Virus record (IMG/VR): IMGVR_UViG_3300042367_000228
Coordinates: 124,001-188,000 of that record
Reading direction: 5' to 3' (one strand)
Length of the DNA: 64,000 nucleotides
Made by a program: the position numbers and the translations under genes
In this document: positions 1 through 64,000 of the stretch, piece after piece
How the letters are laid out: the number at the start of each line of letters is the position of its first letter
Position numbering within the stretch: the stretch's first letter is position 1
Notes under the pieces: generated by a model
The model's input: the letters and a program-made list of their open reading frames with translations, nothing else
Database searches by the model: none
What the model was told of the DNA's origin: nothing

Positions 1-3000
1 TGGTTATTTAGCGAGCACTTAACACCGCCTGCACCGGTTAGTAATAATCGTACATTTGGAGCAGCAGTAGTAGCTACTCCAACTGGTGTTATTGTCGGTG
101 CTCCTGGGTCTGATAATCAACTAGGAGTGGTATATGAATTTGTAAAACCGATTGTATCGCAATACACTTGGAATATTAAGAATAAACATATAGCTAAACC
201 TGATATTACTAAAATTAAACAAGCATTTTTATATAATAAACGTACAAATAAGCTAGTAAAATATCTAGATATTGTCGATCCTATACAAGACAAGCATGTA
301 AATGTTGCCGAACGTGAAATTAAATATAAATTTTCTTATGATCCGGCAGTTTACACAACCGGTAATACGTTAGTAACTGTCGATGCAGGAGTTGCATGGA
401 CCACTGCGCAAGTCGGATCACTATGGTGGGACTTGCGTACTGCTAAATTTGTTGATAATTTTACCGATAATGTAATGTATAGAAATAGCATGTTAAGTAC
501 GTTAGCATACGGTGCATCAGTTGACATTTATGAATGGGTAGCAAGTAGATATAAACCGTCCGAGTGGGACAAAAGAGCCGACACTGATGCTGGATTGTCT
601 TTAAACATAAGTGGAAAATCGTTGTACGGCGATGATGTTTATTCGGAATTAAACCGATATGATACTATTAGCCAAACATTTTCGTCTATCTATTATTTTT
701 GGGTTAAAAATAAAGAAGTTGCATCTACTGGAAGAAGTATTTCAGCAGCAACAATTTCTAAATTAATTAGTAATCCAAAAGGCCAAGGATATGAATACTT
801 AGCATTAACTGGGTTAGATTCATTTAGTTTAGTTAATGTAAAATCGTTATTATCACATAATGATGTAGTGTTATCGGTTGAATATTGGACAGTTGATAAT
901 ATTAATCAAAATATTCATACTCAATGGAAACTTATTAGTAATGCATTAACTACGACCTTACCAGGTAGTGTGGAAGAAAAATGGTTTGATAGCTTGTGCG
1001 GTAAAGATATTAACAATCGAATAGTACCAGATCAGTTATTGCCTATGAAACTTCGATATGGTATAGAAAATAGACCTCGTCAAAGTATGTTTGTTAATAG
1101 ATTTGAAGCATTAAAGCAATTAATTGAACAAACAAATATTATTTTAAAATCAAATTTAATTACTGATACACGTAATCTAACAAATTTAAAGAAATACGAT
1201 ATTGCACCAAGTGAAGTAACTCGATTATACGATACTACTGTTGATACGTATGAGGAATTAAGATTTTCAATTACCAAATATTATTCGTTACCGATATTAA
1301 CTCCAATAATCGTTAATGGTAACATTTCGTCTGTTGTCATTAATGATGCAGGGCGAGGATATTTGATTGCTCCGACCGTTATCATTTACGGTAACGGGTC
1401 TAATGCATCTATAAAAACAGTTATTAATGAAATTGGCCAAATTGTTAGTATTATTATTGAAAATAGCGGTTTTGGTTATGATGACAATACTGTCTTAAGT
1501 GTTAGAACGTTTTCGACGTTAGTTTTAAGTGATTCAACATCTAATGGAAATTGGAGTATTTACTCTTATAACACTAGTAATAATTTATGGTTTAAGATAT
1601 TAACAGCATCTTATGATGTGAATAAATATTGGAATTATGTAGATTGGTATGAAACAGGATATAATCAATTTACTATTATTCAACATTCGGTTAATACTTA
1701 CGCTGATTTATACCAACTCGATGCATCGATTGGTGATAATGTAAAAATTCGAATTACTAATTCGGGTAGATGGGTTTTATTAAAAAAATATCAAGAATCA
1801 ACATCGATCGATTGGACAGAATCATACAAGGTAATCGGTAGTGAAAACGGAACAATACAATTTAGTTCGTTATTGTATAATTTTAAAGATACTGTAATAG
1901 GGTATGATGGTGCAATTTACGATTCGATAGTATACGATAATTATGCAGATGTAGAGTTACGAATTATTTTAAATGCTATTAAAACTGATTTATTAATAGG
2001 GATCGATTTAAAACCTAAATATCTAGATTTATTTTTTACAAGTGTCCGATATGCATTAAGTGAGCAAACGTATATTGATTGGATATTTAAGACTAGTTTT
2101 GTTAACGTAACACACAATGTTGGTAATTTACACCAATCTGCTACTTATAAAAATGATAATTTATCTAATTTTGAAGATTACGTATCAGAAGTAAAACCGT
2201 ATCGCACACAGGTTCGAGAATACACAAGTGTCTATGATGTTCTTGAAAATAGTAATTTTAGTGTTAGTGACTTTGATTTACCAGCTGCATACGATTCAAC
2301 AGCAAAAAAGATTGATGTTGTTGATGTTAATAGTCCATTAATTAATACGTATCCTTGGAAAAATTGGGTTGATAATGTAGGATATTCTGTAATTGATATA
2401 AAGATTATTAATGGTGGTTCAGAATACGTTACTGAACCGGTAGTAACAATAGTGTCGGACACAGGCGAAGGTGCAACTGCAAGAGCATTTATTGTTAATA
2501 ATCAAATTTCTAGAATTAAGTTATTAACTACCGGATTAAAGTACACAACGACACCGATTGTTAAAATTGAAGGTGGAAATAGAAGTACAGGAACTACTGC
2601 ACAAGCTATTGCAATTTTAGGTAATAGTTTAATAAGAACAAGTAACATTAAATTAAAATTTGATCGAATTTATCAAGATTATGTCATTGATGATTTGCAA
2701 CAAATAGATACAATTAACAGCAGTATAGTAACAGGAAATAAAGTGCAATTTGTTCTTACCTGGTTACCTGATGTAACAATTGGAAGAACTACAGTAACTA
2801 TTAACGGGTTGCCTGAATTAAGAAACAACTACACAATAGGATCAGTAACATCTATTGTTAATGGGCATACGGTTCACACAGGAGTTGTTACATTTAAGAC
2901 CGCACCGGCAAAAAGTAGTATAATTGTTGTGACCTATTATAAAAATATTGAAGTGTTAACTGCAACTGATAGAATACATTACTATTATAATCCAACTTCG

Positions 3001-4542
3001 GGAAATATAGGTAAAGATTTACCGCAGTTAATGTCGGGCATTGATTATGGCGGTGTAGTTGTAGGCGGTCTTAATTTTGATATAGTACATGGTTGGGATA
3101 GTATGCCGTATTATTCAGAACGATGGGATAATATTGATCCTGCTGACAACGATTACACAGTAGTAGTTGGGAGTTCGTTTTCGTATTCTATTGCATTACC
3201 GTATGTTCCGGAAATCGGAACACGGTTTAACGTGTATTATAAAAAAGTAGATACTACTGATACGGTTAGAGTTGATGCATCTGATTATAGTTTTGGGGTA
3301 GTAAACACTAATGTTGATGTAGTAATGTTAACTCCAGTAACAACGGGTGAATCTAACATTATTGAGTTACCTGGATCACTTAACGTGTCAGCTGGTGATA
3401 CTATTATTATTCGCAAAGAAACTAGCGACGGATCAGTTGTTAATGATTATGATACGTTATTATCGGGTGGTAATTTTGCAATGGGATCAGCAGCAGGGAT
3501 AACACCGGAAGATATAGTCGTCGACGGTGATGAATTTTATTCAACTGTTAACGGATACGGACCTGAAGAAGTTGTACCTGGTCAAGTAGTTGATACTCTT
3601 GCTATCAAGGTTTACACTAAATTAGAAACCGGTGCATTTATGCAGTTTAAAGACATGTTAAATACGGTAAAATATACTAGATTAGAAAGAGATAAAAAAA
3701 CTAAATTAGCTAAAGATTTACTACAAGGAGATACTACTATTACGTTAGTTGATTCAACTAATTTTGAGAATCCAAATCAACTAGTAAACAGACCGGGAGT
3801 TATTGACATTAATGGCGAAAGAATTGAATTTTTTACAAATGAAAACAATACTTTAGGTGGGTTACGTAGGGGAACAATGGGAACAGGTGTTGCGAGTATT
3901 CATAAAGCTAATTCAGTAGTTCAGGAAATTGGATCAGCTGAATCTATTTCATATACCGATACAGTAAAAATTGATCAATTTACAATAACTGATGCTAATA
4001 TTACAATATTATCGGACGGAACAGCGGCAACAGTAATCGAATTATCATATATTCCTAAAAAATCATCTGCTAGTTGGGTAATTGATTCGGTATATGGCCA
4101 AACTGATGAAATTGAAGTGTTTGTTGGTGGTTATAAATCGGATGAAATGTGGGAATCAAATGTTAGTTATTTGGTAAATGATATTGTTAATGTAGGTGTG
4201 TATGCATATCGATGTATAGTTGCGCATACTAGTAGTGTTAATTTTAAAAATGATCGCAATAAATGGATTTATTTTATAGGAAATATACGATTGAAAAAAG
4301 CACCATATACTGTTCATAATATAAATTTAAGTACATTAAGTTCGACAGGCGATATTCAATTTAATGCTGATTTTGCTGTTACAGGAGCATCAAGACGAGT
4401 ATTAATAACTTGCCCAATAACTCCTGGAACATTAGTTAGTGTTATTAGAAAAACCGGAGTATATTGGCAAACAGGGTCTGAAGAAATAACTGCGTTCATA
4501 AATGCAGTGCCATCTGCAGAATACGAACCGCCAACTATTTAA
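1..4542 (+). CDS. Large baseplate wedge / virion structural protein, 5'-truncated by the window edge
   Basis: Frame is open from base 1 (WLFSEHL...FGAAVVAT..GVIVGAPG, FG-GAP-like), so the ORF-track start at 127 is internal. Contains repeated 'G.GY...P.V.I' beta modules typical of T4-like baseplate proteins and heads the structural operon. Confidence 0.7.
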   Translation, partial: WLFSEHLTPPAPVSNNRTFGAAVVATPTGVIVGAPGSDNQLGVVYEFVKPIVSQYTWNIKNKHIAKPDITKIKQAFLYNKRTNKLVKYLDIVDPIQDKHVNVAEREIKYKFSYDPAVYTTGNTLVTVDAGVAWTTAQVGSLWWDLRTAKFVDNFTDNVMYRNSMLSTLAYGASVDIYEWVASRYKPSEWDKRADTDAGLSLNISGKSLYGDDVYSELNRYDTISQTFSSIYYFWVKNKEVASTGRSISAATISKLISNPKGQGYEYLALTGLDSFSLVNVKSLLSHNDVVLSVEYWTVDNINQNIHTQWKLISNALTTTLPGSVEEKWFDSLCGKDINNRIVPDQLLPMKLRYGIENRPRQSMFVNRFEALKQLIEQTNIILKSNLITDTRNLTNLKKYDIAPSEVTRLYDTTVDTYEELRFSITKYYSLPILTPIIVNGNISSVVINDAGRGYLIAPTVIIYGNGSNASIKTVINEIGQIVSIIIENSGFGYDDNTVLSVRTFSTLVLSDSTSNGNWSIYSYNTSNNLWFKILTASYDVNKYWNYVDWYETGYNQFTIIQHSVNTYADLYQLDASIGDNVKIRITNSGRWVLLKKYQESTSIDWTESYKVIGSENGTIQFSSLLYNFKDTVIGYDGAIYDSIVYDNYADVELRIILNAIKTDLLIGIDLKPKYLDLFFTSVRYALSEQTYIDWIFKTSFVNVTHNVGNLHQSATYKNDNLSNFEDYVSEVKPYRTQVREYTSVYDVLENSNFSVSDFDLPAAYDSTAKKIDVVDVNSPLINTYPWKNWVDNVGYSVIDIKIINGGSEYVTEPVVTIVSDTGEGATARAFIVNNQISRIKLLTTGLKYTTTPIVKIEGGNRSTGTTAQAIAILGNSLIRTSNIKLKFDRIYQDYVIDDLQQIDTINSSIVTGNKVQFVLTWLPDVTIGRTTVTINGLPELRNNYTIGSVTSIVNGHTVHTGVVTFKTAPAKSSIIVVTYYKNIEVLTATDRIHYYYNPTSGNIGKDLPQLMSGIDYGGVVVGGLNFDIVHGWDSMPYYSERWDNIDPADNDYTVVVGSSFSYSIALPYVPEIGTRFNVYYKKVDTTDTVRVDASDYSFGVVNTNVDVVMLTPVTTGESNIIELPGSLNVSAGDTIIIRKETSDGSVVNDYDTLLSGGNFAMGSAAGITPEDIVVDGDEFYSTVNGYGPEEVVPGQVVDTLAIKVYTKLETGAFMQFKDMLNTVKYTRLERDKKTKLAKDLLQGDTTITLVDSTNFENPNQLVNRPGVIDINGERIEFFTNENNTLGGLRRGTMGTGVASIHKANSVVQEIGSAESISYTDTVKIDQFTITDANITILSDGTAATVIELSYIPKKSSASWVIDSVYGQTDEIEVFVGGYKSDEMWESNVSYLVNDIVNVGVYAYRCIVAHTSSVNFKNDRNKWIYFIGNIRLKKAPYTVHNINLSTLSSTGDIQFNADFAVTGASRRVLITCPITPGTLVSVIRKTGVYWQTGSEEITAFINAVPSAEYEPPTI

Positions 4543-4562
4543 CTTAGCACTTAATAATTGTG

Positions 4563-4569
4563 ATAAATA
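4563..4569 (+). promoter_or_regulatory. T4-like late promoter core (ATAAATA)
   Basis: TAAATA lies ~20 nt upstream of the 4590 start. The same motif recurs at 8197-8203 (+), 34219-34226 (+, TATAAATA), 24690-24696, 47340-47345, 50393-50400 and 58253-58259 (-), each just upstream of a start codon. Confidence 0.55.
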
Positions 4570-4589
4570 TAGAATAACGAGAGAATACT

Positions 4590-5201
4590 ATGCAGACTAT
4601 AGATTTAACAGGGATACATATCGAAGGGCATCTTAAGATTTTTGATCCTACTAATGACGAAGTTTTCGTCAATAAACGCAATGCAATACATTATGAAAAT
4701 ATGAGTATTGCATTAGCAAGAAGCATTGCAGATAGGGGGCAAGGCTTTATATATGAGATGAGTTTTGGAAACGGCGGTACTTCAATTAACGATACTGGCA
4801 TTATTACGTATTCGACCCCTAATAGTTCAGGATCAAATGCTAGTTTGTATAATCAGACATTTACTAAAATAATCGATGATCAACAAAAAACTAATTTAGA
4901 TCCAACACGAAATTATATTGAAACACGACACGAAACAGGTAAACACTATACAGATGTTTTCATTACGTGTTTGTTAGATTACACAGAACCTGCCGGACAA
5001 GGGGCATATGATAATACAACTGATGTATCAAATGCATTTATTTTTGACGAATTAGGTTTAAAAGCTTATAGTTTAGATGGGAATAATTTGTTATTAACAC
5101 ACGTTATCTTTCATCCAATACAAAAGTCATTAAATCGGTTGATTCAAATTGACTACACCGTGCGCATACAAAGTTTAACTAGTGTAGTAGGAGTTCAATA
5201 A
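4590..5201 (+). CDS. Virion structural (baseplate/tail) protein
   Basis: 203 aa with IEGHLKIFD..KRNAIHYENMS and FDELGL..THVIFHPIQKSLNR motifs; lies between baseplate genes. Confidence 0.6.
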   Translation: MQTIDLTGIHIEGHLKIFDPTNDEVFVNKRNAIHYENMSIALARSIADRGQGFIYEMSFGNGGTSINDTGIITYSTPNSSGSNASLYNQTFTKIIDDQQKTNLDPTRNYIETRHETGKHYTDVFITCLLDYTEPAGQGAYDNTTDVSNAFIFDELGLKAYSLDGNNLLLTHVIFHPIQKSLNRLIQIDYTVRIQSLTSVVGVQ

Positions 5202-7285
5202 TGTCTTATGATGTATATTTTACAAATATTTTAAAAAACAATAAAATAACTGTAGAAGATCAAGTTATTAATAATTCTACGTCTCTTAGTTTTGTTGGAA
5301 AGAATTATATGGGATATGGAAAAGTATTAGCAGAAAACTTTTTACATTTATTAGAAAATTTTGCCAGTGAAACATCACCTTTAAATCCTGTTGAAGGGCA
5401 GTTATGGTATGATACTACTACTAAGAATCAGTTACTTAAAGTTTATGACGGTTCTAATTGGAATCCTGCAGGTTCGGTAAAGAAATCAGTTAGTGCGCCA
5501 TCGGTAGATAAAAGTATAAGTGGTGATTTATGGGTTAATTTAAGTACTAATCAATTATATATGTATTCAGGAACTACGTGGGATTTAATAGGACCTCAAT
5601 ATAGTACGGGTTTAAAATCAGGACCAGTTGTTGAAGTTATCGATGATATTCTTGATGAGTCCTATGCAGTTATGGTAGTGTATTCAAACAACGATATAAT
5701 TGCAATTTTTAGTTCAACAACATTTACACCAAAAAATATTATTAGCGGTTTTGATATAATTAAAAAAGGTATTAACTTATCAACAAGTGCAGCAACCGCT
5801 GATGTAAATAAATTATGGGGAACTGCTGAAAGTGCAGATGGATTGATTATCAATAATGAATTTGTAGGATCATCTAATTTTTTAAGAGCTGATGCAACTT
5901 CGATTACTAACAAGTCGTTAAGTGTTCAAACAGTTGACGGTATTAGTGTCGGTAGTGGATTAGAGTTTAAAATTAGTACTGATGATACTGCTAAGTTAAT
6001 AAATCTTACTGCTAAAAATAATAGAAGTTTTAAATTTGAATTTATTGATTCAAACACTAAGGCATCGACTACTGGTTTGTTTATTGATAACACACTTAAG
6101 ATAGGAATAGGAACAAATTTACCGTTGGCATCACTAGATGTAAATGGTAGTACTATCATTCGTAATTCATTAACTGTTGGTGTATCGGGAACACCTGGTA
6201 GTATTACGGCAACTAGCAAATTCACAGTAGGAACAGGCGTATTGTGGAGTACATTAGTAGCAGATGTAATAACAGTTCCACCAGCAGTTGCAACACAACC
6301 GACTGCACAAATAGGCGGGAAATCTGTATTTTCTGATACTATCGGTGTGTATAAAGAATTAGGTGGTCCGATACTTATACCAAAATATACAGCGGATCAA
6401 TTAGCACACAATCAGAATGAGCCGCAATATGATATTGGATCAGAAGAAAGACCGTTTAGAGATGTATATGCAACTACATTTCATGGTATTTTTTCAGGTA
6501 CGCTTCAAGGAAGTATTACCGGTAGTATAAACGGGAGTGCTACAACATTAAAAACAGCAAGATCTTTTAAATTAGACGGTGATATTACAAGTGAACCTAT
6601 ATCGTTTGACGGATCTTCAGCTGTAACACTTGCAGCAGTTGTGAGTCCAAATATCATATCAAAAAGAACTGCAGCAACAAGCACGTTAGACACTGATTTA
6701 ATTTTAACATATAATCCAAATCGCGGACTGTTAAAGACAAGTAAAAGTTTGTTCTTATCTACAGTTCCTGCAGTGCCAGTTGGTGCAATTCTTCCATATG
6801 CGGGTGTTAATCCGCCAACTGGTTATTTGTTTTGCGATGGCAGCGAATTACCAATTGCAAGTTATACTAAGTTGTACGAAGTACTTGGATTTTCTTATAG
6901 AAGCCAAGCAGCATTAGTTGGTGATAAAACGTTTGCTCTTCCGGATTTAAGAGGCCGGTTCCCGTTAGGTAAGGATAATATGGATAACAATTTAACAGTT
7001 GTAAGTAAAACATCAACTACAACACCTATTATAGTTAATGCCGGTGGAAATCGAAATAGTTCAGTTGCTGGCAGTATCAGTAGTGATCCTGCAAAACGAG
7101 TAAACCATGAATCTAGTAAAACACTTGGATCAAGTTCTGGCAATGAAGCATTAGGTCCAATTGCGGTTAACGGTGTATCAGGCACAGTTTCATCGACATT
7201 GCCTACAGGCACATCTAATGCAAGTTCGGTTATGAATCCATACCAAACAATCAATTATATTATTTTTACTGGTATATTACAATGA
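5201..7285 (+). CDS. Baseplate/short tail fibre protein with C-terminal tail-collar domain
   Basis: N-terminal GKNY.GYG..ENF..LLENFA..GQLWYD domain; collar motif PVGAILPYAG..PTGYLFCDG...LPDLRGRFPLG. Confidence 0.75.
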   Translation: MSYDVYFTNILKNNKITVEDQVINNSTSLSFVGKNYMGYGKVLAENFLHLLENFASETSPLNPVEGQLWYDTTTKNQLLKVYDGSNWNPAGSVKKSVSAPSVDKSISGDLWVNLSTNQLYMYSGTTWDLIGPQYSTGLKSGPVVEVIDDILDESYAVMVVYSNNDIIAIFSSTTFTPKNIISGFDIIKKGINLSTSAATADVNKLWGTAESADGLIINNEFVGSSNFLRADATSITNKSLSVQTVDGISVGSGLEFKISTDDTAKLINLTAKNNRSFKFEFIDSNTKASTTGLFIDNTLKIGIGTNLPLASLDVNGSTIIRNSLTVGVSGTPGSITATSKFTVGTGVLWSTLVADVITVPPAVATQPTAQIGGKSVFSDTIGVYKELGGPILIPKYTADQLAHNQNEPQYDIGSEERPFRDVYATTFHGIFSGTLQGSITGSINGSATTLKTARSFKLDGDITSEPISFDGSSAVTLAAVVSPNIISKRTAATSTLDTDLILTYNPNRGLLKTSKSLFLSTVPAVPVGAILPYAGVNPPTGYLFCDGSELPIASYTKLYEVLGFSYRSQAALVGDKTFALPDLRGRFPLGKDNMDNNLTVVSKTSTTTPIIVNAGGNRNSSVAGSISSDPAKRVNHESSKTLGSSSGNEALGPIAVNGVSGTVSSTLPTGTSNASSVMNPYQTINYIIFTGILQ

Positions 7286-8187
7286 GCTATACAATAAACA
7301 AAACAGACGGTACAGTATTAACTACAATAATCGATGGCACTATCGATCAAGTTAGAACTGATTTAACCTTAATTGGTAAAAGTGCAAGTGCATATGGCGA
7401 GTATATAAATGAAAATTTAGTTCATCTTTTAGAAAACTTTGCAAATACTTCTCAACCAAGTAATCCAATATCAGGGCAGCTATGGTATGATACATTAGAA
7501 GGAAGATTAAAGGTATACGACGAGTATGCTGGATTTAAGTTAACGAGCGGGACTATTGTATCGAAAATTATTCCGTCGTCGATTGCACAAGGAGATATTT
7601 GGATAGATACTGCTCGTCAGCAATTATATTTTAATGACGGAGTTTCGACTATATTAGCTGGACCATTAGATCCAGCTATAACTGGATTTAAGATAGTACA
7701 AGTTTCAGATACTGCAGGCACGTCTCATAATGTATTAGTATTAACTGTTGGGTTAACACCGTTGGCAATTTTTAGTACGGTTGAGTTTAAACCCGATTCG
7801 GAAGGATTATTATATACTGCATCTGATACTATCAAAGTTGGTTTAAACTTTTTTAATTCGTCTTTTATTAGAAATGTTTCTGATCCAATCGATCTTACAG
7901 ATGCAGTAAACAAAAATACACTCCAAAAAACGTTAAAATTAGCAACGTTATCACTTACTGTTGATATTGCTGTTTCTGGTATTACCGGAAGTGATACTGA
8001 AAAACACACTGTAATTATAGATCAGTTTATTAATAAAATTTATCCTGCAAGCAGTTACACTGTTCTAAATGTTGAAGGCCCTATATGTAGAGTCATTTGT
8101 AATGATAATACATCATTAGATAAACCAGTAACTATTAAAGAGTTTATACTAAGAGGCGGTGAATGGGAATACAACCGTGATTTATAA
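7282..8187 (+). CDS. Baseplate/tail fibre protein (paralogous N-terminal domain)
   Basis: Same YGE..NEN..HLLENFA..GQLWYDT domain as the flanking genes; ATGA overlap with the upstream gene. Confidence 0.65.
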   Translation: MSYTINKTDGTVLTTIIDGTIDQVRTDLTLIGKSASAYGEYINENLVHLLENFANTSQPSNPISGQLWYDTLEGRLKVYDEYAGFKLTSGTIVSKIIPSSIAQGDIWIDTARQQLYFNDGVSTILAGPLDPAITGFKIVQVSDTAGTSHNVLVLTVGLTPLAIFSTVEFKPDSEGLLYTASDTIKVGLNFFNSSFIRNVSDPIDLTDAVNKNTLQKTLKLATLSLTVDIAVSGITGSDTEKHTVIIDQFINKIYPASSYTVLNVEGPICRVICNDNTSLDKPVTIKEFILRGGEWEYNRDL

Positions 8188-8224
8188 TTAATACAAATAA
8201 ATATATTAAAATAAGGAATAAAAG

Positions 8225-9955
8225 ATGGCGTATATCATCAACAAATACAACGGTGATCAAGCAGCATTAGTAGAAGATGGAACTATTAATACTACTCTTG
8301 ATATTAAATTAATTGGTAAAAATTATGCCGGTTATGGCGAAGCTCAAAATGAAAATTACACATGGTTACTTGAAAACTTTGCAAGTCAAACCGCACCTCC
8401 AAAAGCAGTAGTTGGGCAATTGTGGTATCAAACAAGTACACAAAAACTAAAAGTTAATTACGGTACCGGCGTTTGGCATACAGTTGGTATAAATGATGTA
8501 GTGTCGTCTGTTTCGGATATAACAGGGTTAACACAAGGTGATTTATTTTGGGTATCTGACGAACAACAATTATGGTGTAAAGGTTCTACAGAGAATATTT
8601 TAATTGGCGGAAAACTAACAAACATTTCTACTCAAATGCGATCAACAACTGTATTGTCAAATACTAATCCTGCAGTACCGTATGAGATTATTGAAGCAGT
8701 TGTAAACGGAGTAACTACATACGTTATTAGTAGTGCAGCAGCAATGTTTACACTAGCAACGTCAGAACCATTAAGGTCTGAAGAATTTAGTAGCATTTAT
8801 CCAGGCATAACAGTTAGAGGATTTAGTGCAACAGGTAACTTATCAGATACTTATAAATATTGGGGTTCTGCATCTAATTCGGATAGACTAGGCGGAACAC
8901 TTGCATCAGGGTATGTTACAAAAAGCGGTGCAACATTTTCCGATCTTGCAAAGTTTGCAGAAACTGGATTCTCTTTAGGAACATCAGGCAGTGACATACT
9001 ATCAGTTACAACTCCTAGCAGTGTTCCTACTATCACTTCAACAGTTAATTCGATTGTATTTAAAACAAAAGTAAGTAATACTATAAAACAGCCTATGACG
9101 TTAGAAGGACAAGATATACTTCCTGGGACACCGTATGCTAGTTCAGCTGGATCAAATATAGGATCTTTAACTTCAAAGTTCTATCAAGTCTATGCAACTG
9201 AATTTAAAGGTAACTCAGATTCAGCCAGTGCGTTAACCTTAAGTAGTGTATCGTATGCGCCAGCAATTGATGCTTCTAGCGGTACTGCTGTACTAAGAGC
9301 CCCAACTGGTGGAACGTCTATTACTGTAAATGGTGTGTCGTATACGTTACTTGCAGGTGGTATTGCAGCAACCCAAGTTGTTGCACCTGATCTTAAAGGC
9401 AATGCATCGTCTGCAACAGGATTACTTATTAACACTGCTACTGTATTACCGTCAACAGCTGCTACTGCAAATACAGTTGTAGTAAGAACAGCAGTGGATG
9501 ATAATACTGTAACCGTAAATGATGGGTCATTAGTTACGTTGAAAGCTGGATCTATAAAAGTAGTTCAATTATATGCATCTAATGGAGTAGGCACATTGTT
9601 AGGCGACTTAGCAGAAAAATATCTAGCAGATGACGTATACGAAACTGGTACAGTAATAATGGTCGGCGGTGATAAAGAAATAACCGCAGCAATTTCTGGA
9701 AATCGCGCTCTAGGGGTAGTGTCAGAAAATCCAGCGTACTTAATGAACATTGGACTTAAAGACGGTACTGCAGTTGCGTTAAAAGGTCGAGTACCTGTAA
9801 AAGTAACGGGAACTGTTAAAAAAGGAGATAGATTAGTTGCTTCTGCTATTGCAGGCGTTGCAACTGCATTAACAAATTCTAATGAATCAGAGTTTGTATT
9901 TGCAATATCATTAACTAACGACAATAATAATACCGTTGAAGCAATTATAATTTAA
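8225..9955 (+). CDS. Tail fibre with C-terminal intramolecular-chaperone-like (peptidase G2-like) domain
   Basis: Shared N-terminal domain; C-terminal DLAEKY..GTVIMVGG.KEIT...ALKGRVPVKV.G.VKKGD.LV. Confidence 0.65.
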   Translation: MAYIINKYNGDQAALVEDGTINTTLDIKLIGKNYAGYGEAQNENYTWLLENFASQTAPPKAVVGQLWYQTSTQKLKVNYGTGVWHTVGINDVVSSVSDITGLTQGDLFWVSDEQQLWCKGSTENILIGGKLTNISTQMRSTTVLSNTNPAVPYEIIEAVVNGVTTYVISSAAAMFTLATSEPLRSEEFSSIYPGITVRGFSATGNLSDTYKYWGSASNSDRLGGTLASGYVTKSGATFSDLAKFAETGFSLGTSGSDILSVTTPSSVPTITSTVNSIVFKTKVSNTIKQPMTLEGQDILPGTPYASSAGSNIGSLTSKFYQVYATEFKGNSDSASALTLSSVSYAPAIDASSGTAVLRAPTGGTSITVNGVSYTLLAGGIAATQVVAPDLKGNASSATGLLINTATVLPSTAATANTVVVRTAVDDNTVTVNDGSLVTLKAGSIKVVQLYASNGVGTLLGDLAEKYLADDVYETGTVIMVGGDKEITAAISGNRALGVVSENPAYLMNIGLKDGTAVALKGRVPVKVTGTVKKGDRLVASAIAGVATALTNSNESEFVFAISLTNDNNNTVEAIII

Positions 9956-9964
9956 GGAACATTC

Positions 9965-12900
9965 ATGGCAACACCAGAAATAATTACATTAAAGGAATTT
10001 AATGATGCACAAGTAATAGTAGCTAAGGTATTAGGTGCAGGGTCAGGAGATTACGGTTATAATCAAACAGTAACTAGTTCTCAACAACTATCAGTAACTG
10101 GACCTGAAGTTGCTAAGTTGCGTAATGATATATATCGAGCATTACATCATCAAAAAGGCGTAGCAAATGCTAATACATTAATGCCAGCATTTGTTGCACT
10201 TAACGGTACAGTATCTCAATCGATACGAATTGCAACAACTGGAACTCCGGCAATAGGAACTACTCCTGCAGTACTTGGTACAATAGATAGTGGTAGATTT
10301 TCAATGTTTACCGGTACTGGTGCAAAAGTAACTAATGCAGATACATTTCCTAATTTCATAACCGATCAAAATTGGAACGGAACAACTACACAAACTACTA
10401 CAGTAACGTTTATTGACGCAACTCATATGCGTTCTTTCTTTAATGCTGGTTCTACAATACAAATATTACCATCAAAATCTGGTGTTGTAACTGTAAAAAA
10501 TACAGCATGGACTAATTTGCTTAATTTAGGAACAATTACATTTCAACGTTCTGGTGTTACTACTGCATCAAAGCCATTAGTTACTGATACAACAGGCACT
10601 GGATTTGATACATTAACTAGTACTAATGCTGTTATTTTTTCAAGATCGTCAGATACAAAAACTGAAGTATATACAATTAATGCTAAATTAAGTGGTGATC
10701 ATACAATCATATTTACAAGTACATTTTCAAATTCTGGATCAGATGTTACTGGAACATTATCAAGTACTGTTAAATTATTGCGTGCAAGTTATGATCAAAC
10801 TGATATAGTTAATGTTACTACTTTAAGCATAGGAGCTCCAGTTAGCATCGTATCACTTGGATCAACTACTAATGAACAGTGGAATACATTAGCCGGAACA
10901 ACTGGCGTAACATATTCAGTAGGATCAGTACTTACTACAGTAGTAGCAGGTACGGGATTAGGTACCGGTACTGTTACGTTCCCATATGTAACTATTCCAG
11001 CACCTGGTGTTATATCAACAATAGTTCCTGGTTTAGCTAGTCCGACATATACAATTACTAAAAGTCCAGTTACTTCGCAAATTAGTGAAACAGGAGCATT
11101 TGTTTCAGTTTCATTTACAGTTAATACACATAATTATACCGGTACACACATTTATTATCGTATAGTTAAAGCTAACAGTAGTGCTTCGGATATCATCGAA
11201 GCTGATTTTGTAGATAAACCACTAGCAGGTGCTCTTGCAATTAATCAATCTACAGGTGTATCTGAAACATTAGCGTTAACTGCAAATGCAGATAATGCAA
11301 CAGAAGGGCTTGATAAATTTGATATTGAATTCCGTACAACAGAAAATGTAAATGATCCAGTAGTAACAAGCATTTTAAAAGCGTTTAACGATGTTCCTAT
11401 ATCAATTATAGATACGTCAATTACACCTAAAGTTATACCGCGCACGATACGATTTGCATCACTAGCGGCTGGTAAAATGTCTGCATCAACAACCGAAGGT
11501 GCTACAATATCGTTTGGTATTATTAGTACTGGGATATCAGAACCATATGATACAGTAACCTGGAGAATATATCCAGTAGCAACAAATCCAGTTGTTATTA
11601 CTGCATCAGATTTTAAAGAAGGGATTGAAGGCACATTTACTATGCCAAGCAACCAGCTGTATACATTAGATTTGCATATTAGTGCAGATACAGATGTTAC
11701 TGAAAAGTTAGAAGAGTTTCAAGTATATTTGTATCTAACTGATCCGGTTACAAATGCACCAAATAAAACTAAAAATGCTAATAGTTACATGGTGCAAATT
11801 GGTGCAGATGCGGCGTTGGTTACACAAGGATATGAGGTTCTCACACCATTGCAATTAACAACTGTAGAAGGCGATCCTGTTGGTATTTCAGTTCCTTTTA
11901 AAACACCATATCTACCACCTGCAGGACAGAAAGTATGGTATCGTATTTCAGCACCAGACTCATTAAATGCAGCAGATGGTGCAGATTTTACGGACGGGTT
12001 ATCATCTGGTTCGTGTCCAGTTACGGTAACTGGAAATTCTACTACAGGATCAGGGTCAGGTACTCTTAGAAAGTATGCAAAGAATGATAAAATAACGGAA
12101 GGTACTCAAGGGTTTATTGTAGAGTTTTTTAAAGATAGTGCATTTTCACAAAAATTTGGTGAAACTACTACATTAACAATTACAGAAAATGTTGGATATA
12201 CAGTCACACGGTCGACACCGTCAATGATTGAACCATTAGCCGATGGGTCAACTGCAGGAAAAGTAACAGAAATTACATTTACGTTAAATACTCCATTTAT
12301 TCCAAATTCTCCTGAAACACTAGTAGACTGGGAAGTTAAAAAAATTAATTCCGCCGGCGGAATTGGCGAATTTACTACTAACGATTTTATAGACGGAGAA
12401 ATTAATGGATCTAACCCAGTTGTCGATAATAAAGTAATAGTTACATTACGAGCAAATAACGACGGTCTAACAGAAGGAACTGAGCAGTTTTTTGTAAGAT
12501 TCACTTACCCAGACGGTGACGGTACTGCATATAAAGATAGTCCGATTGCATCAATTACTGAAACTGTTAAGTACACGATCGATGTAGCAGCTGGTAGCTC
12601 AACTTCAATGGTTGAAGCACTAGCGAGCAATTCTCAAGGTGTGGTATTTGATATTACTACGCCATTTTTACCACCAAATACACCGGTATATTGGGAAACA
12701 GTAGTTCCTGCAGGAAACAGGACTTCTAAATTTTTACCAAGTGATTTTGCTGATAATAAAACATCAGGCACGATTTATATAAATCAAGGTGGAACTATTA
12801 CTAATCAAGCAACTCTTACTAGAATTGCAATTATTGATACAGACATTGAAGGCAACGAAACATTTCAAATTATTTTAAAAACCGGAACTGCTAAATCGAC

Positions 12901-15900
12901 CGAAGTTGCAAGAAGTCCAGTTATTACTATTACAGAAGATATTAAAGGTAAGATCGATAAAGGTTCGACTACTACACTTGTTGAAGGTGCAACTGGTGCA
13001 ACATTTAAAATTACTACACCTAAACTGCCAGATGGTACAAAGGTATTCTGGAATATTAATCAAGGTAGTGCAGGTAAAATACAAAATATTGATTTCTTAG
13101 TATCTGATGCTAAAGGTAAATCAGAGCAACGACTAAGTGGCTATGTTCTTACTAAATCTAATGCAGCTACATTAACAATTGCAGCTAGAAAAGATGTAGT
13201 TCTTAATAGTTCAGACGGAACAGAACCTGATGAAAAATTTACTATTTCGATAAGAATTGGATCAGAAACTGCTGACATTGAAGATACCACCTCGGAGATT
13301 ACAATACAAGATGTTTCATCATATGTAATCACTGCTGATCAGACTGCAGTTAAAGAGTCTGACGGTTTATCATTAGCAACGTCTAGAACAGTAACATTTA
13401 CTGTATATACTCCATATATGGATGACGGAACAGTATTGTACTGGACAACAGCATCGTCTGCTGGAACGATTACTGCTTCTGATTTTAAAGATGGTTTATT
13501 AAGAGATACTGTTAAGGTATATAAAAATAAAGCGACTATTATTCGATCAATGAATGATGATCAAACTTCAGAAGGAAATGAAAAATTTTATATACAAATT
13601 AGAGAAGGCGGATACGACAATCCTGTAGTTAAAGGAGGTGTAAGTCCGGGCGTGCTAATATATGACAATTCTCAAGGAGCACCTGAGCCGGAACCACCAG
13701 GAAAACCAACAGCAGTAGTAACCACCTTAACAAATAGTTTAACATTTGTTGAAGGCAGTACAATTAGGTTACAAGTTGCTACTACTAATGTATTACCGAC
13801 TGATAATTGTTTTTGGTCGGCATATAGTGTAGCACCGGGCGGAATAGTAGATGATTTAAGTAAAATTCAAAGTTCTGCAGCAATCCATGTACAGGGATCA
13901 AGTGATCCACGAACAGTTACTATAGAAGATATTGTAGTAACTCCTGATTTAATAAATGAAGGTGCTGAAGTATTTATTTTTCAATTTCATAAAGGGTCGG
14001 TAGCATCTAAAGCTATTGGGTATCTTCCAATAACATTAGTCGACACGGTTAAATATTCAATTTTTGTAACTAATTCGTTAATTTCTGAAGCAGGAAATAC
14101 TCAGACAACATTTAATATTACAACGCCGTTAACAAACACATTGTTAAAATGGACAATTGTACCTGAATCTGGTAATTCAGGTACTGGTGTATCTGGCGCA
14201 GATTTTACTGTTGCAAATATTTATAATTTTGATTCACCGTCAATGACTGGAACTGTAGCAATTGGCGCAAATGGTACTGGTGCATTTGCATTATCTGCTG
14301 CAACTGATAGTATTGCTGAAGTTACTGAAAAATTCCATATTATACTTAAAAAACCAGGAACTGGCGGTGCATATGAAGTTATTCCGGATTTGCAATCAGA
14401 CGTAGTTAGTATACAAGATCTTACAGGATACACATTGACTCCTACTGCAGTAGGATACAATTTACCCTCAGCATCTTATACTGTTACTGCAGGTACATCT
14501 ATAACTTATACATTAACTACTCCAAAGATATCTAAATTATCAAATCCTTGGAAATGGGAGTTACTTGGTAGCAATTTAGTAGGTATGATGTCTACATCTG
14601 GATATATTACAGTTAATGCAACTGATATTTCGTATTCATTTATTGTTACAACCAATGCTGAAAAAATTCTTGATACTAAAAAGTTTACAGTTCAAATTAC
14701 TGATTTTGACGGTGGTAAAAAAACGGTATCAGGTAATCCAACAATAACTATAACCGCAGGTGTAAAAAATACAATTGTTCCAAAAGTTAACGGTGCAGTG
14801 CTTGAATCACCATATAACATAACTGAGTCAACCGCAGTAACATTTGCAGTTGTATCAACATTGCCAAAGGTATATTGGTATCTTGCTCAAACTACAACTG
14901 AAGAAACTGCAAATACTAATAAAATAGATTCAAATGATTTTTCAACTAACCAACCGTTAGCTGGTACACTAGTACCAAGCCCTACCGCTAAAACAGCAAG
15001 TTTTACATTAACATTTGCAAATAAATTGAATAGAAAACATGGTAATAAGAAATTTCATATTATTTTAAGTGATGTTGCACCTAGTACTCCAATTCAGTCA
15101 GCGTTACCTACTGCATTAGTGTCAACTGAAACTATTACCAGAACTGAAAATACAGTATACACAATTACTCCAAGTTTGTCAGCGCCGTATTATACAAATG
15201 AAGGAACTGCAGTTACATTTACAGTAACTACACCGTTTATTTCAGCTGACACGTTCTATAAATGGGAAGTTGTTTCGACTGGTGTTTCGTCTATTTCGAC
15301 TGTTCAGGTTAATACTAGTGCTAATGTTACACAAACTACTCCTGGCGCGTTGTCTGGTACATTTAAAGTGTTTTCTGCAACTAACTCAGGAACGTTTGCA
15401 ATAACAGTTACAAATGACAATATTGATAATACTAGATCGTATCAAATTAGAATTTCTGATACATCTAATGCTGTAAAAATTCAAACTAATGATCCGGGAA
15501 ATCAAATAATTTATGTTGAATCTAACCCAACATGGGGAATTATTGCAACTGCATCAGCAACTAGCGACACAGAAATTGCGAGTATAATGGAAGGAGATCC
15601 TATTACTATTACTGTTACTCGTCCTGCGTCGGCTCCTGATAACACAATTAAAAAAATAAGATGGTCAGTAGTTAAAAGTGATAATGATTCAACCTTTATA
15701 CCATCTCATGTTGTTATGCCATCTTCTAATACTGCTTCAGTAAAATCAGACGGCACATTTATCTTTTCATTTAAGGCAAGTATTGATAATCCGTTATCAA
15801 GTCCTAACACTAATCGAACATTTAAGATTGCATTAACTGATGATTCGTTAAATCCAATTAGTAATGTTGACGATCTTGTTATTACTATTACTGATTACTT

Positions 15901-18900
15901 ATGTTTATCAGTAGTTGATGACGGTTCTCCATCTACCGGAAATCCAACAATTAATGAAGGTGTAAGCGGTAATACTATAAAATTTACTGTTACTGCTAAA
16001 GAATCAGATATCGGACATGCATTAACATATAAAATATTCCCAGTTGGAATGCAGACTACTGATTTTGTTAATATATCATCGTTTACAGGTACTACTGATT
16101 TAGTAAGTGCAAATAAAACTGTAGAGTTTACATTATCTACTACTCCTGATTCAACTACTAATAAAACTGCTAAATCGTTTTATGTAACATTTACAAGTAC
16201 AGTAACACCTACAGGTAACATAAACACTTGTAAGTCAAGAGTTGTTAATGTAGCAGATTCGTCAAAGACTGCAGCACCGGAAAATTATGCAGTTGAAGAC
16301 AATGGTACAAATCCATTACCGTCAAAATTATTACCGTCTATAAATGAAGGCGGCGACGGTAGTAGCATAACATTTACTGTTACTACTAAAACTACTGACA
16401 ATGGAAATCCATTATATTGGCGAATAAAAAACCCATCAGGGGCGTATATTAATGAAAAATGTTTTTCAATTGGATCATTAACAGGTCAGACTGCTAATGT
16501 TGCAAGTAGAACAGCAACATTAACATTAACTGCAGTGGCAGACACCGCAGATAATAAACCAGCTAAAAAGTTTTATGTCGAATTTAGTACAACTTCTACG
16601 TTCCCAAAAACAATTGCAACTGGGTTAACATCTCGTACTGTTGATATTGCTGATACATCTAAAACATATTATCCGCCTTCTGCAGTTAGTATCGAGGTAA
16701 CATATATGCCAGCAGTAGTGTATCCGGGGGATAAATTTGTAGTTCAATGTAAATTAGCATCGACTACTTCAACTCCATTACCTGCATCGCCATTATTAAA
16801 GGTATCATGGGTTATTAATTCGGCTAACACTACCATTGCGGCAAATGTTAGACAACAATCTAAAGCTGATACACAAATTGGCGGAGTAGCGATGTCTCAA
16901 ACTGCTACACTTAAAAATCGTACAGGAACTACATTAGCAAATTCACAATTTTGTGTTCTTCCTTTGTTAGCATATAATAATCCTAATTTTGTAAGTAATA
17001 ATGACCCATGTGGTAATTTTACAATAACATTTACAGTGACTGATCCTGTTACAAATAAAACAGTTTCGGCAACAACTGATCCAATTCAGTGGAATCATAT
17101 AGTAATAAAACAAACGATAAAAAACTCTGGACCATGGTCTATTCCAAAAGATGCTAATTTTGTTAATATAAAACTTTATGGTGGTGCCGGTGACGGTGGC
17201 GTTGATACTGGTGGTAGTAGAACAGGCGGGTACGGTGCAACTGGTGACATTGTTATTGGTACTGTTAATGTTCAAAATATTTTATCAAAAAGTTTATATT
17301 TTAAATTTATACGTGGTTCAGACGGTGGCCCTGCTAAAACAAGTGGCTGGAAAATTGCAGCAGGAACAACAGGCGGTGGCGCCGCAGTAGTATATCCTGG
17401 TATAAATGATAAAGGAACAGTAATTGCAGTTGCAGCAGGCGGCGGCGCAGGTGGTAATCAATGGACCAATGACGGCGGATCTGGTAGAAATGGAGCAGCA
17501 CCGACATTTGTTACAACGTATAGCTCATCAGTTGATAACGTTGGATTTTCAGTTGCACCAACATATGGCAACGGTGGTGCAGGGGCACCCAGAGGTACAA
17601 ACAATACTACTGGTATTGATGACAACAATGATAGACGCGGACCACGTTACGGCGGTGGCGGCGGTGTGTCGTATGTTCCTGCAACCTTTTCTCGTATAGC
17701 AGGAGAAATAGGAATAAACGGAGTGCCGCCAGGAGCTGTAGGTGAAAATCCGTTTGCGGTAGTTTCGTATTCACCGATATGTGCTGGACAAGCTATAGAG
17801 TCTTATGAATATATTGAATCGGGAACATACAAAGTTACTGTTCCTGCAGGAATTGCACATGCTAATGTTGTAGTAATTGGTGCAGGAGGCGGTGGCGGTG
17901 GTGCAGGCGGAACTGCATTAACTATTGATAATTCTGTTTATACATCTTATCCAACACAAACAGCTTCAAGTGACGTAACTGCATTTTTAAACAAATATGG
18001 AATCTACGGCGGTGCCGGAACAACTACGATTAAAGCATCGTATAGAACATCATTTGCTGCACCAAAACAATTAACAAATTATATATTAACCTATTATGGA
18101 AATAATTCAGGATATATCACACTTAATGGTACTAAACATTCGTTTAGTTCTAGTACATGGGCATTAGTAACTAAATCTATTACGCTAACTAATAAATTTG
18201 ATCGTAAAATTGAAGTATCCGCAACAATTAAGGCCGCGTCGTATTCAGCCTTAGTAGGAACAAATGTTACAGGTACCGGTACTGGTGCAAAGTTTAATGT
18301 AACAATAGCCGGAACAGTGTATACGACTGTTAAAATATATGCAGCGGGTAAAAATTATGCAGTAGGTGATCAAATTACAATTAGTGGTCGTAATTTAGGT
18401 GGTACTGACGTAAATAATCTCGTAATTACAGTTGCAACAGTAAATAGTGGAAAGATTGCTACTATTACTACAGTTGGTACAGCGGATGGGCATTATATTG
18501 CTGCAACGTTAAGAGTTGATGACGGGTCAGACACATTATTTGATCCTGCTATTCATAGTACAAACGATAACAAAAATTTTTATAGAGAAGAAGATATCTT
18601 ATGGACGACACGTAAACCTAAAAATCTTATTACTGCTGGAGTAGGCACAAGTAATGGTAGTAGCGGAGCAGGCGGCGGTGCAGGCGGCGGTGAAGTTACC
18701 ACTATAGCTGTTACAAGTGGGGACGAACTTACAGTAGTAGTCGGAGCAGGCGGTAAAGGTGGTACTGGACAATACGACACATCTGCAGGTGCAGCTGGGC
18801 AAGTTGGCGGTTCTAGTTCAATAACAGGAACAGGTGTATCAGTTACTGTATCGGGCGGTAATTATGGAAGCAGTTCTTCGTCAGGAGTTGCAGCTGCAGG

Positions 18901-19129
18901 CGGTGCTGGCGGAGCTGGTGCTGCAGAAGTCGGAGGTGCAGGATTACCAGGTAAAACTAATACATCTACATCTGTTACTACAACTGCAGGCGGTGCTGGC
19001 GGCGTAAACACAACATCGTACGGTGGAGGTGGTAGTGGCGGGAGTTTAGTCGAATCTACCCAAGAAACTATATTTAATTCAGGTACAGCCGGACGTCCGG
19101 GATATGTGTTAATAGCATGGCGTCCGTAA
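9965..19129 (+). CDS. Giant tail/adhesin protein with ~15 Calx-beta/Ig-like repeats and two glycine-rich domains
   Basis: 3054 aa, Thr/Ser/Gly-rich. Repeats of ~120-130 aa follow the pattern 'xEG...vtFtvtT...vyW....DF....G.....D...EG.E.F.i'. C-terminal GAGGGG tracts. Confidence 0.7.
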   Translation: MATPEIITLKEFNDAQVIVAKVLGAGSGDYGYNQTVTSSQQLSVTGPEVAKLRNDIYRALHHQKGVANANTLMPAFVALNGTVSQSIRIATTGTPAIGTTPAVLGTIDSGRFSMFTGTGAKVTNADTFPNFITDQNWNGTTTQTTTVTFIDATHMRSFFNAGSTIQILPSKSGVVTVKNTAWTNLLNLGTITFQRSGVTTASKPLVTDTTGTGFDTLTSTNAVIFSRSSDTKTEVYTINAKLSGDHTIIFTSTFSNSGSDVTGTLSSTVKLLRASYDQTDIVNVTTLSIGAPVSIVSLGSTTNEQWNTLAGTTGVTYSVGSVLTTVVAGTGLGTGTVTFPYVTIPAPGVISTIVPGLASPTYTITKSPVTSQISETGAFVSVSFTVNTHNYTGTHIYYRIVKANSSASDIIEADFVDKPLAGALAINQSTGVSETLALTANADNATEGLDKFDIEFRTTENVNDPVVTSILKAFNDVPISIIDTSITPKVIPRTIRFASLAAGKMSASTTEGATISFGIISTGISEPYDTVTWRIYPVATNPVVITASDFKEGIEGTFTMPSNQLYTLDLHISADTDVTEKLEEFQVYLYLTDPVTNAPNKTKNANSYMVQIGADAALVTQGYEVLTPLQLTTVEGDPVGISVPFKTPYLPPAGQKVWYRISAPDSLNAADGADFTDGLSSGSCPVTVTGNSTTGSGSGTLRKYAKNDKITEGTQGFIVEFFKDSAFSQKFGETTTLTITENVGYTVTRSTPSMIEPLADGSTAGKVTEITFTLNTPFIPNSPETLVDWEVKKINSAGGIGEFTTNDFIDGEINGSNPVVDNKVIVTLRANNDGLTEGTEQFFVRFTYPDGDGTAYKDSPIASITETVKYTIDVAAGSSTSMVEALASNSQGVVFDITTPFLPPNTPVYWETVVPAGNRTSKFLPSDFADNKTSGTIYINQGGTITNQATLTRIAIIDTDIEGNETFQIILKTGTAKSTEVARSPVITITEDIKGKIDKGSTTTLVEGATGATFKITTPKLPDGTKVFWNINQGSAGKIQNIDFLVSDAKGKSEQRLSGYVLTKSNAATLTIAARKDVVLNSSDGTEPDEKFTISIRIGSETADIEDTTSEITIQDVSSYVITADQTAVKESDGLSLATSRTVTFTVYTPYMDDGTVLYWTTASSAGTITASDFKDGLLRDTVKVYKNKATIIRSMNDDQTSEGNEKFYIQIREGGYDNPVVKGGVSPGVLIYDNSQGAPEPEPPGKPTAVVTTLTNSLTFVEGSTIRLQVATTNVLPTDNCFWSAYSVAPGGIVDDLSKIQSSAAIHVQGSSDPRTVTIEDIVVTPDLINEGAEVFIFQFHKGSVASKAIGYLPITLVDTVKYSIFVTNSLISEAGNTQTTFNITTPLTNTLLKWTIVPESGNSGTGVSGADFTVANIYNFDSPSMTGTVAIGANGTGAFALSAATDSIAEVTEKFHIILKKPGTGGAYEVIPDLQSDVVSIQDLTGYTLTPTAVGYNLPSASYTVTAGTSITYTLTTPKISKLSNPWKWELLGSNLVGMMSTSGYITVNATDISYSFIVTTNAEKILDTKKFTVQITDFDGGKKTVSGNPTITITAGVKNTIVPKVNGAVLESPYNITESTAVTFAVVSTLPKVYWYLAQTTTEETANTNKIDSNDFSTNQPLAGTLVPSPTAKTASFTLTFANKLNRKHGNKKFHIILSDVAPSTPIQSALPTALVSTETITRTENTVYTITPSLSAPYYTNEGTAVTFTVTTPFISADTFYKWEVVSTGVSSISTVQVNTSANVTQTTPGALSGTFKVFSATNSGTFAITVTNDNIDNTRSYQIRISDTSNAVKIQTNDPGNQIIYVESNPTWGIIATASATSDTEIASIMEGDPITITVTRPASAPDNTIKKIRWSVVKSDNDSTFIPSHVVMPSSNTASVKSDGTFIFSFKASIDNPLSSPNTNRTFKIALTDDSLNPISNVDDLVITITDYLCLSVVDDGSPSTGNPTINEGVSGNTIKFTVTAKESDIGHALTYKIFPVGMQTTDFVNISSFTGTTDLVSANKTVEFTLSTTPDSTTNKTAKSFYVTFTSTVTPTGNINTCKSRVVNVADSSKTAAPENYAVEDNGTNPLPSKLLPSINEGGDGSSITFTVTTKTTDNGNPLYWRIKNPSGAYINEKCFSIGSLTGQTANVASRTATLTLTAVADTADNKPAKKFYVEFSTTSTFPKTIATGLTSRTVDIADTSKTYYPPSAVSIEVTYMPAVVYPGDKFVVQCKLASTTSTPLPASPLLKVSWVINSANTTIAANVRQQSKADTQIGGVAMSQTATLKNRTGTTLANSQFCVLPLLAYNNPNFVSNNDPCGNFTITFTVTDPVTNKTVSATTDPIQWNHIVIKQTIKNSGPWSIPKDANFVNIKLYGGAGDGGVDTGGSRTGGYGATGDIVIGTVNVQNILSKSLYFKFIRGSDGGPAKTSGWKIAAGTTGGGAAVVYPGINDKGTVIAVAAGGGAGGNQWTNDGGSGRNGAAPTFVTTYSSSVDNVGFSVAPTYGNGGAGAPRGTNNTTGIDDNNDRRGPRYGGGGGVSYVPATFSRIAGEIGINGVPPGAVGENPFAVVSYSPICAGQAIESYEYIESGTYKVTVPAGIAHANVVVIGAGGGGGGAGGTALTIDNSVYTSYPTQTASSDVTAFLNKYGIYGGAGTTTIKASYRTSFAAPKQLTNYILTYYGNNSGYITLNGTKHSFSSSTWALVTKSITLTNKFDRKIEVSATIKAASYSALVGTNVTGTGTGAKFNVTIAGTVYTTVKIYAAGKNYAVGDQITISGRNLGGTDVNNLVITVATVNSGKIATITTVGTADGHYIAATLRVDDGSDTLFDPAIHSTNDNKNFYREEDILWTTRKPKNLITAGVGTSNGSSGAGGGAGGGEVTTIAVTSGDELTVVVGAGGKGGTGQYDTSAGAAGQVGGSSSITGTGVSVTVSGGNYGSSSSSGVAAAGGAGGAGAAEVGGAGLPGKTNTSTSVTTTAGGAGGVNTTSYGGGGSGGSLVESTQETIFNSGTAGRPGYVLIAWRP

Positions 19130-19146
19130 TACGATAATAGAGAAAT

Positions 19147-19174
19147 AAAAAAAGCCAGCAATGCTGGCTTTTTT
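19147..19174. terminator. Bidirectional intrinsic terminator
   Basis: A7-GCCAGC-aat-GCTGGC-T6 between the convergent tail gene and thyX. Confidence 0.85.
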
Positions 19175-19178
19175 GTGA

Positions 19179-19961
19179 TTAGTGTTTATAAAAATTAAAT
19201 AAGTGTTGCCACCAGTTAACCAGTTTATGTTCAACAAGATCTTCTTTAATAACATCGGGAATAGTAACAAATGTCTCTGATTCTTCCTTATAAACAAAGT
19301 CATTTACCATTGGAAATACTGCGCTAATTGCTTGCGCACATGCTACAGCAACTTGTTTGTGTTCAAGCTGTGTATCCACGTTACTGCGCACTTGTATGTA
19401 GTGAATCCATGAGCGCAACGTCCCGTTAACATACACGCGACTTTTAGTATTACCTTCTGGAAGAACAACACGAGCTTGTTCTTTAGCAATTCCTTTGCTA
19501 ATTGCCCATGCATACTGTACTTTTGCTGCTTCAATAAGATATTGCTGTCTTAGTTTCCATTCGTTATTAATTGCTTCTTCTTCAACAGTATTAACTGTGA
19601 TAGAGTTTTGACGATTCTTAGGATCTTGGAAACGTGCTTCACGTATTTCAAAAGACAAGTCATCAGTTGGATCTGCATAACGTTGACTAAACTCTTGGAA
19701 TCTAAATGAAGCGTGGCGTAGTAATTGACGTGCAATATCACGGGTGGTATTGATTTCTAAACATACATTAACCATTTCAAGTGGTGACCAATGTTTATGT
19801 TTAATTAAGTAGTTGATGAGTTTTTCTGAAGTTTCTGTATTAAACTGATTTGAAGGATTACTTACTCTTGCACAAAATGCTATAAGTTCTTGTGCATCGG
19901 TAATTCCTAACTCAGCAAATTCTTCAGTTGGTTGAGAATATGATACTAATTTAATGTTCAT
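19179..19961 (-). CDS. thyX: Flavin-dependent thymidylate synthase ThyX
   Basis: ARVS, HWSPLE, RH.S..FQEFSQRY, KEQARVVLP, LRSWIHY, TQLEH. Confidence 0.93.
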   Translation of the reverse strand: MNIKLVSYSQPTEEFAELGITDAQELIAFCARVSNPSNQFNTETSEKLINYLIKHKHWSPLEMVNVCLEINTTRDIARQLLRHASFRFQEFSQRYADPTDDLSFEIREARFQDPKNRQNSITVNTVEEEAINNEWKLRQQYLIEAAKVQYAWAISKGIAKEQARVVLPEGNTKSRVYVNGTLRSWIHYIQVRSNVDTQLEHKQVAVACAQAISAVFPMVNDFVYKEESETFVTIPDVIKEDLVEHKLVNWWQHLFNFYKH

Positions 19962-20278
19962 AATTTATTTTTTTTAAAAAATTTATTAGTTGATTTTTCA
20001 ATGTCTTTTTTAATTTTAACTGCGTCAATTTTAAAATTAACATCGTCTATGCGATCTTCGTATGAAGTGAGTAAGTCAGACAAACTTGTTTGAAAACTTT
20101 CCCAGCCTTCTTTTTTTAATTTTGCTGTTAATTTTATTTCCCAAGACTTATTATCTTTAAAATTAACAATTACGGAATGTAAATAAAGAAGAGGTATCTT
20201 ATTAATAGACACCTCTTCTAATACTTCAGGCCAAACTGCAATCACATCCTCAGGAAGTGGTTTCTTTTGGACTGTCAA
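19958..20278 (-). CDS. Hypothetical protein
   Basis: 106 aa, overlaps both neighbours in operon fashion. Confidence 0.6.
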   Translation of the reverse strand: MTVQKKPLPEDVIAVWPEVLEEVSINKIPLLYLHSVIVNFKDNKSWEIKLTAKLKKEGWESFQTSLSDLLTSYEDRIDDVNFKIDAVKIKKDIEKSTNKFFKKNKL

Positions 20279-20957
20279 CTTTTGCCTTAGCTACTTTTTT
20301 AGTAGTTACTTTGTCTGATTCTAGTGCCTCAGCTACTGCCTCAGCTACTGCTGCGTCTCTTGCTTCTAGCAAATCAGTTTTAGATTTTTTAACTGTAGGA
20401 ACAAGTTCTTCGGCTTGTCTACGTAAAGAAGCAGCTTCTTTTGATAACCGATCTGCTTCTGAACGATAGTGTTTAGCTTTTTGCTCGGGAGTTAAAAGCT
20501 CTACTAATGCTGATTTTGGTTCTTCAGATTTTACAGTTTCTTTTTCTTGGAACGGTTCAATTTTAGTTGGCGATTTAAGTGATAATTCGTCAACTGTTGT
20601 ACCACGTTGTTCTGCAATAATTTGATTTAACTCGGACAATTTAATTGAAACTGTATGCGTTGGTAACATTTCGACTTGATCTGTTGAAATTTTTACCAAT
20701 CTATTTTGACTATGTAATGCAGTTAACATAACATACCCATCTGGAAAATTAGTACGTGCTAATGCTTCCGCAAATTCATAAGCAGCTTGTCCGGCATTGC
20801 TTTCTACTAAATTAATAATCGCATCGTGATAACTATCTGGTAAATTTTCAGTAGGAACAATTAGGCAATTATATGCCTCACCGGGTAATGTACGATATGC
20901 AACAATGCATTTTTTGCCGGAGCTAATAACTCTACCAACATGTTTAAGTTCGGCCAT
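20250..20957 (-). CDS. Hypothetical protein with coiled-coil C-terminus
   Basis: Likely start is MAELKHVGR at 20957, next to the upstream stop. Confidence 0.6.
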   Translation of the reverse strand: MAELKHVGRVISSGKKCIVAYRTLPGEAYNCLIVPTENLPDSYHDAIINLVESNAGQAAYEFAEALARTNFPDGYVMLTALHSQNRLVKISTDQVEMLPTHTVSIKLSELNQIIAEQRGTTVDELSLKSPTKIEPFQEKETVKSEEPKSALVELLTPEQKAKHYRSEADRLSKEAASLRRQAEELVPTVKKSKTDLLEARDAAVAEAVAEALESDKVTTKKVAKAKVDSPKETTS

Positions 20958-20958
20958 A

Positions 20959-21210
20959 TTATGCGCCTTGTTGTTCAGCTTGTTGTGCTTCAGCTTGTTT
21001 AGCAACAACAATTAAAAAGTTTTCTAATTTAGCATATGTCTGACCAACAGGTACTAATTCATTTGGTTTAAATGCACCTCTTGAAATTGCAATATCAAAA
21101 ATAGTTTTGATTGCATTTAAGTCATTAATAGTAAGATCATTCGATGCTGTTTCTTGAGCTGTTTCTTGTGCTACTTCGTCTTGTACTGCGTCTTGAGTTG
21201 TTTCTGTCAT
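20959..21210 (-). CDS. Small hypothetical protein
   Basis: 83 aa, GAGGA RBS, LTINDL..RGAFKPNEL..VG motif. Confidence 0.6.
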   Translation of the reverse strand: MTETTQDAVQDEVAQETAQETASNDLTINDLNAIKTIFDIAISRGAFKPNELVPVGQTYAKLENFLIVVAKQAEAQQAEQQGA

Positions 21211-21242
21211 GTGTTTTCCTCTATGGTTAGTAATATAATTAA

Positions 21243-21530
21243 TTATCTTAAATTAATTTCAGGGCAAGCAATTGTGAAAAAGCTAAGATCTTTTTCAGAT
21301 TCAAACCCAATAGTAATGTTATAGACAATGGAATTAGATGAATCTAATGAAATCCCCTTGTCTATGTAATATCGATTATTTAAATTTTTAGCAATCCAAC
21401 TGTCAATAGATCTGACTAATTCTGGATTAAATTTATTAATTTTGAAATACGTAAAGTGAGGGCAGGCAAAGCCCACCCTACGCATGTTAAAGTAATTTAA
21501 TGGATTCGGTTTTCCATTTTTTAGAGCCAT
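21243..21530 (-). CDS. Hypothetical protein
   Basis: 95 aa, start overlaps the stop of the VWA gene. Confidence 0.6.
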   Translation of the reverse strand: MALKNGKPNPLNYFNMRRVGFACPHFTYFKINKFNPELVRSIDSWIAKNLNNRYYIDKGISLDSSNSIVYNITIGFESEKDLSFFTIACPEINLR

Positions 21531-22711
21531 TATGCTGGCTCCTTAGCAAACTCATAGTAAGCAAACTCACCCCATGGTGGAACAATTGTATTATTGCCAT
21601 GTATGATAAACACTGTGTCGCAGTAAGCTTCATCACCCCAACTACCAAATGGGTAACCGTCAGTAAACATAATAAACTTTTTAGGTTGAATATCATGTTC
21701 TTTCATGTATTCCCAGTTAGCATCAAAGTCTGTGCCGCCACCTCCTTTTGGCTGATACTGGTCAAACTCTGTAATAGTGTAAGCATTGAAATCAGCTTCG
21801 TTATATACTTGTGTATCAAAGCACCACAGTTTAATATTAAACTCTTGATACTCTTGCATAATGCCTTTAATCTCACTTAAGAAATCTCTAGCTTGATCAT
21901 CGCCGATCGATCCTGACATATCAATAGCAACACAGATATCAATAGTTTCATCATAATTAGTACCTGGCAAAATAGCATTCATATGCCAGCCTTTTCTGTT
22001 AGGACGCATGAATGAAAAATCATTTTTAATAGTACTTTGAATTTGCTGACGTAAAATTTCACGCCAGTTCATTTTAGGTTCAGTAAGTTCTTTAATCATA
22101 CGCGCAACACTAGCCGGAGTATTACCAGCACCTGCAGCTTGTGCAGCAGCCATAGTAGCTTCGCGAATCTCGTCTCGAATCTTTTTCAATTCGTCTTTAG
22201 TATATTGCGGACGGCCACTGCCGTTAGGATTACTTTCCCAGTCAACGTGTTCATCTAACATTTCACCAATTTGAGAAAGTGACTGTTCGTCATGATCATC
22301 CATTAGCTTGTCATAAATCTCTTCAGAACCCATACCGTAATAGTTAGTGTCATGAAAGATTTTAATAACAGGCGGAACTTCGCCGATTTTATCACGAATT
22401 AATTGACCGTTTACATTGTAGTCACATGCAATGTTAAAGATTTTAGGATTACGACCATCTCTGCGTGACATGTGATCAAATACGTTGTGCAGGATCTCAT
22501 GGCCAATAACGAATTCAATTTGTTTTACAGTTAGTGGTTCAAAGAACTCGCGATTATAAAAGATAGAACGACCGTCAGTAGCAGCAGTTGGACACCAATC
22601 TGTACCGTCGACAATTTTTAAACGTGTAGCCATGTTGCCAAAGAATGGATGACGTAATAATAAGCCTACGCGAGCTACGATAATCTTGTCTACGATTGTA
22701 TCTAATGCCAT
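21530..22711 (-). CDS. Metallopeptidase-like + VWA domain protein (MoxR partner, DUF2201-like)
   Basis: TAATDG, HEILH zinc motif, DMSGS MIDAS, GGGTDF, FTDGY. GGAG RBS precedes the ATG at 22711. Confidence 0.85.
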   Translation of the reverse strand: MALDTIVDKIIVARVGLLLRHPFFGNMATRLKIVDGTDWCPTAATDGRSIFYNREFFEPLTVKQIEFVIGHEILHNVFDHMSRRDGRNPKIFNIACDYNVNGQLIRDKIGEVPPVIKIFHDTNYYGMGSEEIYDKLMDDHDEQSLSQIGEMLDEHVDWESNPNGSGRPQYTKDELKKIRDEIREATMAAAQAAGAGNTPASVARMIKELTEPKMNWREILRQQIQSTIKNDFSFMRPNRKGWHMNAILPGTNYDETIDICVAIDMSGSIGDDQARDFLSEIKGIMQEYQEFNIKLWCFDTQVYNEADFNAYTITEFDQYQPKGGGGTDFDANWEYMKEHDIQPKKFIMFTDGYPFGSWGDEAYCDTVFIIHGNNTIVPPWGEFAYYEFAKEPA

Positions 22712-22743
22712 AAAATACTCCTTAATTTTGTTAGTAAGTGTAA

Positions 22744-22772
22744 AGTATAACACCGCCTTGCGGCGGTGTCAA
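22744..22772 (-). promoter_or_regulatory. sigma70-type promoter overlapping a GC-rich hairpin
   Basis: TTGACA-17 nt-TATACT; the spacer contains ACACCGCC-GCAA-GGCGGTGT. Confidence 0.75.
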
Positions 22773-22783
22773 CTGCTTTGAAA

Positions 22784-23875
22784 TTACTGACCGCTAGCAG
22801 CAGTAATATATTTGCCATACTTAGCATGGAAATCGTCAAAACATTCAATTTCGTCTGGCTCTAAAGGTAATTTGTATTGGCACAATGCAAGTTTAGTACC
22901 CATAATTGCAATTTCTGTTTCAAAATTATTCATTAAAAACAGGAAGTAATTGTTAACTTGGTCATTCCAATTAGGTACTTTTTTACTAGCAGCCTCTTTT
23001 AACTCATAGCATAAACTAATTGTTAATGAGTACATTGCTGAAATCTCTTTAGTTTCACATTTTGTAATTTTGCCTTCAAGTACTGAGCGTGGATCAGGCA
23101 ATTTACTTGCAAACTGTCTGTGTGCCATAAACTTAATACCAAGTCCTTCGCCAATTGAACCTGCAACTAGATCGGACAATGTGTCAGAATCAACATCGTT
23201 ATCTGCAAGCAACTCACTTACAAAGCTCCACGAACGTGGCGTAGCAAATGCACGTGAACTCGATTTAGTATCAAATGTATACAAGTCCTGTTTGCTTGCT
23301 GTTAAGAAACCAACTACGTCTGGATGAATATTGTTTTCTGTAGCCCAGTCAAAATAATCATCCCATTCAACAGCCATTTCTAAATGCACAAATCTGTTAG
23401 CCAACGGGGCTGGCATACGATAAGTAACACCTTTGTCTGTTTCTCTGTTACCAGCAGCAACAATTACAACATTTTCTGGCAACTCATATTGACCAACACG
23501 ACGATTTAAAATAAGCTGATAAGCAGCAGCTTGAACACTAGGCGCAGCAGAATTCATCTCGTCTAAAAACAAAATGATGCTTTTGTGTTTTGCAGCAAAC
23601 GCTTTGCTAGGAAGTTCTGAAGGTGGAGCCCATACCATTGTTTGGTCTACTGAATCAAAGTATGGAATACCTTTAATATCTGTTGGCTCCCATAAACTTA
23701 ATCGCACGTCGATCACATGTGCAGTTAACTCACTACCTAATTGTTTAATAATATCAGATTTACCAATGCCTGGAGGACCCCAAATAAAGATTGGACGTTT
23801 GCTGTTAAACGCTTTACGTAAGCATTTTTTAGCGTTTTTAGGACCGACTGTACGTGAAGTGATTTCGTTGCTCAT
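22784..23875 (-). CDS. MoxR-type AAA+ ATPase
   Basis: Walker A GPPGIGKS, Walker B LFLDE, AAGNR, PLANRF; adjacent to a VWA gene. Confidence 0.88.
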   Translation of the reverse strand: MSNEITSRTVGPKNAKKCLRKAFNSKRPIFIWGPPGIGKSDIIKQLGSELTAHVIDVRLSLWEPTDIKGIPYFDSVDQTMVWAPPSELPSKAFAAKHKSIILFLDEMNSAAPSVQAAAYQLILNRRVGQYELPENVVIVAAGNRETDKGVTYRMPAPLANRFVHLEMAVEWDDYFDWATENNIHPDVVGFLTASKQDLYTFDTKSSSRAFATPRSWSFVSELLADNDVDSDTLSDLVAGSIGEGLGIKFMAHRQFASKLPDPRSVLEGKITKCETKEISAMYSLTISLCYELKEAASKKVPNWNDQVNNYFLFLMNNFETEIAIMGTKLALCQYKLPLEPDEIECFDDFHAKYGKYITAASGQ

Positions 23876-23969
23876 AGTGTAATTCCTCATAGTGAGTTAA
23901 AAAAATAAAGTTAAATATAATAAGTAAGCAGTGCGTAAGTTGTTGCGTTGCTAACTAACTATGCTGCAT

Positions 23970-23997
23970 ATTATACAGTATTTTTAACAAACGTCAA
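23970..23997 (-). promoter_or_regulatory. sigma70-type promoter
   Basis: TTGACG-16-TATAAT upstream of the MoxR gene. Confidence 0.6.
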
Positions 23998-24004
23998 GAA
24001 CTTT

Positions 24005-24394
24005 TTACAAGTTGTTTTGCCGTTCTCGCATTGCTTTAGATAATCCATATCTCCGTATGTCATCTGAAAAGAAATACAATTCAACACATTTGCGTTCGTT
24101 GAATACTGTTATGCTTTTATAAGTTAAGTAATAAGGGCAGTCAATATATCTTTCTAAAAAAATGATTGTTTGCGGACTGAGTTCTATTGTATCTGTAAAT
24201 GGAATTTCGTATGCTTTGAGGTCTAATGTTTTAGTTAGAAATTCAAATCCGTCGTCAGATAATCTTAATGCAGCAGGTTTTTCTGATCGAACTGATTGCC
24301 ACCATTTACGAGAAAATAATTTCACGTTAGTGTCATCTGAACTCTTACCCCACTGCTCTAAGAAGATTTTTGTTAATGCAGCTTGCGTGATCAT
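24005..24394 (-). CDS. Hypothetical protein
   Basis: 129 aa, operonic overlap with upstream gene. Confidence 0.6.
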   Translation of the reverse strand: MITQAALTKIFLEQWGKSSDDTNVKLFSRKWWQSVRSEKPAALRLSDDGFEFLTKTLDLKAYEIPFTDTIELSPQTIIFLERYIDCPYYLTYKSITVFNERKCVELYFFSDDIRRYGLSKAMRERQNNL

Positions 24395-24666
24395 CGTACT
24401 ATAACCCCTTTAAATAGCTTTAGTACAGCGAAGTCGCTACAATTAAATGTAGTGTTTAGCTTTTTAGCTAAGTTGTGTGCATGCCCTTCATTTGAGAAGC
24501 TGGTCTTTTTGTACTTGTAACTATTGTTGCTAGATATATTTTTTAAATTAATCGGTTCATTACGATAGTATACAGCCCATATTGCATCAGCTTCTAAAAT
24601 TTGGTCTATTTGATTTGTATTTGGATCAGTGTATTCTAAAAGTATACGTGGTTTAGGTCTCGACAT
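24391..24666 (-). CDS. Hypothetical protein
   Basis: 91 aa MSRPKP..., GGAGG RBS, TAAATA motif upstream. Confidence 0.65.
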   Translation of the reverse strand: MSRPKPRILLEYTDPNTNQIDQILEADAIWAVYYRNEPINLKNISSNNSYKYKKTSFSNEGHAHNLAKKLNTTFNCSDFAVLKLFKGVIVR

Positions 24667-24697
24667 GAGGTCCTCCTATTAACTACGTATATTTATC

Positions 24698-24946
24698 CTA
24701 TTTTTCTTCACTAAAGAAACCGCCATCGAGATTAACAGTAATAACTTCGCTGCTTTGTTGTTGCTTTAACGCTTCTAATAATTCACCGTAGTCACGATTA
24801 ATTTGATCTAAAAGTTCAGTTAGTGCTAAATTAAGTAATCTAGCTTGTTGAATTGGCATTTTTACTTCTTTTTGTTGAGATAACTCAGTTGCACGCAACA
24901 ACTGAGCAAACTGTGTAATAGGACTTGTATTAATCGTTTTTTGCAT
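24698..24946 (-). CDS. Hypothetical protein
   Basis: 82 aa ending in LDGGFF; operonic. Confidence 0.55.
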   Translation of the reverse strand: MQKTINTSPITQFAQLLRATELSQQKEVKMPIQQARLLNLALTELLDQINRDYGELLEALKQQQSSEVITVNLDGGFFSEEK

Positions 24947-25412
24947 TTGCTAATACCATTTTCATTTCAATTTCTGTTTTAAAAGGACCTTTATGGTCGT
25001 TGCGTTCTATAGTAATTGCCTTAGGACAAAAGCTCTTAACCCAGCCTTTTTCAAATTTAATTACATAATAACCAGCACAATACAAACTTTTACTTTGATC
25101 GCTCTTGGTAAATAACGGTAATTTACGTTTAACATCGTATACTGAATTATATGGTTTACAGCTAGTTGGAAACCCATAACATTCATTAGTATCAACTGAT
25201 GATACTTTTACATTGTTGTTAGATAAAAAGAATCCTGATCCAAATTGCTTAGTAAGTTCTTCTTTTTTGTTAAACATTACTTCGTTGTTATTGCTACTTA
25301 GTACATACTTATTTTCTTTTTTATGTAAAGTAGCAATTTTTAAACCGTCTTGTTCTACAATCCAAAATTTACCATCTACGATCGGTTTTGCATGTAGTTC
25401 GATTTCTACCAT
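24930..25412 (-). CDS. Hypothetical protein
   Basis: 160 aa with KFWIVE and PLFTKS..SKSLYCAGYY..SFCPK motifs. Confidence 0.6.
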   Translation of the reverse strand: MVEIELHAKPIVDGKFWIVEQDGLKIATLHKKENKYVLSSNNNEVMFNKKEELTKQFGSGFFLSNNNVKVSSVDTNECYGFPTSCKPYNSVYDVKRKLPLFTKSDQSKSLYCAGYYVIKFEKGWVKSFCPKAITIERNDHKGPFKTEIEMKMVLANAKND

Positions 25413-25606
25413 GTATCTACACCTGATATTTCAATTGTTTGAGTAGTAGCAACCTCATTTACTATGTACGGAAACGAAATTTCTAGCAAGTATCCAATAC
25501 CACTAGATCCGTCATACCCTACTTCTATTTTTTCTACATCTGGAAATTTTTCTAAAACTTCTAAAATTTCAAGTAATTCTTCTTTAAGTAATGTAATTTT
25601 TTTCAT
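25406..25606 (-). CDS. Small hypothetical protein
   Basis: Likely start is MKKITLLKEEL at 25606, just after the rnh stop. Confidence 0.55.
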   Translation of the reverse strand: MKKITLLKEELLEILEVLEKFPDVEKIEVGYDGSSGIGYLLEISFPYIVNEVATTQTIEISGVDTW

Positions 25607-25607
25607 A

Positions 25608-26594
25608 TTATTGTTTTGAATAGTTAGCTTGGAAAGGGATGCAATACTGTTGTATGCTATCGACAATGCGTTTCATTTCGTATGATTGACAAAATTTCAT
25701 CATTCGGACACCCACTTGTGATATCTCTTTTGGTTTAGCATTTTCGGTAATAGTATCCTCAATTATTTTACGAATGTCTTCTGGTTGTTGTGTTAAATCA
25801 ATCAATGTTCTGTTACGTTCGTAATCGTCCATTACACGATGTTCTACGCCGTTGTGATCAGTCCATCTTTGTAATAAAAAGTTATTCCACGAATATCCTT
25901 TAGTATTACGATCTTCAAATGCTTCAGTTAATCCTACTTTTTTCGAAGTGCCTTTTGTTCTAGCACCTGGATATGCTGAAAATACATTATCGCTAGTATC
26001 ACCACGTATACACTTTTCAAACAACATCCACTCTGGATCAAATGGTTGTTTGTTTTCACCTGTCTTTTTATCTTTAATAGGTTTGCCTTTAGCATCAAAG
26101 TACCCTTCGTGTGTAATGTGATGATCAGCAACACCGTTATACTGACTAACAGTAGGACTAATTAATTGTTGAAAGTCAGTATCTGTACTAAAAATGATAT
26201 GTTTATCATTTGGGTGCATTTGAATAAATCCGGCAATTAAATCATCTGCTTCTAGTCGCGGATGTTGTAATACAGTACAATTAGTTTTATCACGTACAAA
26301 TTCGCAAAACTCGTTAAATGCCTCCCAAAATATTTTATCTTCTTCTTGCTCTTTAACAGTCATTGCTGCACGAGTTTCTGCACGATTAGCTTTGTATGGC
26401 TTGTAAAAATCTTTACGCCAACTACGCCCTTCTAAACAAAATACTACGTGATGTCCGTCAAAATCATTCCATGTTTTCTTAATACCATTAAACATAATAT
26501 GTAATGCCATACCGAGCTTAATATCGTCACTTCCTTTTACAGAATGACGCGCTCTAGAAAACAAGTTTGCTGTATCTACTTCAATAAATGCCAT
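25608..26594 (-). CDS. rnh: T4 RNase H-like 5'-3' exonuclease (FEN family)
   Basis: VDTANLF, SWRKDFY..YKANR, LEADDLIA, STDTDF.QL, GDTSDNV. Confidence 0.88.
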   Translation of the reverse strand: MAFIEVDTANLFSRARHSVKGSDDIKLGMALHIMFNGIKKTWNDFDGHHVVFCLEGRSWRKDFYKPYKANRAETRAAMTVKEQEEDKIFWEAFNEFCEFVRDKTNCTVLQHPRLEADDLIAGFIQMHPNDKHIIFSTDTDFQQLISPTVSQYNGVADHHITHEGYFDAKGKPIKDKKTGENKQPFDPEWMLFEKCIRGDTSDNVFSAYPGARTKGTSKKVGLTEAFEDRNTKGYSWNNFLLQRWTDHNGVEHRVMDDYERNRTLIDLTQQPEDIRKIIEDTITENAKPKEISQVGVRMMKFCQSYEMKRIVDSIQQYCIPFQANYSKQ

Positions 26595-26603
26595 GTTACC
26601 TCT

Positions 26604-27041
26604 CTATAGTTTGTTAACTTTAAGGATTCCAAAATCTTGATCTGTAATATCAATACCTTCCGCTGCTGCAGCATTGTAACAGATATCTCTATACCAACGA
26701 CCTACAATTTCATCTTCTGGATCACCATCAAAACCGTACCCTTCTTGTTTTAATTTTTCAATCCAGTAATCATTCCAATCGATTTCAAAGAATCCGTTTC
26801 TGACATTGTCTGGATTAACTCTAAAACCGATTACATCTACCCATGGTTCTTGTTTTAGTGTTGCTTTTTCTTTTTCAGTTAACGGTGCTTTCTCGACAGC
26901 AACTTTAGCTTTTGGTTTAGCTTTAGTTTTTGGTTTAGCTTTTAACTGTTGTTTAGCTTTAATTGCCGCTTGTACTTCTTGTTGGTGTTTTAATTGTGGA
27001 TTTTCGCCACTAAACACTTTTTTTATAAAATTTCCAAACAT
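26604..27041 (-). CDS. Hypothetical protein
   Basis: 145 aa with KEKAT..EPWV...NGFFEIDWN; overlaps the queE stop. Confidence 0.6.
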   Translation of the reverse strand: MFGNFIKKVFSGENPQLKHQQEVQAAIKAKQQLKAKPKTKAKPKAKVAVEKAPLTEKEKATLKQEPWVDVIGFRVNPDNVRNGFFEIDWNDYWIEKLKQEGYGFDGDPEDEIVGRWYRDICYNAAAAEGIDITDQDFGILKVNKL

Positions 27042-27883
27042 TATGTTCCCCAGTTGTTGCCGAAGAGAGGGAGGTGAAGTCTATCACTATATCTCAATCC
27101 GTGTTGTAATGCAAGTTCAGCTACACGCTGATTATTAAGATTGTATACTTCAGTTACTCCGCCTACTGGCATTAAGTAAATTTCACCTTTAAATCCTTTA
27201 TCTTTGTATAACTGCATTACTTCGAGTGCTTCAGTAACATCATCTTCAGACGCTACTACAAACTTTAAATATGACCCATGCCCTGAAAATTGATATTCGG
27301 TTACAATTTCAGGACGTATCGCTTTTTCTCTAGGCTCACCACTTACACTTAGTTTAGGACTAATTGAAAACGTAGTTTGATACCGACGTTCTTGATATAA
27401 GTAATCTTCAAACGTGTTTAATAGTTCTTGTGTACCATTAGTTTCAAATGTAATGTTTTTTAAGTCTGCAAGTTTAGGATGTCTTAGTAATTCTGGATAT
27501 ATTTGTTGCCAACCTGGTAATAATGGTTCGCCGCCTGTAATTACTAAGTGTACTCCACCCCATTCACCGTTAGGTAACAGCGCAATCATTCTGTCTACAA
27601 TTTCATCAGTAGACATAGCTGGACTTAAATGCTTAAACTGCGGATATATCGCAGCATATGAGTCACAACCAGTAGTTACTAATGGAAGTAAATTATAGCT
27701 TGTATATAATGATGCAGATTTTGCAAGATCCAAAGCTTCCGTACTTAATTCACCGTTTTGCATTCCAAAACCTCTACAGCGAAAATTGCAACCAAATGTT
27801 CGTAAAAAAATTGACGGTACTCCCATAAATCGCCCTTCGCCTTGCAGTGAGTAAAATATCTCGCTTATTTTAATGTGTGACAT
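27041..27883 (-). CDS. queE: 7-carboxy-7-deazaguanine synthase (radical SAM)
   Basis: EIFYSLQGEG..GVPSIFLRT.GCNFRC..(insertion)..GCDS, VITGGEPLL, ETNGT, SPKL, RLH. Confidence 0.9.
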   Translation of the reverse strand: MSHIKISEIFYSLQGEGRFMGVPSIFLRTFGCNFRCRGFGMQNGELSTEALDLAKSASLYTSYNLLPLVTTGCDSYAAIYPQFKHLSPAMSTDEIVDRMIALLPNGEWGGVHLVITGGEPLLPGWQQIYPELLRHPKLADLKNITFETNGTQELLNTFEDYLYQERRYQTTFSISPKLSVSGEPREKAIRPEIVTEYQFSGHGSYLKFVVASEDDVTEALEVMQLYKDKGFKGEIYLMPVGGVTEVYNLNNQRVAELALQHGLRYSDRLHLPLFGNNWGT

Positions 27884-28671
27884 GTATTATCCTTGATTAA
27901 TTTAGTTATACCAAATTCTTTAAAAGATTTTCCAACAAACGTTGAAAACTCATTATGAATTGACGCAAATTTATGTGTTATAATAACATCATTATTAATA
28001 ATAGTCAATGTATTTTTAGTAAATGTTGGATAAACTGTTAGTAGTTCTTTACTAGTGTTACAAAATCCTTTAGGTGTACAGTAAGAGTATTTAGATGCAG
28101 TTTGGCTTCTAACTATAGATTGTTGACAAACTATGCGTGGTCGTTTACTAGCTTCTCTTTTTTTGTTAACAGTTGCTATACTGTCTTTTCTACCCTTTGC
28201 TAATGCAACATATATAATACCGTTATATTTGTCAAAAAGTTCTTTAGGAATTCGTTTAATTTCTAAAGTATTCAAATTTTTTGCAACCACTGTGCCTTTA
28301 CTATAATTACTTACAACCTTTGCATGCGATTCTCTAAGGTATGCATACACTCTATTGGTTATTTTATAAGATCGGCATACATCACCAGTTTTAGAATACA
28401 CCATTAAGTGTAATGCTTTAATCATTTTAGGACTATTTGTGCCTTTTGCTAATAATAAATGTGCTATATAATGATGCCTTGCACTTAACGTAATTAAGTT
28501 GTTAATATTATCTAATCCGCCAAATGACTTAGGAACGATATGATGAGTTTCGGTGTATTTGTCATTAAGTACTAAGGTTTTACAATGCTCAATAAATGTT
28601 ACATAGCGGGTTATATTATGATTGTTTGGATTTAAAGAATGTTTTAAAATATGTTGTTTATAGTCAGTCAC
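27865..28671 (-). mobile_element. Free-standing HNH homing endonuclease
   Basis: ETHHIVPKSFGG.D...NLITLSARHHYIAHLLL; basic C-terminus; overlaps the queE start. Confidence 0.8.
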
Positions 28672-28681
28672 CTGTTATTCC

Positions 28682-28921
28682 TTAAACATTGTTTAATCCG
28701 ATTCTAGCATATCCTAGTGACGCGTTAAGTTCACGACGACCTTCACGGTTGTCTACCTTGTTCTCTAAGATAATAAGATTATGTTGTAATTTTTGAAGAT
28801 ATAGCTTACCATTGCGTTCCAATCTGTCAGCCGGATAGTTTTTAATTCTGTCCATATACCGCTCAATCTCGTCTTTTTTGAGCTGGATTCTATGCTCAAG
28901 ATTCTCTTTAGTTTTTTTCAT
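28682..28921 (-). CDS. Hypothetical coiled-coil protein
   Basis: 79 aa, operonic. Confidence 0.5.
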   Translation of the reverse strand: MKKTKENLEHRIQLKKDEIERYMDRIKNYPADRLERNGKLYLQKLQHNLIILENKVDNREGRRELNASLGYARIGLNNV

Positions 28922-29357
28922 TGTAAGCCTCTTTATGAAATTCTTGACAATCGTTAACTGCAGACTTCAATGCTTCTGCATAGTTTAATGTTTGTTGCTC
29001 GGACATTATAGTAGACTGCTGATATTTAAGATAACCATTAAACCACAAATTCCATGTCATTTTAATACGATGCTGAAACCCGTTAAGAAAGCTCAATGTT
29101 TCGTATGCAATACTGCTTAAAAACGAATTTTTAATTTTGTATGTGTTTGAAACATCAAATGGTCTATCCCAGTACGCAGTTTTTTGCGTTGTAAATGTAG
29201 TTACAGTAATCATATTAAGGTCATCTGCCTCGACCATAAACTCAATATTGTCATCGTCGTTGCCGCATGTGCATTGAATTTTATACATTTTACTGTTACC
29301 CCAGTCACTTGTTTTCATAATGCCTACTGCTGGAATTTGTGGTTTTAAGTCTTTCAT
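28908..29357 (-). CDS. Hypothetical protein (CxC motif)
   Basis: 149 aa with DWGNSKMY..QCTCG; AGGAG RBS. Confidence 0.6.
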   Translation of the reverse strand: MKDLKPQIPAVGIMKTSDWGNSKMYKIQCTCGNDDDNIEFMVEADDLNMITVTTFTTQKTAYWDRPFDVSNTYKIKNSFLSSIAYETLSFLNGFQHRIKMTWNLWFNGYLKYQQSTIMSEQQTLNYAEALKSAVNDCQEFHKEAYNEKN

Positions 29358-29365
29358 AACTCTCC

Positions 29366-30043
29366 TTATTTGTTTACAATACTCATAAATTCTGCACGAG
29401 TAGTTGGATCGTTTTTAAATGCACCACCTAACTTACTAGTAACAGTAGAACTGCCAGTATCTTCTACACCTCTTGCAGCAACACAATAATGTTTTGCATC
29501 AATAACTACTGCAATATTATCAGTGCCTAATATGTATTCTAATGCATGGAATACTTGTTCGGTTAATCTTTCTTGTACTTGCGGACGTTTTGCAAAGTAT
29601 TCAACTACACGATTAATTTTGCTTAGTCCAAGTACAACCTCGTTTGGAATATAACCAACTGTTGCAAAGCCGTCAATTACAACTCCGTGATGTTCACAAT
29701 TACTTTGTATGTTTACATTTCTTTCCACAACAATTTCATTGTAGCCCATTTTGTTTTTAATAGTAGTACACTTTGGAAAGTTTTCTTCTTTAAGTCCAAA
29801 ATATATTTCATTTGTGTACATTTTAGCCATTCGATTTGGTGTTTCTGCTAAACTATCATCTGTTAAGTCCATTCCTAATGTTGACCATATTGTTGTAAAT
29901 GCGTTTTCAATAATGTCAATTTTTGTTTTATTATCAACTACTAGGGCTGTATTATTAATCGGAGTTTCGACTCCTTTACTAATTAAATATTCTCTTACTC
30001 GTTTACCTAACGCTGGATCTGTTTTAGTTTTATCAAAGCTCAT
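29366..30043 (-). CDS. folE: GTP cyclohydrolase I
   Basis: ETPNRMAKMY, SNCEHH, GLSKINR, RPQVQERLT, HYCVAARGV. Confidence 0.95.
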   Translation of the reverse strand: MSFDKTKTDPALGKRVREYLISKGVETPINNTALVVDNKTKIDIIENAFTTIWSTLGMDLTDDSLAETPNRMAKMYTNEIYFGLKEENFPKCTTIKNKMGYNEIVVERNVNIQSNCEHHGVVIDGFATVGYIPNEVVLGLSKINRVVEYFAKRPQVQERLTEQVFHALEYILGTDNIAVVIDAKHYCVAARGVEDTGSSTVTSKLGGAFKNDPTTRAEFMSIVNK

Positions 30044-30057
30044 TATTTTAATTCCTG

Positions 30058-30918
30058 TTATATTTGTTTGTGATTTTTAAAAGTAGGTTTATCATGTTTC
30101 CAAATTAATCCAATTTGATAGCATTGTGTAGGATTATCGCTAATATCTTGATTAGTTCGGTATTTTCCTTTAAGTTCACCTTCAAAAATTATTCTCTGTT
30201 TAGAAGGTTTATTTAATCTACCATATGTAATATTATAATTGTTTTCTAAGTAAAAGTCAACATCTTTTTTAGATAAAAAATATTCAACATTGTTAATTAT
30301 ACACCATTTATACCCTTTAGTTGCAGATCTACCATACATGCCATTATTAGTACCTACTCTTGCCATAGTAGTGTTAGCACCAATTCTTGTTTTAATACCG
30401 GTTGTAACAATAATATCATGATGACTATTAGCCTCTTGTAAATCTAATAATTTAGATTTCTTAATAATAGTATGTTCTTTGATGTTAGTATTGTATACTG
30501 TAAATGTGTCTGTTCTTAGCCCAATGTGCGGTTGTAAGTTACGAACAGGGTTACTCCTTGCAGTTTGATGGGACACCCACCCTCTCTCACGAATATTTGT
30601 TATTTTATAGTTTCTAAATTCTAAAATTAATTTAGTCTCTAATTCTACTGCATCTTCTTCAGATAGATTAGTGGCTACTTTAAAAATTATTGGTAATAAC
30701 TGCAATCTAGTTAATTCTCTAATTGTGTTTAATTTATGTGAATTTTTATATTTTCGTGTAGGCCGTGCTTCTTTAAGATGATCAAATAATCGATTATTTT
30801 TACCGTAACCTACATAAAATGGTTTAAATAACAGTGAACAAAATGTAGAAACATATTGACCTGGTGTTCTTGGATCTAAGTATACATAGACATAGTATAT
30901 ATTGTTATTAGATGACAT
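30058..30918 (-). mobile_element. Free-standing GIY-YIG endonuclease with NUMOD3-like motif
   Basis: YYVYVYLDPR...PFYVGYG...R..H, ELETKLI, GTNNGMYGR. AAGGA RBS precedes the ATG at 30918. Confidence 0.78.
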
Positions 30919-30995
30919 ATAAGATTCCTTACTCCTTACATAATTGATTTTTAAAATGGGCATTCCTATCATGATTGCCCATTGTTATTTATTAG

Positions 30996-31157
30996 TTAAG
31001 AGTTCTTTGTCAATGTTTTTAAGTCGTCTTCTAAGTATTCTAGATATTGTGACAAACCTAACAGCATACGTTGATTGTTTGAATCGCTATGTTTAGCAAT
31101 ATCACGTTTTACTTGTGCAATTTTTTCTTGTAATTCTTCTTTAGTTAAATCTGTCAT
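30996..31157 (-). CDS. Small coiled-coil protein (53 aa; not in the ORF track)
   Basis: MTDLTKEELQEKIAQVKRDIAKH...LEYLEDDLKTLTKNS*, with a GGAGG RBS. Confidence 0.6.
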   Translation of the reverse strand: MTDLTKEELQEKIAQVKRDIAKHSDSNNQRMLLGLSQYLEYLEDDLKTLTKNS

Positions 31158-31497
31158 TTTTTACCTCCGATCTTGCTATTTCTAAAAACATTTGATATTT
31201 TTCGTATGCTGCTTTAACAGTTGGATTAGAATCTCTAACATACATATCTTCATAATATTTTTTATTCCAGTCTTCGCACTTTTCAGCTTTGTCAATTAAC
31301 TTTATAAAATCGTTCTCGTGTATTTTAACAGTTAATGACCGTGTAACGTTTGCTCTTTCGCTTGGTAGGTTTGATCTTGACCAATCTAACGAATAGTTAT
31401 CACCTGCAGCATAAAATTGTTCAACGTCTATGCTTCGTATACCGTGTTTCTTAGCTATTGAATGTAGTTCCATTATTTCTTCCAGTAGTTTTCCCAT
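31141..31497 (-). CDS. Hypothetical protein
   Basis: 118 aa ending in NPTVKAAYEKYQMFL. Confidence 0.55.
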   Translation of the reverse strand: MGKLLEEIMELHSIAKKHGIRSIDVEQFYAAGDNYSLDWSRSNLPSERANVTRSLTVKIHENDFIKLIDKAEKCEDWNKKYYEDMYVRDSNPTVKAAYEKYQMFLEIARSEVKNDRFN

Positions 31498-32003
31498 GGA
31501 AAGTCAATCCAAATCGGATCGTCTCGTTTATCAAATTCTTCAGCACAATAATCAACATGTGCATTGCTAGCAGAATTATCAAACACTGTAGCAAATCTTA
31601 CATTTTTATGCCAAACATCGTGTTTCCATCTTATAGAATCTGGTAAACATAATGATTGCCAATCTTCTTTAATCCAATCGAGTGTTGCACCCGAATCGTT
31701 AATATCGTCTACAATTAAAATGTTTTTAGCACGTCCGGTACTTGCTAGTTCGTCATCAGTAACACCAAATGCATCACAAGCCATCCATGCATTATGTTCA
31801 TTGTCGTCTGGATGGTCACGTAAACTAACATGTAATGTTAGCATCTTAACTCCGAGATACTGACTAAGTAAGTTAGCGGGGATAAGTCCCCCGCGTGTGA
31901 TTCCGACAATGTAATCTGGTTTCCAATTAGCAGCTTGAACTTGGCGTGCTATCTCTAATGCGGCACCTTCTAATTGTGCCCAACTATATTTTACTACTTT
32001 CAT
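31473..32003 (-). CDS. Type I purine phosphoribosyltransferase (Gpt-like)
   Basis: KPDYIVGITRGGLIPA, PRPP loop ILIVDDINDSGATL, WIDFPWE. Confidence 0.88.
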   Translation of the reverse strand: MKVVKYSWAQLEGAALEIARQVQAANWKPDYIVGITRGGLIPANLLSQYLGVKMLTLHVSLRDHPDDNEHNAWMACDAFGVTDDELASTGRAKNILIVDDINDSGATLDWIKEDWQSLCLPDSIRWKHDVWHKNVRFATVFDNSASNAHVDYCAEEFDKRDDPIWIDFPWENYWKK

Positions 32004-32431
32004 TCGTCGTCCTTTGGTAACATGCTATCCTCATAGCAAATTGCATAAATTGTTTTTAAATTTCCGTATGCTTTTTCTAAACCTGGATATTCGTCGCATA
32101 ACTTCTTAAATGCATCCCATTCTGGAAACGCATCTATAAAAGGTCGTCCGTTCATTGCAGTTGAGTTACTCCAGCTACCGTTACTACTTAATGTACTACC
32201 TCCTATTCCGTTATATGCATAGTAATTACTTGTTAAATTAGTAGCTATAGTATTATACCCGTATACACCATTAGAACCTGTGATAGTAATTGTATCACTT
32301 GCTGCTGCTGTTCCACTCATAACATTTGACGCCGTGTATGCCGATAATGTACTTGCATCGAACGCCGGTATACGAACATGTGCATCTCCATCCATAGTAA
32401 ATGTAATCGTATCTTTATTTGAATCTATCAT
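32000..32431 (-). CDS. Hypothetical protein
   Basis: 143 aa with a low-complexity N-terminus and C-terminal LCDEYPGLEKAY. Confidence 0.55.
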   Translation of the reverse strand: MIDSNKDTITFTMDGDAHVRIPAFDASTLSAYTASNVMSGTAAASDTITITGSNGVYGYNTIATNLTSNYYAYNGIGGSTLSSNGSWSNSTAMNGRPFIDAFPEWDAFKKLCDEYPGLEKAYGNLKTIYAICYEDSMLPKDDE

Positions 32432-33509
32432 ATAATTTCTCTGCGTTAAAAAACTCTTTTGTTAAATATTCTGCTTGGGTGTTTACATAATGCGCTATAC
32501 TATCATAGTTTTCTATATAATAAATAATTTTATTACATAAATCATAACTGTGCGTTTCGTAATTTTCGTAACTAATAGACCATTCTGACGGGTATTTAAA
32601 ATGATACATATACATTTCTTTATAACTTAGTCTATCGGGTACCATTGGTATAGCACCAAGCAATGCGCCTTCGTAACAACTTATGCCTAGGGTTTCTTGT
32701 AAGTTAGCACTAAACACAATCTTTGCTTCGCTTAATAATTTATGATATTCGTCTTTAGTTAGCTTCTCGTCTTGGCACACTACAAAATCGTATTGCGGTA
32801 ATTGCATAGCTAATGATCTAAAAATATCAACTTGTTTTTCTGGAGCAACCCTATGCGGAAACAATATTAGATCACGTTTTTCTGAATTTTTATAAGGAGT
32901 TAGCGTATCTTCTAAATACTCCATAGGCCAACCTGTTTTTATAATAGACCCATCGTCGTATATTTCGTCCCAATCCTCGTCGTACCATGGATTTTCACTT
33001 GGATAACCATTTTGTATAACATTGTTAAAAAACATTCTTACGTGAAACTCGGTAGCAAAATAGTTATGAGTGTATGCAGTGTACATACTTTTTTCAGCAA
33101 GTCTAACCCATGCGTCTTTAATATTACCTAAAAAGTCGTGTGGATCATAACTTCCTGCGTGCCATAGACCGTGGAATGTCCAATTTAGATGTTCTAAATC
33201 GTTAATGTACTTTAATTGTATAATAGTAGGATTCCATGCATCAGTAAATAAGAAATGATCATTAGGAGTAGTCCTGTGATAATTTTTTAAAAATCCAACA
33301 AGCTGAGAACTTTTCCATACGTTTGTGTCGACAAAGTTTAAAAATGCACCCGGAGTTACATCGGTTGCGTTTTGTTCGCCGTCTATTTGAATTATGTTGT
33401 ATTTGTCGTTAATATAATTGCTTAGTTGTTTAGGGATATGAGTGTGCCATTGTCTAGTATATCTAGTATCTAATGGTTCTACAGGAAATATCCAAATAGT
33501 AGGTTTCAT
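32415..33509 (-). CDS. GT-B (GT4-like) glycosyltransferase
   Basis: ILFPHRVAPEKQ, IVFSANLQETLGISCYEG...AIPMVPDRLSY.EM (ExxGxxxxE motif). Confidence 0.8.
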   Translation of the reverse strand: MKPTIWIFPVEPLDTRYTRQWHTHIPKQLSNYINDKYNIIQIDGEQNATDVTPGAFLNFVDTNVWKSSQLVGFLKNYHRTTPNDHFLFTDAWNPTIIQLKYINDLEHLNWTFHGLWHAGSYDPHDFLGNIKDAWVRLAEKSMYTAYTHNYFATEFHVRMFFNNVIQNGYPSENPWYDEDWDEIYDDGSIIKTGWPMEYLEDTLTPYKNSEKRDLILFPHRVAPEKQVDIFRSLAMQLPQYDFVVCQDEKLTKDEYHKLLSEAKIVFSANLQETLGISCYEGALLGAIPMVPDRLSYKEMYMYHFKYPSEWSISYENYETHSYDLCNKIIYYIENYDSIAHYVNTQAEYLTKEFFNAEKLYDRFK

Positions 33510-33526
33510 AAAATTCCTTAGAGAAT

Positions 33527-33548
33527 GAAAGCTCCATGAGGAGCTTTC
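33527..33548. terminator. Hairpin, probable terminator
   Basis: GAAAGCTCC-atga-GGAGCTTTC in the intergenic gap. Confidence 0.55.
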
Positions 33549-33565
33549 GTGGTTGAAAATAATTG

Positions 33566-33814
33566 TTATGATTTTTTATAATTTTTAGGTCTAACACCGT
33601 TTGGCCAAGGTTTATTACCTTGATATGGTTTGCGTGGACGTTTACTTGCTAAGTATGCACCATACGATTTACTATCTTTGCGATATAAATCCGATGGATC
33701 AAATTTACGTAACTCAATTCTGCAAAAGTCATGAAATGCTTCTAAATCTTCAAAGATTTTAACAACATCTGGACGTGATTCGAAGTATGAGAATGTTTTG
33801 TAATTTTTAGCCAT
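33566..33814 (-). CDS. Small basic hypothetical protein
   Basis: 82 aa with PDVVKIFEDLEAF.DFCR. Confidence 0.6.
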   Translation of the reverse strand: MAKNYKTFSYFESRPDVVKIFEDLEAFHDFCRIELRKFDPSDLYRKDSKSYGAYLASKRPRKPYQGNKPWPNGVRPKNYKKS

Positions 33815-33815
33815 T

Positions 33816-34028
33816 TTATTTTCTTCCGTTTTTTAATATAGTTTGATTAGTACGAACATTTAACGTGTGTTTTAATTCGTGTAGTTGTTGTCTAAGTTTT
33901 GTAATGTGTATCATATGCTTAGGTTTACTGTTACCTGATTGCATATTTTGTTTTTCATAATCAGTTATCTCTTGGCGTAAACGACTAATTTGTTGTTCAA
34001 GCATAGCTTTTGAGATATAATGTTTCAT
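33816..34028 (-). CDS. Small coiled-coil protein
   Basis: Likely start is MKHYISKAM at 34028. Confidence 0.45.
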   Translation of the reverse strand: MKHYISKAMLEQQISRLRQEITDYEKQNMQSGNSKPKHMIHITKLRQQLHELKHTLNVRTNQTILKNGRK

Positions 34029-34029
34029 G

Positions 34030-34188
34030 CTACATATACTTAATAAATGATCCGTTTTCACCATCTTCGGATACTTCAATCCACACTTCTTTGTGTAGAT
34101 ATTCATTTGTTATATTACAGTATAGATCATTACTTATCATTTCGCAACTTTTGTTATCTAATGATAATGTTAATACGTAGTGTTTCAT
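34030..34188 (-). pseudogene. C-terminal remnant of a second T-fold (DpdL/QueD-like) gene, 52 aa
   Basis: MKHYVLTLSLDNKSCEMISNDLY...VWIEVSEDGENGSFIKYM aligns with KSCEMIASDIL...VCVSEDGESDG of 34364-34741. Confidence 0.75.
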
Positions 34189-34275
34189 ATTAGTTGATAT
34201 TTATTATTTTAGTGAAAGTATAAATACAATATTAGTGAGATAGAACTATGCCTAAACTCAAAACCCTTAATAGTA

Positions 34276-34304
34276 ATTATACATGTTATTTGTGCGGTTG
34301 TCAA
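34276..34304 (-). promoter_or_regulatory. Consensus sigma70 promoter
   Basis: TTGACA-17-TATAAT. Confidence 0.65.
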
Positions 34305-34363
34305 GCATTTTACATAAGTATTAATTCCAAAGTCTAAAAATCGATCTAAACGTATAGCTTGTT

Positions 34364-34741
34364 CTATTTCATTAGATGACCTGCGTCAGTTGGCTGGTAT
34401 GTAACAATGCCATCAGATTCACCATCTTCAGATACACAGACTGTATAGTGCCTATCTCCATATTTAGGCAATAAATGATTAGTTAAAATATCACTAGCAA
34501 TCATTTCGCATGATTTGTAATTTTGATCACCTGCAGTGATAAAATCAGTTAATGCCCATTTAACCAAAAAAAACTCTAATTCTCTATCTAAGTGATTAAC
34601 AGAAATAGTTACTTCGATTTTAAAAATGTGACGATGTATATTTTCAAGAAATGCAATTTTAGAATCAATCAATCCTGCATTTGGGTAACAGTGCATACCT
34701 TCAAACTCTGTTCGAATTTTAATAAATGTTTGTAATTTCAT
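34364..34741 (-). CDS. T-fold QueD-like protein, probably DpdL-type
   Basis: FEGMH, LENIHRHIF (LxxxHRHxF rather than the QueD CxxxHGH), ELEF, SCEMIA, VSEDGE; lies in the deazaguanine cluster. Confidence 0.7.
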   Translation of the reverse strand: MKLQTFIKIRTEFEGMHCYPNAGLIDSKIAFLENIHRHIFKIEVTISVNHLDRELEFFLVKWALTDFITAGDQNYKSCEMIASDILTNHLLPKYGDRHYTVCVSEDGESDGIVTYQPTDAGHLMK

Positions 34742-35265
34742 TTAATTATCTTGTCGTCGTTATAGTCGGTCCAACTAGTAAACACATCTTCATTTTGCAA
34801 AACTTTTAAGTTATGTGTCCACACGCCGGGGTTAGTTGCGTTAAAATCTATGTCATCTAATTTAACCATTGTATTATAACTCCAATCTTTAATATTTGCA
34901 ACCGGAAATCTAATTTGAGGAATAAAATTTTCATATGAACATAAATTAGTTTTATTATTAAAATCATTCATTGCTGTAACCGGAATATCTAATGAACAGT
35001 GTTTGCCTAATTTTAAAAAGTGCTCAATAATGTTATTCCAGTTGAGCCAGGTACCTGGTGTGTTTGGATTAAAACTGTGGTTTGCACCAAAGAAGATATG
35101 TGTAATATCTTCTTCAGTATCTAACCGGTGATGTATTGCTTCTGTAGTATGAGCACCAACAACAAATAATGTTTTTAAACCATATGCTGGAGTATGCTCT
35201 ACTTCGGTACCAACAAAAAACTTAGCAGTGTTAGTAGTTATATTGTTATTATACTGTCTATTCAT
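34738..35265 (-). CDS. Uncharacterised protein of the deazaguanine locus
   Basis: 175 aa (FFVGTEVEHTPAYG.KTLFVVG, HIFFGANHSF, KLDDIDFNATNPGVWTH); translationally coupled to both neighbours. Confidence 0.6.
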   Translation of the reverse strand: MNRQYNNNITTNTAKFFVGTEVEHTPAYGLKTLFVVGAHTTEAIHHRLDTEEDITHIFFGANHSFNPNTPGTWLNWNNIIEHFLKLGKHCSLDIPVTAMNDFNNKTNLCSYENFIPQIRFPVANIKDWSYNTMVKLDDIDFNATNPGVWTHNLKVLQNEDVFTSWTDYNDDKIIK

Positions 35266-36931
35266 CTTTAATGCTATCTTCTAGGGTAAGTAAAGTGTCT
35301 TCTTCTTCTTCAGAAAATTCAAATGCCGTCGGATCGACATTATCCTCATCTATGTCGTTAGGATCTATATCTTCAAGTGTCCAAAACTCATTAAACTTTG
35401 TATCAGCATTGATTGTTTTCTTGCCACAATTACCACGTGTACCAGGAATATCAATCCATAATTTGCTATATCTACTAATTAATTTCAATGCAGAACGCTT
35501 AGTTTTACTGCTAATGATTTTATCAATTATATCGCTAACATAAACTGGATTAAATTTTTCATCAACTAACATATATGGCAAAATATTGTTATCAAATGTT
35601 TGATTTGCTCTTTGTACAGCATCAATATGACTCCATACATTATGCCCCATTAAAATAGCGTAACTAAAACTATCCCAACTTGTTCTACCGACTTTGTTAA
35701 TTTTATTCGTACTGCCCATAGTAATCCAATATTTAGGATCATTTAAGTATAGTGGGTTTTTAAATAAGTCTTCATGATCAATGCCATCATTGTCTACTTC
35801 TGTCCAGTTAGGATCACCTGCACCGTAGATACAAATATCTTTTATTTGTACTTGATCAATAAGTGGACTTGGATTAAACACTTTAAAAATACCATCATCG
35901 ATAACCGCGTCTTTAAACAGTCTAGTATCATATGCGTATTTTTTATTATCAACACTCGGGACCATTCGATACACCCATTTAGATCTATCTTCTAATTCTG
36001 TAGTAATGTAAACCTGACCATTTGCTGTAGCCAAAAACGGACTAGCACAATCATAACTAATAGTAAAGCTAGGATTAACATATTTACGAACTGCTCGTTG
36101 AATTATAGTTAGTAAACATGCCCATTCTAATTTACTAGTTCCTAAGAAATGCATCCAGTCGTGCTGGCCTTCTTGAAGCATGTTATCAAATTTTAAACCA
36201 ATAATGCGTTTAAGTACTAACTCGGCATCGCACATGTTTTGTCCACCCATTGCCCAGCCATTAAATGCTTTATCACCGTAGATCTTAGTATCGCAAAACT
36301 TTTTCATACTTTGATACCATTTTTCTGCATCTTTGTGTGTTTCGCCTTGTAATACATTTAAGAATTTACAAGCACCTGTGCGATTTTGAATAAAGTATTC
36401 ATTGTTAATAAATGTACCTTTAACTGCATCTTTGTAATTTCTAATACCTGTTGCTTTTCTACCAGCCGGCATACGTGCTACCCACGCAGGAATATCAAGA
36501 CACATACCGTAATCCATTAACTCGTCCATCCATCGCAGTACTTGTTCACGTTTCTTTTGTGCTTTAGGACAAGTAGGATCTTTCCAATCAGCTGGCCATA
36601 CACCTTTCCCTATTTGGAAGCCTCCAGAGTCACCTAACACCCAACTAGTACTTCTATCTCTATTACGGAACATGTCTTCACTTTCGTCAAACTTATCTAA
36701 ATCTAAGTTTGCATGTCCAGCTGAGTACAAGCACCATTTATAATAAAATTCACCTTTTTCAGGTTCTAAGTAGTTAAGTCCCTCTACACCTGCTTTAAAT
36801 GATGTTGGAATACGTAACGGATCAACATAATTACCATAACGTTGTTTACCAACAAATGTTGAGTAAAACCCTGACGTTGCAGGCAAAAACACGGCATAAT
36901 CCTGTTGTGTTGCTGTTAAGTTTCTATTCAT
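35258..36931 (-). CDS. dpdA: TGT-fold guanine transglycosylase (DpdA-like, presumed to act on DNA)
   Basis: GDSGGFQ catalytic motif, LD.P, NVLQG, WAMGG, MHFLG, YDCAS; clustered with folE and queE. Confidence 0.78.
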   Translation of the reverse strand: MNRNLTATQQDYAVFLPATSGFYSTFVGKQRYGNYVDPLRIPTSFKAGVEGLNYLEPEKGEFYYKWCLYSAGHANLDLDKFDESEDMFRNRDRSTSWVLGDSGGFQIGKGVWPADWKDPTCPKAQKKREQVLRWMDELMDYGMCLDIPAWVARMPAGRKATGIRNYKDAVKGTFINNEYFIQNRTGACKFLNVLQGETHKDAEKWYQSMKKFCDTKIYGDKAFNGWAMGGQNMCDAELVLKRIIGLKFDNMLQEGQHDWMHFLGTSKLEWACLLTIIQRAVRKYVNPSFTISYDCASPFLATANGQVYITTELEDRSKWVYRMVPSVDNKKYAYDTRLFKDAVIDDGIFKVFNPSPLIDQVQIKDICIYGAGDPNWTEVDNDGIDHEDLFKNPLYLNDPKYWITMGSTNKINKVGRTSWDSFSYAILMGHNVWSHIDAVQRANQTFDNNILPYMLVDEKFNPVYVSDIIDKIISSKTKRSALKLISRYSKLWIDIPGTRGNCGKKTINADTKFNEFWTLEDIDPNDIDEDNVDPTAFEFSEEEEDTLLTLEDSIKDE

Positions 36932-38549
36932 GTTTTTTCCATATATATGTTTTATTTCCGCAGTCCCAGATTCTATCATAATTATTATTTTTCATATTTT
37001 CCCATTCGGTTTTTGATAAATCAACAACTTCTAATAATTTAGATAATTTATGTTTTTGAAATTTAATTCTACTCATTATGCGAGACGGATCACTATTTAA
37101 AAAATACCAGTAATTTGGATCAGTATCGTGTATAAATTCAAAACCAAGTTGTGTATATAAATTACCAGTTGACCATCTTCTATCTGCATATGATACAATA
37201 CTACTCGGATTATGTAATTTTATAAAATGTTTAATTAATTTACTACCTGCACCAACTACTGTAGTATTCAATTTATTACAAAAGCGAATCAATTCCCACT
37301 GTGCAGCACTTGTATATCTAGCTTTTGCAAATGTAGCTAACGATACTAATTCACCATCAAACATTGCGCCAATATTTACACTTGACGAGCAATCACCTTG
37401 AATATGATTTTCATTTAAGAAGTTACGTTTATCTGTAGTTGATACGTCTATTATACTACAGTTTCGTGCAAAAATCTTGGTTGATTTATTCAATTTATGC
37501 AATAATTTTGATTTTATAATATCAGTTTGCGTGTTCCATTCATAATCCCATATTTGTATAAGTTGAATATTTTGCTGTTCACATGCAACAGTCTTTGATA
37601 CATGGTATTGTTTAGATTTTCCGTGAAGTTCGCTATGCCAAAAACTTCCATTAAACTCAATTGCAAGATTAAAATCCGGTAAAAAAATGTCAAGCTCACG
37701 TGGTGCAATGATTGTTCTATCATTTCTAATTATGTTTTGAGTGTAATTAGATAAAAAGTCAACTAAATTAGTTTCTCCGGCCGAAACATTAAATCGTTGT
37801 ATATCAATACCAGCTGCAACCAATCTTTTAAGTATCGGCGTTGGAGAACACCCTAGTTCTTCTGCAATTTGACTACATGGTTTCTTTAATGTTACATGCT
37901 GTTCTATAAGAAACTCAAGATTGTGCAATTTATCAATATTCTCATTAGTTAAATGAATATGTTTATTTGACGAAACACCAAACTTTTCAATACAAGTATT
38001 GTGACGTTTATCAATTACGTCATCCCAATTTCTATTAAGAGATGACTGACTAATTTTTAACTTAATCATATCATTTTTAGCTGCATTATCCACACCGTAC
38101 TTTTCTAAATTTCGTTGTTTGATTTTTTCTTTAATTTCTAAAGATTTAAATACGTTATCAACACCGTACTTTTCCATTGTAGCAGCATTTCGAGTTTCTC
38201 TAATAGTTTCATTGTGCATAGGATGACCGCCATACTTAGCTTGATTAGTTTGAGATTTTTTTAATAATATTGCAGGATCAGTGCCCATGCATTTAGCAGA
38301 GCACCATTCCGAATATGATTTTAAACTTTTAACAAACTTAGTAGATAGCTTTCCGCACCGGGTACAGGTTGGTACGTCAATCGTGTCATTAATAACGTGC
38401 CACAATCGTTGATGCGGAGTAGCAGTTTCGCTTAGAAAACTTGTAATGTCAATAAACTCAATAACATGTTCATCTAATATTGTACGTTTAGCAAATAATT
38501 CATTAGCAGTTGATTGCAATTGTATAGAATTATTCAACAGCTTTGTCAT
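36924..38549 (-). mobile_element. Hef/Vsr-like PD-(D/E)xK endonuclease with Zn finger, KYGVDN repeats and a C-terminal Mom-like GNAT domain
   Basis: CTRCG..WCSAKC, repeated EKYGVDN, ELDIF.P..LAIEFNG.FWH. C-terminal ELIRFC..VVGAGSKL..SYADRRWS.GNLY..LGF. Confidence 0.75.
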
Positions 38550-38931
38550 CTTCTTCCTGTTCTGTGGTTAAGGTTGCAAGTAGTGTAGTAACTTCTTGCA
38601 ATTTAGTTTCTAAAAGTGTAATTTTTGTAGACATACCTGTAATTTGATAACTTGTATTAACATAGTTAGCTACATAAGAATTATAGTTATAATTAGTATG
38701 TGGATCTCTATTATATCCTTCGAGAGTAGATAACCTCGATTCAAGTCCTTGCACACGTTGTTTCATGTATTCATAATCAACATAAAACTGTTCAAACGGA
38801 CCAGGTGGAGTCCATACAGGAGCATCTAACTGTGCTAACATTGTTACTTTATCAAGAGATGATTTAACACTCTCGTTGTTGTTAACATAAACAATGTCTA
38901 ATAATTTTAATGCTTTTCTAATATCTATCAT
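38530..38931 (-). CDS. Hypothetical coiled-coil protein
   Basis: 133 aa, operonic. Confidence 0.5.
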   Translation of the reverse strand: MIDIRKALKLLDIVYVNNNESVKSSLDKVTMLAQLDAPVWTPPGPFEQFYVDYEYMKQRVQGLESRLSTLEGYNRDPHTNYNYNSYVANYVNTSYQITGMSTKITLLETKLQEVTTLLATLTTEQEEDDKAVE

Positions 38932-39668
38932 TATTTTGTTTGTGCTGGTAATGTATAAGTATATTCTGCAATTCCGCTATCAACAACAATTTGTAATGCA
39001 CCTTGATCTGCAATACGCATAGTGATGGTTCCGTCTAAATTTAAAATACTTAATATTTGTGCTACCGGCCATGACCAAGTATTTTTTAATTTATAATCAA
39101 TACCGGTATAAAATACAAAAGTACCAGCATGTGTGCTTGCATCACCAAAACTAAACACTAAATTATTATCTTCAGTCGAAACTTGGAATACTGTTTCTTC
39201 TGTGTGTGCAGCAGCTTGGAATTTTAATCGTTGCACATTAGCTGCTTCTGGTTTAAATTCGATATCGTAAACAATTTCTACTTTGTTTTTAGGTTTTTTT
39301 ACTTTTGCTTCGATAATTGCGCGAGCCATAAATCTATAATCATTTTGAAAATCGCCAGCAGCATTAGTAAAGTGTAAACCTGTAGGCACATATTCTCCAT
39401 CTCGGGTGTCGTATACAATATTAATAACTGCATCATTTTTATATTCTGGACATTTAAGATGTAAATCTAATTTGTTTAAATTAGGCATGCCAAATACACT
39501 TGATAAACCGTTAACTGGTGCAAATGTTTTTGCATTAAGAATTACTGATCTATCTTCAGCCATTGAATCAACTTCAACGTAATTGTCATGTTCTGCTGCA
39601 ACCTTAACTAATGGTAAAACGCCTAATGTGTGTGTATGTGCTACTAAATCTTGTAAAAAGTCTTTCAT
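38931..39668 (-). CDS. DNA polymerase sliding clamp (gp45-like)
   Basis: 245-aa beta-rich protein ending YTYTLPA, directly downstream of the polymerase. Confidence 0.65.
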   Translation of the reverse strand: MKDFLQDLVAHTHTLGVLPLVKVAAEHDNYVEVDSMAEDRSVILNAKTFAPVNGLSSVFGMPNLNKLDLHLKCPEYKNDAVINIVYDTRDGEYVPTGLHFTNAAGDFQNDYRFMARAIIEAKVKKPKNKVEIVYDIEFKPEAANVQRLKFQAAAHTEETVFQVSTEDNNLVFSFGDASTHAGTFVFYTGIDYKLKNTWSWPVAQILSILNLDGTITMRIADQGALQIVVDSGIAEYTYTLPAQTK

Positions 39669-39688
39669 GTGTAATCTCCTAGTAATAT

Positions 39689-39717
39689 ATTATAATGTAT
39701 TTGTAGTGGGTTGTCAA
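39689..39717 (-). promoter_or_regulatory. Consensus sigma70 promoter
   Basis: TTGACA-17-TATAAT upstream of the clamp gene. Confidence 0.8.
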
Positions 39718-39724
39718 TTTTATT

Positions 39725-42385
39725 TTAATCAAAATCAAATAAATTGTTAAATGTGTTTTTGTCAGATGTGTTAACTAGTTTCCAGTTAAGAATTCCGATT
39801 AAGTTATCTAACTTGTTATCAATAATTGTTTGTTCCATTTCATTATGATCAAACGGTAAGTCTTTAAACCATTGCGGTAATCGTAGTTCGTCTACTGGAT
39901 ATGCAACACTTGTAAACCCCAACGGATTTGGTTTAAGTTTACATACAATTACTTTTGCACCGTCTGTAATAGACATCGAATATTTGTCACTGTACATACG
40001 TTTTAAAGTATTCCAGTTTATACTTGCTCTTACATGCCCGGGCATATTAGTTTTACCTTGTTTATCTTCTTTTGTAGCATATGAAGTAATACTGTTAGCA
40101 CGTTTAGGTGAACCTTTTTCCCACCCAGGTCTAGCTTTAAATAGTAACCTAAATTCTGTAATGTAATCTAATACAGTATCTTCACTTTCGCCTGCTAGAA
40201 CCATTTGTAACACTTGTGATAAAAAATCTTGAATAAATTCCGGTGTATCACTACGTTTTAAATCTAATCCCATAGCTTTAATTTCACCATTTTTACCATT
40301 AGTGTCTTTACGTTTACCTTCTTTATCGTATACTAATACTGCATAACGCTTTTTAGTAATAAACAACGATTTACTTCCGACGATCTCACGTCCGGCTTTA
40401 ATAACTTCGCCACGCGATTTAGGACAATGGAATGCATCTAACATAAACTGCTGGAATGTGCTATTAACTTGATCACTAATTTGATCATATAACTGAACAA
40501 TAGTATCTTTAGACCATGGTAAACTACCATTATCGATATCACGTTTGAGTGTATTGTATGCACTAAAGTAACAGGAGTCAGTATCACCGTAAATAATAGC
40601 TTTACCTGTGTGATTATAATCACCGGTAATGATTTCATTTACTTTTGCAGCCATATGTTTAGCAATTTGGCGACCTACTAGCGTAGTAGATTGTCCAATG
40701 CGCTTATCAAAGAACCTACAACCTGGATTAAGAATAGCACCGTATAAACTATTTAGGTTAATCTTCTTAACTAACTGTCTTTTATCCCAGTATTCTTCTT
40801 CAATTTTATTACCTGCGTTAATAGCTTCTTTTAGTTTTTTCTGCATATCTTTACGTTCTGCATACCATCGTTTAAGTAAACCAGGAATAACTCCTTCTAC
40901 TTCAACGGAAAAGATAGTACCATTAGCAGATAACACCCATGGTTGATTGCTTTCAAACACTAACCTGTATACTTCGGCAGCACTTAGTACATCTGTATCA
41001 CCATTTTCCCAGTCAACTACTATATCAGTACCTATTTCTTCATTCATAACAGCAGTATATTCAAGAGTACCAAATAATCCTTCCCATGCAGCGGCAAATG
41101 ATTTACCTTTTGCTAGTTGCATAGAAATAAATTCATCAGTTGCAACAGGTCTTAACTGACCTACAATAGTCTCCGGACCCATATTTAATGCTCTAATAGC
41201 ACTAGGATACAGAGAGTTGATATCTAGTGATCCGACCCAGTCATGAATTCCTTCTTTTGGATATGCAACATACGCACCTGCAGCTTGAATAGGATCTTCT
41301 CTACGTCTATTAGGTACAACAAATCCTCTGTTATGTGCTTCGTTAATAATAGCTTGTTCTGTTACAGCAACAGCACCCATAGTAGTTTGTAGTAATACTG
41401 TATTTTCATGTGCAAGTGTGTTAGCTAAGTCAATAAATTTTAGTTTTTTGTCTAAACTATCTAATAGCATGGTATCTTGTCTATTATATTCAATAAATGT
41501 TTTAAAGTCATTGTTATATAATTGATCAAGGGTGCCTTCGTATTGTGTTTTACGGTCGCCTAGTTCATATTCTGCAATAGCATCGAGTCTAAAACTATGT
41601 CTTTCTTCATATGTGTACTTTTGATATAGCTGTAAGCTATCTAAATGTACACGTCCTACAAAGTCATATGTTACTGATGCTTTACCGTATTTTTCATATT
41701 CACGTCTTTTTGGTAATTGATCGAATAAGCAGAACCTACGTGTATCATCTTTTGATAATACTTTAGTAACACGATTAACTGTATATGGTATATCAAATCC
41801 TTCACTATTCCAACCACTTAAAATGTCAGCATCTTCTATTAAATTAAGAAATGTGTCTAATAATTCAGCTTCAGTTTTAAATAAAAACGTATTAGGAAAC
41901 TCTTTTACTTGTTCTTCTGCTTGCTCCATAGTTAATGTCTTTGGAGGAATAGCTAAACAGATAAGTGTTTCTAACCATTGTAAGTGTACAGCAATCGCAG
42001 TAATGGGCATAAACGCATCATCGGGCGATGCATAACCACGTTCTGGATCAAAGTCGACCTCGATATCAAAAAACGCAACGTTTAGTTTAGGCGCGTCGTG
42101 GTTAAGATAGTGTTCTGATAAACATGCAAATATTGGATTAATATCTGCTTCAAATGTTTTACTTGTGCTATGTATAGAAAGTTCTTTTCTATACTCTTTT
42201 GTATTTCTACAAACAATTTTTGATACGGGGTCTCTGTAGATTGATTGATATTTCCCTTTCGAGTCTTTATAATATAATGTGTGCTTTACGGGAATGTCTT
42301 TAAACTCCCGTTCGCCTTTTGAGTTTCTTTCTACAATCTTAATAACATCGTTATTGCGATCAAAGTATCCATCTATATAACTCAT
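39725..42385 (-). CDS. Family B DNA polymerase (gp43-like)
   Basis: Exonuclease motifs FDIEV, GWNSEGFD, YNRQD; polymerase motifs DINSLYPS, KINLNSLYG, YGDTDS, KKRYA. Uninterrupted. Confidence 0.95.
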   Translation of the reverse strand: MSYIDGYFDRNNDVIKIVERNSKGEREFKDIPVKHTLYYKDSKGKYQSIYRDPVSKIVCRNTKEYRKELSIHSTSKTFEADINPIFACLSEHYLNHDAPKLNVAFFDIEVDFDPERGYASPDDAFMPITAIAVHLQWLETLICLAIPPKTLTMEQAEEQVKEFPNTFLFKTEAELLDTFLNLIEDADILSGWNSEGFDIPYTVNRVTKVLSKDDTRRFCLFDQLPKRREYEKYGKASVTYDFVGRVHLDSLQLYQKYTYEERHSFRLDAIAEYELGDRKTQYEGTLDQLYNNDFKTFIEYNRQDTMLLDSLDKKLKFIDLANTLAHENTVLLQTTMGAVAVTEQAIINEAHNRGFVVPNRRREDPIQAAGAYVAYPKEGIHDWVGSLDINSLYPSAIRALNMGPETIVGQLRPVATDEFISMQLAKGKSFAAAWEGLFGTLEYTAVMNEEIGTDIVVDWENGDTDVLSAAEVYRLVFESNQPWVLSANGTIFSVEVEGVIPGLLKRWYAERKDMQKKLKEAINAGNKIEEEYWDKRQLVKKINLNSLYGAILNPGCRFFDKRIGQSTTLVGRQIAKHMAAKVNEIITGDYNHTGKAIIYGDTDSCYFSAYNTLKRDIDNGSLPWSKDTIVQLYDQISDQVNSTFQQFMLDAFHCPKSRGEVIKAGREIVGSKSLFITKKRYAVLVYDKEGKRKDTNGKNGEIKAMGLDLKRSDTPEFIQDFLSQVLQMVLAGESEDTVLDYITEFRLLFKARPGWEKGSPKRANSITSYATKEDKQGKTNMPGHVRASINWNTLKRMYSDKYSMSITDGAKVIVCKLKPNPLGFTSVAYPVDELRLPQWFKDLPFDHNEMEQTIIDNKLDNLIGILNWKLVNTSDKNTFNNLFDFD

Positions 42386-42567
42386 CCTGCACTACCTTCA
42401 CGACCAATGTCGCGATTAGTTGCATGATCGTTAATCCATGACATAAATGCTTCTTCGTTACGTACTTTTGCAACAGCTTCATGACTGTGTACAATAATAC
42501 TGCATTCGCATCTTGATAAGCATATCTCCGGACGAATACATTCCGTACAGATTTTAAATTCTTCCAT
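42382..42567 (-). CDS. Small Cys-rich protein coupled to the polymerase gene
   Basis: MEEFKICTECIRPEICLSRCEC; its stop overlaps the pol start (ATGA). Confidence 0.5.
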   Translation of the reverse strand: MEEFKICTECIRPEICLSRCECSIIVHSHEAVAKVRNEEAFMSWINDHATNRDIGREGSAG

Positions 42568-42653
42568 ATTGTATCTCAGTTTATGTGACTTGTGGCTCAC
42601 AAATACCCTTTTGCAGTTTATGGCCTGCCTACCGTTCTCAATGTTACTACTTT

Positions 42654-42908
42654 TTAAATACGTTTTGTAATGTCTAAGATTGCTTCAACTTCTTCCCAAT
42701 CTTCATTATGATCTGCCCAATTACCTTTATGTGCTATCTTAATAGCTTTATTAATAACTGCAGGTTTGACTTGTAGTTCTTCTGCTACTGCTTTTACAGT
42801 ATCTTTTAAACCAGCTTGTAAGTCTTCAACTTCACGTAAAACTAAAGAACCTTCGTTGATTAGTTTTTCAAGTTTAGCTTTTTCTTCTGGACCGTATGCT
42901 CTACTCAT
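42654..42908 (-). CDS. DsbA-like dsDNA-binding protein
   Basis: 84-aa helical protein with LKDTVKAVAEEL.VKPAVINKAIKIAHK; GGAG RBS; upstream of pol. Confidence 0.6.
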   Translation of the reverse strand: MSRAYGPEEKAKLEKLINEGSLVLREVEDLQAGLKDTVKAVAEELQVKPAVINKAIKIAHKGNWADHNEDWEEVEAILDITKRI

Positions 42909-42940
42909 TAGTACTTCTCCTTTGTTTAATTTATGTATAT

Positions 42941-42969
42941 ATTATATATTCGTTTGTTCAGTGTGTCAA
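42941..42969 (-). promoter_or_regulatory. Consensus sigma70 promoter
   Basis: TTGACA-17-TATAAT upstream of dsbA and pol. Confidence 0.8.
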
Positions 42970-42990
42970 CTGGCTTGGTAAAATGAAGGT

Positions 42991-43018
42991 AAAAAAAGGC
43001 AGACTAGCTGCCTTTTTT
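42991..43018. terminator. Intrinsic terminator
   Basis: A7-GGCAG-actag-CTGCC-T6 just after the 43030 stop. Confidence 0.8.
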
Positions 43019-43029
43019 AATTGTAACGA

Positions 43030-45603
43030 TTATTGTACGCCGTTTAATCTTGTAGACATATCAGCTACTGCTTTCTGTGCTTCAGGATTTGAACTTTTAC
43101 CTACATCTGCCATTAATGTTCTAAGTTGAGCCATTAATGCTGCCATTTCTGCATCAGAAGGATCTGCTGCCGGAGTTACAGGTGGAGTTGGAGGTGTTGG
43201 AGGAGTTACTGGAGTAGTACCGCCGCCATCGTGATGTGGTTTATGAATATGTGGTTCAGGATTATGTATTGGATCTGGTTTAGGACCTTGTCCACTATGA
43301 TATGCGTCCCATGCAGCCATACCGCCTGCACCTGCTGCTGCGCCACCTAAGAAGCTAGCAGTTTTTGGGTTTTTGTTAACAATATCGCCTGCACCGTGTG
43401 CAATTTTATCTGCTCTAGTCAATGCTGTCGGACCTGCAGAACTTGCTCTAGACAAAGCTGGCTCACCTTTAGCACCACGTACTAAGTTTTTACCTGCGTT
43501 CCAAGCACCTTTTCCAATTTTTGCTAATGCATCACCAATGCCTTCGTTAGCTAATTCGTCCATAAATGCAGGATCTAATCCACTTTCAATTAATGATAAT
43601 CTTGCACCTAATGCTCTAATAGATTCAGCTACAGGTTGCGGAGCTGCATTAGTACCTGGGAATTTAGGATCTGGTTGGAATTTAGGGAACACTCTGTCAT
43701 ATGCCGCTTGTGTTGCTGGACCGTAAATACCGTCGACTTTAAGATGTTCACCGTTAGCATTTAACAATTCTTGCCATTTCATAATTTCAGGATTACCTTG
43801 TTTATGTACTGGACCGTGCGGATGTGGTTTAGGATGTGGTTTTGGTCCAGGTGGTGGCATTGGGCCTTGTCCGTTATCACCTGCTAATGCACTATACCCA
43901 GCCATGCCTGCAGCTAATCCTGCAATAGCAGCATTTCTTTTACCACCTTTCTCTGCAGCTTTTTCACCTTTGCCTGCAAAATTATAGTTTTTACTTTTGC
44001 CAAGTGCATTTACGTCCATACCGCCTTGTGCGTAAGTTGCATCATTAGCTGCGCCTCTTGCACCATATGATGCGTCATTTGCTGCTGTTCTTTCTAATCC
44101 GCCTGCTGCGGCACCTGCGTCATTAGCTGCTGCTTTTCCTGCATCTGCTGCAGCATTGCTGCCCCATGCTGGGCCTGCAGCTGGTTTACCTAAATGACTT
44201 ACATCACCGGCACCTTGTGAAGTTGCACCTTTAAGTGCGCCCCAACCCATAGACGCGTCATTAGCTGCTGCTTTTCCTAACGCGCTTGCATCATTAGCTG
44301 CTACTTTGCTAAGTATTTTGCTACCTACTGTACCCCAGTCTTCGGCTACTTGTGGATTGTTAATACGTTCCAATGTATCACGCATAGCTGCAATTGATTC
44401 AGCTACTGTTAATTGTTTCATTTCTGTACCTTCTTTAATGCCAAATTTTGCTTGTGCTGCTTTAGTTTTAGGCCCCATAATTCCGTCAACGCCGTCGTGG
44501 TTAGGACCGCTTGTACCTAAGTCAGCACCTTTAGCTTTTAATTGTTGTTGCAATGCCATGATATGATTAGTACCAGCATTACCTGCAGGATGCGGACCTA
44601 CTGGAGTTTGTTGGGTACCTAAAGTATGTGCATTAGCTGCATCGACTGCTTGTCCTGCAATATATCGTTTACCTACTACACCTGCAGCACCTGCAAGACC
44701 TTTAGCTGCACCGCCCGGAGTTACAAAACTTCCAGCTAAGTCACCACCACCGTATAACCATGGACTTCTTTCTTCGGCTGCTTTATTAGCAGCAAGTTCC
44801 CCTGCTAGTTCGTCTTTATATTTGGTTCCTTTAACTAAACTTTTAACCCCGGCATTAATATTGCTACCAGTACCCCATGTAACACCGTTCCATACACCGC
44901 GTCCAAGGTCTCCTGCGTCGCTTGCAAGATCTTCATTTAACTGTTCATAACCGAAGCTGTCAAGTAATGCATTAGCCATACCGTATGATTCTTTAAGTCC
45001 AGCAGGTGCATTTGCTAGTCCAGCACTTGCATCTTTCATACTAGTTTGAATGTTGTTTAGTGTATTAGCAATATTTGGAGGAGTAATAGCATTGGCAGCT
45101 GCTGCATTTGCACCAGGTGATCCTAAGCTATTAGCTGCTAAGTTTTTATCAGCGCGTTTTTTACGTAATTCTAAAATTTTATTAAACAAGTCCATCATTT
45201 GTTTAATTTTATCATGTAACGCATCTGCATCACCTGAAATTTGAGAACTTTGACTAACTAAGTCCGCGTTTGCTTTTTTAAAGGTGTCTTCGTTGTCAAA
45301 CCAACCTGCCTGCGGCAATCTAGCGTTTTTAGGCAATAGACCAGCTGCTGATAATTTTTGCGCAATTTCAAATGGTACTTCATCGTCTACTTCGCCTTCG
45401 TTTGAAATATAATTTCCATTTACTGGATCAACTAATCCTTCTAAACCGTTTTCTTTAGCTAATTGTGCTAATTTTGGTATTCTTACCTTATCATCTTGTT
45501 CATACCCTGATGTTACTGCAATGATTGCAGATAGTGTTAACCCTTCAGCCAACATTCCATTATTAATGTTGTCTAGTTTATTCATTAAATCTCTAAAATT
45601 CAT
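43030..45603 (-). CDS. Ala/Gly-rich modular protein with two peptidoglycan-binding domains (putative internal/ejected virion protein)
   Basis: LQQQL...GVDGIMGPKTKAA and WQELL...VDGIYGPATQAA (PG_binding_1-like); AANDA repeats; Pro/His linkers. Confidence 0.65.
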   Translation of the reverse strand: MNFRDLMNKLDNINNGMLAEGLTLSAIIAVTSGYEQDDKVRIPKLAQLAKENGLEGLVDPVNGNYISNEGEVDDEVPFEIAQKLSAAGLLPKNARLPQAGWFDNEDTFKKANADLVSQSSQISGDADALHDKIKQMMDLFNKILELRKKRADKNLAANSLGSPGANAAAANAITPPNIANTLNNIQTSMKDASAGLANAPAGLKESYGMANALLDSFGYEQLNEDLASDAGDLGRGVWNGVTWGTGSNINAGVKSLVKGTKYKDELAGELAANKAAEERSPWLYGGGDLAGSFVTPGGAAKGLAGAAGVVGKRYIAGQAVDAANAHTLGTQQTPVGPHPAGNAGTNHIMALQQQLKAKGADLGTSGPNHDGVDGIMGPKTKAAQAKFGIKEGTEMKQLTVAESIAAMRDTLERINNPQVAEDWGTVGSKILSKVAANDASALGKAAANDASMGWGALKGATSQGAGDVSHLGKPAAGPAWGSNAAADAGKAAANDAGAAAGGLERTAANDASYGARGAANDATYAQGGMDVNALGKSKNYNFAGKGEKAAEKGGKRNAAIAGLAAGMAGYSALAGDNGQGPMPPPGPKPHPKPHPHGPVHKQGNPEIMKWQELLNANGEHLKVDGIYGPATQAAYDRVFPKFQPDPKFPGTNAAPQPVAESIRALGARLSLIESGLDPAFMDELANEGIGDALAKIGKGAWNAGKNLVRGAKGEPALSRASSAGPTALTRADKIAHGAGDIVNKNPKTASFLGGAAAGAGGMAAWDAYHSGQGPKPDPIHNPEPHIHKPHHDGGGTTPVTPPTPPTPPVTPAADPSDAEMAALMAQLRTLMADVGKSSNPEAQKAVADMSTRLNGVQ

Positions 45604-46202
45604 TAGTCTTCCTCTGGAGGTCCTATTAGTTGCTGATCGCCAACTATCTGATCATAATTGTCCATTGTTAGCACCTCACCTGTGGCACTTAACTTAATTA
45701 ACATGTCTGCTACATTATGCAAATCCATATCGGTTTGAGCATCTTCTCTAGAATATTCAAATAATCGAATAAGCAACGGAACATCTAATGTAACTACATC
45801 TTGAGGATTGTTAAAAGATTCTTGTGGTTCCGTGCCTGGACCGACACCACCGGTAAATCCGGGCGAATGGCCAGGTATTGTATTTTCCATTACTTTGTTT
45901 GCAATGTATTGTGCATACTGATTAATTTCTGCTTTCTTTGCATAACGTGCTTGTTCTTGTTCTTCAGATGCTTCAGCCATGTACTGTTTAAGTAACGAAG
46001 GTCTTGCTAATGCTGGTTTAGACAGTTCATCTTTAACAGGCGTGGCATAATGTTGCATTGCCAGTTGTACAGGTAATGCAACTTTATGAGGATTTGATCC
46101 TTCTGTAACAATTGACATGAATTTCTTCATGTCGTCTGTATTTTCTATAGGAGCAGATGTCTTAACTGAATCCATTGCCTGTAGAATTGCTTTCATATCC
46201 AT
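45603..46202 (-). CDS. Putative internal head protein
   Basis: MDMKAIL.. start; C-terminal DVVTLDVPLLIRLFEYSREDA. Confidence 0.5.
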   Translation of the reverse strand: MDMKAILQAMDSVKTSAPIENTDDMKKFMSIVTEGSNPHKVALPVQLAMQHYATPVKDELSKPALARPSLLKQYMAEASEEQEQARYAKKAEINQYAQYIANKVMENTIPGHSPGFTGGVGPGTEPQESFNNPQDVVTLDVPLLIRLFEYSREDAQTDMDLHNVADMLIKLSATGEVLTMDNYDQIVGDQQLIGPPEED

Positions 46203-46204
46203 AA

Positions 46205-47320
46205 TTATAAAATTACTCTTGAAGTAAGTTCTCTTAAACGTTGCAATTCGACGGATTCATTCATGCAATCTTTTTCTTTTTCTTTTTTAATTGCATTGTC
46301 AACTGCACCTTTGTGTTCTTCTTCACCGGTTTCAATTTTGCCATCTTTGTCATAATCTTTTTTAGCTTTTTTAGCTTCTGCTATTTTCATAAGTTCTTTA
46401 GCAGACTTCCATTCTGATTTTGCACGGTTGATTGCAGATTGTTCGTAGATCGAACCACCATAAAAACTTTCTGTTTTAGACTCTTCTGTTTCAGACTTTG
46501 CTTTTTTAGGTTTCTTAGGAGCATCAGATGTAGTATCACTTGATTCTTCTTTAGTAGTTTTAGATTTTTCTTTATCTAATTCTTTTTTAAATGCATCACC
46601 GTTGCCTTTCTTTTCGTCTTTTTTAGCAAATGGATTATTACCTTTTTTATCAGCAATTGCACTTGGTTTTTTAACTGGTGTAATTTCTTCTTCAAATTCT
46701 TCGTCATCAGGGATGCCGTTGTTATTTTTATCTAGACGTTTTGAAGCAGCATGGAATGCTTTAGCTTGACGATTATATTTTTCAACTTTTTGTTTTGTAG
46801 CTTCTGGAAGTGGTTTTTCTACCATACCAGTTCCGCCGCATTCACCGCATGTGTGAGCAACGCCTTCTTTAACTGTAGATTTGTCAAGTTTTTCAGCTTG
46901 ATCGATTTTAAGGGCGGCAAGAGATTTCTTTGCTTCCATTAACGCATTTTTCATTTGTCTTTTTTGACTTTCTGAGTACATATCACTATTCTCTATCTTA
47001 TCGCCGTATTCGCTAAATTTCATTTCGTATTCTAAATAATGGTAAACTGAAGAAATATAATCTGCAGCTTTAGTAATTTTAGCTTGAACCCATGATTCAA
47101 ACTGATCTTGATCTTCAATTTTTTTGAACAATTTAACGCTATATTTTGCTAACTTATATAAGTCAGCTTTCATCATTGCACCTTCATCGTCAGCATCGAT
47201 GTTATGACCGTCATGCTGTAATTCGTCTGATGAGATGTCTAAGTTTGGTTCTGGTAACTCAATCTTTGGTAACTCTACTTCGAGTCCTGCAAATTCCGAA
47301 AGGTTTTTTCTATTTTTCAT
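46205..47320 (-). CDS. Highly charged putative head core/scaffold-like protein
   Basis: GGAG RBS and TAAATA upstream of the ATG at 47320; WVQAKITKAADY domain; E/K-rich; DYDKDG loop. Confidence 0.55.
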   Translation of the reverse strand: MKNRKNLSEFAGLEVELPKIELPEPNLDISSDELQHDGHNIDADDEGAMMKADLYKLAKYSVKLFKKIEDQDQFESWVQAKITKAADYISSVYHYLEYEMKFSEYGDKIENSDMYSESQKRQMKNALMEAKKSLAALKIDQAEKLDKSTVKEGVAHTCGECGGTGMVEKPLPEATKQKVEKYNRQAKAFHAASKRLDKNNNGIPDDEEFEEEITPVKKPSAIADKKGNNPFAKKDEKKGNGDAFKKELDKEKSKTTKEESSDTTSDAPKKPKKAKSETEESKTESFYGGSIYEQSAINRAKSEWKSAKELMKIAEAKKAKKDYDKDGKIETGEEEHKGAVDNAIKKEKEKDCMNESVELQRLRELTSRVIL

Positions 47321-47342
47321 GGTAAACTCCGTTATAGTATAT

Positions 47343-47606
47343 TTAGCCTCTTTTAATAGTTCCGCCGCCAAATAAACTGACATTTAGATCGGCACCATTT
47401 TTAGCAGTGCCGTCTGGATTTTTAGGTTGTACTACTTTAGGTTGCGGAGGTGCTTTAGTTCCGCTACCAGTAGCCATGCTACCTGTATATGATTTTTTGC
47501 CTCTAGCTTTTCCTGGGCTAATATGTGGATTGGCAACTGTGCCGATGTTTGCAGAACTAGTTGCACCGGCTGATGCAAATTCTACTATAATTTCTCTAAT
47601 TCTCAT
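47343..47606 (-). CDS. Small putative internal head protein
   Basis: MRIREIIVE start followed by FASAGATSSANI. Confidence 0.55.
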   Translation of the reverse strand: MRIREIIVEFASAGATSSANIGTVANPHISPGKARGKKSYTGSMATGSGTKAPPQPKVVQPKNPDGTAKNGADLNVSLFGGGTIKRG

Positions 47607-47863
47607 AATTTATTACCCCACAATTCAAACCATGCAGGTGTTCCGGGTTTGATATTGTTTTCGCGTTGATATTTACCGCGTTCGTCACTAAACGCTTTTT
47701 GTTCAGCTTGGTTAACACGATATTCATGTAATCTAGCTTCAGCACCTAATCCACCTAAATACTGAGCAATTTTTAATTCATGTATTGGATCATCAGATGC
47801 GAGAAAACAGTCATCAGGACTGTCTTGTAGTATATTCTCAGATGTTATTCTATACTGTTTCAC
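47603..47863 (-). CDS. Hypothetical protein
   Basis: 86 aa with NIKPGTPAWFELW. Confidence 0.55.
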   Translation of the reverse strand: MKQYRITSENILQDSPDDCFLASDDPIHELKIAQYLGGLGAEARLHEYRVNQAEQKAFSDERGKYQRENNIKPGTPAWFELWGNKL

Positions 47864-47866
47864 ATT

Positions 47867-48271
47867 TTAAATCCCATACCTGTTACGTTTTTTATTAGCA
47901 ACTGGACTAACTTTGTGAACGTCATCTAATTCAGATGACTTTTTAGAAGAACCTAGAGACGAGCTGCTAACACCGATGCTTTTTGCAGCACCATCTAAAA
48001 TCTCTTGATCGCCATCAGTATATGCAAGGGTAACAAAGTTACCGCCGATCGGTCCTTCTTTATCCATAGATCGACTAGGCGATCCAGCTAATGCTACACC
48101 GAATCTATATGCATGATATGGATTGTTATTGTTATCCAATGCAGGCCATGCAGATAAATTTTTTAATGCTTTTCTTGTACCATGATGCAATTTGCTTTCT
48201 TGCATAATCGCTGTCATTTCTTCTACGGCAACCTCGAATTCCCGTATGTCTTCGTTTGTATATCGTTTCAT
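47867..48271 (-). CDS. Hypothetical (putative head) protein
   Basis: 134 aa with YHAYRFGVALAG and KKRNRYGI. Confidence 0.55.
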   Translation of the reverse strand: MKRYTNEDIREFEVAVEEMTAIMQESKLHHGTRKALKNLSAWPALDNNNNPYHAYRFGVALAGSPSRSMDKEGPIGGNFVTLAYTDGDQEILDGAAKSIGVSSSSLGSSKKSSELDDVHKVSPVANKKRNRYGI

Positions 48272-49971
48272 TATTCATTCCGTTGTACATTCATTCCCTC
48301 CCGTGTAGCTTCGTATAGTGTTTTACCACATACTGTGATATCTTCACTTACACCAGTTATTAGTTGGAAATTAATTTTGTCACCTAGTTTAGCGTACTCA
48401 CGCGCTAATGTACCGCTAGCGTTATTAGTGTTATCTTTACGATTTCCACTACTAACAAATTTTAATACTACATGTTCCCTACCATTCGGACCGCGGGCAT
48501 AATCCGATGTGCGAGATGGGCCGCTATTCCAATTGTTAAGTGCAGATTCTAAACTGAGATTACCTGCACCTAATCTATCACTTCCTGCCACAAATGTCAT
48601 ATGTCTGTAACCTCTATCATATAACCAACATGCAGCTTGCCATGGATCTCTAACATATTCAGTTACCATAAAGTTAGAATAATCAGGATGAATCTTTTTA
48701 ATAAATTCAGTCTTAACATTATATTCTAATGGGTCACTTTTTGGATCATGCTTATTGCTTGCAAATATGTATGCATGTTCTTTTCCGAGTTCTACAGTTT
48801 GTTGTATAACGGTTTTATGTCCGACTGTAGGAGGATTCATTCTACCAAAGCAAAAAGTTGCCATTGGCATTTTACTTTTTATTTCAATTTCTTCAACAGA
48901 TACTTTATATTTAGAAAAATTAGCACGACTAAATTCTAATCGATTAACAATTTTTATTTTATTAGTACCGGCCCCGCAAACATAACCTTCATGACTTATA
49001 ATACTATTTATTACAGGTTGTACTGCACTGTATAGTTGTTGCTCGTCAATTTGTTGTTTAATATCTAATTTTAAATTAGAAATTGCACTCCATATCTCCC
49101 ATAGTCCGATAATACCGTTGTAAACATCTTTACGTATTTTCCCATTTGGTAAAAACAATTTAGAATGAGCAGATTGTGTGAGTCGAGGAGTAGTAAATTC
49201 GATAAATCGTTTAGCAATGTTAATAGAGAGATCTTCACTATTAATCATACTAGTGATAAATGGCCCCATTGCAGTAATTACACTTTTACATTTTAACTCA
49301 GTTAATTTAGCAATAGTAGCATCTACGTCGCTGGAATGTGTAGCAAGTGCAGTTTGTACAGCTTGCAGTAATACGCTGTTTATAACAACATTTGGCTGTT
49401 TCATCTCAGTTGCAATAAATGTAATATCCTTACAATCTGAAAATACATCAAAACCAGTAATCGGTTCATCTTCTGCAGTTAATCCGGAAATAAATGTATG
49501 TACTGCAATACCACCAATACTGCTAGCAATCGACTGCCCTAAATCACTAGTATGTTTAACTCTATATTCAACTGTGTTAGGTTTAAAGACGAACGAATCA
49601 CCGATACTTGCAGGAGTGTTAACCCATAGCAAATCTCCCATGTAATAAGTGTCAGTTATGTTTGGAATTATCTTGTCTAATGCAGGACGGAGAATGTCTT
49701 CCTTATCCCATAAATCATTGCGATCTATATTGCGGGTTAAGTCATATTCTCTAATTGAAGTAAATTCGAGGTTGCCTTTAGCAACTTGTTTGAACATGTG
49801 CTTATCAACAAGCACTAAAGTTCCATTTTTATCTCTACCAAAAACTATTGCAGGAAAGCCGTCCCACTTAATAGTTAATGTTGAAAGATTAATTAATTCA
49901 TTAACTGCTCGGTGAGCTCCTGCAGATCCTTCGTTAATAATAAGATCTTCAGGGTGTGCAATTCCTGCCAT
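48271..49971 (-). CDS. Fusion of a ligase-like nucleotidyltransferase domain (DUF6267-like) and an HxGH cytidylyl/NMN-adenylyltransferase-like domain
   Basis: N-terminal HPEDL, TIKWDGFPA, MGDLL, HEGYV, KIVNR; C-terminal FGRMNPPTVGH, AGSDR, SGT.AR. Confidence 0.65.
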   Translation of the reverse strand: MAGIAHPEDLIINEGSAGAHRAVNELINLSTLTIKWDGFPAIVFGRDKNGTLVLVDKHMFKQVAKGNLEFTSIREYDLTRNIDRNDLWDKEDILRPALDKIIPNITDTYYMGDLLWVNTPASIGDSFVFKPNTVEYRVKHTSDLGQSIASSIGGIAVHTFISGLTAEDEPITGFDVFSDCKDITFIATEMKQPNVVINSVLLQAVQTALATHSSDVDATIAKLTELKCKSVITAMGPFITSMINSEDLSINIAKRFIEFTTPRLTQSAHSKLFLPNGKIRKDVYNGIIGLWEIWSAISNLKLDIKQQIDEQQLYSAVQPVINSIISHEGYVCGAGTNKIKIVNRLEFSRANFSKYKVSVEEIEIKSKMPMATFCFGRMNPPTVGHKTVIQQTVELGKEHAYIFASNKHDPKSDPLEYNVKTEFIKKIHPDYSNFMVTEYVRDPWQAACWLYDRGYRHMTFVAGSDRLGAGNLSLESALNNWNSGPSRTSDYARGPNGREHVVLKFVSSGNRKDNTNNASGTLAREYAKLGDKINFQLITGVSEDITVCGKTLYEATREGMNVQRNE

Positions 49972-49995
49972 ATTGTTACCTATATAGTAAAAATG

Positions 49996-50370
49996 TTAGT
50001 TGTGATCGTAATGGCCATCTTCCATATCTTTAGAAATGTCGTTGAACAGTTTTTTACAAACTGCTCTCCATGATTTAGAATCAATGGTGTTTGGCAATTC
50101 ACGGATTGGATATTGTTTAATATACTCTTTATATCCTTTTGCTACTGCAGATTTAAAGATAGTGTACTTAATTTCTTTATCTGCTTTTTGCAAATCGATA
50201 AATTTGTGAATAGTAGGAAGTAAATGATGACGATATACATTGTCGTCATTGTTTAGATAAAACACTAAATCGTCAATTAAATCGTAATCAATTTCGTTAC
50301 CATCGTTAGTTTTTTTAATAAATTCCTCACTTTTAAAGTGAGCGTTTTCAAGTAAGTCTGTAATACGCAT
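49996..50370 (-). CDS. Putative internal head protein
   Basis: MRITDLLE start; TATAAATA upstream. Confidence 0.55.
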   Translation of the reverse strand: MRITDLLENAHFKSEEFIKKTNDGNEIDYDLIDDLVFYLNNDDNVYRHHLLPTIHKFIDLQKADKEIKYTIFKSAVAKGYKEYIKQYPIRELPNTIDSKSWRAVCKKLFNDISKDMEDGHYDHN

Positions 50371-50400
50371 GTTATGTTCCAGGTTATTAGTATATTTATA

Positions 50401-51021
50401 CTAATTAAGGATCCGCTCAACAGTTAAATTAACGTTGCCTAGATGCAATCGTACAAACAACAAATTGCGTTCACCAGTAACGTAAAGTTGAGTACCTGAA
50501 TTATAAATGCCAGGTGATACTAAATTAGATTTAGTACGAGGTTGTAACTTTATATTTTTATTACCTTCTGCCCATTCAACAAATTCTGTATTAATATTAG
50601 TAATAGAACCTAATGTAACACGAAATTCATATGGAGTATCAGGCATGTAAACCATACCTTTTTCTAAACCTTCTGCCGGCAAACCGATTGATACGATTAT
50701 GTTTTCAGGAACGGCGTTCATTAAACCTAAAATATCATCATAGTTATTAGTATAAACATGCAATCTTGGTTGTTCAAACCTAGTTGCAAAATTTTCCATA
50801 TCCATTATATATTCGTATATTTGAGGTAACAAACTAAATTCATCTTTTATATGCGTCCATCTCGGTTTTATACCTTGATTCATAGTATAGTTAAACTCTT
50901 GAGTGTACTTGCGTTTGTCTTTACCTCGAAATATATCCCCGTTCCAAAGACGGAGTACAATGTTGTACTTGTACTCGCCTTTGTACAGTTTCTTAACAGT
51001 GTTATACACTGACATGGTCAA
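50401..51021 (-). CDS. Hypothetical protein
   Basis: 206 aa overlapping the clpA stop. Confidence 0.55.
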   Translation of the reverse strand: MTMSVYNTVKKLYKGEYKYNIVLRLWNGDIFRGKDKRKYTQEFNYTMNQGIKPRWTHIKDEFSLLPQIYEYIMDMENFATRFEQPRLHVYTNNYDDILGLMNAVPENIIVSIGLPAEGLEKGMVYMPDTPYEFRVTLGSITNINTEFVEWAEGNKNIKLQPRTKSNLVSPGIYNSGTQLYVTGERNLLFVRLHLGNVNLTVERILN

Positions 51022-53284
51022 TCTCTAATTTGTTAAGTGTAATTGCAGGTACTTTAGGGGTTTTCGGTTTAGCAATAAGTGCAATTTTATCATCAGTGAC
51101 ACTAATTGTTAACCAGCCACCATTTTTAAGATCACCGAACAACATCATTTTAGCAAGATCACGTTTGATCTCTTTATCAATTACACGATGTAATGGTCTA
51201 GCACCCATCTTAGGATCAAATCCTTTTTCTAACAACCAGTTAGTTGCAGTTTTGTCAATCTTAATACGAATACCTTTATCTTTAACTTGTTCACGTACTT
51301 CATCGATAAACTTGTTAATAACTTTAACCATAGAGTCTTTACTTAACTTATTAAACGTAATAACACCGTCTAACCTGTTACGGAACTCAGGCGATAAAAA
51401 CTTCTTAAGATCTGCATCCGAGTAGTCTTTTTCTTGAGTACCAAAGCCAATCTGATTCTTTTCTGCAGATTGCGCACCTGCATTAGTAGTTAAAATTAAC
51501 ACAATGTGACGACAATCAGCTTGTTTACCATTTGATCCAGTAACAAACCCGTTATCCATCATCTGTAGTAATACAGTAGATACATCGGGATGTGATTTTT
51601 CGATCTCATCAAATAATAATACAGCGTTAGGATTCTCTTGAATTTGTGTAATTAACAACCCTGCATTGTCTTCAAAACCTACATAACCTGGAGGACTACC
51701 GATCAGTTTACTAATACTGTGTTTCTCTTGATACTCTGACATATCAAAACGCAATAATTTAGTATTCAAATGTTTAGCAAGTGCTTTAGCAGTTTCGGTT
51801 TTACCACAACCTGTAGGACCCATAAACACAAAGCTACCGATTGGTTTGTTTTCTGGTTTTAAGCCTGCTTGTGCAACCATAATTTTGTCAACAATTTCGG
51901 TTAATGCAGTATCCTGACCATACACTTCAGCTTCAAGTTTTTCTTGTAGAGTAACTAGTGCAGTAGTTTCAGTTTGCATAATTTGCTCAACTGGCATATT
52001 AATCATTTTAGCTAATTCAAATTGAATTTCAGCTTCAGTAACTACTCGTTCGTCAGCAAGTTTTAAATTAAAGCGTGAACATGCACAATCGATTAGGTCA
52101 ATAGCTTTGTCCGGTAGCTTTTTATCAGCTTGATATTTTACTGAAAGTTTAATCGACGCTTGCAATGCATCATCTTTGATTTTAAGTTTATGATGCCCTT
52201 CGTAATACTTCTTAATACCTTTAAGAATCTGCAAAGTCATTTCCTGTGTAGGCTCGTCAACTGTAATACGTTGGAATCTACGCATCAATGCACGATCTTT
52301 TTCAAAGTGTTTGCGATATTCATCCCATGTAGTAGATGCAATAACTTTAATATTACCTTTACTAAGAGCAGGTTTCATCATGTTAGCTAAATCATTAGAA
52401 GAATTACCAGATGCACCTGCACCACTAATCATATGTGCTTCGTCGATAAACAATACACACTTGCCTAACTTTTGTAGAGATTTAATAACTGATTTGAAGC
52501 GTTCTTCAAAGTCGCCACGGTATTTAGAACCAGCTAACATAGCAGCAATATCTAAATTATAAACAGTATAATCTGTTAAAAATTCAGGAACTGCGCCTTG
52601 TACGATGTTATATGCAAGGCCTTCTGCAATTGCAGTTTTACCTACGCCTGGATCGCCTACTAAAATAACATTATTTTTGTTACGACGACCTAGTGCTAAT
52701 GAAATATGCTCAAGTTCATCAACACGACCGATAACTGGGTCAATTTTGTTCTGCTTAACTTCTTCGTTTAAGTTAGTAGTGTAAGCTTGAAGTGCTTTAT
52801 TGTTAACAGGCGACGATTTAACTGATTCGGTAGTAATATCGTCATCGTCGGCTACGTTAACTAAGTATTCGTTAAATTTTTCCTTAGAAATATTTACTTG
52901 CGATACGTAATAAAACGCCCATGATCTTTTTTCACCTAACATTGCTAGGAAAAAATCAACAGGCTGAATCTTTTGTCCGCCGTTAAACAACACTTGGGTA
53001 AATGCACGATTTAATGATCGTTCAACTGCTTGTGTTTTTTTAGGTTTAACTACTACTTCGGGTGTAGTAATCTCATGACATTTAGTTTGCAGATGATCTA
53101 AAACTAAATTTTTAAGATACACAGTGTCTGCGCCATACCCTTGAATAGTATTAGCAAATTGTTCATCTTCCATGAGCATCGAAAACAACACATGCTCAAG
53201 AGTAACATATTCGTGATGCATGTTTTTTGCAGCAGTAATAGCTTTGTCAAAAATAGTTTGTAGTTTTTCGCTTGGTTCAACCAT
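51002..53284 (-). CDS. clpA: ClpA-type AAA+ unfoldase
   Basis: Clp-N HEYVTLEH; two NBDs (GDPGVGKT, GPTGCGKT); KYRGDFEER; GYVG pore loop; IGF loop; no ClpB-type M domain apparent at 760 aa. Confidence 0.92.
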   Translation of the reverse strand: MVEPSEKLQTIFDKAITAAKNMHHEYVTLEHVLFSMLMEDEQFANTIQGYGADTVYLKNLVLDHLQTKCHEITTPEVVVKPKKTQAVERSLNRAFTQVLFNGGQKIQPVDFFLAMLGEKRSWAFYYVSQVNISKEKFNEYLVNVADDDDITTESVKSSPVNNKALQAYTTNLNEEVKQNKIDPVIGRVDELEHISLALGRRNKNNVILVGDPGVGKTAIAEGLAYNIVQGAVPEFLTDYTVYNLDIAAMLAGSKYRGDFEERFKSVIKSLQKLGKCVLFIDEAHMISGAGASGNSSNDLANMMKPALSKGNIKVIASTTWDEYRKHFEKDRALMRRFQRITVDEPTQEMTLQILKGIKKYYEGHHKLKIKDDALQASIKLSVKYQADKKLPDKAIDLIDCACSRFNLKLADERVVTEAEIQFELAKMINMPVEQIMQTETTALVTLQEKLEAEVYGQDTALTEIVDKIMVAQAGLKPENKPIGSFVFMGPTGCGKTETAKALAKHLNTKLLRFDMSEYQEKHSISKLIGSPPGYVGFEDNAGLLITQIQENPNAVLLFDEIEKSHPDVSTVLLQMMDNGFVTGSNGKQADCRHIVLILTTNAGAQSAEKNQIGFGTQEKDYSDADLKKFLSPEFRNRLDGVITFNKLSKDSMVKVINKFIDEVREQVKDKGIRIKIDKTATNWLLEKGFDPKMGARPLHRVIDKEIKRDLAKMMLFGDLKNGGWLTISVTDDKIALIAKPKTPKVPAITLNKLEIDHVSV

Positions 53285-53318
53285 ATTAGTAGCTCCTTGT
53301 AGTATTAAATAAAGTTAT

Positions 53319-53346
53319 ATTATACACTATTTTATAATAATGTCAA
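53319..53346 (-). promoter_or_regulatory. sigma70-type promoter
   Basis: TTGACA-16-TATAAT upstream of clpA. Confidence 0.7.
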
Positions 53347-54176
53347 CTTAATTGGCTTTGTATTTGCTGTAACTGTGCTACTAATACAGGATCTGTAACT
53401 GATACTGGAGCAATTTTAATAACAGTAACAAATCTTCCAGTTTGTTTACTGTGTAAATTAGTAAACCCTGCGCCTGCCTTTGCAAATTCTGTTCCTGATT
53501 CAACACCTGGCCTAATTGGCATTTGAACAGTATCGCCTGTTATTGTTTTAACAGTTTTAGTACATCCAATCATTGCTTCGATTGGGGAAATGTCTAATGT
53601 TGTATATAAATCATTTCCTTCTCGTCTAAAATTACGGTCAGGTAGTATATGTACAGTTACATTAAGATTCCCGCGTGGAACATTAGGTATCGAATCGTCA
53701 CCTAATCCATTATATCTAATAGTATCACCGTGGTCAATACCTGCAGGAACATTAATGTTTACAGTCTGCGGTCGACCACTCGGTAACGTAAACGTAGCAT
53801 CTACTTGTTTTCCATTAAACGATTCGACTAATGTTACTTGAACTTGTAGATTTAAGTCTCTGTTACGTTGTTGTCTAAATCCATTGCCAAACATATTTGT
53901 AAAATGTGCATGTTGACCAAACATATCGTTCATGTCAAAATGGAAATGTTGTCCACCGCCAAAGCCACCAAAGTGATGACCGCTTTGTTGCATATCGTAT
54001 TCTTGACGTTTTTGTGGATCACTTAGTGTGTCATATGCTACGGAGATATCTTTAAAGGTTTCGGGAGAACCGCCTTTGTCTGGGTGATGTTTGTTTGCTA
54101 ATGAACGATATGCTTTTTTAATATCGTCCTGTGATGCGTCTTGCGACACACCTAATTTTGAATAAAAGTCTGTCAT
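53343..54176 (-). CDS. dnaJ: Class B J-domain protein (DnaJ/CbpA-like, no Zn finger)
   Basis: HHPDKGG J domain, G/F region, DnaJ C-terminal domain. Confidence 0.88.
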   Translation of the reverse strand: MTDFYSKLGVSQDASQDDIKKAYRSLANKHHPDKGGSPETFKDISVAYDTLSDPQKRQEYDMQQSGHHFGGFGGGQHFHFDMNDMFGQHAHFTNMFGNGFRQQRNRDLNLQVQVTLVESFNGKQVDATFTLPSGRPQTVNINVPAGIDHGDTIRYNGLGDDSIPNVPRGNLNVTVHILPDRNFRREGNDLYTTLDISPIEAMIGCTKTVKTITGDTVQMPIRPGVESGTEFAKAGAGFTNLHSKQTGRFVTVIKIAPVSVTDPVLVAQLQQIQSQLS

Positions 54177-54193
54177 GATTAATCTCTCATAAT

Positions 54194-54243
54194 AAAAGGT
54201 CAGTTAGTATAGTAATTATACTATACTAAGACTGACCTGTCAA
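54194..54243 (-). promoter_or_regulatory. Consensus sigma70 promoter embedded in a terminator-like hairpin
   Basis: TTGACA-17-TATAAT (54243-54215) lies within a ~17-bp inverted repeat followed by TTTT. Confidence 0.75.
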
Positions 54244-54251
54244 TATTTTGA

Positions 54252-54485
54252 TTATTTACGTTTTTTAACTACTTTTTTTGGAGCTGGTTTTACAACTGGT
54301 TTTTTAGGTGGAACTTTTTTACCTTCAAACTTCTTATGAACTTTGATAGTTTTACATTGTTTCTTACCTTTTACAGTTTTGCAAACTTCTTTAGTAGTTG
54401 GACCAACGTGTCCTTCTTCATGATTAGCATAAGCAACTGGAGCTGCTAACATGCTAATAATAATTAATGATAATAGTTTTTTCAT
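54252..54485 (-). CDS. Small secreted basic protein
   Basis: Signal peptide (..PVAYA), Cys pair, Lys/Pro-rich tail. Confidence 0.55.
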   Translation of the reverse strand: MKKLLSLIIISMLAAPVAYANHEEGHVGPTTKEVCKTVKGKKQCKTIKVHKKFEGKKVPPKKPVVKPAPKKVVKKRK

Positions 54486-54496
54486 ATTGTTTCCTT

Positions 54497-54961
54497 TTAT
54501 GATTTTGGAATTGGTTTGCCTGCAGGGCGTTTTCTTGCCACTTTAGGAGCTTCTTGTACAACAGGTTCTGGAGCTGTTTCGACTACAGGTTCTGGAATAA
54601 CAACCGGTGCAGGAGCAGGCGGTGTATAAACCGGTGCAGGTGCAGGCGCATACGCAGGAGCAGGTGCTGCAGGCGGTGGTGTAAAGCTGCTAAAATCAGG
54701 TAAACTCGGACCAGCAATTTTTTCTTGTGTACGACCGTGTGCTGAGATACCTAATACAACACCCATTGCAATGTGATAAAGACCACCACCTTGTAATGTT
54801 AATGGTTGCCACATGTCTAAGTTTTGTCCAGGGTTATAATATTGCAACATGTTGTATAAAATCGGTCCTACAATAAAGTCAAACAAACATGTTGCCATGT
54901 AAGTCATTGCCATCATTGGGCGCCAGTATTTTGTCATAAAATCCTCTTTGTTTTCTTCCAT
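54497..54961 (-). CDS. Holin (GTA 3TM-like)
   Basis: WRPMMA..Y...CLFDF, WQPLTLQGGGLYH.AMG.VLG..A.GRTQEK; located in the lysis cluster. Confidence 0.7.
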   Translation of the reverse strand: MEENKEDFMTKYWRPMMAMTYMATCLFDFIVGPILYNMLQYYNPGQNLDMWQPLTLQGGGLYHIAMGVVLGISAHGRTQEKIAGPSLPDFSSFTPPPAAPAPAYAPAPAPVYTPPAPAPVVIPEPVVETAPEPVVQEAPKVARKRPAGKPIPKS

Positions 54962-54976
54962 TTACGTTCCTTGTAT

Positions 54977-55249
54977 TTAAATTGCTTTTGCTGCTGTTGA
55001 TGCAATTGTGATTGCAGTGTTTATAATTTTGTTTAATTCTGTTTGTGCGTTAAGTGCGGCTGCATCTTCTACAATAATCCCTGTCGTAGAAATGTCTGAT
55101 AACAATTCTTCATATTCTGAAGCACTAATTGTTCCATTTTGGTAATCTTCTGTCAATGATTTAAGTTCTGCTGCTGCATCTGCAAGAGCGTGACTTTTAA
55201 CAGTATCATATCCACTTAAACTATTTAAAATATCTTGTGTACTACTCAT
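54977..55249 (-). CDS. Hypothetical helical protein
   Basis: 90 aa, operonic. Confidence 0.5.
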   Translation of the reverse strand: MSSTQDILNSLSGYDTVKSHALADAAAELKSLTEDYQNGTISASEYEELLSDISTTGIIVEDAAALNAQTELNKIINTAITIASTAAKAI

Positions 55250-55650
55250 CGTGGTTTACCTCCTATTGTTTGGGCAATTGTAGTTGCCGCTTTTGTTAAA
55301 ATATCCATTTTTTGTTTACAATAAGCTTCACTTATTTTTTCTGTTTTATGATATCGTACATGTAATGGTTCAGTTAAATCCATTAATGATTCTGATAATT
55401 TTATAGTAGCTTTGTTTTCTGGTATAAATTCAGCATAGTTTTTAAATTCAATACTTTTTAAATATATACGATCTACAATAGGAACCATCTGTTGTTGGTT
55501 GCTACAAAACTCCGAGCCTATTTGAGAAAGGCTACGAACGTCATTAATCAATTGATATTCGTTTTGATCAAATTTTGCCATAAAATACGCATCCATTGCT
55601 GCACAACCAGATAGCATACTAAGTATAATAATTGCTAATACTTTTTTCAT
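55246..55650 (-). CDS. Lipoprotein
   Basis: Lipobox MKKVLAIIILSMLSGC. Confidence 0.7.
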   Translation of the reverse strand: MKKVLAIIILSMLSGCAAMDAYFMAKFDQNEYQLINDVRSLSQIGSEFCSNQQQMVPIVDRIYLKSIEFKNYAEFIPENKATIKLSESLMDLTEPLHVRYHKTEKISEAYCKQKMDILTKAATTIAQTIGGKPR

Positions 55651-55946
55651 TTTACGTCCTCATATATTTTCTTTTGTTGCTTGTACCAATCTTGCCATGC
55701 AAGATATCGTTCTCGTAGTTCATAGTAAGAACCGTAATTCTCACTAGCATTTTCTAATATATCGCTTAGTTCTGGTTTAGTTTGAGATAATGTCTTTAAC
55801 GTTGGCGCCGGCTCCATCAAGGATGGAGGTACCTGCGGGAAGCTCATTGTTAACGGCACTGTTGTAGAGCACCCTTGCAACATCAGGAACAGTACACTCG
55901 GCGTTAATAATCTCTTTGTGTTCTTGGATAATCTTTTTAGTCGCAT
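55647..55946 (-). CDS. o-spanin (Rz1-like lipoprotein)
   Basis: Lipobox LQGC; Pro-rich; overlaps the 3' end of the i-spanin in another frame. Confidence 0.75.
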   Translation of the reverse strand: MRLKRLSKNTKRLLTPSVLFLMLQGCSTTVPLTMSFPQVPPSLMEPAPTLKTLSQTKPELSDILENASENYGSYYELRERYLAWQDWYKQQKKIYEDVK

Positions 55947-56277
55947 ATACTTTTTCCTTGATAACTTTTACTTTTTCTACTACACGAGTTTCTATTTGAA
56001 CATTAACTTCGTGTGACTGAGCTTCTGCTTCTGCTATTTTTTGTTCAAGTTCTGCTACACGGTTACGCCATTCCATTTCAACACCATATCCGCCTTTAAA
56101 ATATACACCAGCAACTAACAAAATTGTTGATATTATATTTAACAATAATTTGTAATGATCTAAGAATGGAATAAACTTAATAAAAAATCCTGCTACGGTA
56201 CCGATAGCACCGAGTAGCAGGATTGTATTAACCGCCCAAAGTAAATATGAATCAGGGAGGAAATGTAAGATAAACAT
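55777..56277 (-). CDS. i-spanin (Rz-like)
   Basis: N-terminal TM helices, coiled coil, C-terminal Cys; downstream of the endolysin. Confidence 0.72.
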   Translation of the reverse strand: MFILHFLPDSYLLWAVNTILLLGAIGTVAGFFIKFIPFLDHYKLLLNIISTILLVAGVYFKGGYGVEMEWRNRVAELEQKIAEAEAQSHEVNVQIETRVVEKVKVIKEKVYATKKIIQEHKEIINAECTVPDVARVLYNSAVNNELPAGTSILDGAGANVKDIISN

Positions 56278-56897
56278 TATGCACTCAATACTTTGATTGC
56301 ATTAGCATAGTGATGTTTACGGTCTTCAATTCCAATAGTTCCGCCATTAATTCTTTTTGTAAGTGTAATGATGTCACCTTTATCTGCCCATTGGTTTAAG
56401 TTATTAGTTTCCCAAAACCAGCAAGCACTTTGTACAGCACCTTCAAATGTTTCTAAGTATTCAATAGCTTCGTCAATTTCCATTTCTAAACTTTCAGCAA
56501 AGCGTGTGTAGTTGTCTTTACCTGTTAATTGGATAAGACCACGTCCGCAGAATTTATAACCTTCGCCTGTAGATTCGTCTCCATTGCCCATACGTCCGCC
56601 ATACACTTTACTTGCAATTTTTTCCGGTTTACCTGCATATGATTCTGCTAATGCTGCAGTTGGAAAGTATTTAGGAAACACTTTTTGCAAAGTAGCTGCT
56701 TTGTAGTTTAAGTTTTCTTTCAATGCAGTGTAGTTACCGCTTTCGTGTGCAGTTTGAGCAAGGAATGCTGCAACACGTTCTGGTGTGTTAATATCGTATT
56801 CTGGTAAAATAGACGATAGTGCATCATACCATTCTGAAATATATGAGTTACCTGGAATAATTTTTGCTAAGTGTGCTTCTGTAAATGTAAATGCCAT
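56277..56897 (-). CDS. GH19 endolysin
   Basis: AAFLAQTAHES, ENLNY, GRGLIQLTGKDNY, SACWFW, TKRINGG. Confidence 0.9.
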   Translation of the reverse strand: MAFTFTEAHLAKIIPGNSYISEWYDALSSILPEYDINTPERVAAFLAQTAHESGNYTALKENLNYKAATLQKVFPKYFPTAALAESYAGKPEKIASKVYGGRMGNGDESTGEGYKFCGRGLIQLTGKDNYTRFAESLEMEIDEAIEYLETFEGAVQSACWFWETNNLNQWADKGDIITLTKRINGGTIGIEDRKHHYANAIKVLSA

Positions 56898-57628
56898 TAT
56901 TTTTTCTCCAATGCTACAGCCCATCCGCTGTTTTCAAATATAAATGTATTACCAACTTTGGTAATATTGTAATTGCCAATGCGTTTTGTAAAGTACATTA
57001 CTTCTGCAATTGCACTTCCTTCTAACATGATTGGACCTTGTATATAACTATATACCTCTGGCTTAGGTCCGCTAGTGATAATATCAAATTTTAACGAATC
57101 ACTCCACTGATTTTTAAATGTAATCGATTCATCAAGTACACTAACTTCTGAAAAACTTTCTTTAAAAAAGTTACTGAAATTATCTAGACCTTGTTTTTTA
57201 GTTGCTTCCTCATAATCTTCTTGATTGCAAGGAATATGTTTAGTTAAATTTTTTAAATTTGCATCGTAACTTTTAAAATTTTTAAAATAACGGAATTTCA
57301 TATCAGGAATTCCTGTAAGTTTTTCAATTCCGTTTAGTAATTCTAAAATAGTCTCAGGTGCGTGTCGTGTACGTTCAATTTCGATGAATACTTTGTAATT
57401 GCCATCGTCTGTTTCTCCCGGACTAACGTCTGCATCTAGTACAGAGTCATACCCCATTTCAACAAAGTTTTCTAAATCTTTTGCAGGATCTTCGTGATCA
57501 ACAGTAAATGACAATACGATAACATCTTCGTCATCACCAATTTTACTTTTATATGCATCGATTTCAAATATACGATTCACTAAATGTTTAAGATCGGTTG
57601 CGTGTAAACTTTCGTTAATCATATTCAT
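56897..57628 (-). CDS. Hypothetical protein
   Basis: 243 aa with IDAYKSKIG.DED..VLSF, LDADVS and YKVFIEIER. Confidence 0.6.
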   Translation of the reverse strand: MNMINESLHATDLKHLVNRIFEIDAYKSKIGDDEDVIVLSFTVDHEDPAKDLENFVEMGYDSVLDADVSPGETDDGNYKVFIEIERTRHAPETILELLNGIEKLTGIPDMKFRYFKNFKSYDANLKNLTKHIPCNQEDYEEATKKQGLDNFSNFFKESFSEVSVLDESITFKNQWSDSLKFDIITSGPKPEVYSYIQGPIMLEGSAIAEVMYFTKRIGNYNITKVGNTFIFENSGWAVALEKK

Positions 57629-57630
57629 CC

Positions 57631-58227
57631 TTACATTGGTGCTGCAGCAGGTGCACCTGCTGGCATTCCGCCGCCCATCGGTGGAGCCATTCCGCCTGCC
57701 GGAGCAGGAGCTGCTGGAGCCATTCCAGGTGATGCGCCAGGTGCTGCCGGAGTTGGAGTTCCTTGTTGTGGAGCTTTATCCGGTGTAATGTTTTCATTTT
57801 TTAATTTATCCATATAACCTTTATACATATCAAAGGCTGTCTTTTTTGGCATTTGGATTTCTACAATCCAAATAGGATGGCGATCTAGTTTACCTTTCTT
57901 AGTACCTGGACGGATGTCTTCTGGTGTTTTAATTTGACGCGGCTCAACAAGATGAGATTTTTGATATTTAACTTTGCATCCTAAATCAATTAATCGTTTA
58001 CCGCCGTTCGGATCTGGCATTTTATCTTGAGGCCACATAAACCCAACAGTGATCCAATGACGATCAACTTTTGGTCCATAGGCTAATTCGCCATCTTCCC
58101 AATTTTTATAAACATACAAATCTAATTCATCAAGAACTCTTTCAAAATCTTTTAGTACTGCTAGACTTGAATTGTTTTCGTATAAAGTTTGTATGTTTTT
58201 AATAATATCTAATACATCTGTAGCCAT
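57631..58227 (-). CDS. Hypothetical protein with Pro/Ala/Gly tail
   Basis: LKDFERVLDELDLYVYKNW.DGEL..GP...MPDP.GGKRL; TAAATA upstream. Confidence 0.6.
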   Translation of the reverse strand: MATDVLDIIKNIQTLYENNSSLAVLKDFERVLDELDLYVYKNWEDGELAYGPKVDRHWITVGFMWPQDKMPDPNGGKRLIDLGCKVKYQKSHLVEPRQIKTPEDIRPGTKKGKLDRHPIWIVEIQMPKKTAFDMYKGYMDKLKNENITPDKAPQQGTPTPAAPGASPGMAPAAPAPAGGMAPPMGGGMPAGAPAAAPM

Positions 58228-58375
58228 AATAATATCCTAAAACTTTTACACTTATTTATCCTGGTTTAAAATCAACCTGTATTTCTTTGTATTTGATTAT
58301 CTTTCGTTAAATAAATGTGTAGTATCCATGTCGCTGTGGTTACTACCATTCTAACAAAAACTAGGAGTTACCTAT

Positions 58376-59107
58376 ATGGGCCACAAACGAGTACAAAAAC
58401 GTTTTACATCACATGTTAATATAGTAGAATTTCAACAACTAAAACTTATTAAACCTAAACGCTACAGTGTATCATTAAATCCACGTAATCAAAGTCAAAA
58501 AGAATACGTTGCAATGTTGCAAGACGAGACTAATAGTATTGTATTTGCAATAGGACCAGCAGGTACTGGTAAAACAATGTTAGCTGTACAACAAGGTATT
58601 AAGTTGTTTCAAGAGGGAGTTATAGATAAAATTATAGTAACTAGACCGGCAGTATCGGTAGATGAGGAATTAGGCTTCTTACCAGGCACATTAAATGAAA
58701 AAATGGCGCCATGGACAAGACCTATTTTTGACGTATTCGGAGAGTATTACCATCAGACAGACATTGCAAAATTTTTGGCTGAAGGTGAGATTGAAATTAG
58801 TCCACTAAGCTATATGAGAGGTAGGACATTTAAGAATGCTTATATCATTTTTGACGAAGCGCAGAATACTACGCCAAATCAAATGAAAATGGCTCTTACC
58901 CGCTTAGGAGAAAATTCACGTATGATTGTAACAGGAGATTTAGCGCAAGCTGATCGCTTGCATGACAATGGATTATTGGAATTTATTGATAGATTAGATA
59001 AAAATAAGACAGCGTTAAGCCATATTGATGTTGCGTATTTTACGCATAAAGATATTGAAAGACATAGTGCAGTGAAGGAGGTTTTAGCACTCTACGGGGA
59101 AAGTTAG
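58376..59107 (+). CDS. phoH: PhoH-family ATPase
   Basis: GPAGTGKT, LGFLPG, YMRGRTF, DEAQN, TRLGE, TGD..Q.D. Confidence 0.93.
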   Translation: MGHKRVQKRFTSHVNIVEFQQLKLIKPKRYSVSLNPRNQSQKEYVAMLQDETNSIVFAIGPAGTGKTMLAVQQGIKLFQEGVIDKIIVTRPAVSVDEELGFLPGTLNEKMAPWTRPIFDVFGEYYHQTDIAKFLAEGEIEISPLSYMRGRTFKNAYIIFDEAQNTTPNQMKMALTRLGENSRMIVTGDLAQADRLHDNGLLEFIDRLDKNKTALSHIDVAYFTHKDIERHSAVKEVLALYGES

Positions 59108-59124
59108 AAGTTTTAAAATAGAAC

Positions 59125-59148
59125 TAGCAGCTGACTAGTCAGCTGCTA
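59125..59148. terminator. Perfect 24-bp palindrome / terminator between convergent genes
   Basis: TAGCAGCTGACT|AGTCAGCTGCTA followed by TTTTT. Confidence 0.7.
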
Positions 59149-59151
59149 TTT

Positions 59152-59649
59152 TTATAGTTTTTCAACAGTTATACCACATTTTTCTAAAAATTCAAGTCCG
59201 GCAGTACTACGATAAGTTTCTTTGTAGAACACTTTAGTAATTCCGGTCTGATATATTCCTTTAGCGCACTCTATACATGGAGCATGCGTAATAAACATAA
59301 AAGCACCTTTACCAGATTCAGATGAACTTGCTAATTTCATTAGCGCATTCATTTCTGCGTGTATCACTTCTGATTTTGTTTTTAGTGCATATCGCTGGTT
59401 ATCATCTCTAACATACGGAAAATTTATTGCGAACTCTTCTGGGTCACAATCATAATCGCCATGATTTTCATCCGGGTAAATGACACGCTCACAACAGTTG
59501 TCCCATCCGGTGGGAGTACCGTTGTAGCCAAGACTAATAATACGATCATCTTTAACTACAACCGCGCCAACTTTAAGCTTAATTGCGGAACTAAGTTCCG
59601 CAAATGTATAAGCTGTTTTCATAAAAGCATTTTTAAACTTTTGTTTCAT
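59152..59649 (-). CDS. dCMP deaminase
   Basis: KVGAVVV, GYNGTP, HAEMNA, APCIEC. Confidence 0.92.
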   Translation of the reverse strand: MKQKFKNAFMKTAYTFAELSSAIKLKVGAVVVKDDRIISLGYNGTPTGWDNCCERVIYPDENHGDYDCDPEEFAINFPYVRDDNQRYALKTKSEVIHAEMNALMKLASSSESGKGAFMFITHAPCIECAKGIYQTGITKVFYKETYRSTAGLEFLEKCGITVEKL

Positions 59650-59788
59650 GATCATCAACAGATTGCTTTTCTGTTAGTTCTTTAGGTGCTGGCGAATTCA
59701 TAAATGGACATTTTGAAATGTCTCCTGTATGATAATTGTCATCACTTTTAAAAATTTTAGTAATAGTTGTCCAAACATAATTAAACAT
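59633..59788 (-). CDS. Small protein, 51 aa (not in the ORF track)
   Basis: MFNYVWTTITKIFK...GDISKCPFM...; strong GAGGAG RBS. Confidence 0.55.
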   Translation of the reverse strand: MFNYVWTTITKIFKSDDNYHTGDISKCPFMNSPAPKELTEKQSVDDHETKV

Positions 59789-59815
59789 AGTAATTCTCCT
59801 CGTTAAATATTTTCA

Positions 59816-60667
59816 TTACTTAATCCCAATCATCGGCACTGAACTATTTGGTAACATAGTAACAGGTAATACTCCATTCCATTTTTCAATAGCATTTAGT
59901 TCTGCTACACCTGGATTGTTACGAACAGCTTCGCCTTTTAACCGAATTGCTTTAGCTTCGGCTTCTGCTACTAACAATCTTGCATTAGCTTCGCCTTCTG
60001 CAACTGCAATAGCTTTCTGTGCTTCAGCTTTAGCAGTTTCAATTTCATTTTGACGTGTGATTGCAATTTGTGATGCAGAAATCTTAGCATCGATTGCGTT
60101 AGTTACAGTTTCTGGCAATCTAATATTGCCAACCCATGACAAGTGATCTAAATGAATGCCGTATGGTTCAATTTCAGCACGCACTCTAACTTCGGCAGCT
60201 TTAATTAACTCTGCTTTACCTTCGCCGTATACTGATTCGATTGGTTTAGTAGACGATTCTGTATTAATCGCATCTCGCACTAAGTTACGCAAGTACACAT
60301 CGGTAATTTCGGTGATACCTTTACGATACTTTTGGAACAATACTGGAATCTTATCTGGTTGTAACGTATAGGTAATACCAATGTCAGCGTTTACAGATAA
60401 ACCTTCTTTAGTTTGGAACGTAATAGACTCATCTTCAGCATTACCTTCAGTGTGGGATTTAGACCATGTGTAGTTTTGCATAAAAGTCGGAAACGTGTAT
60501 AATCGTTCATTAACACCGATCCAGTAACGTCCTGGTGATAAAATTTCTGAATCAACCCCTTTGTCACCACCGAGTAAGTGTACCTTAATACCAACTTCAC
60601 CTACGTTAACATTTGAGCAGCCAGAAAGCACAGTAGCCATTGCAGCAACTAATAGTAATTTATTCAT
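59816..60667 (-). CDS. SPFH/band-7 lipoprotein
   Basis: Lipobox LSGC, SPFH domain, AEAEA coiled coil, IEKWNGVLP. Confidence 0.85.
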   Translation of the reverse strand: MNKLLLVAAMATVLSGCSNVNVGEVGIKVHLLGGDKGVDSEILSPGRYWIGVNERLYTFPTFMQNYTWSKSHTEGNAEDESITFQTKEGLSVNADIGITYTLQPDKIPVLFQKYRKGITEITDVYLRNLVRDAINTESSTKPIESVYGEGKAELIKAAEVRVRAEIEPYGIHLDHLSWVGNIRLPETVTNAIDAKISASQIAITRQNEIETAKAEAQKAIAVAEGEANARLLVAEAEAKAIRLKGEAVRNNPGVAELNAIEKWNGVLPVTMLPNSSVPMIGIK

Positions 60668-60876
60668 TATTTTACATCCTTAAAAAGTTCGTCAACGGGT
60701 TTAACTGCATCTTTCCATAATTTGTAAATTACAACTGGATCGATGATTAGTAAAATAAACCAACCTAAACTAAATTCCCACCATTGGTTTGATGACATAT
60801 AGTATGGTAGTACAAAAATAAACTGTAGTAGAAAAAATAATAATACAGCTAACACCTTAAAATAAATTAACAACAT
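60667..60876 (-). CDS. Small two-TM membrane protein
   Basis: Hydrophobic 69 aa, AAGGAG RBS, coupled to the SPFH gene. Confidence 0.6.
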   Translation of the reverse strand: MLLIYFKVLAVLLFFLLQFIFVLPYYMSSNQWWEFSLGWFILLIIDPVVIYKLWKDAVKPVDELFKDVK

Positions 60877-60880
60877 AGTT

Positions 60881-60934
60881 GCTCCTTAGTAATTAAATAA
60901 AGTTATATTATACACTATTATATAATAAGTGCAA
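60881..60934 (-). repeat. Second copy of the promoter-leader-RBS cassette found at 53292-53346
   Basis: Shares ATTAAATAAAGTTATATTATACACTAT exactly, plus GCTCCTT and TATAATAA. Confidence 0.8.
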
Positions 60935-60942
60935 GTTCTAAT

Positions 60943-61200
60943 TTAATCAAAGGTAAACAGTGTATCTGCTATTATAGTAGCAGTATATCGATCTTCAATT
61001 ACTGAATCAATTACAGTGCTATCCCAATAAATTAAAAATAAGTTTGCATCGTTTATACTGTGATAAAATTCTACAGTGGTGTCATCGATCTGATCCCATC
61101 GATCGTAATCCGAACCGAATTCATCTATACACCACTCTATCACATCCGACATATTGTGTTGTGCATTTACCTTAATTGCACATTTCACAAGAAACTTCAT
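60943..61200 (-). CDS. Small hypothetical protein
   Basis: 85 aa with the pattern WC...FG...W...DA..F...W, ending LFTFD. Confidence 0.55.
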   Translation of the reverse strand: MKFLVKCAIKVNAQHNMSDVIEWCIDEFGSDYDRWDQIDDTTVEFYHSINDANLFLIYWDSTVIDSVIEDRYTATIIADTLFTFD

Positions 61201-62120
61201 TACAAGTTACCTAATCGTATTAACGTAGCTGATAAGTTGATCTCTGCATCGCAAATCAATGCGTGATCAACTAAACCTTGTTTAATAATAAGAATAGCTT
61301 TTCTTTGTGTATCATCATCTCCAAACAGTTCGATATTATCATACAACCATCTGTAAATTTCTTCCATCTCTTCCGGACGTGCTTGCGAGCATAGTAATTT
61401 ACGAGCAGCTTCAATTTTACCTGCTTTAAACAATTCAACCATTTCAATTTTATAATCGGCTAAACCTGAATCACTTGCATTCGCTGATTTTAAAACACCT
61501 GAAATACTATTCATTTGTACAGTATTAATACATTTTCTTAAGTCTGGATATGTTGCTTTAACGTAAGTGTCAAGTGTATCTAAATCAAATTCAATATTTT
61601 CATCCATTAAAATTGTAGCAACTCTTGCTGTAAACTCGACCATATCAACTTTTTCAATATGGAATCCTTGACATCTTGAATGGATAGCAGGGATAATTTT
61701 GTTTGGGTAGTTACACGTTAGTACAAATCTTGAAGTATCGGAATATTCTTCCATAATACCACGTAAGCTAGCTTGTGCAGGAGGTGTTAAGAAATCAGCT
61801 TCATCAAGCAACACTACCTTAAATTCACCAAATGGAATCATTTGAATAAAATTAGTAATACGATCTCGCATTGCGTCAATACCACGTTCTCTCGATGCGT
61901 TTATTTCTAAAATGTCTAAGTCGTCAATTTCTAACTCATTAAATAATATTTTTGCAAGTGTTGTTTTACCTACACCTGCGCCGCCACTGAATAATAAATG
62001 AGGAATGCTTTTTTGTTCAAGCCAACTGCGTATTTGTTGTTGTTGTTTTTCATCTTTAAAAACATACCCGTCAATAGTTGACGGACGATAAGATTCGACC
62101 CATAATGATTTTGTTGCCAT
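61200..62120 (-). CDS. Clamp loader subunit (RFC/gp44-like)
   Basis: LWVESYRP, GGAGVGKTT, INAS, LLDEAD, SRC. Confidence 0.92.
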   Translation of the reverse strand: MATKSLWVESYRPSTIDGYVFKDEKQQQQIRSWLEQKSIPHLLFSGGAGVGKTTLAKILFNELEIDDLDILEINASRERGIDAMRDRITNFIQMIPFGEFKVVLLDEADFLTPPAQASLRGIMEEYSDTSRFVLTCNYPNKIIPAIHSRCQGFHIEKVDMVEFTARVATILMDENIEFDLDTLDTYVKATYPDLRKCINTVQMNSISGVLKSANASDSGLADYKIEMVELFKAGKIEAARKLLCSQARPEEMEEIYRWLYDNIELFGDDDTQRKAILIIKQGLVDHALICDAEINLSATLIRLGNL

Positions 62121-62150
62121 ATTAATGCCTTTTGTTTAAGTTAAAAGTGT

Positions 62151-62191
62151 ATTATAGAGTAAAAGACACAACATGTCAAATGCTGTGTCTT
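62151..62191 (-). promoter_or_regulatory. Consensus sigma70 promoter overlapping the groES terminator hairpin
   Basis: TTGACA-17-TATAAT (62179-62151); AAGACACAGCAT-ttgac-ATGTTGTGTCTT-TT. Confidence 0.75.
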
Positions 62192-62198
62192 CAAATGA

Positions 62199-62579
62199 TT
62201 AGTACATCGGTTGACTAAAGTCAAACTCTTGTACAGTTGATGCGTTTGATGCGCCTAAATTAATGTCTGTAGGTCGATGATCTGATACTGCTAAAATTGA
62301 CTTAGTTTCAACTCGTCTAACGGTGAATACAGTATTATTATCTTCTACTTGAACACCACGTGTCCACCGTCCGTGTTCAACTAAGATCCAATCACCAATT
62401 TTTACATCGTGTTGATCAGGACCGATTTTATAAACTTTACCCCAACGAGGTTTAATTCCTTCAGTTTTTCCATTATCGCTACTAACAATAATACCGCTAG
62501 CGGTTACTTGTTCTTCAAAATTCATATCCGAAACAAGTACATTATCATGAATAGTTTCTAATTGTTCTGTTATAATCAT
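62199..62579 (-). CDS. groES: GroES-like co-chaperonin
   Basis: HDNVLV, TASGII, GKVYKIGP..DVKIGD.IL, ILAV. Confidence 0.8.
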   Translation of the reverse strand: MIITEQLETIHDNVLVSDMNFEEQVTASGIIVSSDNGKTEGIKPRWGKVYKIGPDQHDVKIGDWILVEHGRWTRGVQVEDNNTVFTVRRVETKSILAVSDHRPTDINLGASNASTVQEFDFSQPMY

Positions 62580-62902
62580 TGTTTACCTTTATAGTTGCTA
62601 GGCTTTTCTGATTCTTTTACAATCGGGTCGATTAGTGTATCGACTATCGGTGCTGGCTTTATTAATGCCGGTTGCACTCTTTGTTCAACAACTGGTTCAG
62701 TTACTATATGACGTTCAACTGGAATTCCAGTTGATGGAACATGTGGAATGTCTGATTGTTTACGAATAATCTGTCCACCTGGACCTAATATATCGCCCCG
62801 TGCATTAATTTGCACATTACTAACTGCGACTGCAAGTTCATTTTGACTTACTAGTCTGCCCATATCAATTGTTTTACCTTTAGCTGATTTATATATTGCC
62901 AT
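62576..62902 (-). CDS. Hypothetical protein
   Basis: 108 aa with YKSAKGK.IDM..L...NE..AV.N...NARGD.LGPGG. Confidence 0.6.
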   Translation of the reverse strand: MAIYKSAKGKTIDMGRLVSQNELAVAVSNVQINARGDILGPGGQIIRKQSDIPHVPSTGIPVERHIVTEPVVEQRVQPALIKPAPIVDTLIDPIVKESEKPSNYKGKQ

Positions 62903-62922
62903 GTTGTTCTCCTTTATTCTAC

Positions 62923-63432
62923 TTATCTTAAAAAGTCACGCCAATCTAAATTATATTTAATACTGTTAATCTTATGAACGTCTAACAAATATAAAACAAA
63001 ACTAGAAACACTGGATCCTCGACCTACACCCCATATTATATTTTCTTGTAAACACGTATCTACAAAAAATTTAAGCCATTGTAGCACTCGAATCATTTTT
63101 CTTTTTTCAAATTCTAACAATTCGTCTTTTACTCTAGATTCTTCAAAAGGTGAATTACATTTTGAAATACAATAAGCGTATACATCAAAGGAATAGTATT
63201 CCGTTGGCATAAACCATAAATCTTGTGCGTTGCTATCAAACTCGTCAATTGATAAATCATATAAAGATGGATCAATTTTAGCAAAATTTAATTCTGCAAT
63301 GTTAGCAAGCTGTGAAAGTTCGTAGGTATCTTCAACTACGATATCTGATAAAGCTGTTTGATGTCCTGAGTACAAGACATCAAATATGTCAGCTTCGTTA
63401 AAAATTGGGTTTGCAAATTTATCTAATTTCAT
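62923..63432 (-). CDS. Stand-alone fragment of DNA polymerase III alpha (DnaE palm N-half)
   Basis: RVKDEL..., WGVGRGSSVSSFVLYLLDVHKINSIKYNL; no PHP domain and no DxD. Confidence 0.78.
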   Translation of the reverse strand: MKLDKFANPIFNEADIFDVLYSGHQTALSDIVVEDTYELSQLANIAELNFAKIDPSLYDLSIDEFDSNAQDLWFMPTEYYSFDVYAYCISKCNSPFEESRVKDELLEFEKRKMIRVLQWLKFFVDTCLQENIIWGVGRGSSVSSFVLYLLDVHKINSIKYNLDWRDFLR

Positions 63433-63438
63433 GCATGT

Positions 63439-63467
63439 ATTTTAACTTACATTTATTAGTTTGTCAA
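63439..63467 (-). promoter_or_regulatory. sigma70-type promoter
   Basis: TTGACA-17-TAAAAT upstream of the DnaE fragment. Confidence 0.6.
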
Positions 63468-63672
63468 GTCCTTTATTCCTCGATTCCATAACTTTATTCC
63501 ATTCTTCACGTTGTCTGTTACTTAATTCTTCTTTGTAAGCATCTAACATGTTAGTAATTTGAGATTGCACTTCAAAATTTGAAGTCATAAAGTATTTTTT
63601 AGTTAAATCGTTTATTTTTGCTTCAATTTCAGCAGTTTTTAACTCTGATAAATTATATATTAGTGGATGCAT
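63442..63672 (-). CDS. Small coiled-coil protein
   Basis: 76 aa, MHPL..LSELK...LDKLINVS. Confidence 0.55.
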   Translation of the reverse strand: MHPLIYNLSELKTAEIEAKINDLTKKYFMTSNFEVQSQITNMLDAYKEELSNRQREEWNKVMESRNKGLDKLINVS

Positions 63673-63675
63673 AAA

Positions 63676-64000
63676 TTACGGAATAGCATAACGACCTAAA
63701 TACTTCACAAATACAGTAGCACCACCGTCATAAGTATAAGCTTCAATAGCATGATATGCTGAATTGTCAATTTCAATTGCCGGAAATGACGCTTCACGGA
63801 TAACAACACCAGCATTAGCTGACGATATTGCAGTTAATTCATGTGAAGACACACCTAAACCAATTAAATGAACTCTTATAGAAGCGTAAACTCCTCTTGC
63901 GTTAACTGGCCAGTTACTAAAACGAAGAGTCGAAGCACGAGCAACTGAAAATAATTGAAAAACGCCGTTATATAATGATGCTTCGAGTATATTATCTCCA
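63676..64000 (-). CDS. C-terminus of a probable virion structural protein (runs off the window)
   Basis: Open frame ...LRFSNWP...AIEAYTYDGGATVFVKYLGRYAIP*. Confidence 0.55.
   Translation of the reverse strand, partial: GDNILEASLYNGVFQLFSVARASTLRFSNWPVNARGVYASIRVHLIGLGVSSHELTAISSANAGVVIREASFPAIEIDNSAYHAIEAYTYDGGATVFVKYLGRYAIP

Follow-up and report, generated by a model that had tools for sequence, protein, structure and literature searches.

The window examined in this study comprises 64,000 nucleotides of IMG/VR virus record IMGVR_UViG_3300042367_000228 (positions 124,001 to 188,000) and matches a 372-kb IMG/VR phage contig. It contains a set of genes for replacing guanine in DNA with 7-deazaguanine, together with a predicted glycosyltransferase (GT), with the following features on the minus strand:
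27041-27883 (-), QueE (7-carboxy-7-deazaguanine synthase, radical SAM) with a variant CX3CX36C cluster motif
27865-28671 (-), HNH homing endonuclease inserted between QueE and the upstream genes
28908-29357 (-), 149-aa ORF (p149) of unknown function
29366-30043 (-), FolE (GTP cyclohydrolase I)
30058-30972 (-), GIY-YIG homing endonuclease
31473-32003 (-), type I purine phosphoribosyltransferase (PRTase; Gpt/XGPRT-like)
32000-32431 (-), 143-aa ORF of unknown function with a low-complexity N-terminal half
32415-33509 (-), predicted GT-B (GT4-like, retaining-type) glycosyltransferase
33566-33814 (-), conserved 82-aa ORF (p82) with a basic C-terminal tail
34030-34188 (-), relic of the ancestral DpdL (C-terminal 45 residues only)
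34276-34304 (-), perfect sigma-70-type promoter consensus (TTGACA-17-TATAAT) in the gap after DpdL
34364-34741 (-), DpdL (T-fold, predicted CDG decarboxylase)
34738-35265 (-), 175-aa ORF (p175) of unknown function with a predicted orphan alpha/beta fold, overlapping DpdA by 8 nt and DpdL by 4 nt and translationally coupled to both
35258-36931 (-), DpdA-like DNA-guanine transglycosylase (TGT superfamily)
36924-38549 (-), homing endonuclease (DUF7487) inserted upstream of DpdA
38931-39668 (-), sliding-clamp-like protein, preceded by a second perfect promoter consensus at 39689-39717
39725-42385 (-), DNA polymerase, marking the upstream boundary

The observation made in the first-pass annotation was confirmed, since the queE, folE, TGT/DpdA-like, T-fold, GT-B, Gpt-like PRTase and 175-aa genes that it listed are all present and co-oriented next to the clamp and polymerase genes. 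QueE was identified by PHROG (phrog_2076, QueE-like, 7e-56) and Pfam (PF04055, Radical_SAM), is 46% identical to the annotated QueE of Synechococcus phage BUCT-ZZ01, and has Cys32, Cys36 and Cys73 invariant in 15 relatives. FolE matched PF01227 (1.8e-58) and is 60-62% identical to FolE of ACP17 and BUCT-ZZ01. The PRTase matched PF00156 (2e-16), with purine, xanthine and xanthine-guanine PRTases as its best PDB sequence matches (1e-8 to 3e-6), and homologues occur in many related loci, including loci without DpdA. The polymerase matched phrog_262 (8e-199), while the clamp-like protein is 29% identical (4e-30) to the annotated sliding clamp of phage Phosso and 33% identical to PA5oct EST35_0314. 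A six-frame search of the 64 kb found neither a QueC motif (SGGxDS) nor a QueD motif (CxxxHGH), and a QueD HMM found nothing; in related jumbo phages, QueD lies far from the cluster. The first-pass annotation had also reported no QueF or ArcS in the window, and although these were not searched for specifically, Pfam scans of about 50 ORFs found neither.

The T-fold protein is DpdL, the predicted CDG decarboxylase of phages that make 2'-deoxy-7-deazaguanosine (dDG), and not QueD. Its sequence LENIHRHIF matches the published LxxxHRHxF signature (Cui et al. 2023, PMC10516641), it is homologous to phiST DpdL (1.6e-13) and to ACP17 gp125, and it aligns apart from true QueDs. A C-terminal relic of the ancestral DpdL lies nearby, where tblastn with the ACP17 and BUCT DpdL proteins hit positions 34036-34170. 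The relic is 91% identical to the last 45 aa of the DpdL in related locus L007 (handles of the form L007 denote the related loci compared in this study), and DNA identity to L007 (92%) begins at about 34166. The promoter consensus in the gap after DpdL matches at 12 of 12 positions; however, this is a consensus match only, and the total number of promoter-like sites in the region is at chance level.

The DpdA-like ORF has its first ATG at 36979, but the likely true start is the ATG at 36931, judged from the consensus N-terminus of relatives, and its DSGGFQ motif lies at 36614-36631. The protein has no Pfam TGT hit. A family profile hit only Zymomonas mobilis TGT in the PDB, in register (D117/D162/D310 corresponding to Asp102/156/280), but weakly (E 0.05-2), while hhalign to ACP17 gp123 gave 93% probability, Atlas neighbours carry PF01702 or PF23859, and the PA5oct homologue is 37.6% identical. 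The GT likewise had no Pfam hit, but an AlphaFold2 model (pLDDT 90.4) gave Foldseek top hits to glycogen synthase, BshA, PglA, MshA and GlgM (E 1e-9 to 1e-6), indicating a retaining GT-B (GT4-like) fold. Residues E272-x7-E280, R220 and K225 are invariant in 34 relatives, so that the EX7E, Arg and Lys motifs are intact; Atlas neighbours are GT1/GT4 families, and at least 8000 clusters, mostly viral, were found. For p175, 4510 clusters were found with no Pfam family, and a confident model (pLDDT 90.8) had no PDB match (best TM about 0.4, E > 0.1) and a single BFVD match, to ACP17 gp122; 27 invariant columns are rich in E, H and D. The 82-aa ORF had no family hit, but it lies between DpdL and GT in most related loci and is present in 26 of 31 GT-positive loci with full flanks, and it belongs to the module. 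The 149-aa ORF had no Pfam or PHROG hit and has homologues just upstream of QueE in the closest relatives (L006-L008 and L010), whereas the 143-aa ORF, also without a family hit, is conserved only in closer relatives (L006-L008, L012, L028 and L037).

In addition to the DpdL relic, three homing endonucleases interrupt the locus. The HNH enzyme (PF01844; phrog_655, 2.5e-31) and the GIY-YIG enzyme (PF22945, 1.4e-13) have no room in relatives L007 and L008, where p149 and QueE are contiguous and FolE directly follows p118, respectively, and the DUF7487 enzyme (phrog_3339, 3.6e-126; PF24308) is absent from all non-identical relatives.

The GT, the PRTase and the 175-aa ORF, presented in the first-pass annotation as additions to a deazaguanine locus, are not peculiar to this phage. 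The module DpdA–p175–DpdL–p82–GT–PRTase–FolE–QueE recurs in its relatives and in cultured phages, namely the PA5oct group, ACP17, Phosso, X1/BUDD and BCSR5. Co-occurrence of these genes across phage genomes, proposed beforehand as a way of checking the idea, was examined in two sets of loci. Of 35 GT-anchored viral loci, 31 carry deazaguanine genes. Among 37 DpdL-anchored loci with at least 5 kb of flank on each side, 31 have both DpdA and GT, 1 has DpdA only, none has GT only and 5 have neither (Fisher 1.4e-5). The test was not corrected for phylogeny; many linked loci belong to related phages, so the counts overstate independence, and the 80 DpdL loci are the ones most similar to the DpdL of the window. 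However, the linkage persists through several gene orders and holds in separate cultured lineages: PA5oct (DpdA-GT-DpdL adjacent), ACP17 (p175-DpdA-GT-DpdL), Phosso (DpdL-GT), and X1 and BCSR5 (p175-like-GT-DpdA). Whether the X1, BCSR5 and L030 proteins are remote homologues of p175 was left undecided by hhalign (probability 9%). The PRTase tracks the CDG-synthesis genes (FolE, QueD and QueE) rather than GT and DpdA, and only 13 of 31 GT-positive loci with full flanks have it nearby. By tblastn, no match to this GT was found in the phages whose deazaguanine chemistry is solved (phiST, Campylobacter phages and immuto 2-6A).

These findings are best explained by a DpdL-type deazaguanine DNA-modification module of a roughly 372-kb jumbo phage in which the inserted base is glycosylated, a reading held with moderate confidence. 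In this view, FolE and QueE, together with a QueD encoded elsewhere in the genome or supplied by the host, convert GTP to 7-carboxy-7-deazaguanine (CDG), steps that follow from family assignment, and DpdL is predicted to decarboxylate CDG to 7-deazaguanine (DG), an activity that has never been shown biochemically. A DpdA3-related transglycosylase would then swap guanine in phage DNA for the deazaguanine, as inferred from the TGT-like catalytic residues and the genomic context. The GT, which is almost never separated from this kind of DpdA, most likely transfers a hexose or HexNAc from a host nucleotide sugar onto the deazaguanine, either on the free base before insertion or on the DNA afterwards, and the resulting sugar-bearing deazaguanine would shield the DNA from restriction. 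Glycosylation is inferred from linkage only, and there is no chemical evidence for a sugar on the base. UDP-GlcNAc is favoured as the donor because homologous GTs in other phages sit beside deacetylases: a PIG-L-like deacetylase in BCSR5 (sub-threshold), a PF01522 deacetylase in L026, and a BshB-like deacetylase plus GlmS in PhiXhv-15. DG has no hydroxyl, so the acceptor atom is unclear; the candidates are the 2-amino group, as in huimycin, or a C7-linked group, although a bulky N2 adduct would sit in the minor groove. The roles of p175 and the small basic p82, both conserved partners, are unknown, while the Gpt-like PRTase may recycle the excised guanine into GTP for FolE or may convert the deazapurine base into a nucleotide, as ToyH and TubE do in toyocamycin and tubercidin synthesis.

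Published work offers some support for this explanation. PA5oct DNA resists cleavage at G-containing restriction sites and is attacked by nucleases that sense hypermodified DNA, while its chemistry is unknown (PMC12191111). Cui et al. (PMC10516641) could not obtain dDG from ACP17 dpdL plus dpdA alone and suspected missing enzymes, and HuiG glycosylates the 2-amino group of a 7-deazapurine (PMC7439116). No paper describing a glycosylated deazaguanine in DNA was found, and the DNA may carry a sugar-decorated deazaguanine that has not yet been described. Overall, the interpretation in the first-pass annotation was partly supported. Its proposal of a QueC-less 7-deazaguanine module with a TGT-superfamily DpdA next to the replication genes holds, its prediction that the route ends at CDG or DG is strengthened by the DpdL signature, which goes with dDG in phage phiST, and comparative data strongly support a functional link between GT and DpdA; however, its suggestion that the GT adds a sugar to the inserted base remains an inference.

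There are several alternative explanations for this gene content. It is possible, though judged less likely, that the DNA ends up with plain dDG (or dCDG), as in phiST, and that the GT acts on a pathway intermediate or small molecule (for example, a pterin or the free base as a transient carrier), serves as a structural partner of DpdA, or glycosylates a different DNA base or another target. Phage phiST has DpdL and a DpdA3 but no GT and shows complete dDG replacement, so DpdL plus DpdA can suffice, and DG lacks an obvious acceptor hydroxyl. In addition, many of the closest structural relatives of the GT act on small molecules (BshA, MshA, SenB, LmbT, and a tetrahydrobiopterin glucosyltransferase at rank 49), a 50%-identical GT occurs in L026 beside other putative modification enzymes with no deazaguanine gene within 10 kb upstream and 3.5 kb downstream, and a weak homologue in the PhiXhv phages is also unlinked. 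On the other hand, the GT is nearly obligately linked to this DpdA family through gene-order changes and across phage lineages, and the deacetylases next to GT homologues suggest that the sugar persists and is tailored further. The window holds no dCMP or dUMP hydroxymethylase, only ThyX and dCMP deaminase, and the acceptor (N-terminal) domain of the GT is very strongly conserved, which fits a fixed acceptor such as a nucleobase or DNA and not a variable host glycan.

It is also conceivable, but unlikely, that the deazaguanine enters DNA mainly before replication, with the PRTase converting CDG or DG plus PRPP to the ribonucleotide, host or phage kinases and ribonucleotide reductase yielding 7-deaza-dGTP for the phage polymerase, and DpdA and GT adding to or editing this. 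The same PRTase family sits inside DpdL clusters with no DpdA or GT within 10 kb, such as L102, a T4-like phage with the order QueD-QueE-PRTase-FolE-DpdL; the PRTase tracks FolE, QueD and QueE, not DpdA; tubercidin clusters use CDG plus a PF00156 PRTase (bioRxiv 10.64898/2026.04.15.718813); and phiST carries a P-loop kinase-like gene and a MazG/dUTPase-like gene in its cluster. However, the closest solved relatives of the PRTase are ordinary xanthine-guanine PRTases, making guanine salvage to refill GTP the simpler reading, only 13 of 31 GT-positive loci with full flanks have the PRTase nearby, DpdA-less loci may encode a DpdA elsewhere in the genome, as Phosso does, and Cui et al. argue for post-replicative insertion wherever a DpdA is present. 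Finally, the membership of the DpdA-like enzyme in the TGT superfamily and the many phages carrying queuosine-pathway genes could suggest a queuosine-type auxiliary metabolic module acting on phage or host tRNA. This is very unlikely given that the protein is far from tRNA TGTs, is homologous to ACP17 DpdA and sits between the polymerase/clamp genes and RNase H, that PA5oct, with its homologue, has restriction-resistant DNA consistent with modified G, and that the window shows no QueC or QueF (the latter not searched for specifically) to make preQ0 or preQ1.

Among known systems, the dDG system of Cellulophaga phage phiST (FolE, QueD, QueE, DpdL, DpdA3; PMC10516641) shares a QueC-less CDG pathway, a DpdL with the LxxxHRHxF motif (32% identity) and a TGT-superfamily DpdA beside the polymerase gene. 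However, phiST has no GT, p175, p82 or PRTase, its P-loop kinase-like gene occupies the p175 position, and its 259-aa DpdA3 is only marginally alignable to the one described here (hhalign probability 25%). The clusters of Acidovorax phage ACP17 and Pseudomonas jumbo phage PA5oct, whose chemistry is unsolved, share homologues of DpdA, GT (34% and 43% identical, respectively), DpdL, p175 and QueE, plus the PRTase in PA5oct, which shows the same order from polymerase to RNase H as the window. Identities are 27-43%, ACP17 keeps QueD in the cluster and lacks the PRTase, and p175 and QueD lie 25-50 kb away in PA5oct.

The T4 alpha- and beta-glucosyltransferases acting on 5-hydroxymethylcytosine DNA are phage GT-B enzymes that decorate an already modified DNA base using a host UDP-sugar as a counter-restriction measure, as the GT described here would, but they are not among the top 50 structural matches of this GT, which is GT4-like with an EX7E motif and whose acceptor would be a purine analogue without a hydroxymethyl group. 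HuiG of huimycin biosynthesis (and the dapiramicins) is a glycosyltransferase encoded with FolE, QueD and QueE homologues that puts GlcNAc on the 2-amino group of a 7-deazapurine (PMC7439116), showing that a GT can take a deazaguanine-type base as acceptor; it belongs to actinomycete secondary metabolism, its acceptor is a free O6-methylated preQ0 and not DNA, and its sequence was not compared with the phage GT. ToyH and TubE of the toyocamycin and tubercidin pathways are PF00156 PRTases encoded with FolE, QueD and QueE that attach preQ0 or CDG to PRPP, while the nearest solved relatives of the phage PRTase, whose substrate was not assayed, are Gpt/XGPRT enzymes. Lastly, in the GT4 plus deacetylase pairs (MshA/MshB, BshA/BshB and PIG-A/PIG-L), the acceptors are inositol phosphate, malate or phosphatidylinositol; no deacetylase was found in this window, but BshA and MshA are among the best structural matches of the GT, and related phage clusters place a PIG-L-like or polysaccharide-type deacetylase beside it.

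The deazaguanine locus described in the first-pass annotation is real, and every gene of the locus lies on the minus strand in a tightly packed arrangement. The features examined here are as follows.

27041-27883 (-), QueE (CDG synthase, radical SAM)
27865-28671 (-), HNH homing endonuclease
29366-30043 (-), FolE (GTP cyclohydrolase I)
30058-30972 (-), GIY-YIG homing endonuclease
31473-32003 (-), phosphoribosyltransferase (PRTase) of the Gpt/XGPRT type
32415-33509 (-), 364-aa glycosyltransferase (GT) with a predicted GT-B fold
34030-34188 (-), 52-codon ORF, a relic of the ancestral DpdL
34364-34741 (-), intact DpdL, a T-fold protein and predicted CDG decarboxylase
34738-35265 (-), p175, a 175-aa protein of unknown function, overlapping DpdA by 8 nt and DpdL by 4 nt
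35258-36979 (-), 573-aa DpdA-like ORF, with a likely start at 36931
36924-38549 (-), homing endonuclease of phrog_3339/DUF7487

A megablast search of the 9.9-kb locus against 50,697 phage records found nothing, so protein-level searches were needed. QueE matches the PHROG QueE-like family (phrog_2076, 7e-56) and the radical-SAM family PF04055, and its three cluster cysteines (C32, C36 and C73) are invariant in 15 relatives but have an unusual CX3CX36C spacing, which differs from the CX3CX2C and CX14CX2C forms of characterised QueEs. FolE is a full-length match to PF01227 (1.8e-58, profile positions 1-178 of 179); it is 60-62% identical to FolE of phage ACP17 and cyanophage BUCT-ZZ01 but only 32-36% identical to that of most phages of its own clade (71-76% to the two closest) and is flanked by homing endonucleases, which suggests replacement by a foreign allele. 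The PRTase matches PF00156 (2e-16), with PDB hits to purine, xanthine and xanthine-guanine PRTases and an acidic-hydrophobic PRPP loop (ILIVDDINDSG) visible in the sequence, although its base specificity was not examined. No Pfam or PHROG hit was obtained for the GT, DpdA, p175, the small basic protein p82, p143, p118 or p149.

The 573-aa ORF contains DSGGFQ and has the catalytic and base-binding aspartates of the TGT superfamily, while the window protein itself has no Pfam hit. A single-sequence PDB search with it gave nothing useful, but a profile of the family hits nothing in the PDB except tRNA-guanine transglycosylase. The alignment is in register, pairing DSGGFQ with DSGGYQ, LD-IP with FD-TP, and [FY]DCASP with FDCVLP, and thus placing D117, D162 and D310 on Z. 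mobilis Asp102, Asp156 and Asp280, although the match is weak (E-values of 0.05-2). D117 and D310 are invariant in 17 sequences, and D162 is invariant in the 14-sequence set. Neighbouring clusters in the Atlas carry the TGT or DpdA Pfam families (PF01702 or PF23859). With regard to the DpdA3 subfamily of Cui et al. (PMC10516641), hhalign links the protein to ACP17 gp123 with a probability of 93% (E 3e-7) but to phiST CGPG_00065 with a probability of only 25% (E 8e-4), and the protein of L030 (one of the related phage loci compared here) bridges to ACP17 by BLAST; these comparisons do not settle whether it belongs to DpdA3. Relatives start at the position of the second Met, so the likely start is 36931, the coordinate chosen in the first-pass annotation.

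The T-fold protein was considered as a possible QueD, but this identity is rejected on the motif and the alignment. It reads LENIHRHIF (34622-34648), which is exactly the LxxxHRHxF signature, in place of CxxxHGH, by which Cui et al. (PMC10516641) defined DpdL, the predicted CDG decarboxylase of phages that contain 2'-deoxy-7-deazaguanosine (dDG). H36, H38 and F40 are invariant, and R37 nearly so, in 18 DpdLs, whereas true QueDs align separately, with HC..xHGY and a roughly 35-residue insertion. The protein is homologous to phiST DpdL (1.6e-13) and ACP17 gp125, and it is encoded with FolE, QueE and DpdA within 10 kb. No QueD and no QueC was found anywhere in the 64 kb by motif, tblastn or HMM. 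The first-pass annotation had also named a search for queC and queD beyond the window; the rest of the 372-kb contig was not searched, but in related jumbo phages QueD lies tens to hundreds of kb from the cluster (in PA5oct at 171.5 kb against a cluster at 223-228 kb, with Phosso and X1 similar), so a distant phage copy or the host enzyme is the likely source.

The intact DpdL is a xenologue, being 64-72% identical to those of loci L016 and L028 and of cyanophage BUCT-ZZ01 but only 39-42% identical to those of its closest relatives. Downstream of it lies the DpdL relic, which is 91% identical to the last 45 residues of the DpdL of relative L007, and a perfect TTGACA-17-TATAAT separates the two; relic and consensus lie within 34030-34304. 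DNA identity to L007 begins at about 34166, which marks a recombination breakpoint inside the old gene. Three different homing endonucleases sit inside the modification cluster, and none was seen in non-identical relatives: the phrog_3339 gene found no match there, and gene spacing in relatives L007 and L008 leaves no room for the other two. The phrog_3339 gene overlaps the longest reading of the DpdA ORF by 56 nt.

The GT gave no useful match in a single-sequence PDB search and no Pfam family at E <= 0.01 (including PF00534, PF13439 and PF13692), and only a minority of related Atlas clusters carry PF00534; it therefore represents a divergent, unclassified GT-B lineage. Its predicted model is confident (pLDDT 90.4, pTM 0.88) and has the two-Rossmann GT-B fold, with 130 PDB matches at E <= 1e-3 led by retaining GT4/GT5 enzymes such as glycogen synthase, BshA, MshA and PglA. 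The EX7E motif (E272, E280), R220 and K225 are invariant in 34 sequences, and their assignment to the nucleotide-sugar donor site is made by analogy with GT4 enzymes. Relatedness to the T4 DNA glucosyltransferases was not found, as neither AGT nor BGT is among the 50 best PDB fold matches and there was no sequence hit in the PDB. Similarly, the only link to the tRNA-queuosine mannosyltransferase QTMAN is a TM of 0.74 between a relative's model and a QTMAN cluster, and there is no hit to the QTMAN_N domain (PF12038). The pI of the GT was considered as a clue to DNA binding but is not informative, because DpdA is equally acidic.

The protein p175 defines a family of 4510 clusters with no Pfam model and has 27 invariant columns rich in Glu, His and Asp. 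Its model is confident (pLDDT 90.8) but matches no solved structure, its only match in BFVD is its ACP17 homologue, and an Atlas feature search was uninformative. Small proteins directly upstream of the GT in X1, BCSR5 and L030 share N-terminal GxEVEG..TLF-like and C-terminal motifs with p175; however, with an hhalign probability of 9% and hmmsearch E-values of 0.001-1, their homology is unproven. Neither phiST CGPG_00066 nor the Phosso 'glycosylase' is a p175 homologue. The former (L038:16382-16861, minus strand, in the phiST locus), which lies between DpdL and DpdA3 and was left unassigned by Cui et al., has a Walker-A/P-loop motif (GEICSGKDT) and looks like a small nucleotide kinase.

The GT, and on the longest of the matching loci all 21 window proteins compared from polymerase to exonuclease, are 100% identical to IMG/VR contigs, one of which is 372,016 bp, so the window belongs to a jumbo phage. 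The order Pol … DpdA–p175–DpdL–p82–GT–(p143)–PRTase–FolE–QueE–p145–5'-3' exonuclease is kept in relatives whose polymerases are 59-91% identical. The same order, from polymerase to RNase H, is seen in Pseudomonas jumbo phage PA5oct, where EST35_0316 is the DpdA, 0317 the GT, 0318 the DpdL, 0321 the PRTase and 0322 the QueE. Elsewhere in the window, the phage encodes ThyX, dCMP deaminase and PhoH (19179-19961, 59152-59658, 58376-59107), as well as a ClpB-like double-AAA chaperone, a DnaJ, a Cpn10/GroES-like protein, and a MoxR-type AAA ATPase next to a DUF2201 metallopeptidase/VWA protein (51002-54176, 62199-62579, 21530-23890). Very large ORFs of 3054 aa and 1471 aa on the plus strand (9965-19129 and 127-4542), which were not analysed, are presumably structural.

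Co-occurrence of the GT, PRTase, p175 and DpdA across phages had been put forward in the first-pass annotation as a check on its hypothesis, and the comparison made here shows that the GT is a recurrent partner of this kind of DpdA. Of 35 GT-anchored viral loci, 31 carry deazaguanine genes in the fetched flanks. Of 80 DpdL-anchored loci, 37 have at least 5 kb on both sides, and of these 31 have both DpdA and GT, 1 has DpdA only, none has GT only, and 5 have neither (Fisher 1.4e-5); these counts are not corrected for shared ancestry, and the 80 loci are the ones most similar to the window's DpdL. Among GT-positive loci with full flanks, p175 is present in 24 of 31 and p82 in 26 of 31. The PRTase is different, as it is near 13 of 31 GT-positive loci but also near 4 of 6 GT-negative ones, so it goes with FolE, QueD and QueE. 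The linkage survives several gene orders, including DpdA–p175–DpdL–p82–GT, DpdA–GT–p175–DpdL, DpdL–DpdA–GT, DpdL–GT–DpdA and p175–DpdA–GT–DpdL, and appears in phages as different as T4-like ACP17 and 469-kb Phosso. In cultured phages, tblastn with the GT finds 22 records; in the PA5oct group, Phosso, ACP17, X1/BUDD and BCSR5 the hit lies beside DpdA and/or within about 3 kb of DpdL, while a weaker homologue (26%, partial) in the Ep032/PhiXhv group sits instead with GlmS and a BshB-like deacetylase. The same search found the GT in no phage with known deazaguanine chemistry, namely phiST (dDG), Campylobacter phages (dADG) and immuto 2-6A (fdPreQ1).

The interpretation offered in the first-pass annotation, in which a QueC-less pathway supplies a deazaguanine that may be glycosylated once inserted, is partly supported, and its steps rest on evidence of unequal strength. 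The conversion of GTP to H2NTP by FolE and of CPH4 to CDG by QueE follows from family assignment, with QueD necessarily supplied from elsewhere. The conversion of CDG to DG by DpdL is a prediction based on the published signature; it has never been shown biochemically for any member, heterologous tests failed in Cui et al., and the activity was not measured here. The exchange of guanine in DNA for the deazaguanine by DpdA, which was likewise not assayed, is inferred from the conserved TGT catalytic residues, homology to ACP17 DpdA and the replication-module context; PA5oct, which carries a 37.6%-identical homologue, resists G-containing restriction sites and is targeted by nucleases that sense hypermodified DNA (PMC12191111). 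Transfer of a sugar to the deazaguanine by the GT is inferred from linkage alone, and no chemical data were obtained for any of these steps.

In this view, the donor is probably UDP-GlcNAc or UDP-hexose, as suggested by the deacetylases found near GT homologues. BCSR5 has a PIG-L-like deacetylase two genes upstream of its GT, with the APHVDDE motif and a sub-threshold PF02585 score (4.7e-5), and L026 has a PF01522 deacetylase close upstream of a 50%-identical GT, with one small ORF between them; the third case is the PhiXhv homologue with its GlmS and BshB-like deacetylase. This mirrors the MshA/MshB, BshA/BshB and PIG-A/PIG-L logic and suggests that the sugar persists long enough to be tailored. 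The X1 and BCSR5 clusters (L041:7341-11867 in Xanthomonas phage X1 and L042:7161-11454 in Burkholderia phage BCSR5) add a PP-loop ATPase (PAPS_reduct family, taken here to be of the same superfamily as QueC) and a PIG-L/LmbE-like deacetylase beside the p175-like gene, GT and DpdA; a more elaborate product, such as an amino-sugar or amide-linked one, is possible. The acceptor atom is unknown. Huimycin and the dapiramicins show that a GT encoded with FolE, QueD and QueE can glycosylate the 2-amino group of a 7-deazapurine (PMC7439116), whereas a C7-linked handle, either the CDG carboxylate or a group installed by p175, would place the sugar in the major groove instead. In a separate phage lineage (L030:3875-12290, also L029), the order is QueD–QueE–FolE–PRTase–Pol–x–(possible p175-like 145 aa)–GT–DpdA–x–dUTPase, and no DpdL was seen in 13.5 kb; the GT and DpdA may work there on CDG rather than DG, and the sugar may therefore not require decarboxylation.

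There are several alternative explanations for these genes. The DNA may contain plain dDG, as in phiST, with the GT acting on an intermediate, a small molecule or another target; phiST itself, the small-molecule acceptors of the GT's structural relatives, and the GT homologue in L026 are the evidence for this possibility. The L026 gene (L026:4955-13201) has no deazaguanine genes nearby, and its neighbours are a non-specific endonuclease, an AMP-binding/methyltransferase fusion, a polysaccharide deacetylase, a CTP-synthase-N-like protein and a DNA ligase, which may represent a different DNA-modification island. However, the near-obligate DpdA–GT linkage argues against this explanation, as does the lack of any dCMP or dUMP hydroxymethylase in the window, where only ThyX and dCMP deaminase were seen; glycosylation of hmC had been named beforehand as an outcome that would count against a sugar on deazaguanine. 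It is also possible that deazaguanine enters DNA by a pre-replicative route through the PRTase. L102 (L102:6685-10366), from a T4-like phage, has QueD–QueE–PRTase–FolE–DpdL, and a Pfam scan showed no TGT-like gene, and no GT was detected, within 10 kb. Similar loci (L053, L073, L074, L082, L094, L098, L103, L108, L121 and L122) have the form QueE/QueD-(PRTase)-FolE-DpdL with no DpdA-family protein or GT detected in the flanks. These loci resemble tubercidin logic, in which CDG and a PRTase combine, and hint at a DpdA-independent, nucleotide-level route to deazaguanine DNA or at a DpdA encoded elsewhere. For the window this route is a secondary or parallel possibility, and guanine salvage to refill GTP is equally consistent with the PRTase. 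A tRNA target for the TGT-like enzyme is unlikely: the protein has no Pfam TGT hit and is far from tRNA TGTs, it is homologous to ACP17 DpdA, it sits between the polymerase/clamp genes and RNase H, PA5oct with its 37.6%-identical homologue has restriction-resistant DNA consistent with modified G, and no QueC or QueF to make preQ0 or preQ1 was found in the window, although QueF was not searched for specifically.

The most far-reaching possibility, which is tentative and somewhat less likely than not, is that a conserved DpdA–GT core, usually accompanied by p175 and p82, makes a previously unrecognised DNA hypermodification, a sugar-bearing 7-deazaguanine (hexose, HexNAc or HexN on DG or CDG). 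Eight 7-deazaguanine derivatives are known in phage DNA, and none carries a sugar; if the GT decorates the base, this would be the first glycosylated purine analogue in DNA, a counter-restriction chemistry comparable to glucosyl-hmC, but on G. The module is abundant in metagenomes, with at least 8000 GT clusters and 4510 p175 clusters at 90% identity, and would be widespread in environmental large phages; it also occurs in phages that can be grown, such as ACP17, Phosso and the P. aeruginosa jumbo phage PA5oct, whose G modification is known only from restriction resistance. The comparative data also point to a possible DpdA-independent, PRTase-based route in other phages.

Compared to known systems, the locus belongs with phage 7-deazaguanine DNA modification, and specifically with the DpdL branch. 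The features for which no description was found in the literature examined are the conserved DpdA–GT core with its usual partners p175 and p82, the abundance of this core, and its absence from the chemically solved phages; if the sugar adduct is real, it is a new DNA base. Cui et al. reported that ACP17 dpdL plus dpdA gave no dDG in E. coli and suggested that other enzymes may be needed, a failure that the hypothesised sugar-bearing product would explain. The comparative data name the GT, p175 and p82 as candidate missing components of the DpdL/DpdA3 pathway, and in ACP17 the obvious candidates are gp122 (p175) and gp124 (GT).

What the first reader, a model, noticed from the sequence alone, without database searches (positions are those of the whole stretch)
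27865..38549. Three unrelated free-standing endonucleases each sit immediately 5' of a deazaguanine gene
An HNH overlaps the queE start, a GIY-YIG lies 14 nt upstream of folE, and a PD-(D/E)xK gene overlaps the dpdA start. No such endonucleases were recognised in the other ~52 kb. Inference: the locus is a homing hotspot where nucleases cut competitor alleles and spread or swap modification genes. Some may instead discriminate modified from unmodified DNA.
Basis: partly seen in the sequence, partly recalled or inferred. Interest (0 to 1): 0.65.

Follow-up and report, generated by a model that had tools for sequence, protein, structure and literature searches.

The report
Three homing endonucleases beside deazaguanine genes
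Three unrelated selfish nuclease genes sit exactly in front of three DNA-modification genes of a 372-kb phage, and relatives show at least two of them moved in with part of the neighbouring gene; this is the usual behaviour of such elements, not something special to DNA modification.

Summary
An HNH gene (27865-28671), a GIY-YIG gene (30058-30972) and a Hef-like gene with a PD-(D/E)xK-type core (36924-38549) lie directly 5' of queE, folE and a 557-aa protein with a tRNA-guanine-transglycosylase fold (DpdA-like).

Related metagenomic phages show each nuclease gene is a precise single-gene insertion that is missing from otherwise syntenic genomes. The HNH and GIY-YIG genes carry clear co-conversion tracts:
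- A 3.3-kb block is about 100% identical to a relative whose background is 85-90% identical.
- FolE and QueE are chimeric. Their nuclease-proximal 5' parts are foreign and their 3' parts are local.
- The slot before queE holds an HNH, an unrelated GIY-YIG, a NUMOD3 protein or nothing, depending on the relative.

So homing is well supported for two of the three. The third has only presence/absence evidence.

The link to deazaguanine is not supported as something special. The whole genome has at least 17 such elements, and those with identifiable neighbours sit in or beside conserved genes (terminase, nrdA, nrdB, hsp70, uvsX, capsid). Three elements within about 10 kb is expected by chance (P = 0.55). 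Nothing suggests these nucleases sense DNA modification.

Verdict: an ordinary, well-documented case of a known kind. Side finding: a large unannotated TGT-fold family in PA5oct-like jumbo phages.

The parts
27041..27883 (-). queE (7-carboxy-7-deazaguanine synthase, 280 aa). The likely target gene of the HNH endonuclease, and of a GIY-YIG endonuclease in relatives.
   Evidence: Pfam Radical_SAM; phrog_2076 QueE-like E 7e-56.
27640..27883 (-). Foreign 5' segment of queE: the co-conversion tract linked to the HNH gene.
   Evidence: 50-78% nt identity to all HNH-less alleles, against 77-100% for the rest of queE in close relatives. In protein terms, aa 1-82 are 65-73% identical and aa 83-280 are 87-90%. 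The segment is 100% identical to L001, which carries the HNH gene.
27865..28671 (-). Free-standing HNH homing endonuclease gene (268 aa, GTG start). It is a 788-bp insertion at the RBS/ATG of queE.
   Evidence: PF01844 22.0 bits; phrog_655 E 2.5e-31. The motif is intact. The gene is absent, with precise boundaries, in L003, L008, L014, L016 and L021.
28682..29357 (-). Two small genes of unknown function (79 aa and 149 aa) between the HNH gene and folE. The 79-aa gene is also variably present.
   Evidence: No family hit. g79 is absent in L003, L008 and L014 and present in L016.
29366..30043 (-). folE (GTP cyclohydrolase I, 225 aa). It is chimeric.
   Evidence: PF01227 E 1.8e-58. The N-terminal 122 aa are 56-65% identical to close relatives but 80-81% to the distant phages L005 and L006. 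The C-terminal part is 91-96% identical to close relatives.
29680..30043 (-). Foreign 5' segment of folE: the co-conversion tract linked to the GIY-YIG gene.
   Evidence: 50-80% nt identity to five GIY-less alleles (L007, L014, L021, L016, L008), against 72-100% (mostly 82-100%) for the 3' part.
30058..30972 (-). Free-standing GIY-YIG homing endonuclease gene (304 aa). It lies within an insertion of about 946 bp (about 30057-31002) between g53 and folE.
   Evidence: PF22945 51.5 bits; motifs present. It is 99.7-100% identical in L001 and L003, whose backbones are 83-91% identical. It is absent in L007-L017 and L019-L022. A 48%-identical homologue sits in the same place before folE in the distant L005.
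27700..31000 (-). Block that is about 100% identical at nucleotide level (90% or more in every 100-nt window) to relative L001. It is bounded by the upstream end of the GIY-YIG insertion and a point about 180 nt inside queE.
   Evidence: Sliding-window identity against a background of 78-93%. In L003 the block is 29000-31000 only, without the HNH gene.
31473..32003 (-). Phosphoribosyltransferase gene in the same module.
   Evidence: PF00156 E 2e-16. It is conserved next to queE in PA5oct-like phages.
32415..33509 (-). 364-aa gene, possibly a glycosyltransferase, that co-occurs with the TGT-fold gene.
   Evidence: 43% identical to PA5oct-group proteins, one of which is annotated glycosyltransferase family 4. 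Pfam glycosyltransferase hits are only sub-threshold.
35258..36931 (-). DpdA-like gene (557 aa from the conserved ATG at 36931) with a tRNA-guanine transglycosylase fold.
   Evidence: Foldseek against TGT/QTRT1: E 4e-8, prob 1.0, TM about 0.5 by target. DSGGFQ, LDxP, HFLG and YDCASPF are invariant in 10 homologues. There is no Pfam TGT hit.
36924..38549 (-). Free-standing Hef-like homing endonuclease gene (541 aa). It is a 1618-bp insertion exactly at the start codon of the DpdA-like gene.
   Evidence: phrog_3339 E 3.6e-126; DUF7487. A PD-(D/E)xK-type core is seen in its homologues. Its C-terminal domain has a GNAT fold. The gene is absent in L008, L016, L020-L022 and L114-L117, where g133 abuts the DpdA-like gene.

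Best explanation
The three genes are free-standing homing endonuclease genes of three unrelated nuclease folds: HNH, GIY-YIG and a Vsr/MTES_1575-type PD-(D/E)xK ('Hef-like'). Each has inserted independently just upstream of a conserved gene of the phage's 7-deazaguanine module: queE, folE and a TGT-fold DpdA-like gene.

Inferred mechanism: during co-infection the nuclease cuts the nuclease-less allele of a related phage, inside or next to the conserved downstream gene. Repair then copies the nuclease gene, plus a stretch of the donor's neighbouring gene, into the recipient. This spreads the element and leaves chimeric folE and queE alleles that are presumably resistant to cutting.

Shown here:
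- The nuclease families.
- The precise presence/absence boundaries.
- The identity blocks and the chimeric genes.
- Repeated use of the queE slot by unrelated endonucleases.

Inferred, not shown:
- Actual cleavage, and where the cut sites lie.
- That the Hef-like copy is currently active.

The deazaguanine genes are targets because they are conserved, like the other conserved genes that carry such elements in this genome, not because of what they do.
For: Families.

Precise insertions against syntenic relatives:
- The Hef-like gene takes over the RBS and ATG of the DpdA-like gene and ends in an 8-nt stop/start overlap.
- The HNH gene does the same at queE, with a 19-nt overlap.

Co-conversion:
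- Window against L001: about 100% identity over 27700-31000 in an 85-90% background, with a sharp edge at the upstream end of the GIY-YIG insertion.
- L003 carries the GIY-YIG block without the HNH gene.
- The nuclease-proximal 5' parts of folE and queE are much more diverged from nuclease-less alleles than their 3' parts.
- The folE N-terminal part is closest to the distant phages L005 and L006. L005 carries a 48%-identical GIY-YIG homologue in the same position.

Independent second case at the queE slot:
- A 216-aa GIY-YIG gene plus the first ~200 nt of queE are 97-100% identical between L007 and L017, whose flanks are 42-75% identical.
- The slot also holds a NUMOD3 protein in L115 and L116.

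Genome-wide habit: other elements split terminase, nrdA and hsp70. Others sit beside nrdB, between gp32 and uvsX, after the capsid gene, and as an intein in a UvsW-like helicase.
Against: - No cleavage data exist, and the cut sites are unknown.
- For the Hef-like gene, the only other copy found is the same strain (L034, 100% over 13.4 kb). No co-conversion tract is visible in the 5' end of the DpdA-like gene.
- Identity blocks could in principle come from ordinary recombination between co-infecting phages. However, their edges coincide with nuclease gene ends in three independent comparisons.
- The window's Hef-like copy matches PD-(D/E)xK Pfam models only below threshold.
Confidence: 0.85

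Rival explanations
1. The nucleases are tied functionally to the modification pathway. They would cut unmodified or differently modified DNA of the host or of competitors, acting like modification-aware restriction enzymes linked to the genes that protect the phage's own DNA.
For: Three of the four deazaguanine genes have a nuclease gene directly upstream, with P about 1e-4 under a uniform model. Two of them are translationally coupled to the downstream gene by stop/start overlaps. PA5oct-type phages do carry modified G (PMC12191111).
Against: - All three are ordinary homing endonuclease families with sequence-reading DNA-binding modules: a Zn ribbon, DUF7487 repeats and an HTH.
- All three are missing from close relatives that keep the full modification module.
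- The same families sit at terminase, nrd, hsp70 and uvsX elsewhere in the genome.
- The fourth deazaguanine gene, queD, has none beside it.
- The excess shrinks to P 0.015-0.065 if the elements favour conserved genes.
Confidence: 0.04
2. The genes are decayed or inactive relics, and the mosaic blocks come from general homologous recombination between co-infecting relatives, not from nuclease-initiated repair.
For: No activity data exist. Mosaicism is widespread in these phages: the backbone varies between 50 and 100% identity. The Hef-like gene shows no flanking tract.
Against: - The ORFs are intact with their catalytic motifs.
- Copies are 99.7-100% identical across diverged backbones.
- Block edges coincide with nuclease gene ends in three independent pairs: window/L001, window/L003 and L007/L017.
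- Tracts always extend into the downstream gene.
Confidence: 0.08
3. The elements act as vehicles that swap whole modification genes, changing which modification a phage makes.
For: In recent events (window against L001 and L003) the ~100% identity block covers all of folE and g149.
Against: - The older tracts stop inside folE (about 370 nt) and queE (about 250 nt).
- The exchanged segments encode the same enzymes.
- No gain or loss of a pathway gene accompanies nuclease presence in any locus, apart from the small g79 of unknown function.
Confidence: 0.03

Closest known systems
Free-standing homing endonuclease genes of T4-like phages (seg, mob, hef; marker exclusion and co-conversion between T-even phages). 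This is from general knowledge of the field; Hef-like genes are annotated in the T4-like and jumbo phage records.
   Same: - They are intergenic, single-gene insertions next to conserved DNA and nucleotide metabolism genes.
- They show presence/absence polymorphism.
- Flanking sequence is co-converted.
- Different endonuclease families replace each other at one slot.
   Different: - Here the neighbours are 7-deazaguanine pathway genes in an uncultured 372-kb jumbo phage.
- Two of the three insertions take over the downstream gene's RBS and start codon and overlap it.
- No experimental cleavage data exist.
Hef-like homing endonucleases (phrog_3339) of T4-like, Campylobacter, PA5oct-like and Lak phages
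   Same: Full-length match (E 3.6e-126). It is 32-36% identical to annotated Hef-like proteins. PA5oct-like phages carry one splitting the DNA polymerase gene in the homologous module.
   Different: This copy sits at the start codon of the DpdA-like gene, a position that is empty in every relative found.
DpdA / tRNA-guanine transglycosylase superfamily (DpdA3 of Cellulophaga phage phiST and Campylobacter phages; PMC10516641)
   Same: - TGT fold and TGT-like catalytic motifs.
- Pathway context of folE, queD and queE without queC, as in DpdA3 phages.
- Position between the CDG genes and the DNA polymerase gene, as in phiST.
   Different: - It is twice as long (557 aa against 259 aa).
- It is not detected by Pfam TGT.
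- The alignment to phiST DpdA3 is colinear but weak (hhalign E 0.017).
- Activity is untested.

Membership tests
Free-standing homing endonuclease gene | Encodes a nuclease of a recognised homing endonuclease family and is not inside an intron or intein | tested here: met
   HNH, GIY-YIG and Hef-like family hits. Each is a separate ORF between intact genes.
Free-standing homing endonuclease gene | Presence/absence polymorphism at a fixed site in otherwise syntenic relatives | tested here: met
   All three have empty sites with base-level boundaries in relatives.
Free-standing homing endonuclease gene | Co-conversion of flanking sequence with the element | tested here: met
   Met for the HNH and GIY-YIG genes, and for the GIY-216 gene in relatives. 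Inconclusive for the Hef-like gene, because no diverged relative carries it.
Free-standing homing endonuclease gene | Site-specific cleavage of the element-less allele | not testable with these tools
   Needs expressed protein and target DNA.
HNH endonuclease (PF01844) | Score over the Pfam cut-off and an intact His/Asn motif | tested here: met
   22.0 bits against 21.4, a narrow margin. phrog_655 E 2.5e-31. HH...NN...HH is present.
GIY-YIG endonuclease | GIY-YIG domain over the cut-off with the Tyr/Arg/Glu motifs | tested here: met
   PF22945 51.5 bits against 27. The motifs are visible. The classic PF01541 model did not pick up this copy.
PD-(D/E)xK (Vsr/MTES_1575-type) nuclease | Match to a PD-(D/E)xK family model and conserved acidic/basic core residues | tested here: inconclusive
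   - The window copy is only sub-threshold: MTES_1575 15.8 bits against a cut-off of 38.2, and PvuRts1I_N E 0.006.
- 13 of 23 homologues hit MTES_1575 (best E 7e-7) and 5 of 23 hit Vsr.
- D287, E298, H305, H316 and K319 are invariant.
- The structure searches were dominated by the C-terminal GNAT domain, so the nuclease domain was not tested by fold.
DpdA / TGT superfamily | TGT (beta/alpha)8 fold | tested here: met
   The top 50 Foldseek PDB hits are all TGT/QTRT1 (E 4e-8 to 9e-7, prob 1.0). The model has pLDDT 72.5 and pTM 0.74.
DpdA / TGT superfamily | Sequence match to the Pfam TGT model (PF01702) | tested here: not met
   No hit at E <= 1 in the whole genome, none in hmmscan, and none in the PDB sequence/profile search.
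DpdA / TGT superfamily | Conserved catalytic Asp motifs (DSGGFQ-type and DC-x-x-P-type) | tested here: met
   D117-S-G-G-F-Q, L161-D162-x-P and Y-D310-C-A-S-P are invariant in 10 homologues down to 32% identity. Their correspondence to the catalytic residues of TGT rests on my knowledge of the TGT motifs. I did not check it by superposition.
DpdA3 subfamily | Significant similarity to phiST CGPG_00065 | tested here: inconclusive
   hhalign E 0.017, probability 2.7%, though colinear over the motifs. tblastn of the protein finds no Cellulophaga or Campylobacter phage.
DpdA (function) | Exchanges guanine in DNA for a 7-deazaguanine base | not testable with these tools
   Needs biochemistry or genetics, for example in PA5oct.
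Modification-dependent (type IV-like) nuclease | A modified-base sensor domain fused to the nuclease, and conservation together with the modification module | tested here: not met
   No sensor domain was detected. All three genes are absent from relatives that keep the module. Cleavage preference is untested.

The most novel reading that the evidence does not exclude
Homing-endonuclease-driven gene conversion is a main route by which co-infecting PA5oct-like jumbo phages exchange pieces of their guanine-modification enzymes. This would produce chimeric FolE and QueE, and possibly chimeric DpdA-like proteins. The TGT-fold 557-aa protein at the third slot would be a new, very large DpdA subfamily (more than 7,600 unannotated metagenomic members). 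It would be the missing DNA transglycosylase for the modified G reported in PA5oct.
Probability: 0.3. Interest if true: 0.6.

Novelty: new member of a known kind. Interest (0 to 1): 0.35.

Why it matters
- It gives an unusually clean natural record of homing in uncultured jumbo phages. The record includes base-level insertion sites, co-conversion tracts of defined length, chimeric enzymes, and one slot used by three unrelated endonucleases.
- It shows that a cluster of nuclease genes next to DNA-modification genes should not be read as a functional link without a genome-wide census.
- The tract boundaries predict where the cut sites should lie: within the first ~200-370 nt of queE and folE. 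That makes cleavage assays straightforward to design.
- The side finding matters more for the DNA-modification field. A widespread, unannotated TGT-fold family lies in the module shared with PA5oct, whose G is modified but for which the one paper read here (PMC12191111) names no transglycosylase.

Tried and rejected
- Megablast of the 12.7-kb region against GenBank phages found no match. The phage is known only from metagenomes.
- The Pfam TGT and QueC models found nothing in the whole genome.
- A profile of the DpdA-like family against PDB sequences gave only noise. The fold search was needed.
- The hhalign comparison to phiST DpdA3 was colinear but not significant, so I do not file the gene under DpdA3.
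- A search for diverged relatives carrying the Hef-like gene found only the same strain (L034). All other homologues were 50% identical or less (mostly 34-44%) and in other contexts. Co-conversion at the DpdA-like gene therefore could not be tested.
- The two closest DpdA-like homologues (93% and 85% identical) also lack the Hef-like gene.
- Foldseek and VIA-align searches with the whole Hef-like model were filled by the C-terminal GNAT domain. They say nothing about the nuclease core.
- Physical clustering as evidence of a hotspot was rejected (P = 0.55).
- Not used: sequencing-run and read-laying tools, the complex predictor and the large representative search. Nothing in the claim depended on them.

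Full report
**What the window is**

The window is bases 124001-188000 of a 372,016-bp virus record with direct terminal repeats, rated complete. It is a jumbo phage with 32-42% G+C and no near match among GenBank phages.

All genes between 25.6 and 42.4 kb lie on the minus strand. In transcription order they are:
- DNA polymerase (39725-42385)
- a 245-aa gene
- a 133-aa gene
- the Hef-like gene (36924-38549)
- a 557-aa gene (35258-36931)
- several small genes
- a 364-aa gene (32415-33509)
- a phosphoribosyltransferase (31473-32003)
- small genes
- the GIY-YIG gene (30058-30972)
- folE (29366-30043)
- 149-aa and 79-aa genes
- the HNH gene (27865-28671)
- queE (27041-27883)
- a 145-aa gene
- a 5'-3' exonuclease/RNase H

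**The observation**

All three nuclease calls hold.
- **HNH gene.** It just passes the Pfam cut-off (22.0 bits against 21.4). It matches a phage homing endonuclease family strongly (phrog_655, E 2.5e-31) and has an intact His/Asn motif.
- **GIY-YIG gene.** It scores 51.5 bits on PF22945 and shows the expected Tyr, Arg and Glu motifs.
- **Third gene.** It is a full-length member of the Hef-like homing endonuclease family (phrog_3339, E 3.6e-126). It is 32-36% identical to annotated Hef-like proteins of T4-like, Acinetobacter, Yersinia and Campylobacter phages.

The Hef-like protein has this make-up:
- a zinc ribbon;
- repeats of a K-Y-G-x-x-N motif (DUF7487);
- a helix-turn-helix;
- a small alpha/beta core with invariant D287, E298, H305, H316 and K319;
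- a C-terminal GNAT fold (Z 13.8 to acetyltransferases; phage Mu Mom is among the hits).

13 of 23 homologues hit REase_MTES_1575 (best E 7e-7) and 5 hit Vsr. The window copy itself is only sub-threshold (E 0.015), so I mark that membership as inconclusive for this copy.

For the third, the conserved start of the downstream gene is the ATG at 36931. The real overlap is therefore 8 nt (stop and start share ATGAATAG), not 56 nt.

**Is the third neighbour a dpdA?**

The Pfam TGT model finds nothing in the whole genome, and a family profile finds no PDB sequence. Three lines of evidence still point to the TGT superfamily:
- An AlphaFold model built on ten homologues (pLDDT 72.5, pTM 0.74) matches only tRNA-guanine transglycosylases at the top of the PDB search (E 4e-8, probability 1.0).
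- The invariant motifs DSGGFQ, LDxP, HFLG and YDCASPF look like the catalytic motifs of TGT. That correspondence is from my knowledge of TGT and was not checked by superposition.
- The genome has folE, queE and queD (queD lies outside the window, at genome position 192907-193440) but no queC. This is the gene set of phages that use the DpdA3 subfamily (PMC10516641).

The protein is twice the length of phiST DpdA3, and the alignment to it is colinear but not significant. I therefore call it DpdA-like, of the TGT fold, and not a member of a named subfamily.

The module of polymerase, clamp, this gene, the 364-aa gene, phosphoribosyltransferase, queE and RNase H is shared with PA5oct-like Pseudomonas jumbo phages. 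PA5oct DNA resists enzymes in a way that points to a modified G (PMC12191111).

**Comparative evidence for mobility**

A scan of IMG/VR with FolE gave 32 related loci. Look-ups of the closest DpdA-like proteins gave four more. Gene-by-gene mapping and nucleotide alignment show that each nuclease gene is a precise single-gene insertion.

- **Hef-like gene.**
  - It is absent from every relative that covers the site (L008, L016, L020-L022, L114-L117). In those, the 133-aa gene abuts the DpdA-like gene.
  - At base level, the insertion begins at the start codon of the DpdA-like gene and uses its ribosome-binding site.
  - The displaced gene restarts 1618 bp downstream, overlapping the nuclease stop.
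- **HNH gene.**
  - It is a 788-bp insertion at the ribosome-binding site and ATG of queE.
  - It is present in L001, L002 and L004.
  - It is absent from L003, L008, L014-L016, L019, L021-L023 and L031.
- **GIY-YIG gene.**
  - It lies within an insertion of about 946 bp between the 53-aa gene and folE.
  - It replaces the -10 part of a TTGACA-17-TATAAT promoter-like sequence that five relatives without it conserve.
  - It is present in L001-L004 and absent in the other close relatives.

**Co-conversion**

- **Window against L001.** Identity is about 100% from 27700 to 31000. That covers about 180 nt of queE, the HNH gene, the two small genes, folE and the GIY-YIG gene. The background is 78-93% identical, and there is a sharp edge at the upstream end of the GIY-YIG insertion.
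- **Window against L003.** L003 has the GIY-YIG gene but not the HNH gene. It shares only the 29000-31000 block, and its queE 5' end is 63-70% identical.
- **folE against five alleles without the nucleases.** The 5' ~370 nt are 50-80% identical, while the 3' part is mostly 82-100% identical.
- **queE against the same five alleles.** The 5' ~250 nt are 50-78% identical, against 77-100% for the rest in the close relatives L007 and L014.

In protein terms:

| Protein part | Close relatives | L005 / L006 (polymerase 58% identical) |
|---|---|---|
| FolE residues 1-122 | 56-65% | 80-81% |
| FolE residues 123-225 | 91-96% | 73-81% |

L005 carries a 48%-identical GIY-YIG homologue in the same position. 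FolE is therefore a chimera. Its nuclease-proximal part came from outside the local lineage, most simply together with the nuclease gene. QueE shows the same pattern: residues 1-82 are 65-73% identical and residues 83-280 are 87-90% identical in close relatives.

**The queE slot is reused**

- In L007, L009-L013, L017, L020 and L032 the same position holds an unrelated 216-aa GIY-YIG gene.
- Between L007 and L017 that gene plus the first ~200 nt of queE are 97-100% identical. The flanks are 42-75% identical. This is a second, independent co-conversion tract into queE.
- In L115 and L116 a 366-aa NUMOD3 protein follows the 149-aa gene at this place.
- In this narrow sense, the site before queE is a recurrent landing place.

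**Why the deazaguanine link is not special**

Searching the whole genome with family models and with the nuclease proteins finds at least 14 further elements. Their neighbours, where identifiable, are conserved genes:
- GIY-YIG genes split the large terminase, nrdA and hsp70.
- An HNH gene lies beside nrdB.
- A NUMOD3 gene lies between gp32 and uvsX.
- One Hef-like gene follows the major capsid gene, and another lies about 1 kb downstream of a Rad50-like (SMC-domain) gene that a second NUMOD3 gene directly follows.
- A LAGLIDADG intein sits in a UvsW-like helicase.

With 16 free-standing elements in 372 kb, three within 9.5 kb is expected (P = 0.55).

Three of the four deazaguanine genes having an element directly upstream is unlikely if insertion is uniform over 463 genes (P about 1e-4). 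It is unremarkable if the elements are confined to some 60-100 conserved genes (P 0.065-0.015). folE in particular is among the most conserved genes here: 85-93% identical over most of its length between L007 and L017, whose neighbouring genes are about 50% identical. The fourth pathway gene, queD, has no element beside it.

**Mechanism and rivals**

The best explanation is ordinary homing, at confidence 0.85. The nuclease cuts the empty allele of a co-infecting relative in or near the conserved downstream gene. Repair then copies the element plus a stretch of the donor gene.

The families, the insertion boundaries, the tracts and the slot reuse are shown. Cleavage and the cut sites are inferred.

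- **Modification-sensing role.** I found no support. No modified-base sensor domain was detected, though none was searched for specifically. The genes are dispensable in relatives that keep the module, and the same families sit at unrelated genes.
- **Swapping of whole modification genes.** This is not supported either. Older tracts end inside the genes, and the exchanged parts encode the same enzymes.
- **Relics plus general recombination.** This is hard to square with intact motifs, near-identical copies in diverged backbones, and block edges that coincide with nuclease gene ends in three independent pairs.

**Verdict**

This is a real, well-documented set of homing endonuclease genes of a known kind. 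The 'hotspot' and modification-related readings are not supported.

The most interesting by-product is the TGT-fold family. It has more than 7,600 metagenomic homologues, and none of the 120 listed carries a Pfam domain or an informative name.

Noticed in passing
window 35258-36931 (-): The DpdA-like, TGT-fold protein belongs to a very large family: more than 7,600 hits among 8,000 scored candidates. None of the 120 listed hits has a Pfam domain or an informative name. Its homologues in PA5oct-like Pseudomonas jumbo phages are annotated 'hypothetical'. They lie in the same module of polymerase, clamp, this gene, GT-like gene, PRTase and queE. PA5oct is reported to have a modified G, but the paper read here names no transglycosylase. 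This may be a new DpdA subfamily.
   Followed up: partly
window 36924-38549 (-), residues 361-541: The Hef-like homing endonuclease ends in a GNAT-fold domain (Z 13.8). Its Foldseek top hit is phage Mu Mom, a DNA-modifying GNAT enzyme. 4 of 23 homologues hit the Pfam Mom family (best E 1.2e-7). What a Mom-like domain does in a homing endonuclease is unexplained.
   Followed up: partly
whole genome (G000); queD at genome 192907-193440 (+), outside the window: The genome has folE, queD and queE but no queC and no Pfam-detectable TGT. A phosphoribosyltransferase and a possible glycosyltransferase (window 32415-33509) sit in the module. This suggests a modification derived from 7-carboxy-7-deazaguanine, possibly elaborated further.
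   Followed up: partly
genome 20974-23829, 261575-264648, 293700-296993 (loci L120, L126, L128): The large terminase, hsp70 and nrdA genes are each split into two ORFs by a GIY-YIG gene. I did not check whether these are introns or truly split genes.
   Followed up: no
genome 9113-11695 (locus L118): A UvsW-like helicase ORF of 860 aa carries a LAGLIDADG domain in its middle. This is probably an intein.
   Followed up: no
window 30973-31040, and L007 2780-2900, L008 9900-10030, L014 110-225, L016 and L021: Relatives without the GIY-YIG gene conserve a TTGACA-17-TATAAT promoter-like sequence just before folE. In the window the insertion starts right after the TTGACA and removes the TATAAT. folE is then presumably transcribed through the nuclease gene.
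   Followed up: partly
L016 5953-6636; L114 8188-8604: Relatives carry further nuclease genes in another slot, between the 175-aa and 125-aa genes downstream of the DpdA-like gene. L016 has a GIY-YIG gene there. L114 has a 138-aa ORF with a weak HNH hit. That slot is empty in the window.
   Followed up: no
L033 (PP408249.1 201926-207152): In PA5oct-like phage PAC2 the DNA polymerase gene of the homologous module is split by a gene annotated as a Hef-like homing endonuclease.
   Followed up: no
window 28682-28921 (-): The 79-aa gene next to the HNH gene is itself variably present. It is absent in L003, L008 and L014 and present in L016 without the HNH gene. Its function is unknown.
   Followed up: no

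What the first reader, a model, noticed from the sequence alone, without database searches (positions are those of the whole stretch)
34364..34741. T-fold protein carries LxxxHRHxF instead of the QueD CxxxHGH motif, and no canonical QueD is present
The sequence reads LENIHRHIF and lacks the QueD catalytic Cys. As I recall, this motif marks DpdL, the proposed CDG decarboxylase giving unsubstituted 7-deazaguanine. If so, QueD must come from the host or elsewhere in the genome. Otherwise this protein is a non-canonical QueD.
Basis: partly seen in the sequence, partly recalled or inferred. Interest (0 to 1): 0.6.

Follow-up and report, generated by a model that had tools for sequence, protein, structure and literature searches.

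The report
DpdL-type QueD paralog in a jumbo phage

Summary
The ORF is real: 34364..34741, minus strand, 125 aa, with LENIHRHIF at residues 32-40. It is a DpdL-family protein. It is 32% identical over its full length to the founding DpdL, Cellulophaga phage phiST CGPG_00067 (E 6e-17). It is 39% identical to the Acidovorax phage ACP17 homologue. All 80 viral relatives examined carry LxxxHRHxF. A confident model (pLDDT 91.8) is a T-fold closest to PTPS and E. coli QueD (Z 12). An alignment with E. coli QueD keeps the metal histidines and two glutamates and puts Leu32 at catalytic Cys27.

No canonical QueD lies in the window. The 372-kb phage genome encodes one (CxxxHGH, Pfam PTPS E 4e-29) 4.9 kb past the window end. 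It also has FolE, QueE and a TGT-like DpdA candidate, but no QueC.

CDG decarboxylation is still unproven for the whole family.

New here: the gene sits in a coupled DpdA-like/175-aa/DpdL operon. A GT4 glycosyltransferase, a 175-aa protein with no clear match among solved structures and, less often, a phosphoribosyltransferase co-occur with DpdL. The published DpdL study mentions neither a glycosyltransferase nor a phosphoribosyltransferase. A decayed second DpdL copy lies just downstream.

The parts
34364..34741 (-). DpdL-family T-fold protein (P0001, 125 aa). The metal triad is His17/His36/His38. Leu32 replaces the QueD Cys. Arg37, Glu79 and Glu105 are conserved.
34738..35265 (-). 175-aa protein of unknown function ('u175'). 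Its stop overlaps the dpdL start (ATGA). It is conserved between DpdA and DpdL in 42 of 80 related loci.
35258..36979 (-). 573-aa DpdA-like (TGT-superfamily) candidate DNA transglycosylase. It has DSGGFQ, QG, GG, HFLG and FDC motifs and overlaps u175 by 8 nt.
   Evidence: inferred; no Pfam TGT hit
34027..34227 (-). Decayed second DpdL copy. Only the C-terminal half remains (profile positions 56-119), with three in-frame stops. A 52-aa ORF at 34030..34188 survives.
32415..33509 (-). GT4-like glycosyltransferase with an E-x7-E motif. It is the orthologue of ACP17 ASD50404 and PA5oct EST35_0317.
31473..32003 (-). Xanthine/guanine-type phosphoribosyltransferase (Pfam PF00156).
29366..30043 (-). 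FolE, GTP cyclohydrolase I.
   Evidence: PF01227, E 1.8e-58
27041..27883 (-). QueE-like radical-SAM enzyme. The best NCBIfam hits are all QueE models. Three Cys and TGGEP are invariant.
39689..39717 (-). Perfect sigma-70 consensus (12/12) upstream of the run of genes that ends with DpdA-like, u175 and DpdL. This is a consensus match only.
34276..34304 (-). Second perfect sigma-70 consensus, 60 nt downstream of the dpdL stop. It probably marks the start of the next transcription unit.

Best explanation
The gene encodes a DpdL-family enzyme, a paralogue of QueD/PTPS. It keeps the T-fold, the three metal-binding histidines (His17, His36, His38) and two active-site glutamates (Glu79, Glu105). It has lost the QueD catalytic cysteine (now Leu32) and the Asp-His dyad. 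The most likely pathway is as follows. Phage FolE, the phage QueD encoded outside the window, and QueE convert GTP to 7-carboxy-7-deazaguanine (CDG). No QueC exists to take CDG on to preQ0. DpdL then removes the C7 carboxylate at its metal site to give 7-deazaguanine. The co-transcribed TGT-like DpdA candidate swaps that base for guanine in phage DNA, which protects the DNA from nucleases that read guanine. Shown here: family membership, the fold, the retained and lost residues, the operon structure and the gene complement. Inferred: the decarboxylation itself, the free base as substrate, and dDG as the end product in this type of module. My confidence in family membership is about 0.95. My confidence in the decarboxylase mechanism as stated is about 0.55.
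For: Sequence: the protein is 32% identical over its full length to phiST DpdL CGPG_00067 (E 6e-17) and 39% identical to ACP17 ASD50405. The motif is invariant in 80 of 80 relatives. Fold: the AF2 model has pLDDT 91.8. The top Foldseek hits are PTPS 2dj6 and E. coli QueD 4ntk, TM about 0.7. VIA gives Z 12.3 and 12.1, with rmsd 2.1 A over 106 residues to 4ntk. Homology to phage QueD: BLASTP E 3e-8 between family members and hhalign probability 84-87%. PTPS is the commonest sub-threshold Pfam hit, in 12 of 77 members. Residue mapping to E. coli QueD: H17=H16, L32=C27, H36=H31, H38=H33, with both Glu shared. Context: FolE, QueE and QueD are present. QueC is absent from this complete genome, from phiST, ACP17, BUCT-ZZ01 and PA5oct, and from 29 of 31 related viral records. 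The genome has no UbiD-type decarboxylase. A DpdA-like gene lies within 10 kb in 62 of 80 related loci. Literature: phiST DNA has all G replaced by dDG, and DpdL is the only candidate decarboxylase there (PMC10516641). PA5oct encodes the closest cultured relative of this DpdA candidate and shares the gene order, and its DNA resists restriction enzymes at G-containing sites (PMC12191111).
Against: No DpdL has been shown to decarboxylate CDG. Co-expression of phiST or ACP17 dpdL with dpdA in E. coli gave no dDG. dDG has been measured only in the phiST group, whose module has a short DpdA3 and no GT4 or u175. The window's module has a different DpdA type plus a GT4 glycosyltransferase and u175, and plain dDG does not explain why these are needed. 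Arg37 of the motif is Phe in PA5oct-type homologues, so it cannot be an indispensable carboxylate binder. The DpdA assignment rests on motifs and weak profile matches. No Pfam TGT hit was found.
Confidence: 0.55

Rival explanations
1. DpdL works at the nucleotide level, as in tubercidin biosynthesis. The clustered phosphoribosyltransferase joins CDG to PRPP. DpdL then decarboxylates the resulting 7-carboxy-7-deaza-GMP, taking the role that a UbiD enzyme has in tubercidin clusters. The product enters the nucleotide pool.
For: Tubercidin clusters lack QueC, use CDG and encode a PF00156 PRTase plus a decarboxylase (bioRxiv 10.64898/2026.04.15.718813). A PF00156 PRTase sits in this cluster. Homologues occur in BUCT-ZZ01 and the phiST group and in 26 of 80 related loci. 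Among 50,697 phage records only 11 have this PRTase, and 6 of them encode DpdL. The ancestral QueD substrate carries a triphosphate.
Against: ACP17 and PA5oct have DpdL but give no hit to this PRTase. A transglycosylase candidate is translationally coupled to dpdL. The PRTase could equally recycle the guanine released by base exchange.
Confidence: 0.15
2. In this module type DpdL does something other than, or in addition to, simple decarboxylation. The conserved GT4 glycosyltransferase and u175 then build a more elaborate, possibly glycosylated, 7-deazaguanine in DNA.
For: GT4 orthologues occur in 58 of 80 loci, next to DpdL. All 16 full-length GT4 hits among phage records are in DpdL-encoding phages. 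All 13 u175 hits are too. The E-x7-E motif is kept. The genome has no thymidylate-synthase-like hydroxymethylase that would supply another glycosylation target. The dpdL plus dpdA pair of ACP17 was inactive on its own.
Against: 7-deazaguanine offers no obvious sugar acceptor. phiST makes dDG without GT4 or u175. No mass data exist for any phage with this module type.
Confidence: 0.17
3. DpdA inserts CDG into DNA, and DpdL decarboxylates dCDG after insertion.
For: The authors consider that DpdA3 may insert CDG. dCDG occurs in one viral DNA.
Against: The model is a compact 125-aa T-fold with no extra domain, and T-fold active sites usually lie at interfaces between subunits (general knowledge, not tested here). 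The authors' model also pointed to action on the free base.
Confidence: 0.05
4. The protein is a non-canonical QueD that makes CPH4.
For: It has the same fold and the same metal triad as QueD.
Against: The catalytic Cys is Leu and the Asp-His dyad is absent. QueD is inactive without that Cys (PMC10516641). A canonical QueD is encoded in the same genome and next to DpdL in many relatives. There is no Pfam or NCBIfam PTPS/QueD hit.
Confidence: 0.03

Closest known systems
DpdL of Cellulophaga phage phiST (CGPG_00067) and Acidovorax phage ACP17 (ASD50405); PMC10516641
   Same: The length, the T-fold, the LxxxHRHxF signature and the three His plus two Glu shared with QueD are the same. Identity is 32% and 39%. 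The genomic context is the same: FolE, QueD, QueE and DpdA without QueC.
   Different: The window's module uses a long (573-aa) DpdA-like protein of the PA5oct type, not the short DpdA3 of phiST. It adds a GT4 glycosyltransferase and a 175-aa protein that phiST lacks. QueD is 35 kb from dpdL rather than in the cluster. A decayed second dpdL copy lies downstream.
QueD (6-carboxytetrahydropterin synthase, E. coli NP_417245.1, PDB 4ntk) and PTPS
   Same: The T-fold matches (Z 12.1, rmsd 2.1 A over 106 residues). The His16/His31/His33 metal triad and two Glu are conserved.
   Different: Cys27 is Leu and Gly32 is Arg. The Asp70-His71 dyad is absent. New invariant residues appear (H50, D52, R53, E56, R97, D106, E108). 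The protein falls below every Pfam and NCBIfam threshold for the family.
Tubercidin pathway (PRTase plus UbiD-family decarboxylase acting on CDG)
   Same: It is a QueC-less route that starts from CDG, removes the C7 carboxylate and includes a PF00156 phosphoribosyltransferase.
   Different: The decarboxylase there is a UbiD enzyme, not a T-fold. The product is a free nucleoside antibiotic, not a DNA base. No UbiD homologue exists in this genome.
PA5oct (Wroclawvirus) deazaguanine locus
   Same: The gene order matches: DNA polymerase, then the DpdA-like gene (38% identical), GT4 (43%), the DpdL homologue, QueE and RNase H. PA5oct DNA resists G-site restriction enzymes.
   Different: PA5oct DpdL has HFH, not HRH, and is only 27% identical. 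Its u175 homologue lies 28 kb away. No PRTase hit was found.

Membership tests
DpdL (proposed CDG decarboxylase) | QueD/PTPS-like T-fold paralogue | tested here: met
   AF2 pLDDT 91.8. Foldseek and VIA top hits are PTPS/QueD, Z 12. Family members match phage QueD at E 3e-8.
DpdL (proposed CDG decarboxylase) | Signature LxxxHRHxF in place of CxxxHGH | tested here: met
   LENIHRHIF at residues 32-40. It aligns column for column with CGRLHGHSF of E. coli QueD. It is invariant in 80 of 80 relatives.
DpdL (proposed CDG decarboxylase) | Three His and two Glu shared with QueD, with the fourth His displaced | tested here: met
   H17, H36, H38, E79 and E105 are invariant with E. coli QueD. H50 does not align with QueD His71.
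DpdL (proposed CDG decarboxylase) | Sequence similarity to the founding members (phiST CGPG_00067, ACP17) | tested here: met
   E 6e-17, 32% identity over the full length. E 2e-12, 39% identity. The worst hit within the family is E 7e-22, against E 0.7 for the best QueD hit.
DpdL (proposed CDG decarboxylase) | [quoted passage not shown] | tested here: met
   FolE, QueE and QueD are present. There is no QueC in the complete genome. The DpdA candidate rests on motifs and hhalign only.
DpdL (proposed CDG decarboxylase) | Converts CDG to 7-deazaguanine, with dDG in virion DNA | not testable with these tools
   This is unproven even for the founding members.
QueD / PTPS (PF01242, TIGR03367) | Scores above the family HMM thresholds | tested here: not met
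   No Pfam or NCBIfam hit even at E 0.1 to 1.
QueD / PTPS (PF01242, TIGR03367) | Catalytic Cys in CxxxHGH and the Asp-His dyad | tested here: not met
   Leu32 sits at the Cys27 column, and there is no D-H at the QueD 70-71 columns.
QueD / PTPS (PF01242, TIGR03367) | His triad for the metal | tested here: met
   H17, H36 and H38 align with H16, H31 and H33.
DpdA / TGT superfamily (for the 573-aa neighbour) | TGT catalytic motifs in order (DSGGFQ, QG, GG, LG, FDC) | tested here: inconclusive
   All the motifs are present and colinear with E. coli Tgt and with the ACP17/BUCT DpdA-type proteins. The statistics are weak: hhalign 74% with E 3e-5 and 10% with E 3e-3. The Atlas feature score is 0.93 to a TGT-like cluster. 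No PF01702 hit was found.

The most novel reading that the evidence does not exclude
In the module type seen here, the genes are a long DpdA-like protein, u175, DpdL and a dedicated GT4 glycosyltransferase, sometimes with a PRTase. The end product may not be plain dDG. It may be an undescribed, further elaborated (for example glycosylated) 7-deazaguanine in DNA. DpdL and the 175-aa protein with no clear match among solved structures would then carry out chemistry not yet assigned to any enzyme. This would also explain why dpdL plus dpdA alone were inactive in E. coli.
Probability: 0.17. Interest if true: 0.8.

Novelty: new member of a known kind. Interest (0 to 1): 0.42.

Why it matters
DpdL is the only proposed enzyme for making unsubstituted 7-deazaguanine in DNA, and its activity has never been shown. 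This locus adds a well-defined member in a complete 372-kb phage genome. The family is large: at least 582 viral contigs and 1,091 protein clusters. DpdL usually travels with a specific GT4 glycosyltransferase, often with a 175-aa protein with no clear match among solved structures, and less often (26 of 80 loci) with a phosphoribosyltransferase. These are concrete candidates for the 'other unknown enzymes' that the original authors invoked when reconstitution failed. They define a simple add-back experiment. They also raise the possibility that most DpdL phages make something more complex than dDG.

Tried and rejected
- Megablast of 10 kb around the gene against 50,697 phage records found no match.
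- Pfam and NCBIfam scans of the protein found nothing. PHROGs gave only an unknown-function family.
- Profile HMMs of the family against PDB sequences gave only chance hits such as bacterioferritin and thioredoxin.
- hhalign with small alignments gave 4% probability. It became usable only with deeper alignments, and then only for the C-terminal half. The global mode mis-registers the N-terminal half.
- The TGT Pfam model found nothing in the genome or in 38 DpdA-like relatives. A profile of these against PDB sequences found nothing. hhalign to the phiST DpdA3 type gave 2.6%.
- For u175, Foldseek against PDB gave nothing below E 0.07. The VIA wide search gave a best Z of 6.6. Three QueE structures appeared at Z 5.5 to 6.5 and the Atlas gave TM 0.58 to a QueE cluster. 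hhalign against phage QueE was negative. I therefore treat the likeness to QueE as a lead only.
- The Atlas feature search for u175 was uninformative.
- Complex prediction on u175 plus DpdL returned no verdict. This is no evidence either way.
- No supplementary files of PMC10516641 are held, so the published list of DpdL accessions could not be checked. That ASD50405 is the ACP17 'dpdL' of the paper is my inference. It is the only LxxxHRHxF protein found in that genome, and it lies in the QueD-FolE-QueE cluster.
- The large representative-protein search was not run. The word search and the viral-contig scan had already settled the family.

Full report
THE OBSERVATION

The ORF at 34364..34741 on the minus strand is present as described. 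It has an ATG start and encodes 125 residues (P0001). Residues 32-40 read LENIHRHIF. The window is bases 124001-188000 of a 372,016-bp viral record with direct terminal repeats, rated complete. It is therefore part of a jumbo phage genome.

Standard family scans do not recognise the protein. Pfam and NCBIfam give nothing, and PHROGs gives only an unknown-function family.

WHAT THE PROTEIN IS

The paper that defined DpdL (PMC10516641) describes a QueD paralogue in Cellulophaga phage phiST, CGPG_00067. In that protein the QueD signature CxxxHGH has become LxxxHRHxF. [quoted passage not shown]

I fetched the phiST record and compared the two proteins directly.
- They are 32% identical over the full length, E 6e-17, and phiST reads LSLNHRHLF at the motif.
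- The ACP17 homologue, whose gene the authors also tested, is 39% identical.
- The closest cultured relative is an unannotated protein of Synechococcus phage BUCT-ZZ01, at 64% identity.

The family is large.
- The word search finds 1,091 clusters at 90% identity.
- At least 582 IMG/VR contigs encode a relative.
- All 80 fetched relatives carry LxxxHRHxF.
- In a 77-sequence alignment the invariant residues are G15, H17, L32, H36, R37, H38, F40, V48, D52, R53, E56, F57, S77, C78, E79, R97, E105, D106 and E108. H50 is nearly invariant.

Fold:
- An AlphaFold2 model built on that alignment is confident (pLDDT 91.8, pTM 0.83). It has the beta-beta-alpha-alpha-beta-beta order of a T-fold.
- The best Foldseek matches are PTPS from Pyrococcus (2dj6), the PTPS homologue SCO6650 and E. 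coli QueD (4ntk), with TM about 0.7.
- The second-look aligner gives Z 12.3 and Z 12.1. The match to 4ntk has rmsd 2.1 A over 106 residues and is colinear, model residues 3-115 against chain residues 2-120.
- Other T-fold enzymes (dihydroneopterin aldolase, FolX, QueF-like, GTP cyclohydrolase I) follow at Z 8-11.

Sequence-level homology to QueD is faint but real.
- Some family members hit phage QueD at E 3e-8 across helix 2 and the last two strands.
- hhalign gives 84-87% probability.
- PTPS is the commonest sub-threshold Pfam hit among family members, in 12 of 77.

An alignment that includes E. coli QueD NP_417245.1, the reference used in the paper, places the residues as follows.
- H17 lies on His16.
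- L32 lies on Cys27.
- H36 lies on His31.
- H38 lies on His33.
- Both conserved glutamates are shared.
- The QueD Asp70-His71 region has no counterpart.

This reproduces the published description point by point. P0001 clusters firmly with DpdL. Its worst hit within the family is E 7e-22, and its best hit to any phage QueD is E 0.7.

THE MISSING QueD

The Pfam PTPS model finds exactly one match in the whole genome, at 192916-193437. The ORF there spans 192907-193440, so it begins 4,907 bases after the window ends. It encodes a 177-aa protein with C-K-H-L-H-G-H. It scores E 1.8e-28 against PF01242 and E 2e-33 against the PTPS-like structure 3jyg.

The host need not supply it.

THE REST OF THE PATHWAY

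- FolE is at 29366..30043 (E 2e-58).
- A QueE-like radical-SAM enzyme is at 27041..27883. Its five best NCBIfam hits are all QueE models, and three Cys and TGGEP are invariant among relatives.
- QueC is absent from this complete genome.
- QueC is also absent from phiST, ACP17, BUCT-ZZ01 and PA5oct, and from 29 of 31 related viral records. The two exceptions are weak matches to the N-terminal part of the QueC model only.
- The genome has no UbiD-type decarboxylase.

The 573-aa protein immediately upstream (35258..36979) is the DpdA candidate.
- It carries DSGGFQ, shared with the DSGGLQ of the ACP17 and BUCT-ZZ01 proteins.
- hhalign links the two groups at 74% probability, E 3e-5, over 196 columns.
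- The QG, GG, HFLG and FDC motifs align in order with E. coli Tgt.
- A language-model search points to a TGT-like cluster.
- No Pfam TGT hit was obtained, so I mark this assignment as inferred.
- Its nearest cultured relatives are PA5oct-type jumbo phages, at 38% identity. They share the window's gene order from the DNA polymerase to RNase H.
- PA5oct DNA resists restriction enzymes at sites that contain G (PMC12191111).

OPERON ANATOMY

- The DpdA-like gene overlaps the next gene by 8 nt.
- That gene, a 175-aa ORF (u175, 34738..35265), overlaps the dpdL start in an ATGA.
- Perfect sigma-70 consensus sites lie upstream of the gene run (39717-39689) and 60 nt after the dpdL stop (34304-34276). 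These are consensus matches only.

WHAT RECURS AROUND DpdL

I screened 10 kb on each side of the DpdL gene in 80 viral loci.

| Feature within 10 kb of DpdL | Loci (of 80) |
|---|---|
| DpdA-like, window/PA5oct type | 54 |
| DpdA-like, ACP17/BUCT type | 5 |
| DpdA3, phiST type | 3 |
| GT4-like glycosyltransferase | 58 |
| u175 | 42 |
| FolE | 52 |
| QueE | 47 |
| QueD | 24 |
| Phosphoribosyltransferase | 26 |

The order DpdA, u175, DpdL, GT4 on one strand is the rule.

GT4 glycosyltransferase:
- The window's copy (32415..33509) is orthologous to ACP17 ASD50404 (E 7e-61) and PA5oct EST35_0317 (E 2e-95), and keeps an E-x7-E motif.
- Among 50,697 phage records, all 16 full-length hits are in DpdL-encoding phages.

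u175:
- All 13 hits among phage records are in DpdL-encoding phages.
- It folds confidently (pLDDT 93.3) but has no clear match in the PDB.
- It shows a weak likeness to the QueE partial barrel that profile comparison does not confirm.

Phosphoribosyltransferase:
- Only 11 phage records have it, and 6 of them encode DpdL (BUCT-ZZ01 and the phiST group).

The three loci with a phiST-type DpdA3 lack both GT4 and u175. There are therefore two module types. The one in which dDG was actually measured (phiST) is not the one in this window. The DpdL paper does not mention a phosphoribosyltransferase or a glycosyltransferase.

MECHANISM

Best supported: FolE, QueD and QueE make CDG. With no QueC, CDG is the branch point. 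DpdL uses the retained His triad and glutamates to decarboxylate it. The DpdA-like enzyme then exchanges guanine in DNA for 7-deazaguanine.

The decarboxylation step is inferred, not shown. The authors' own co-expression of dpdL and dpdA from phiST and ACP17 gave no dDG.

Three rivals remain open.
- A nucleotide-level route like tubercidin biosynthesis, which also lacks QueC and pairs a PF00156 PRTase with a decarboxylase.
- A more elaborate end product that needs GT4 and u175.
- Decarboxylation after CDG has been inserted into DNA.

The 'non-canonical QueD' reading is rejected on the missing Cys, the missing dyad and the co-existing canonical QueD.

A SIDE FINDING

A search of the genome with the DpdL profile finds a second match at window 34027-34227, 137 nt downstream of the dpdL stop codon.
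- It covers only the C-terminal half of the protein and has three in-frame stops. A 52-aa ORF survives.
- It is 40% identical to the intact copy but 61-67% identical to DpdL of the other main clade.
- A close relative (L007) has the same remnant.
- This looks like an older dpdL allele that was displaced by the present one.

VERDICT

This is a new member of a known, though biochemically unproven, family. The added value is the conserved set of accessory genes around DpdL. A complex prediction for u175 with DpdL gave no verdict, and I do not use it as evidence.

Noticed in passing
window 34027-34227 (-), ORF 34030..34188: This is a decayed second DpdL copy. Only the C-terminal half remains, with 1 TAG and 2 TAA in frame. 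It is 40% identical to the intact DpdL but 61-67% identical to DpdL of the other main clade. The related contig L007 has the same remnant at 9956-10087. It suggests that one dpdL allele replaced another.
   Followed up: partly
window 32415-33509 (-): A GT4-like glycosyltransferase (E-x7-E motif) is a near-constant companion of DpdL. It occurs in 58 of 80 viral loci, and all 16 full-length hits among 50,697 phage records are in DpdL phages. The DpdL paper does not mention a glycosyltransferase. Its target is unknown, and the genome has no thymidylate-synthase-like hydroxymethylase.
   Followed up: partly
window 34738-35265 (-): A 175-aa protein is translationally coupled to dpdL through an ATGA overlap. 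It is found only in DpdL-encoding phages (13 of 13 phage records; 42 of 80 viral loci). The model is confident (pLDDT 93) but has no clear PDB match. It shows a weak likeness to the QueE partial barrel, yet none of its Cys is invariant across relatives, so it has no conserved Fe-S cluster motif. The ACP17 homologue ASD50402 seems to be annotated about 87 nt too short.
   Followed up: partly
window 31473-32003 (-): A xanthine/guanine-type phosphoribosyltransferase lies in the cluster. It is rare in phages (11 records), and 6 of those records encode DpdL. It may recycle the guanine released by base exchange. It may instead ribosylate CDG, as TubE does in tubercidin biosynthesis.
   Followed up: partly
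L003, L004, L006 and 19 viral loci; own QueD at L001:1492-2025: The QueD co-encoded with DpdL in most relatives reads CxxxHGY, with Tyr at the third metal-ligand position. This genome's QueD is the canonical CxxxHGH and resembles PDB 3jyg (E 2e-33).
   Followed up: no
L005:9001-9378 (PA5oct and 10 related records): PA5oct-type DpdL homologues read H-F-H instead of H-R-H. The Arg of the published signature is therefore not universal.
   Followed up: no
window 27865-28671 (-), 30058-30972 (-), 36924-38549 (-): Three ORFs are interspersed among the deazaguanine genes: an HNH endonuclease ORF, a GIY-YIG (LEM-3-like) endonuclease ORF and a 541-aa DUF7487 ORF. They look like homing-endonuclease insertions. 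PA5oct has a Hef-like homing endonuclease that splits its polymerase nearby.
   Followed up: no
window 27041-27883 (-): In the QueE-like protein the three invariant cysteines are spaced C32-x3-C36-x36-C73. This is a long insert inside the cluster-binding motif, and relatives share it.
   Followed up: no
window 39689-39717 (-) and 34276-34304 (-): Two perfect 12/12 sigma-70 consensus promoters with 17-nt spacers bracket the gene run that ends with DpdA-like, u175 and DpdL. The total number of promoter-like sites is not above shuffled controls.
   Followed up: no
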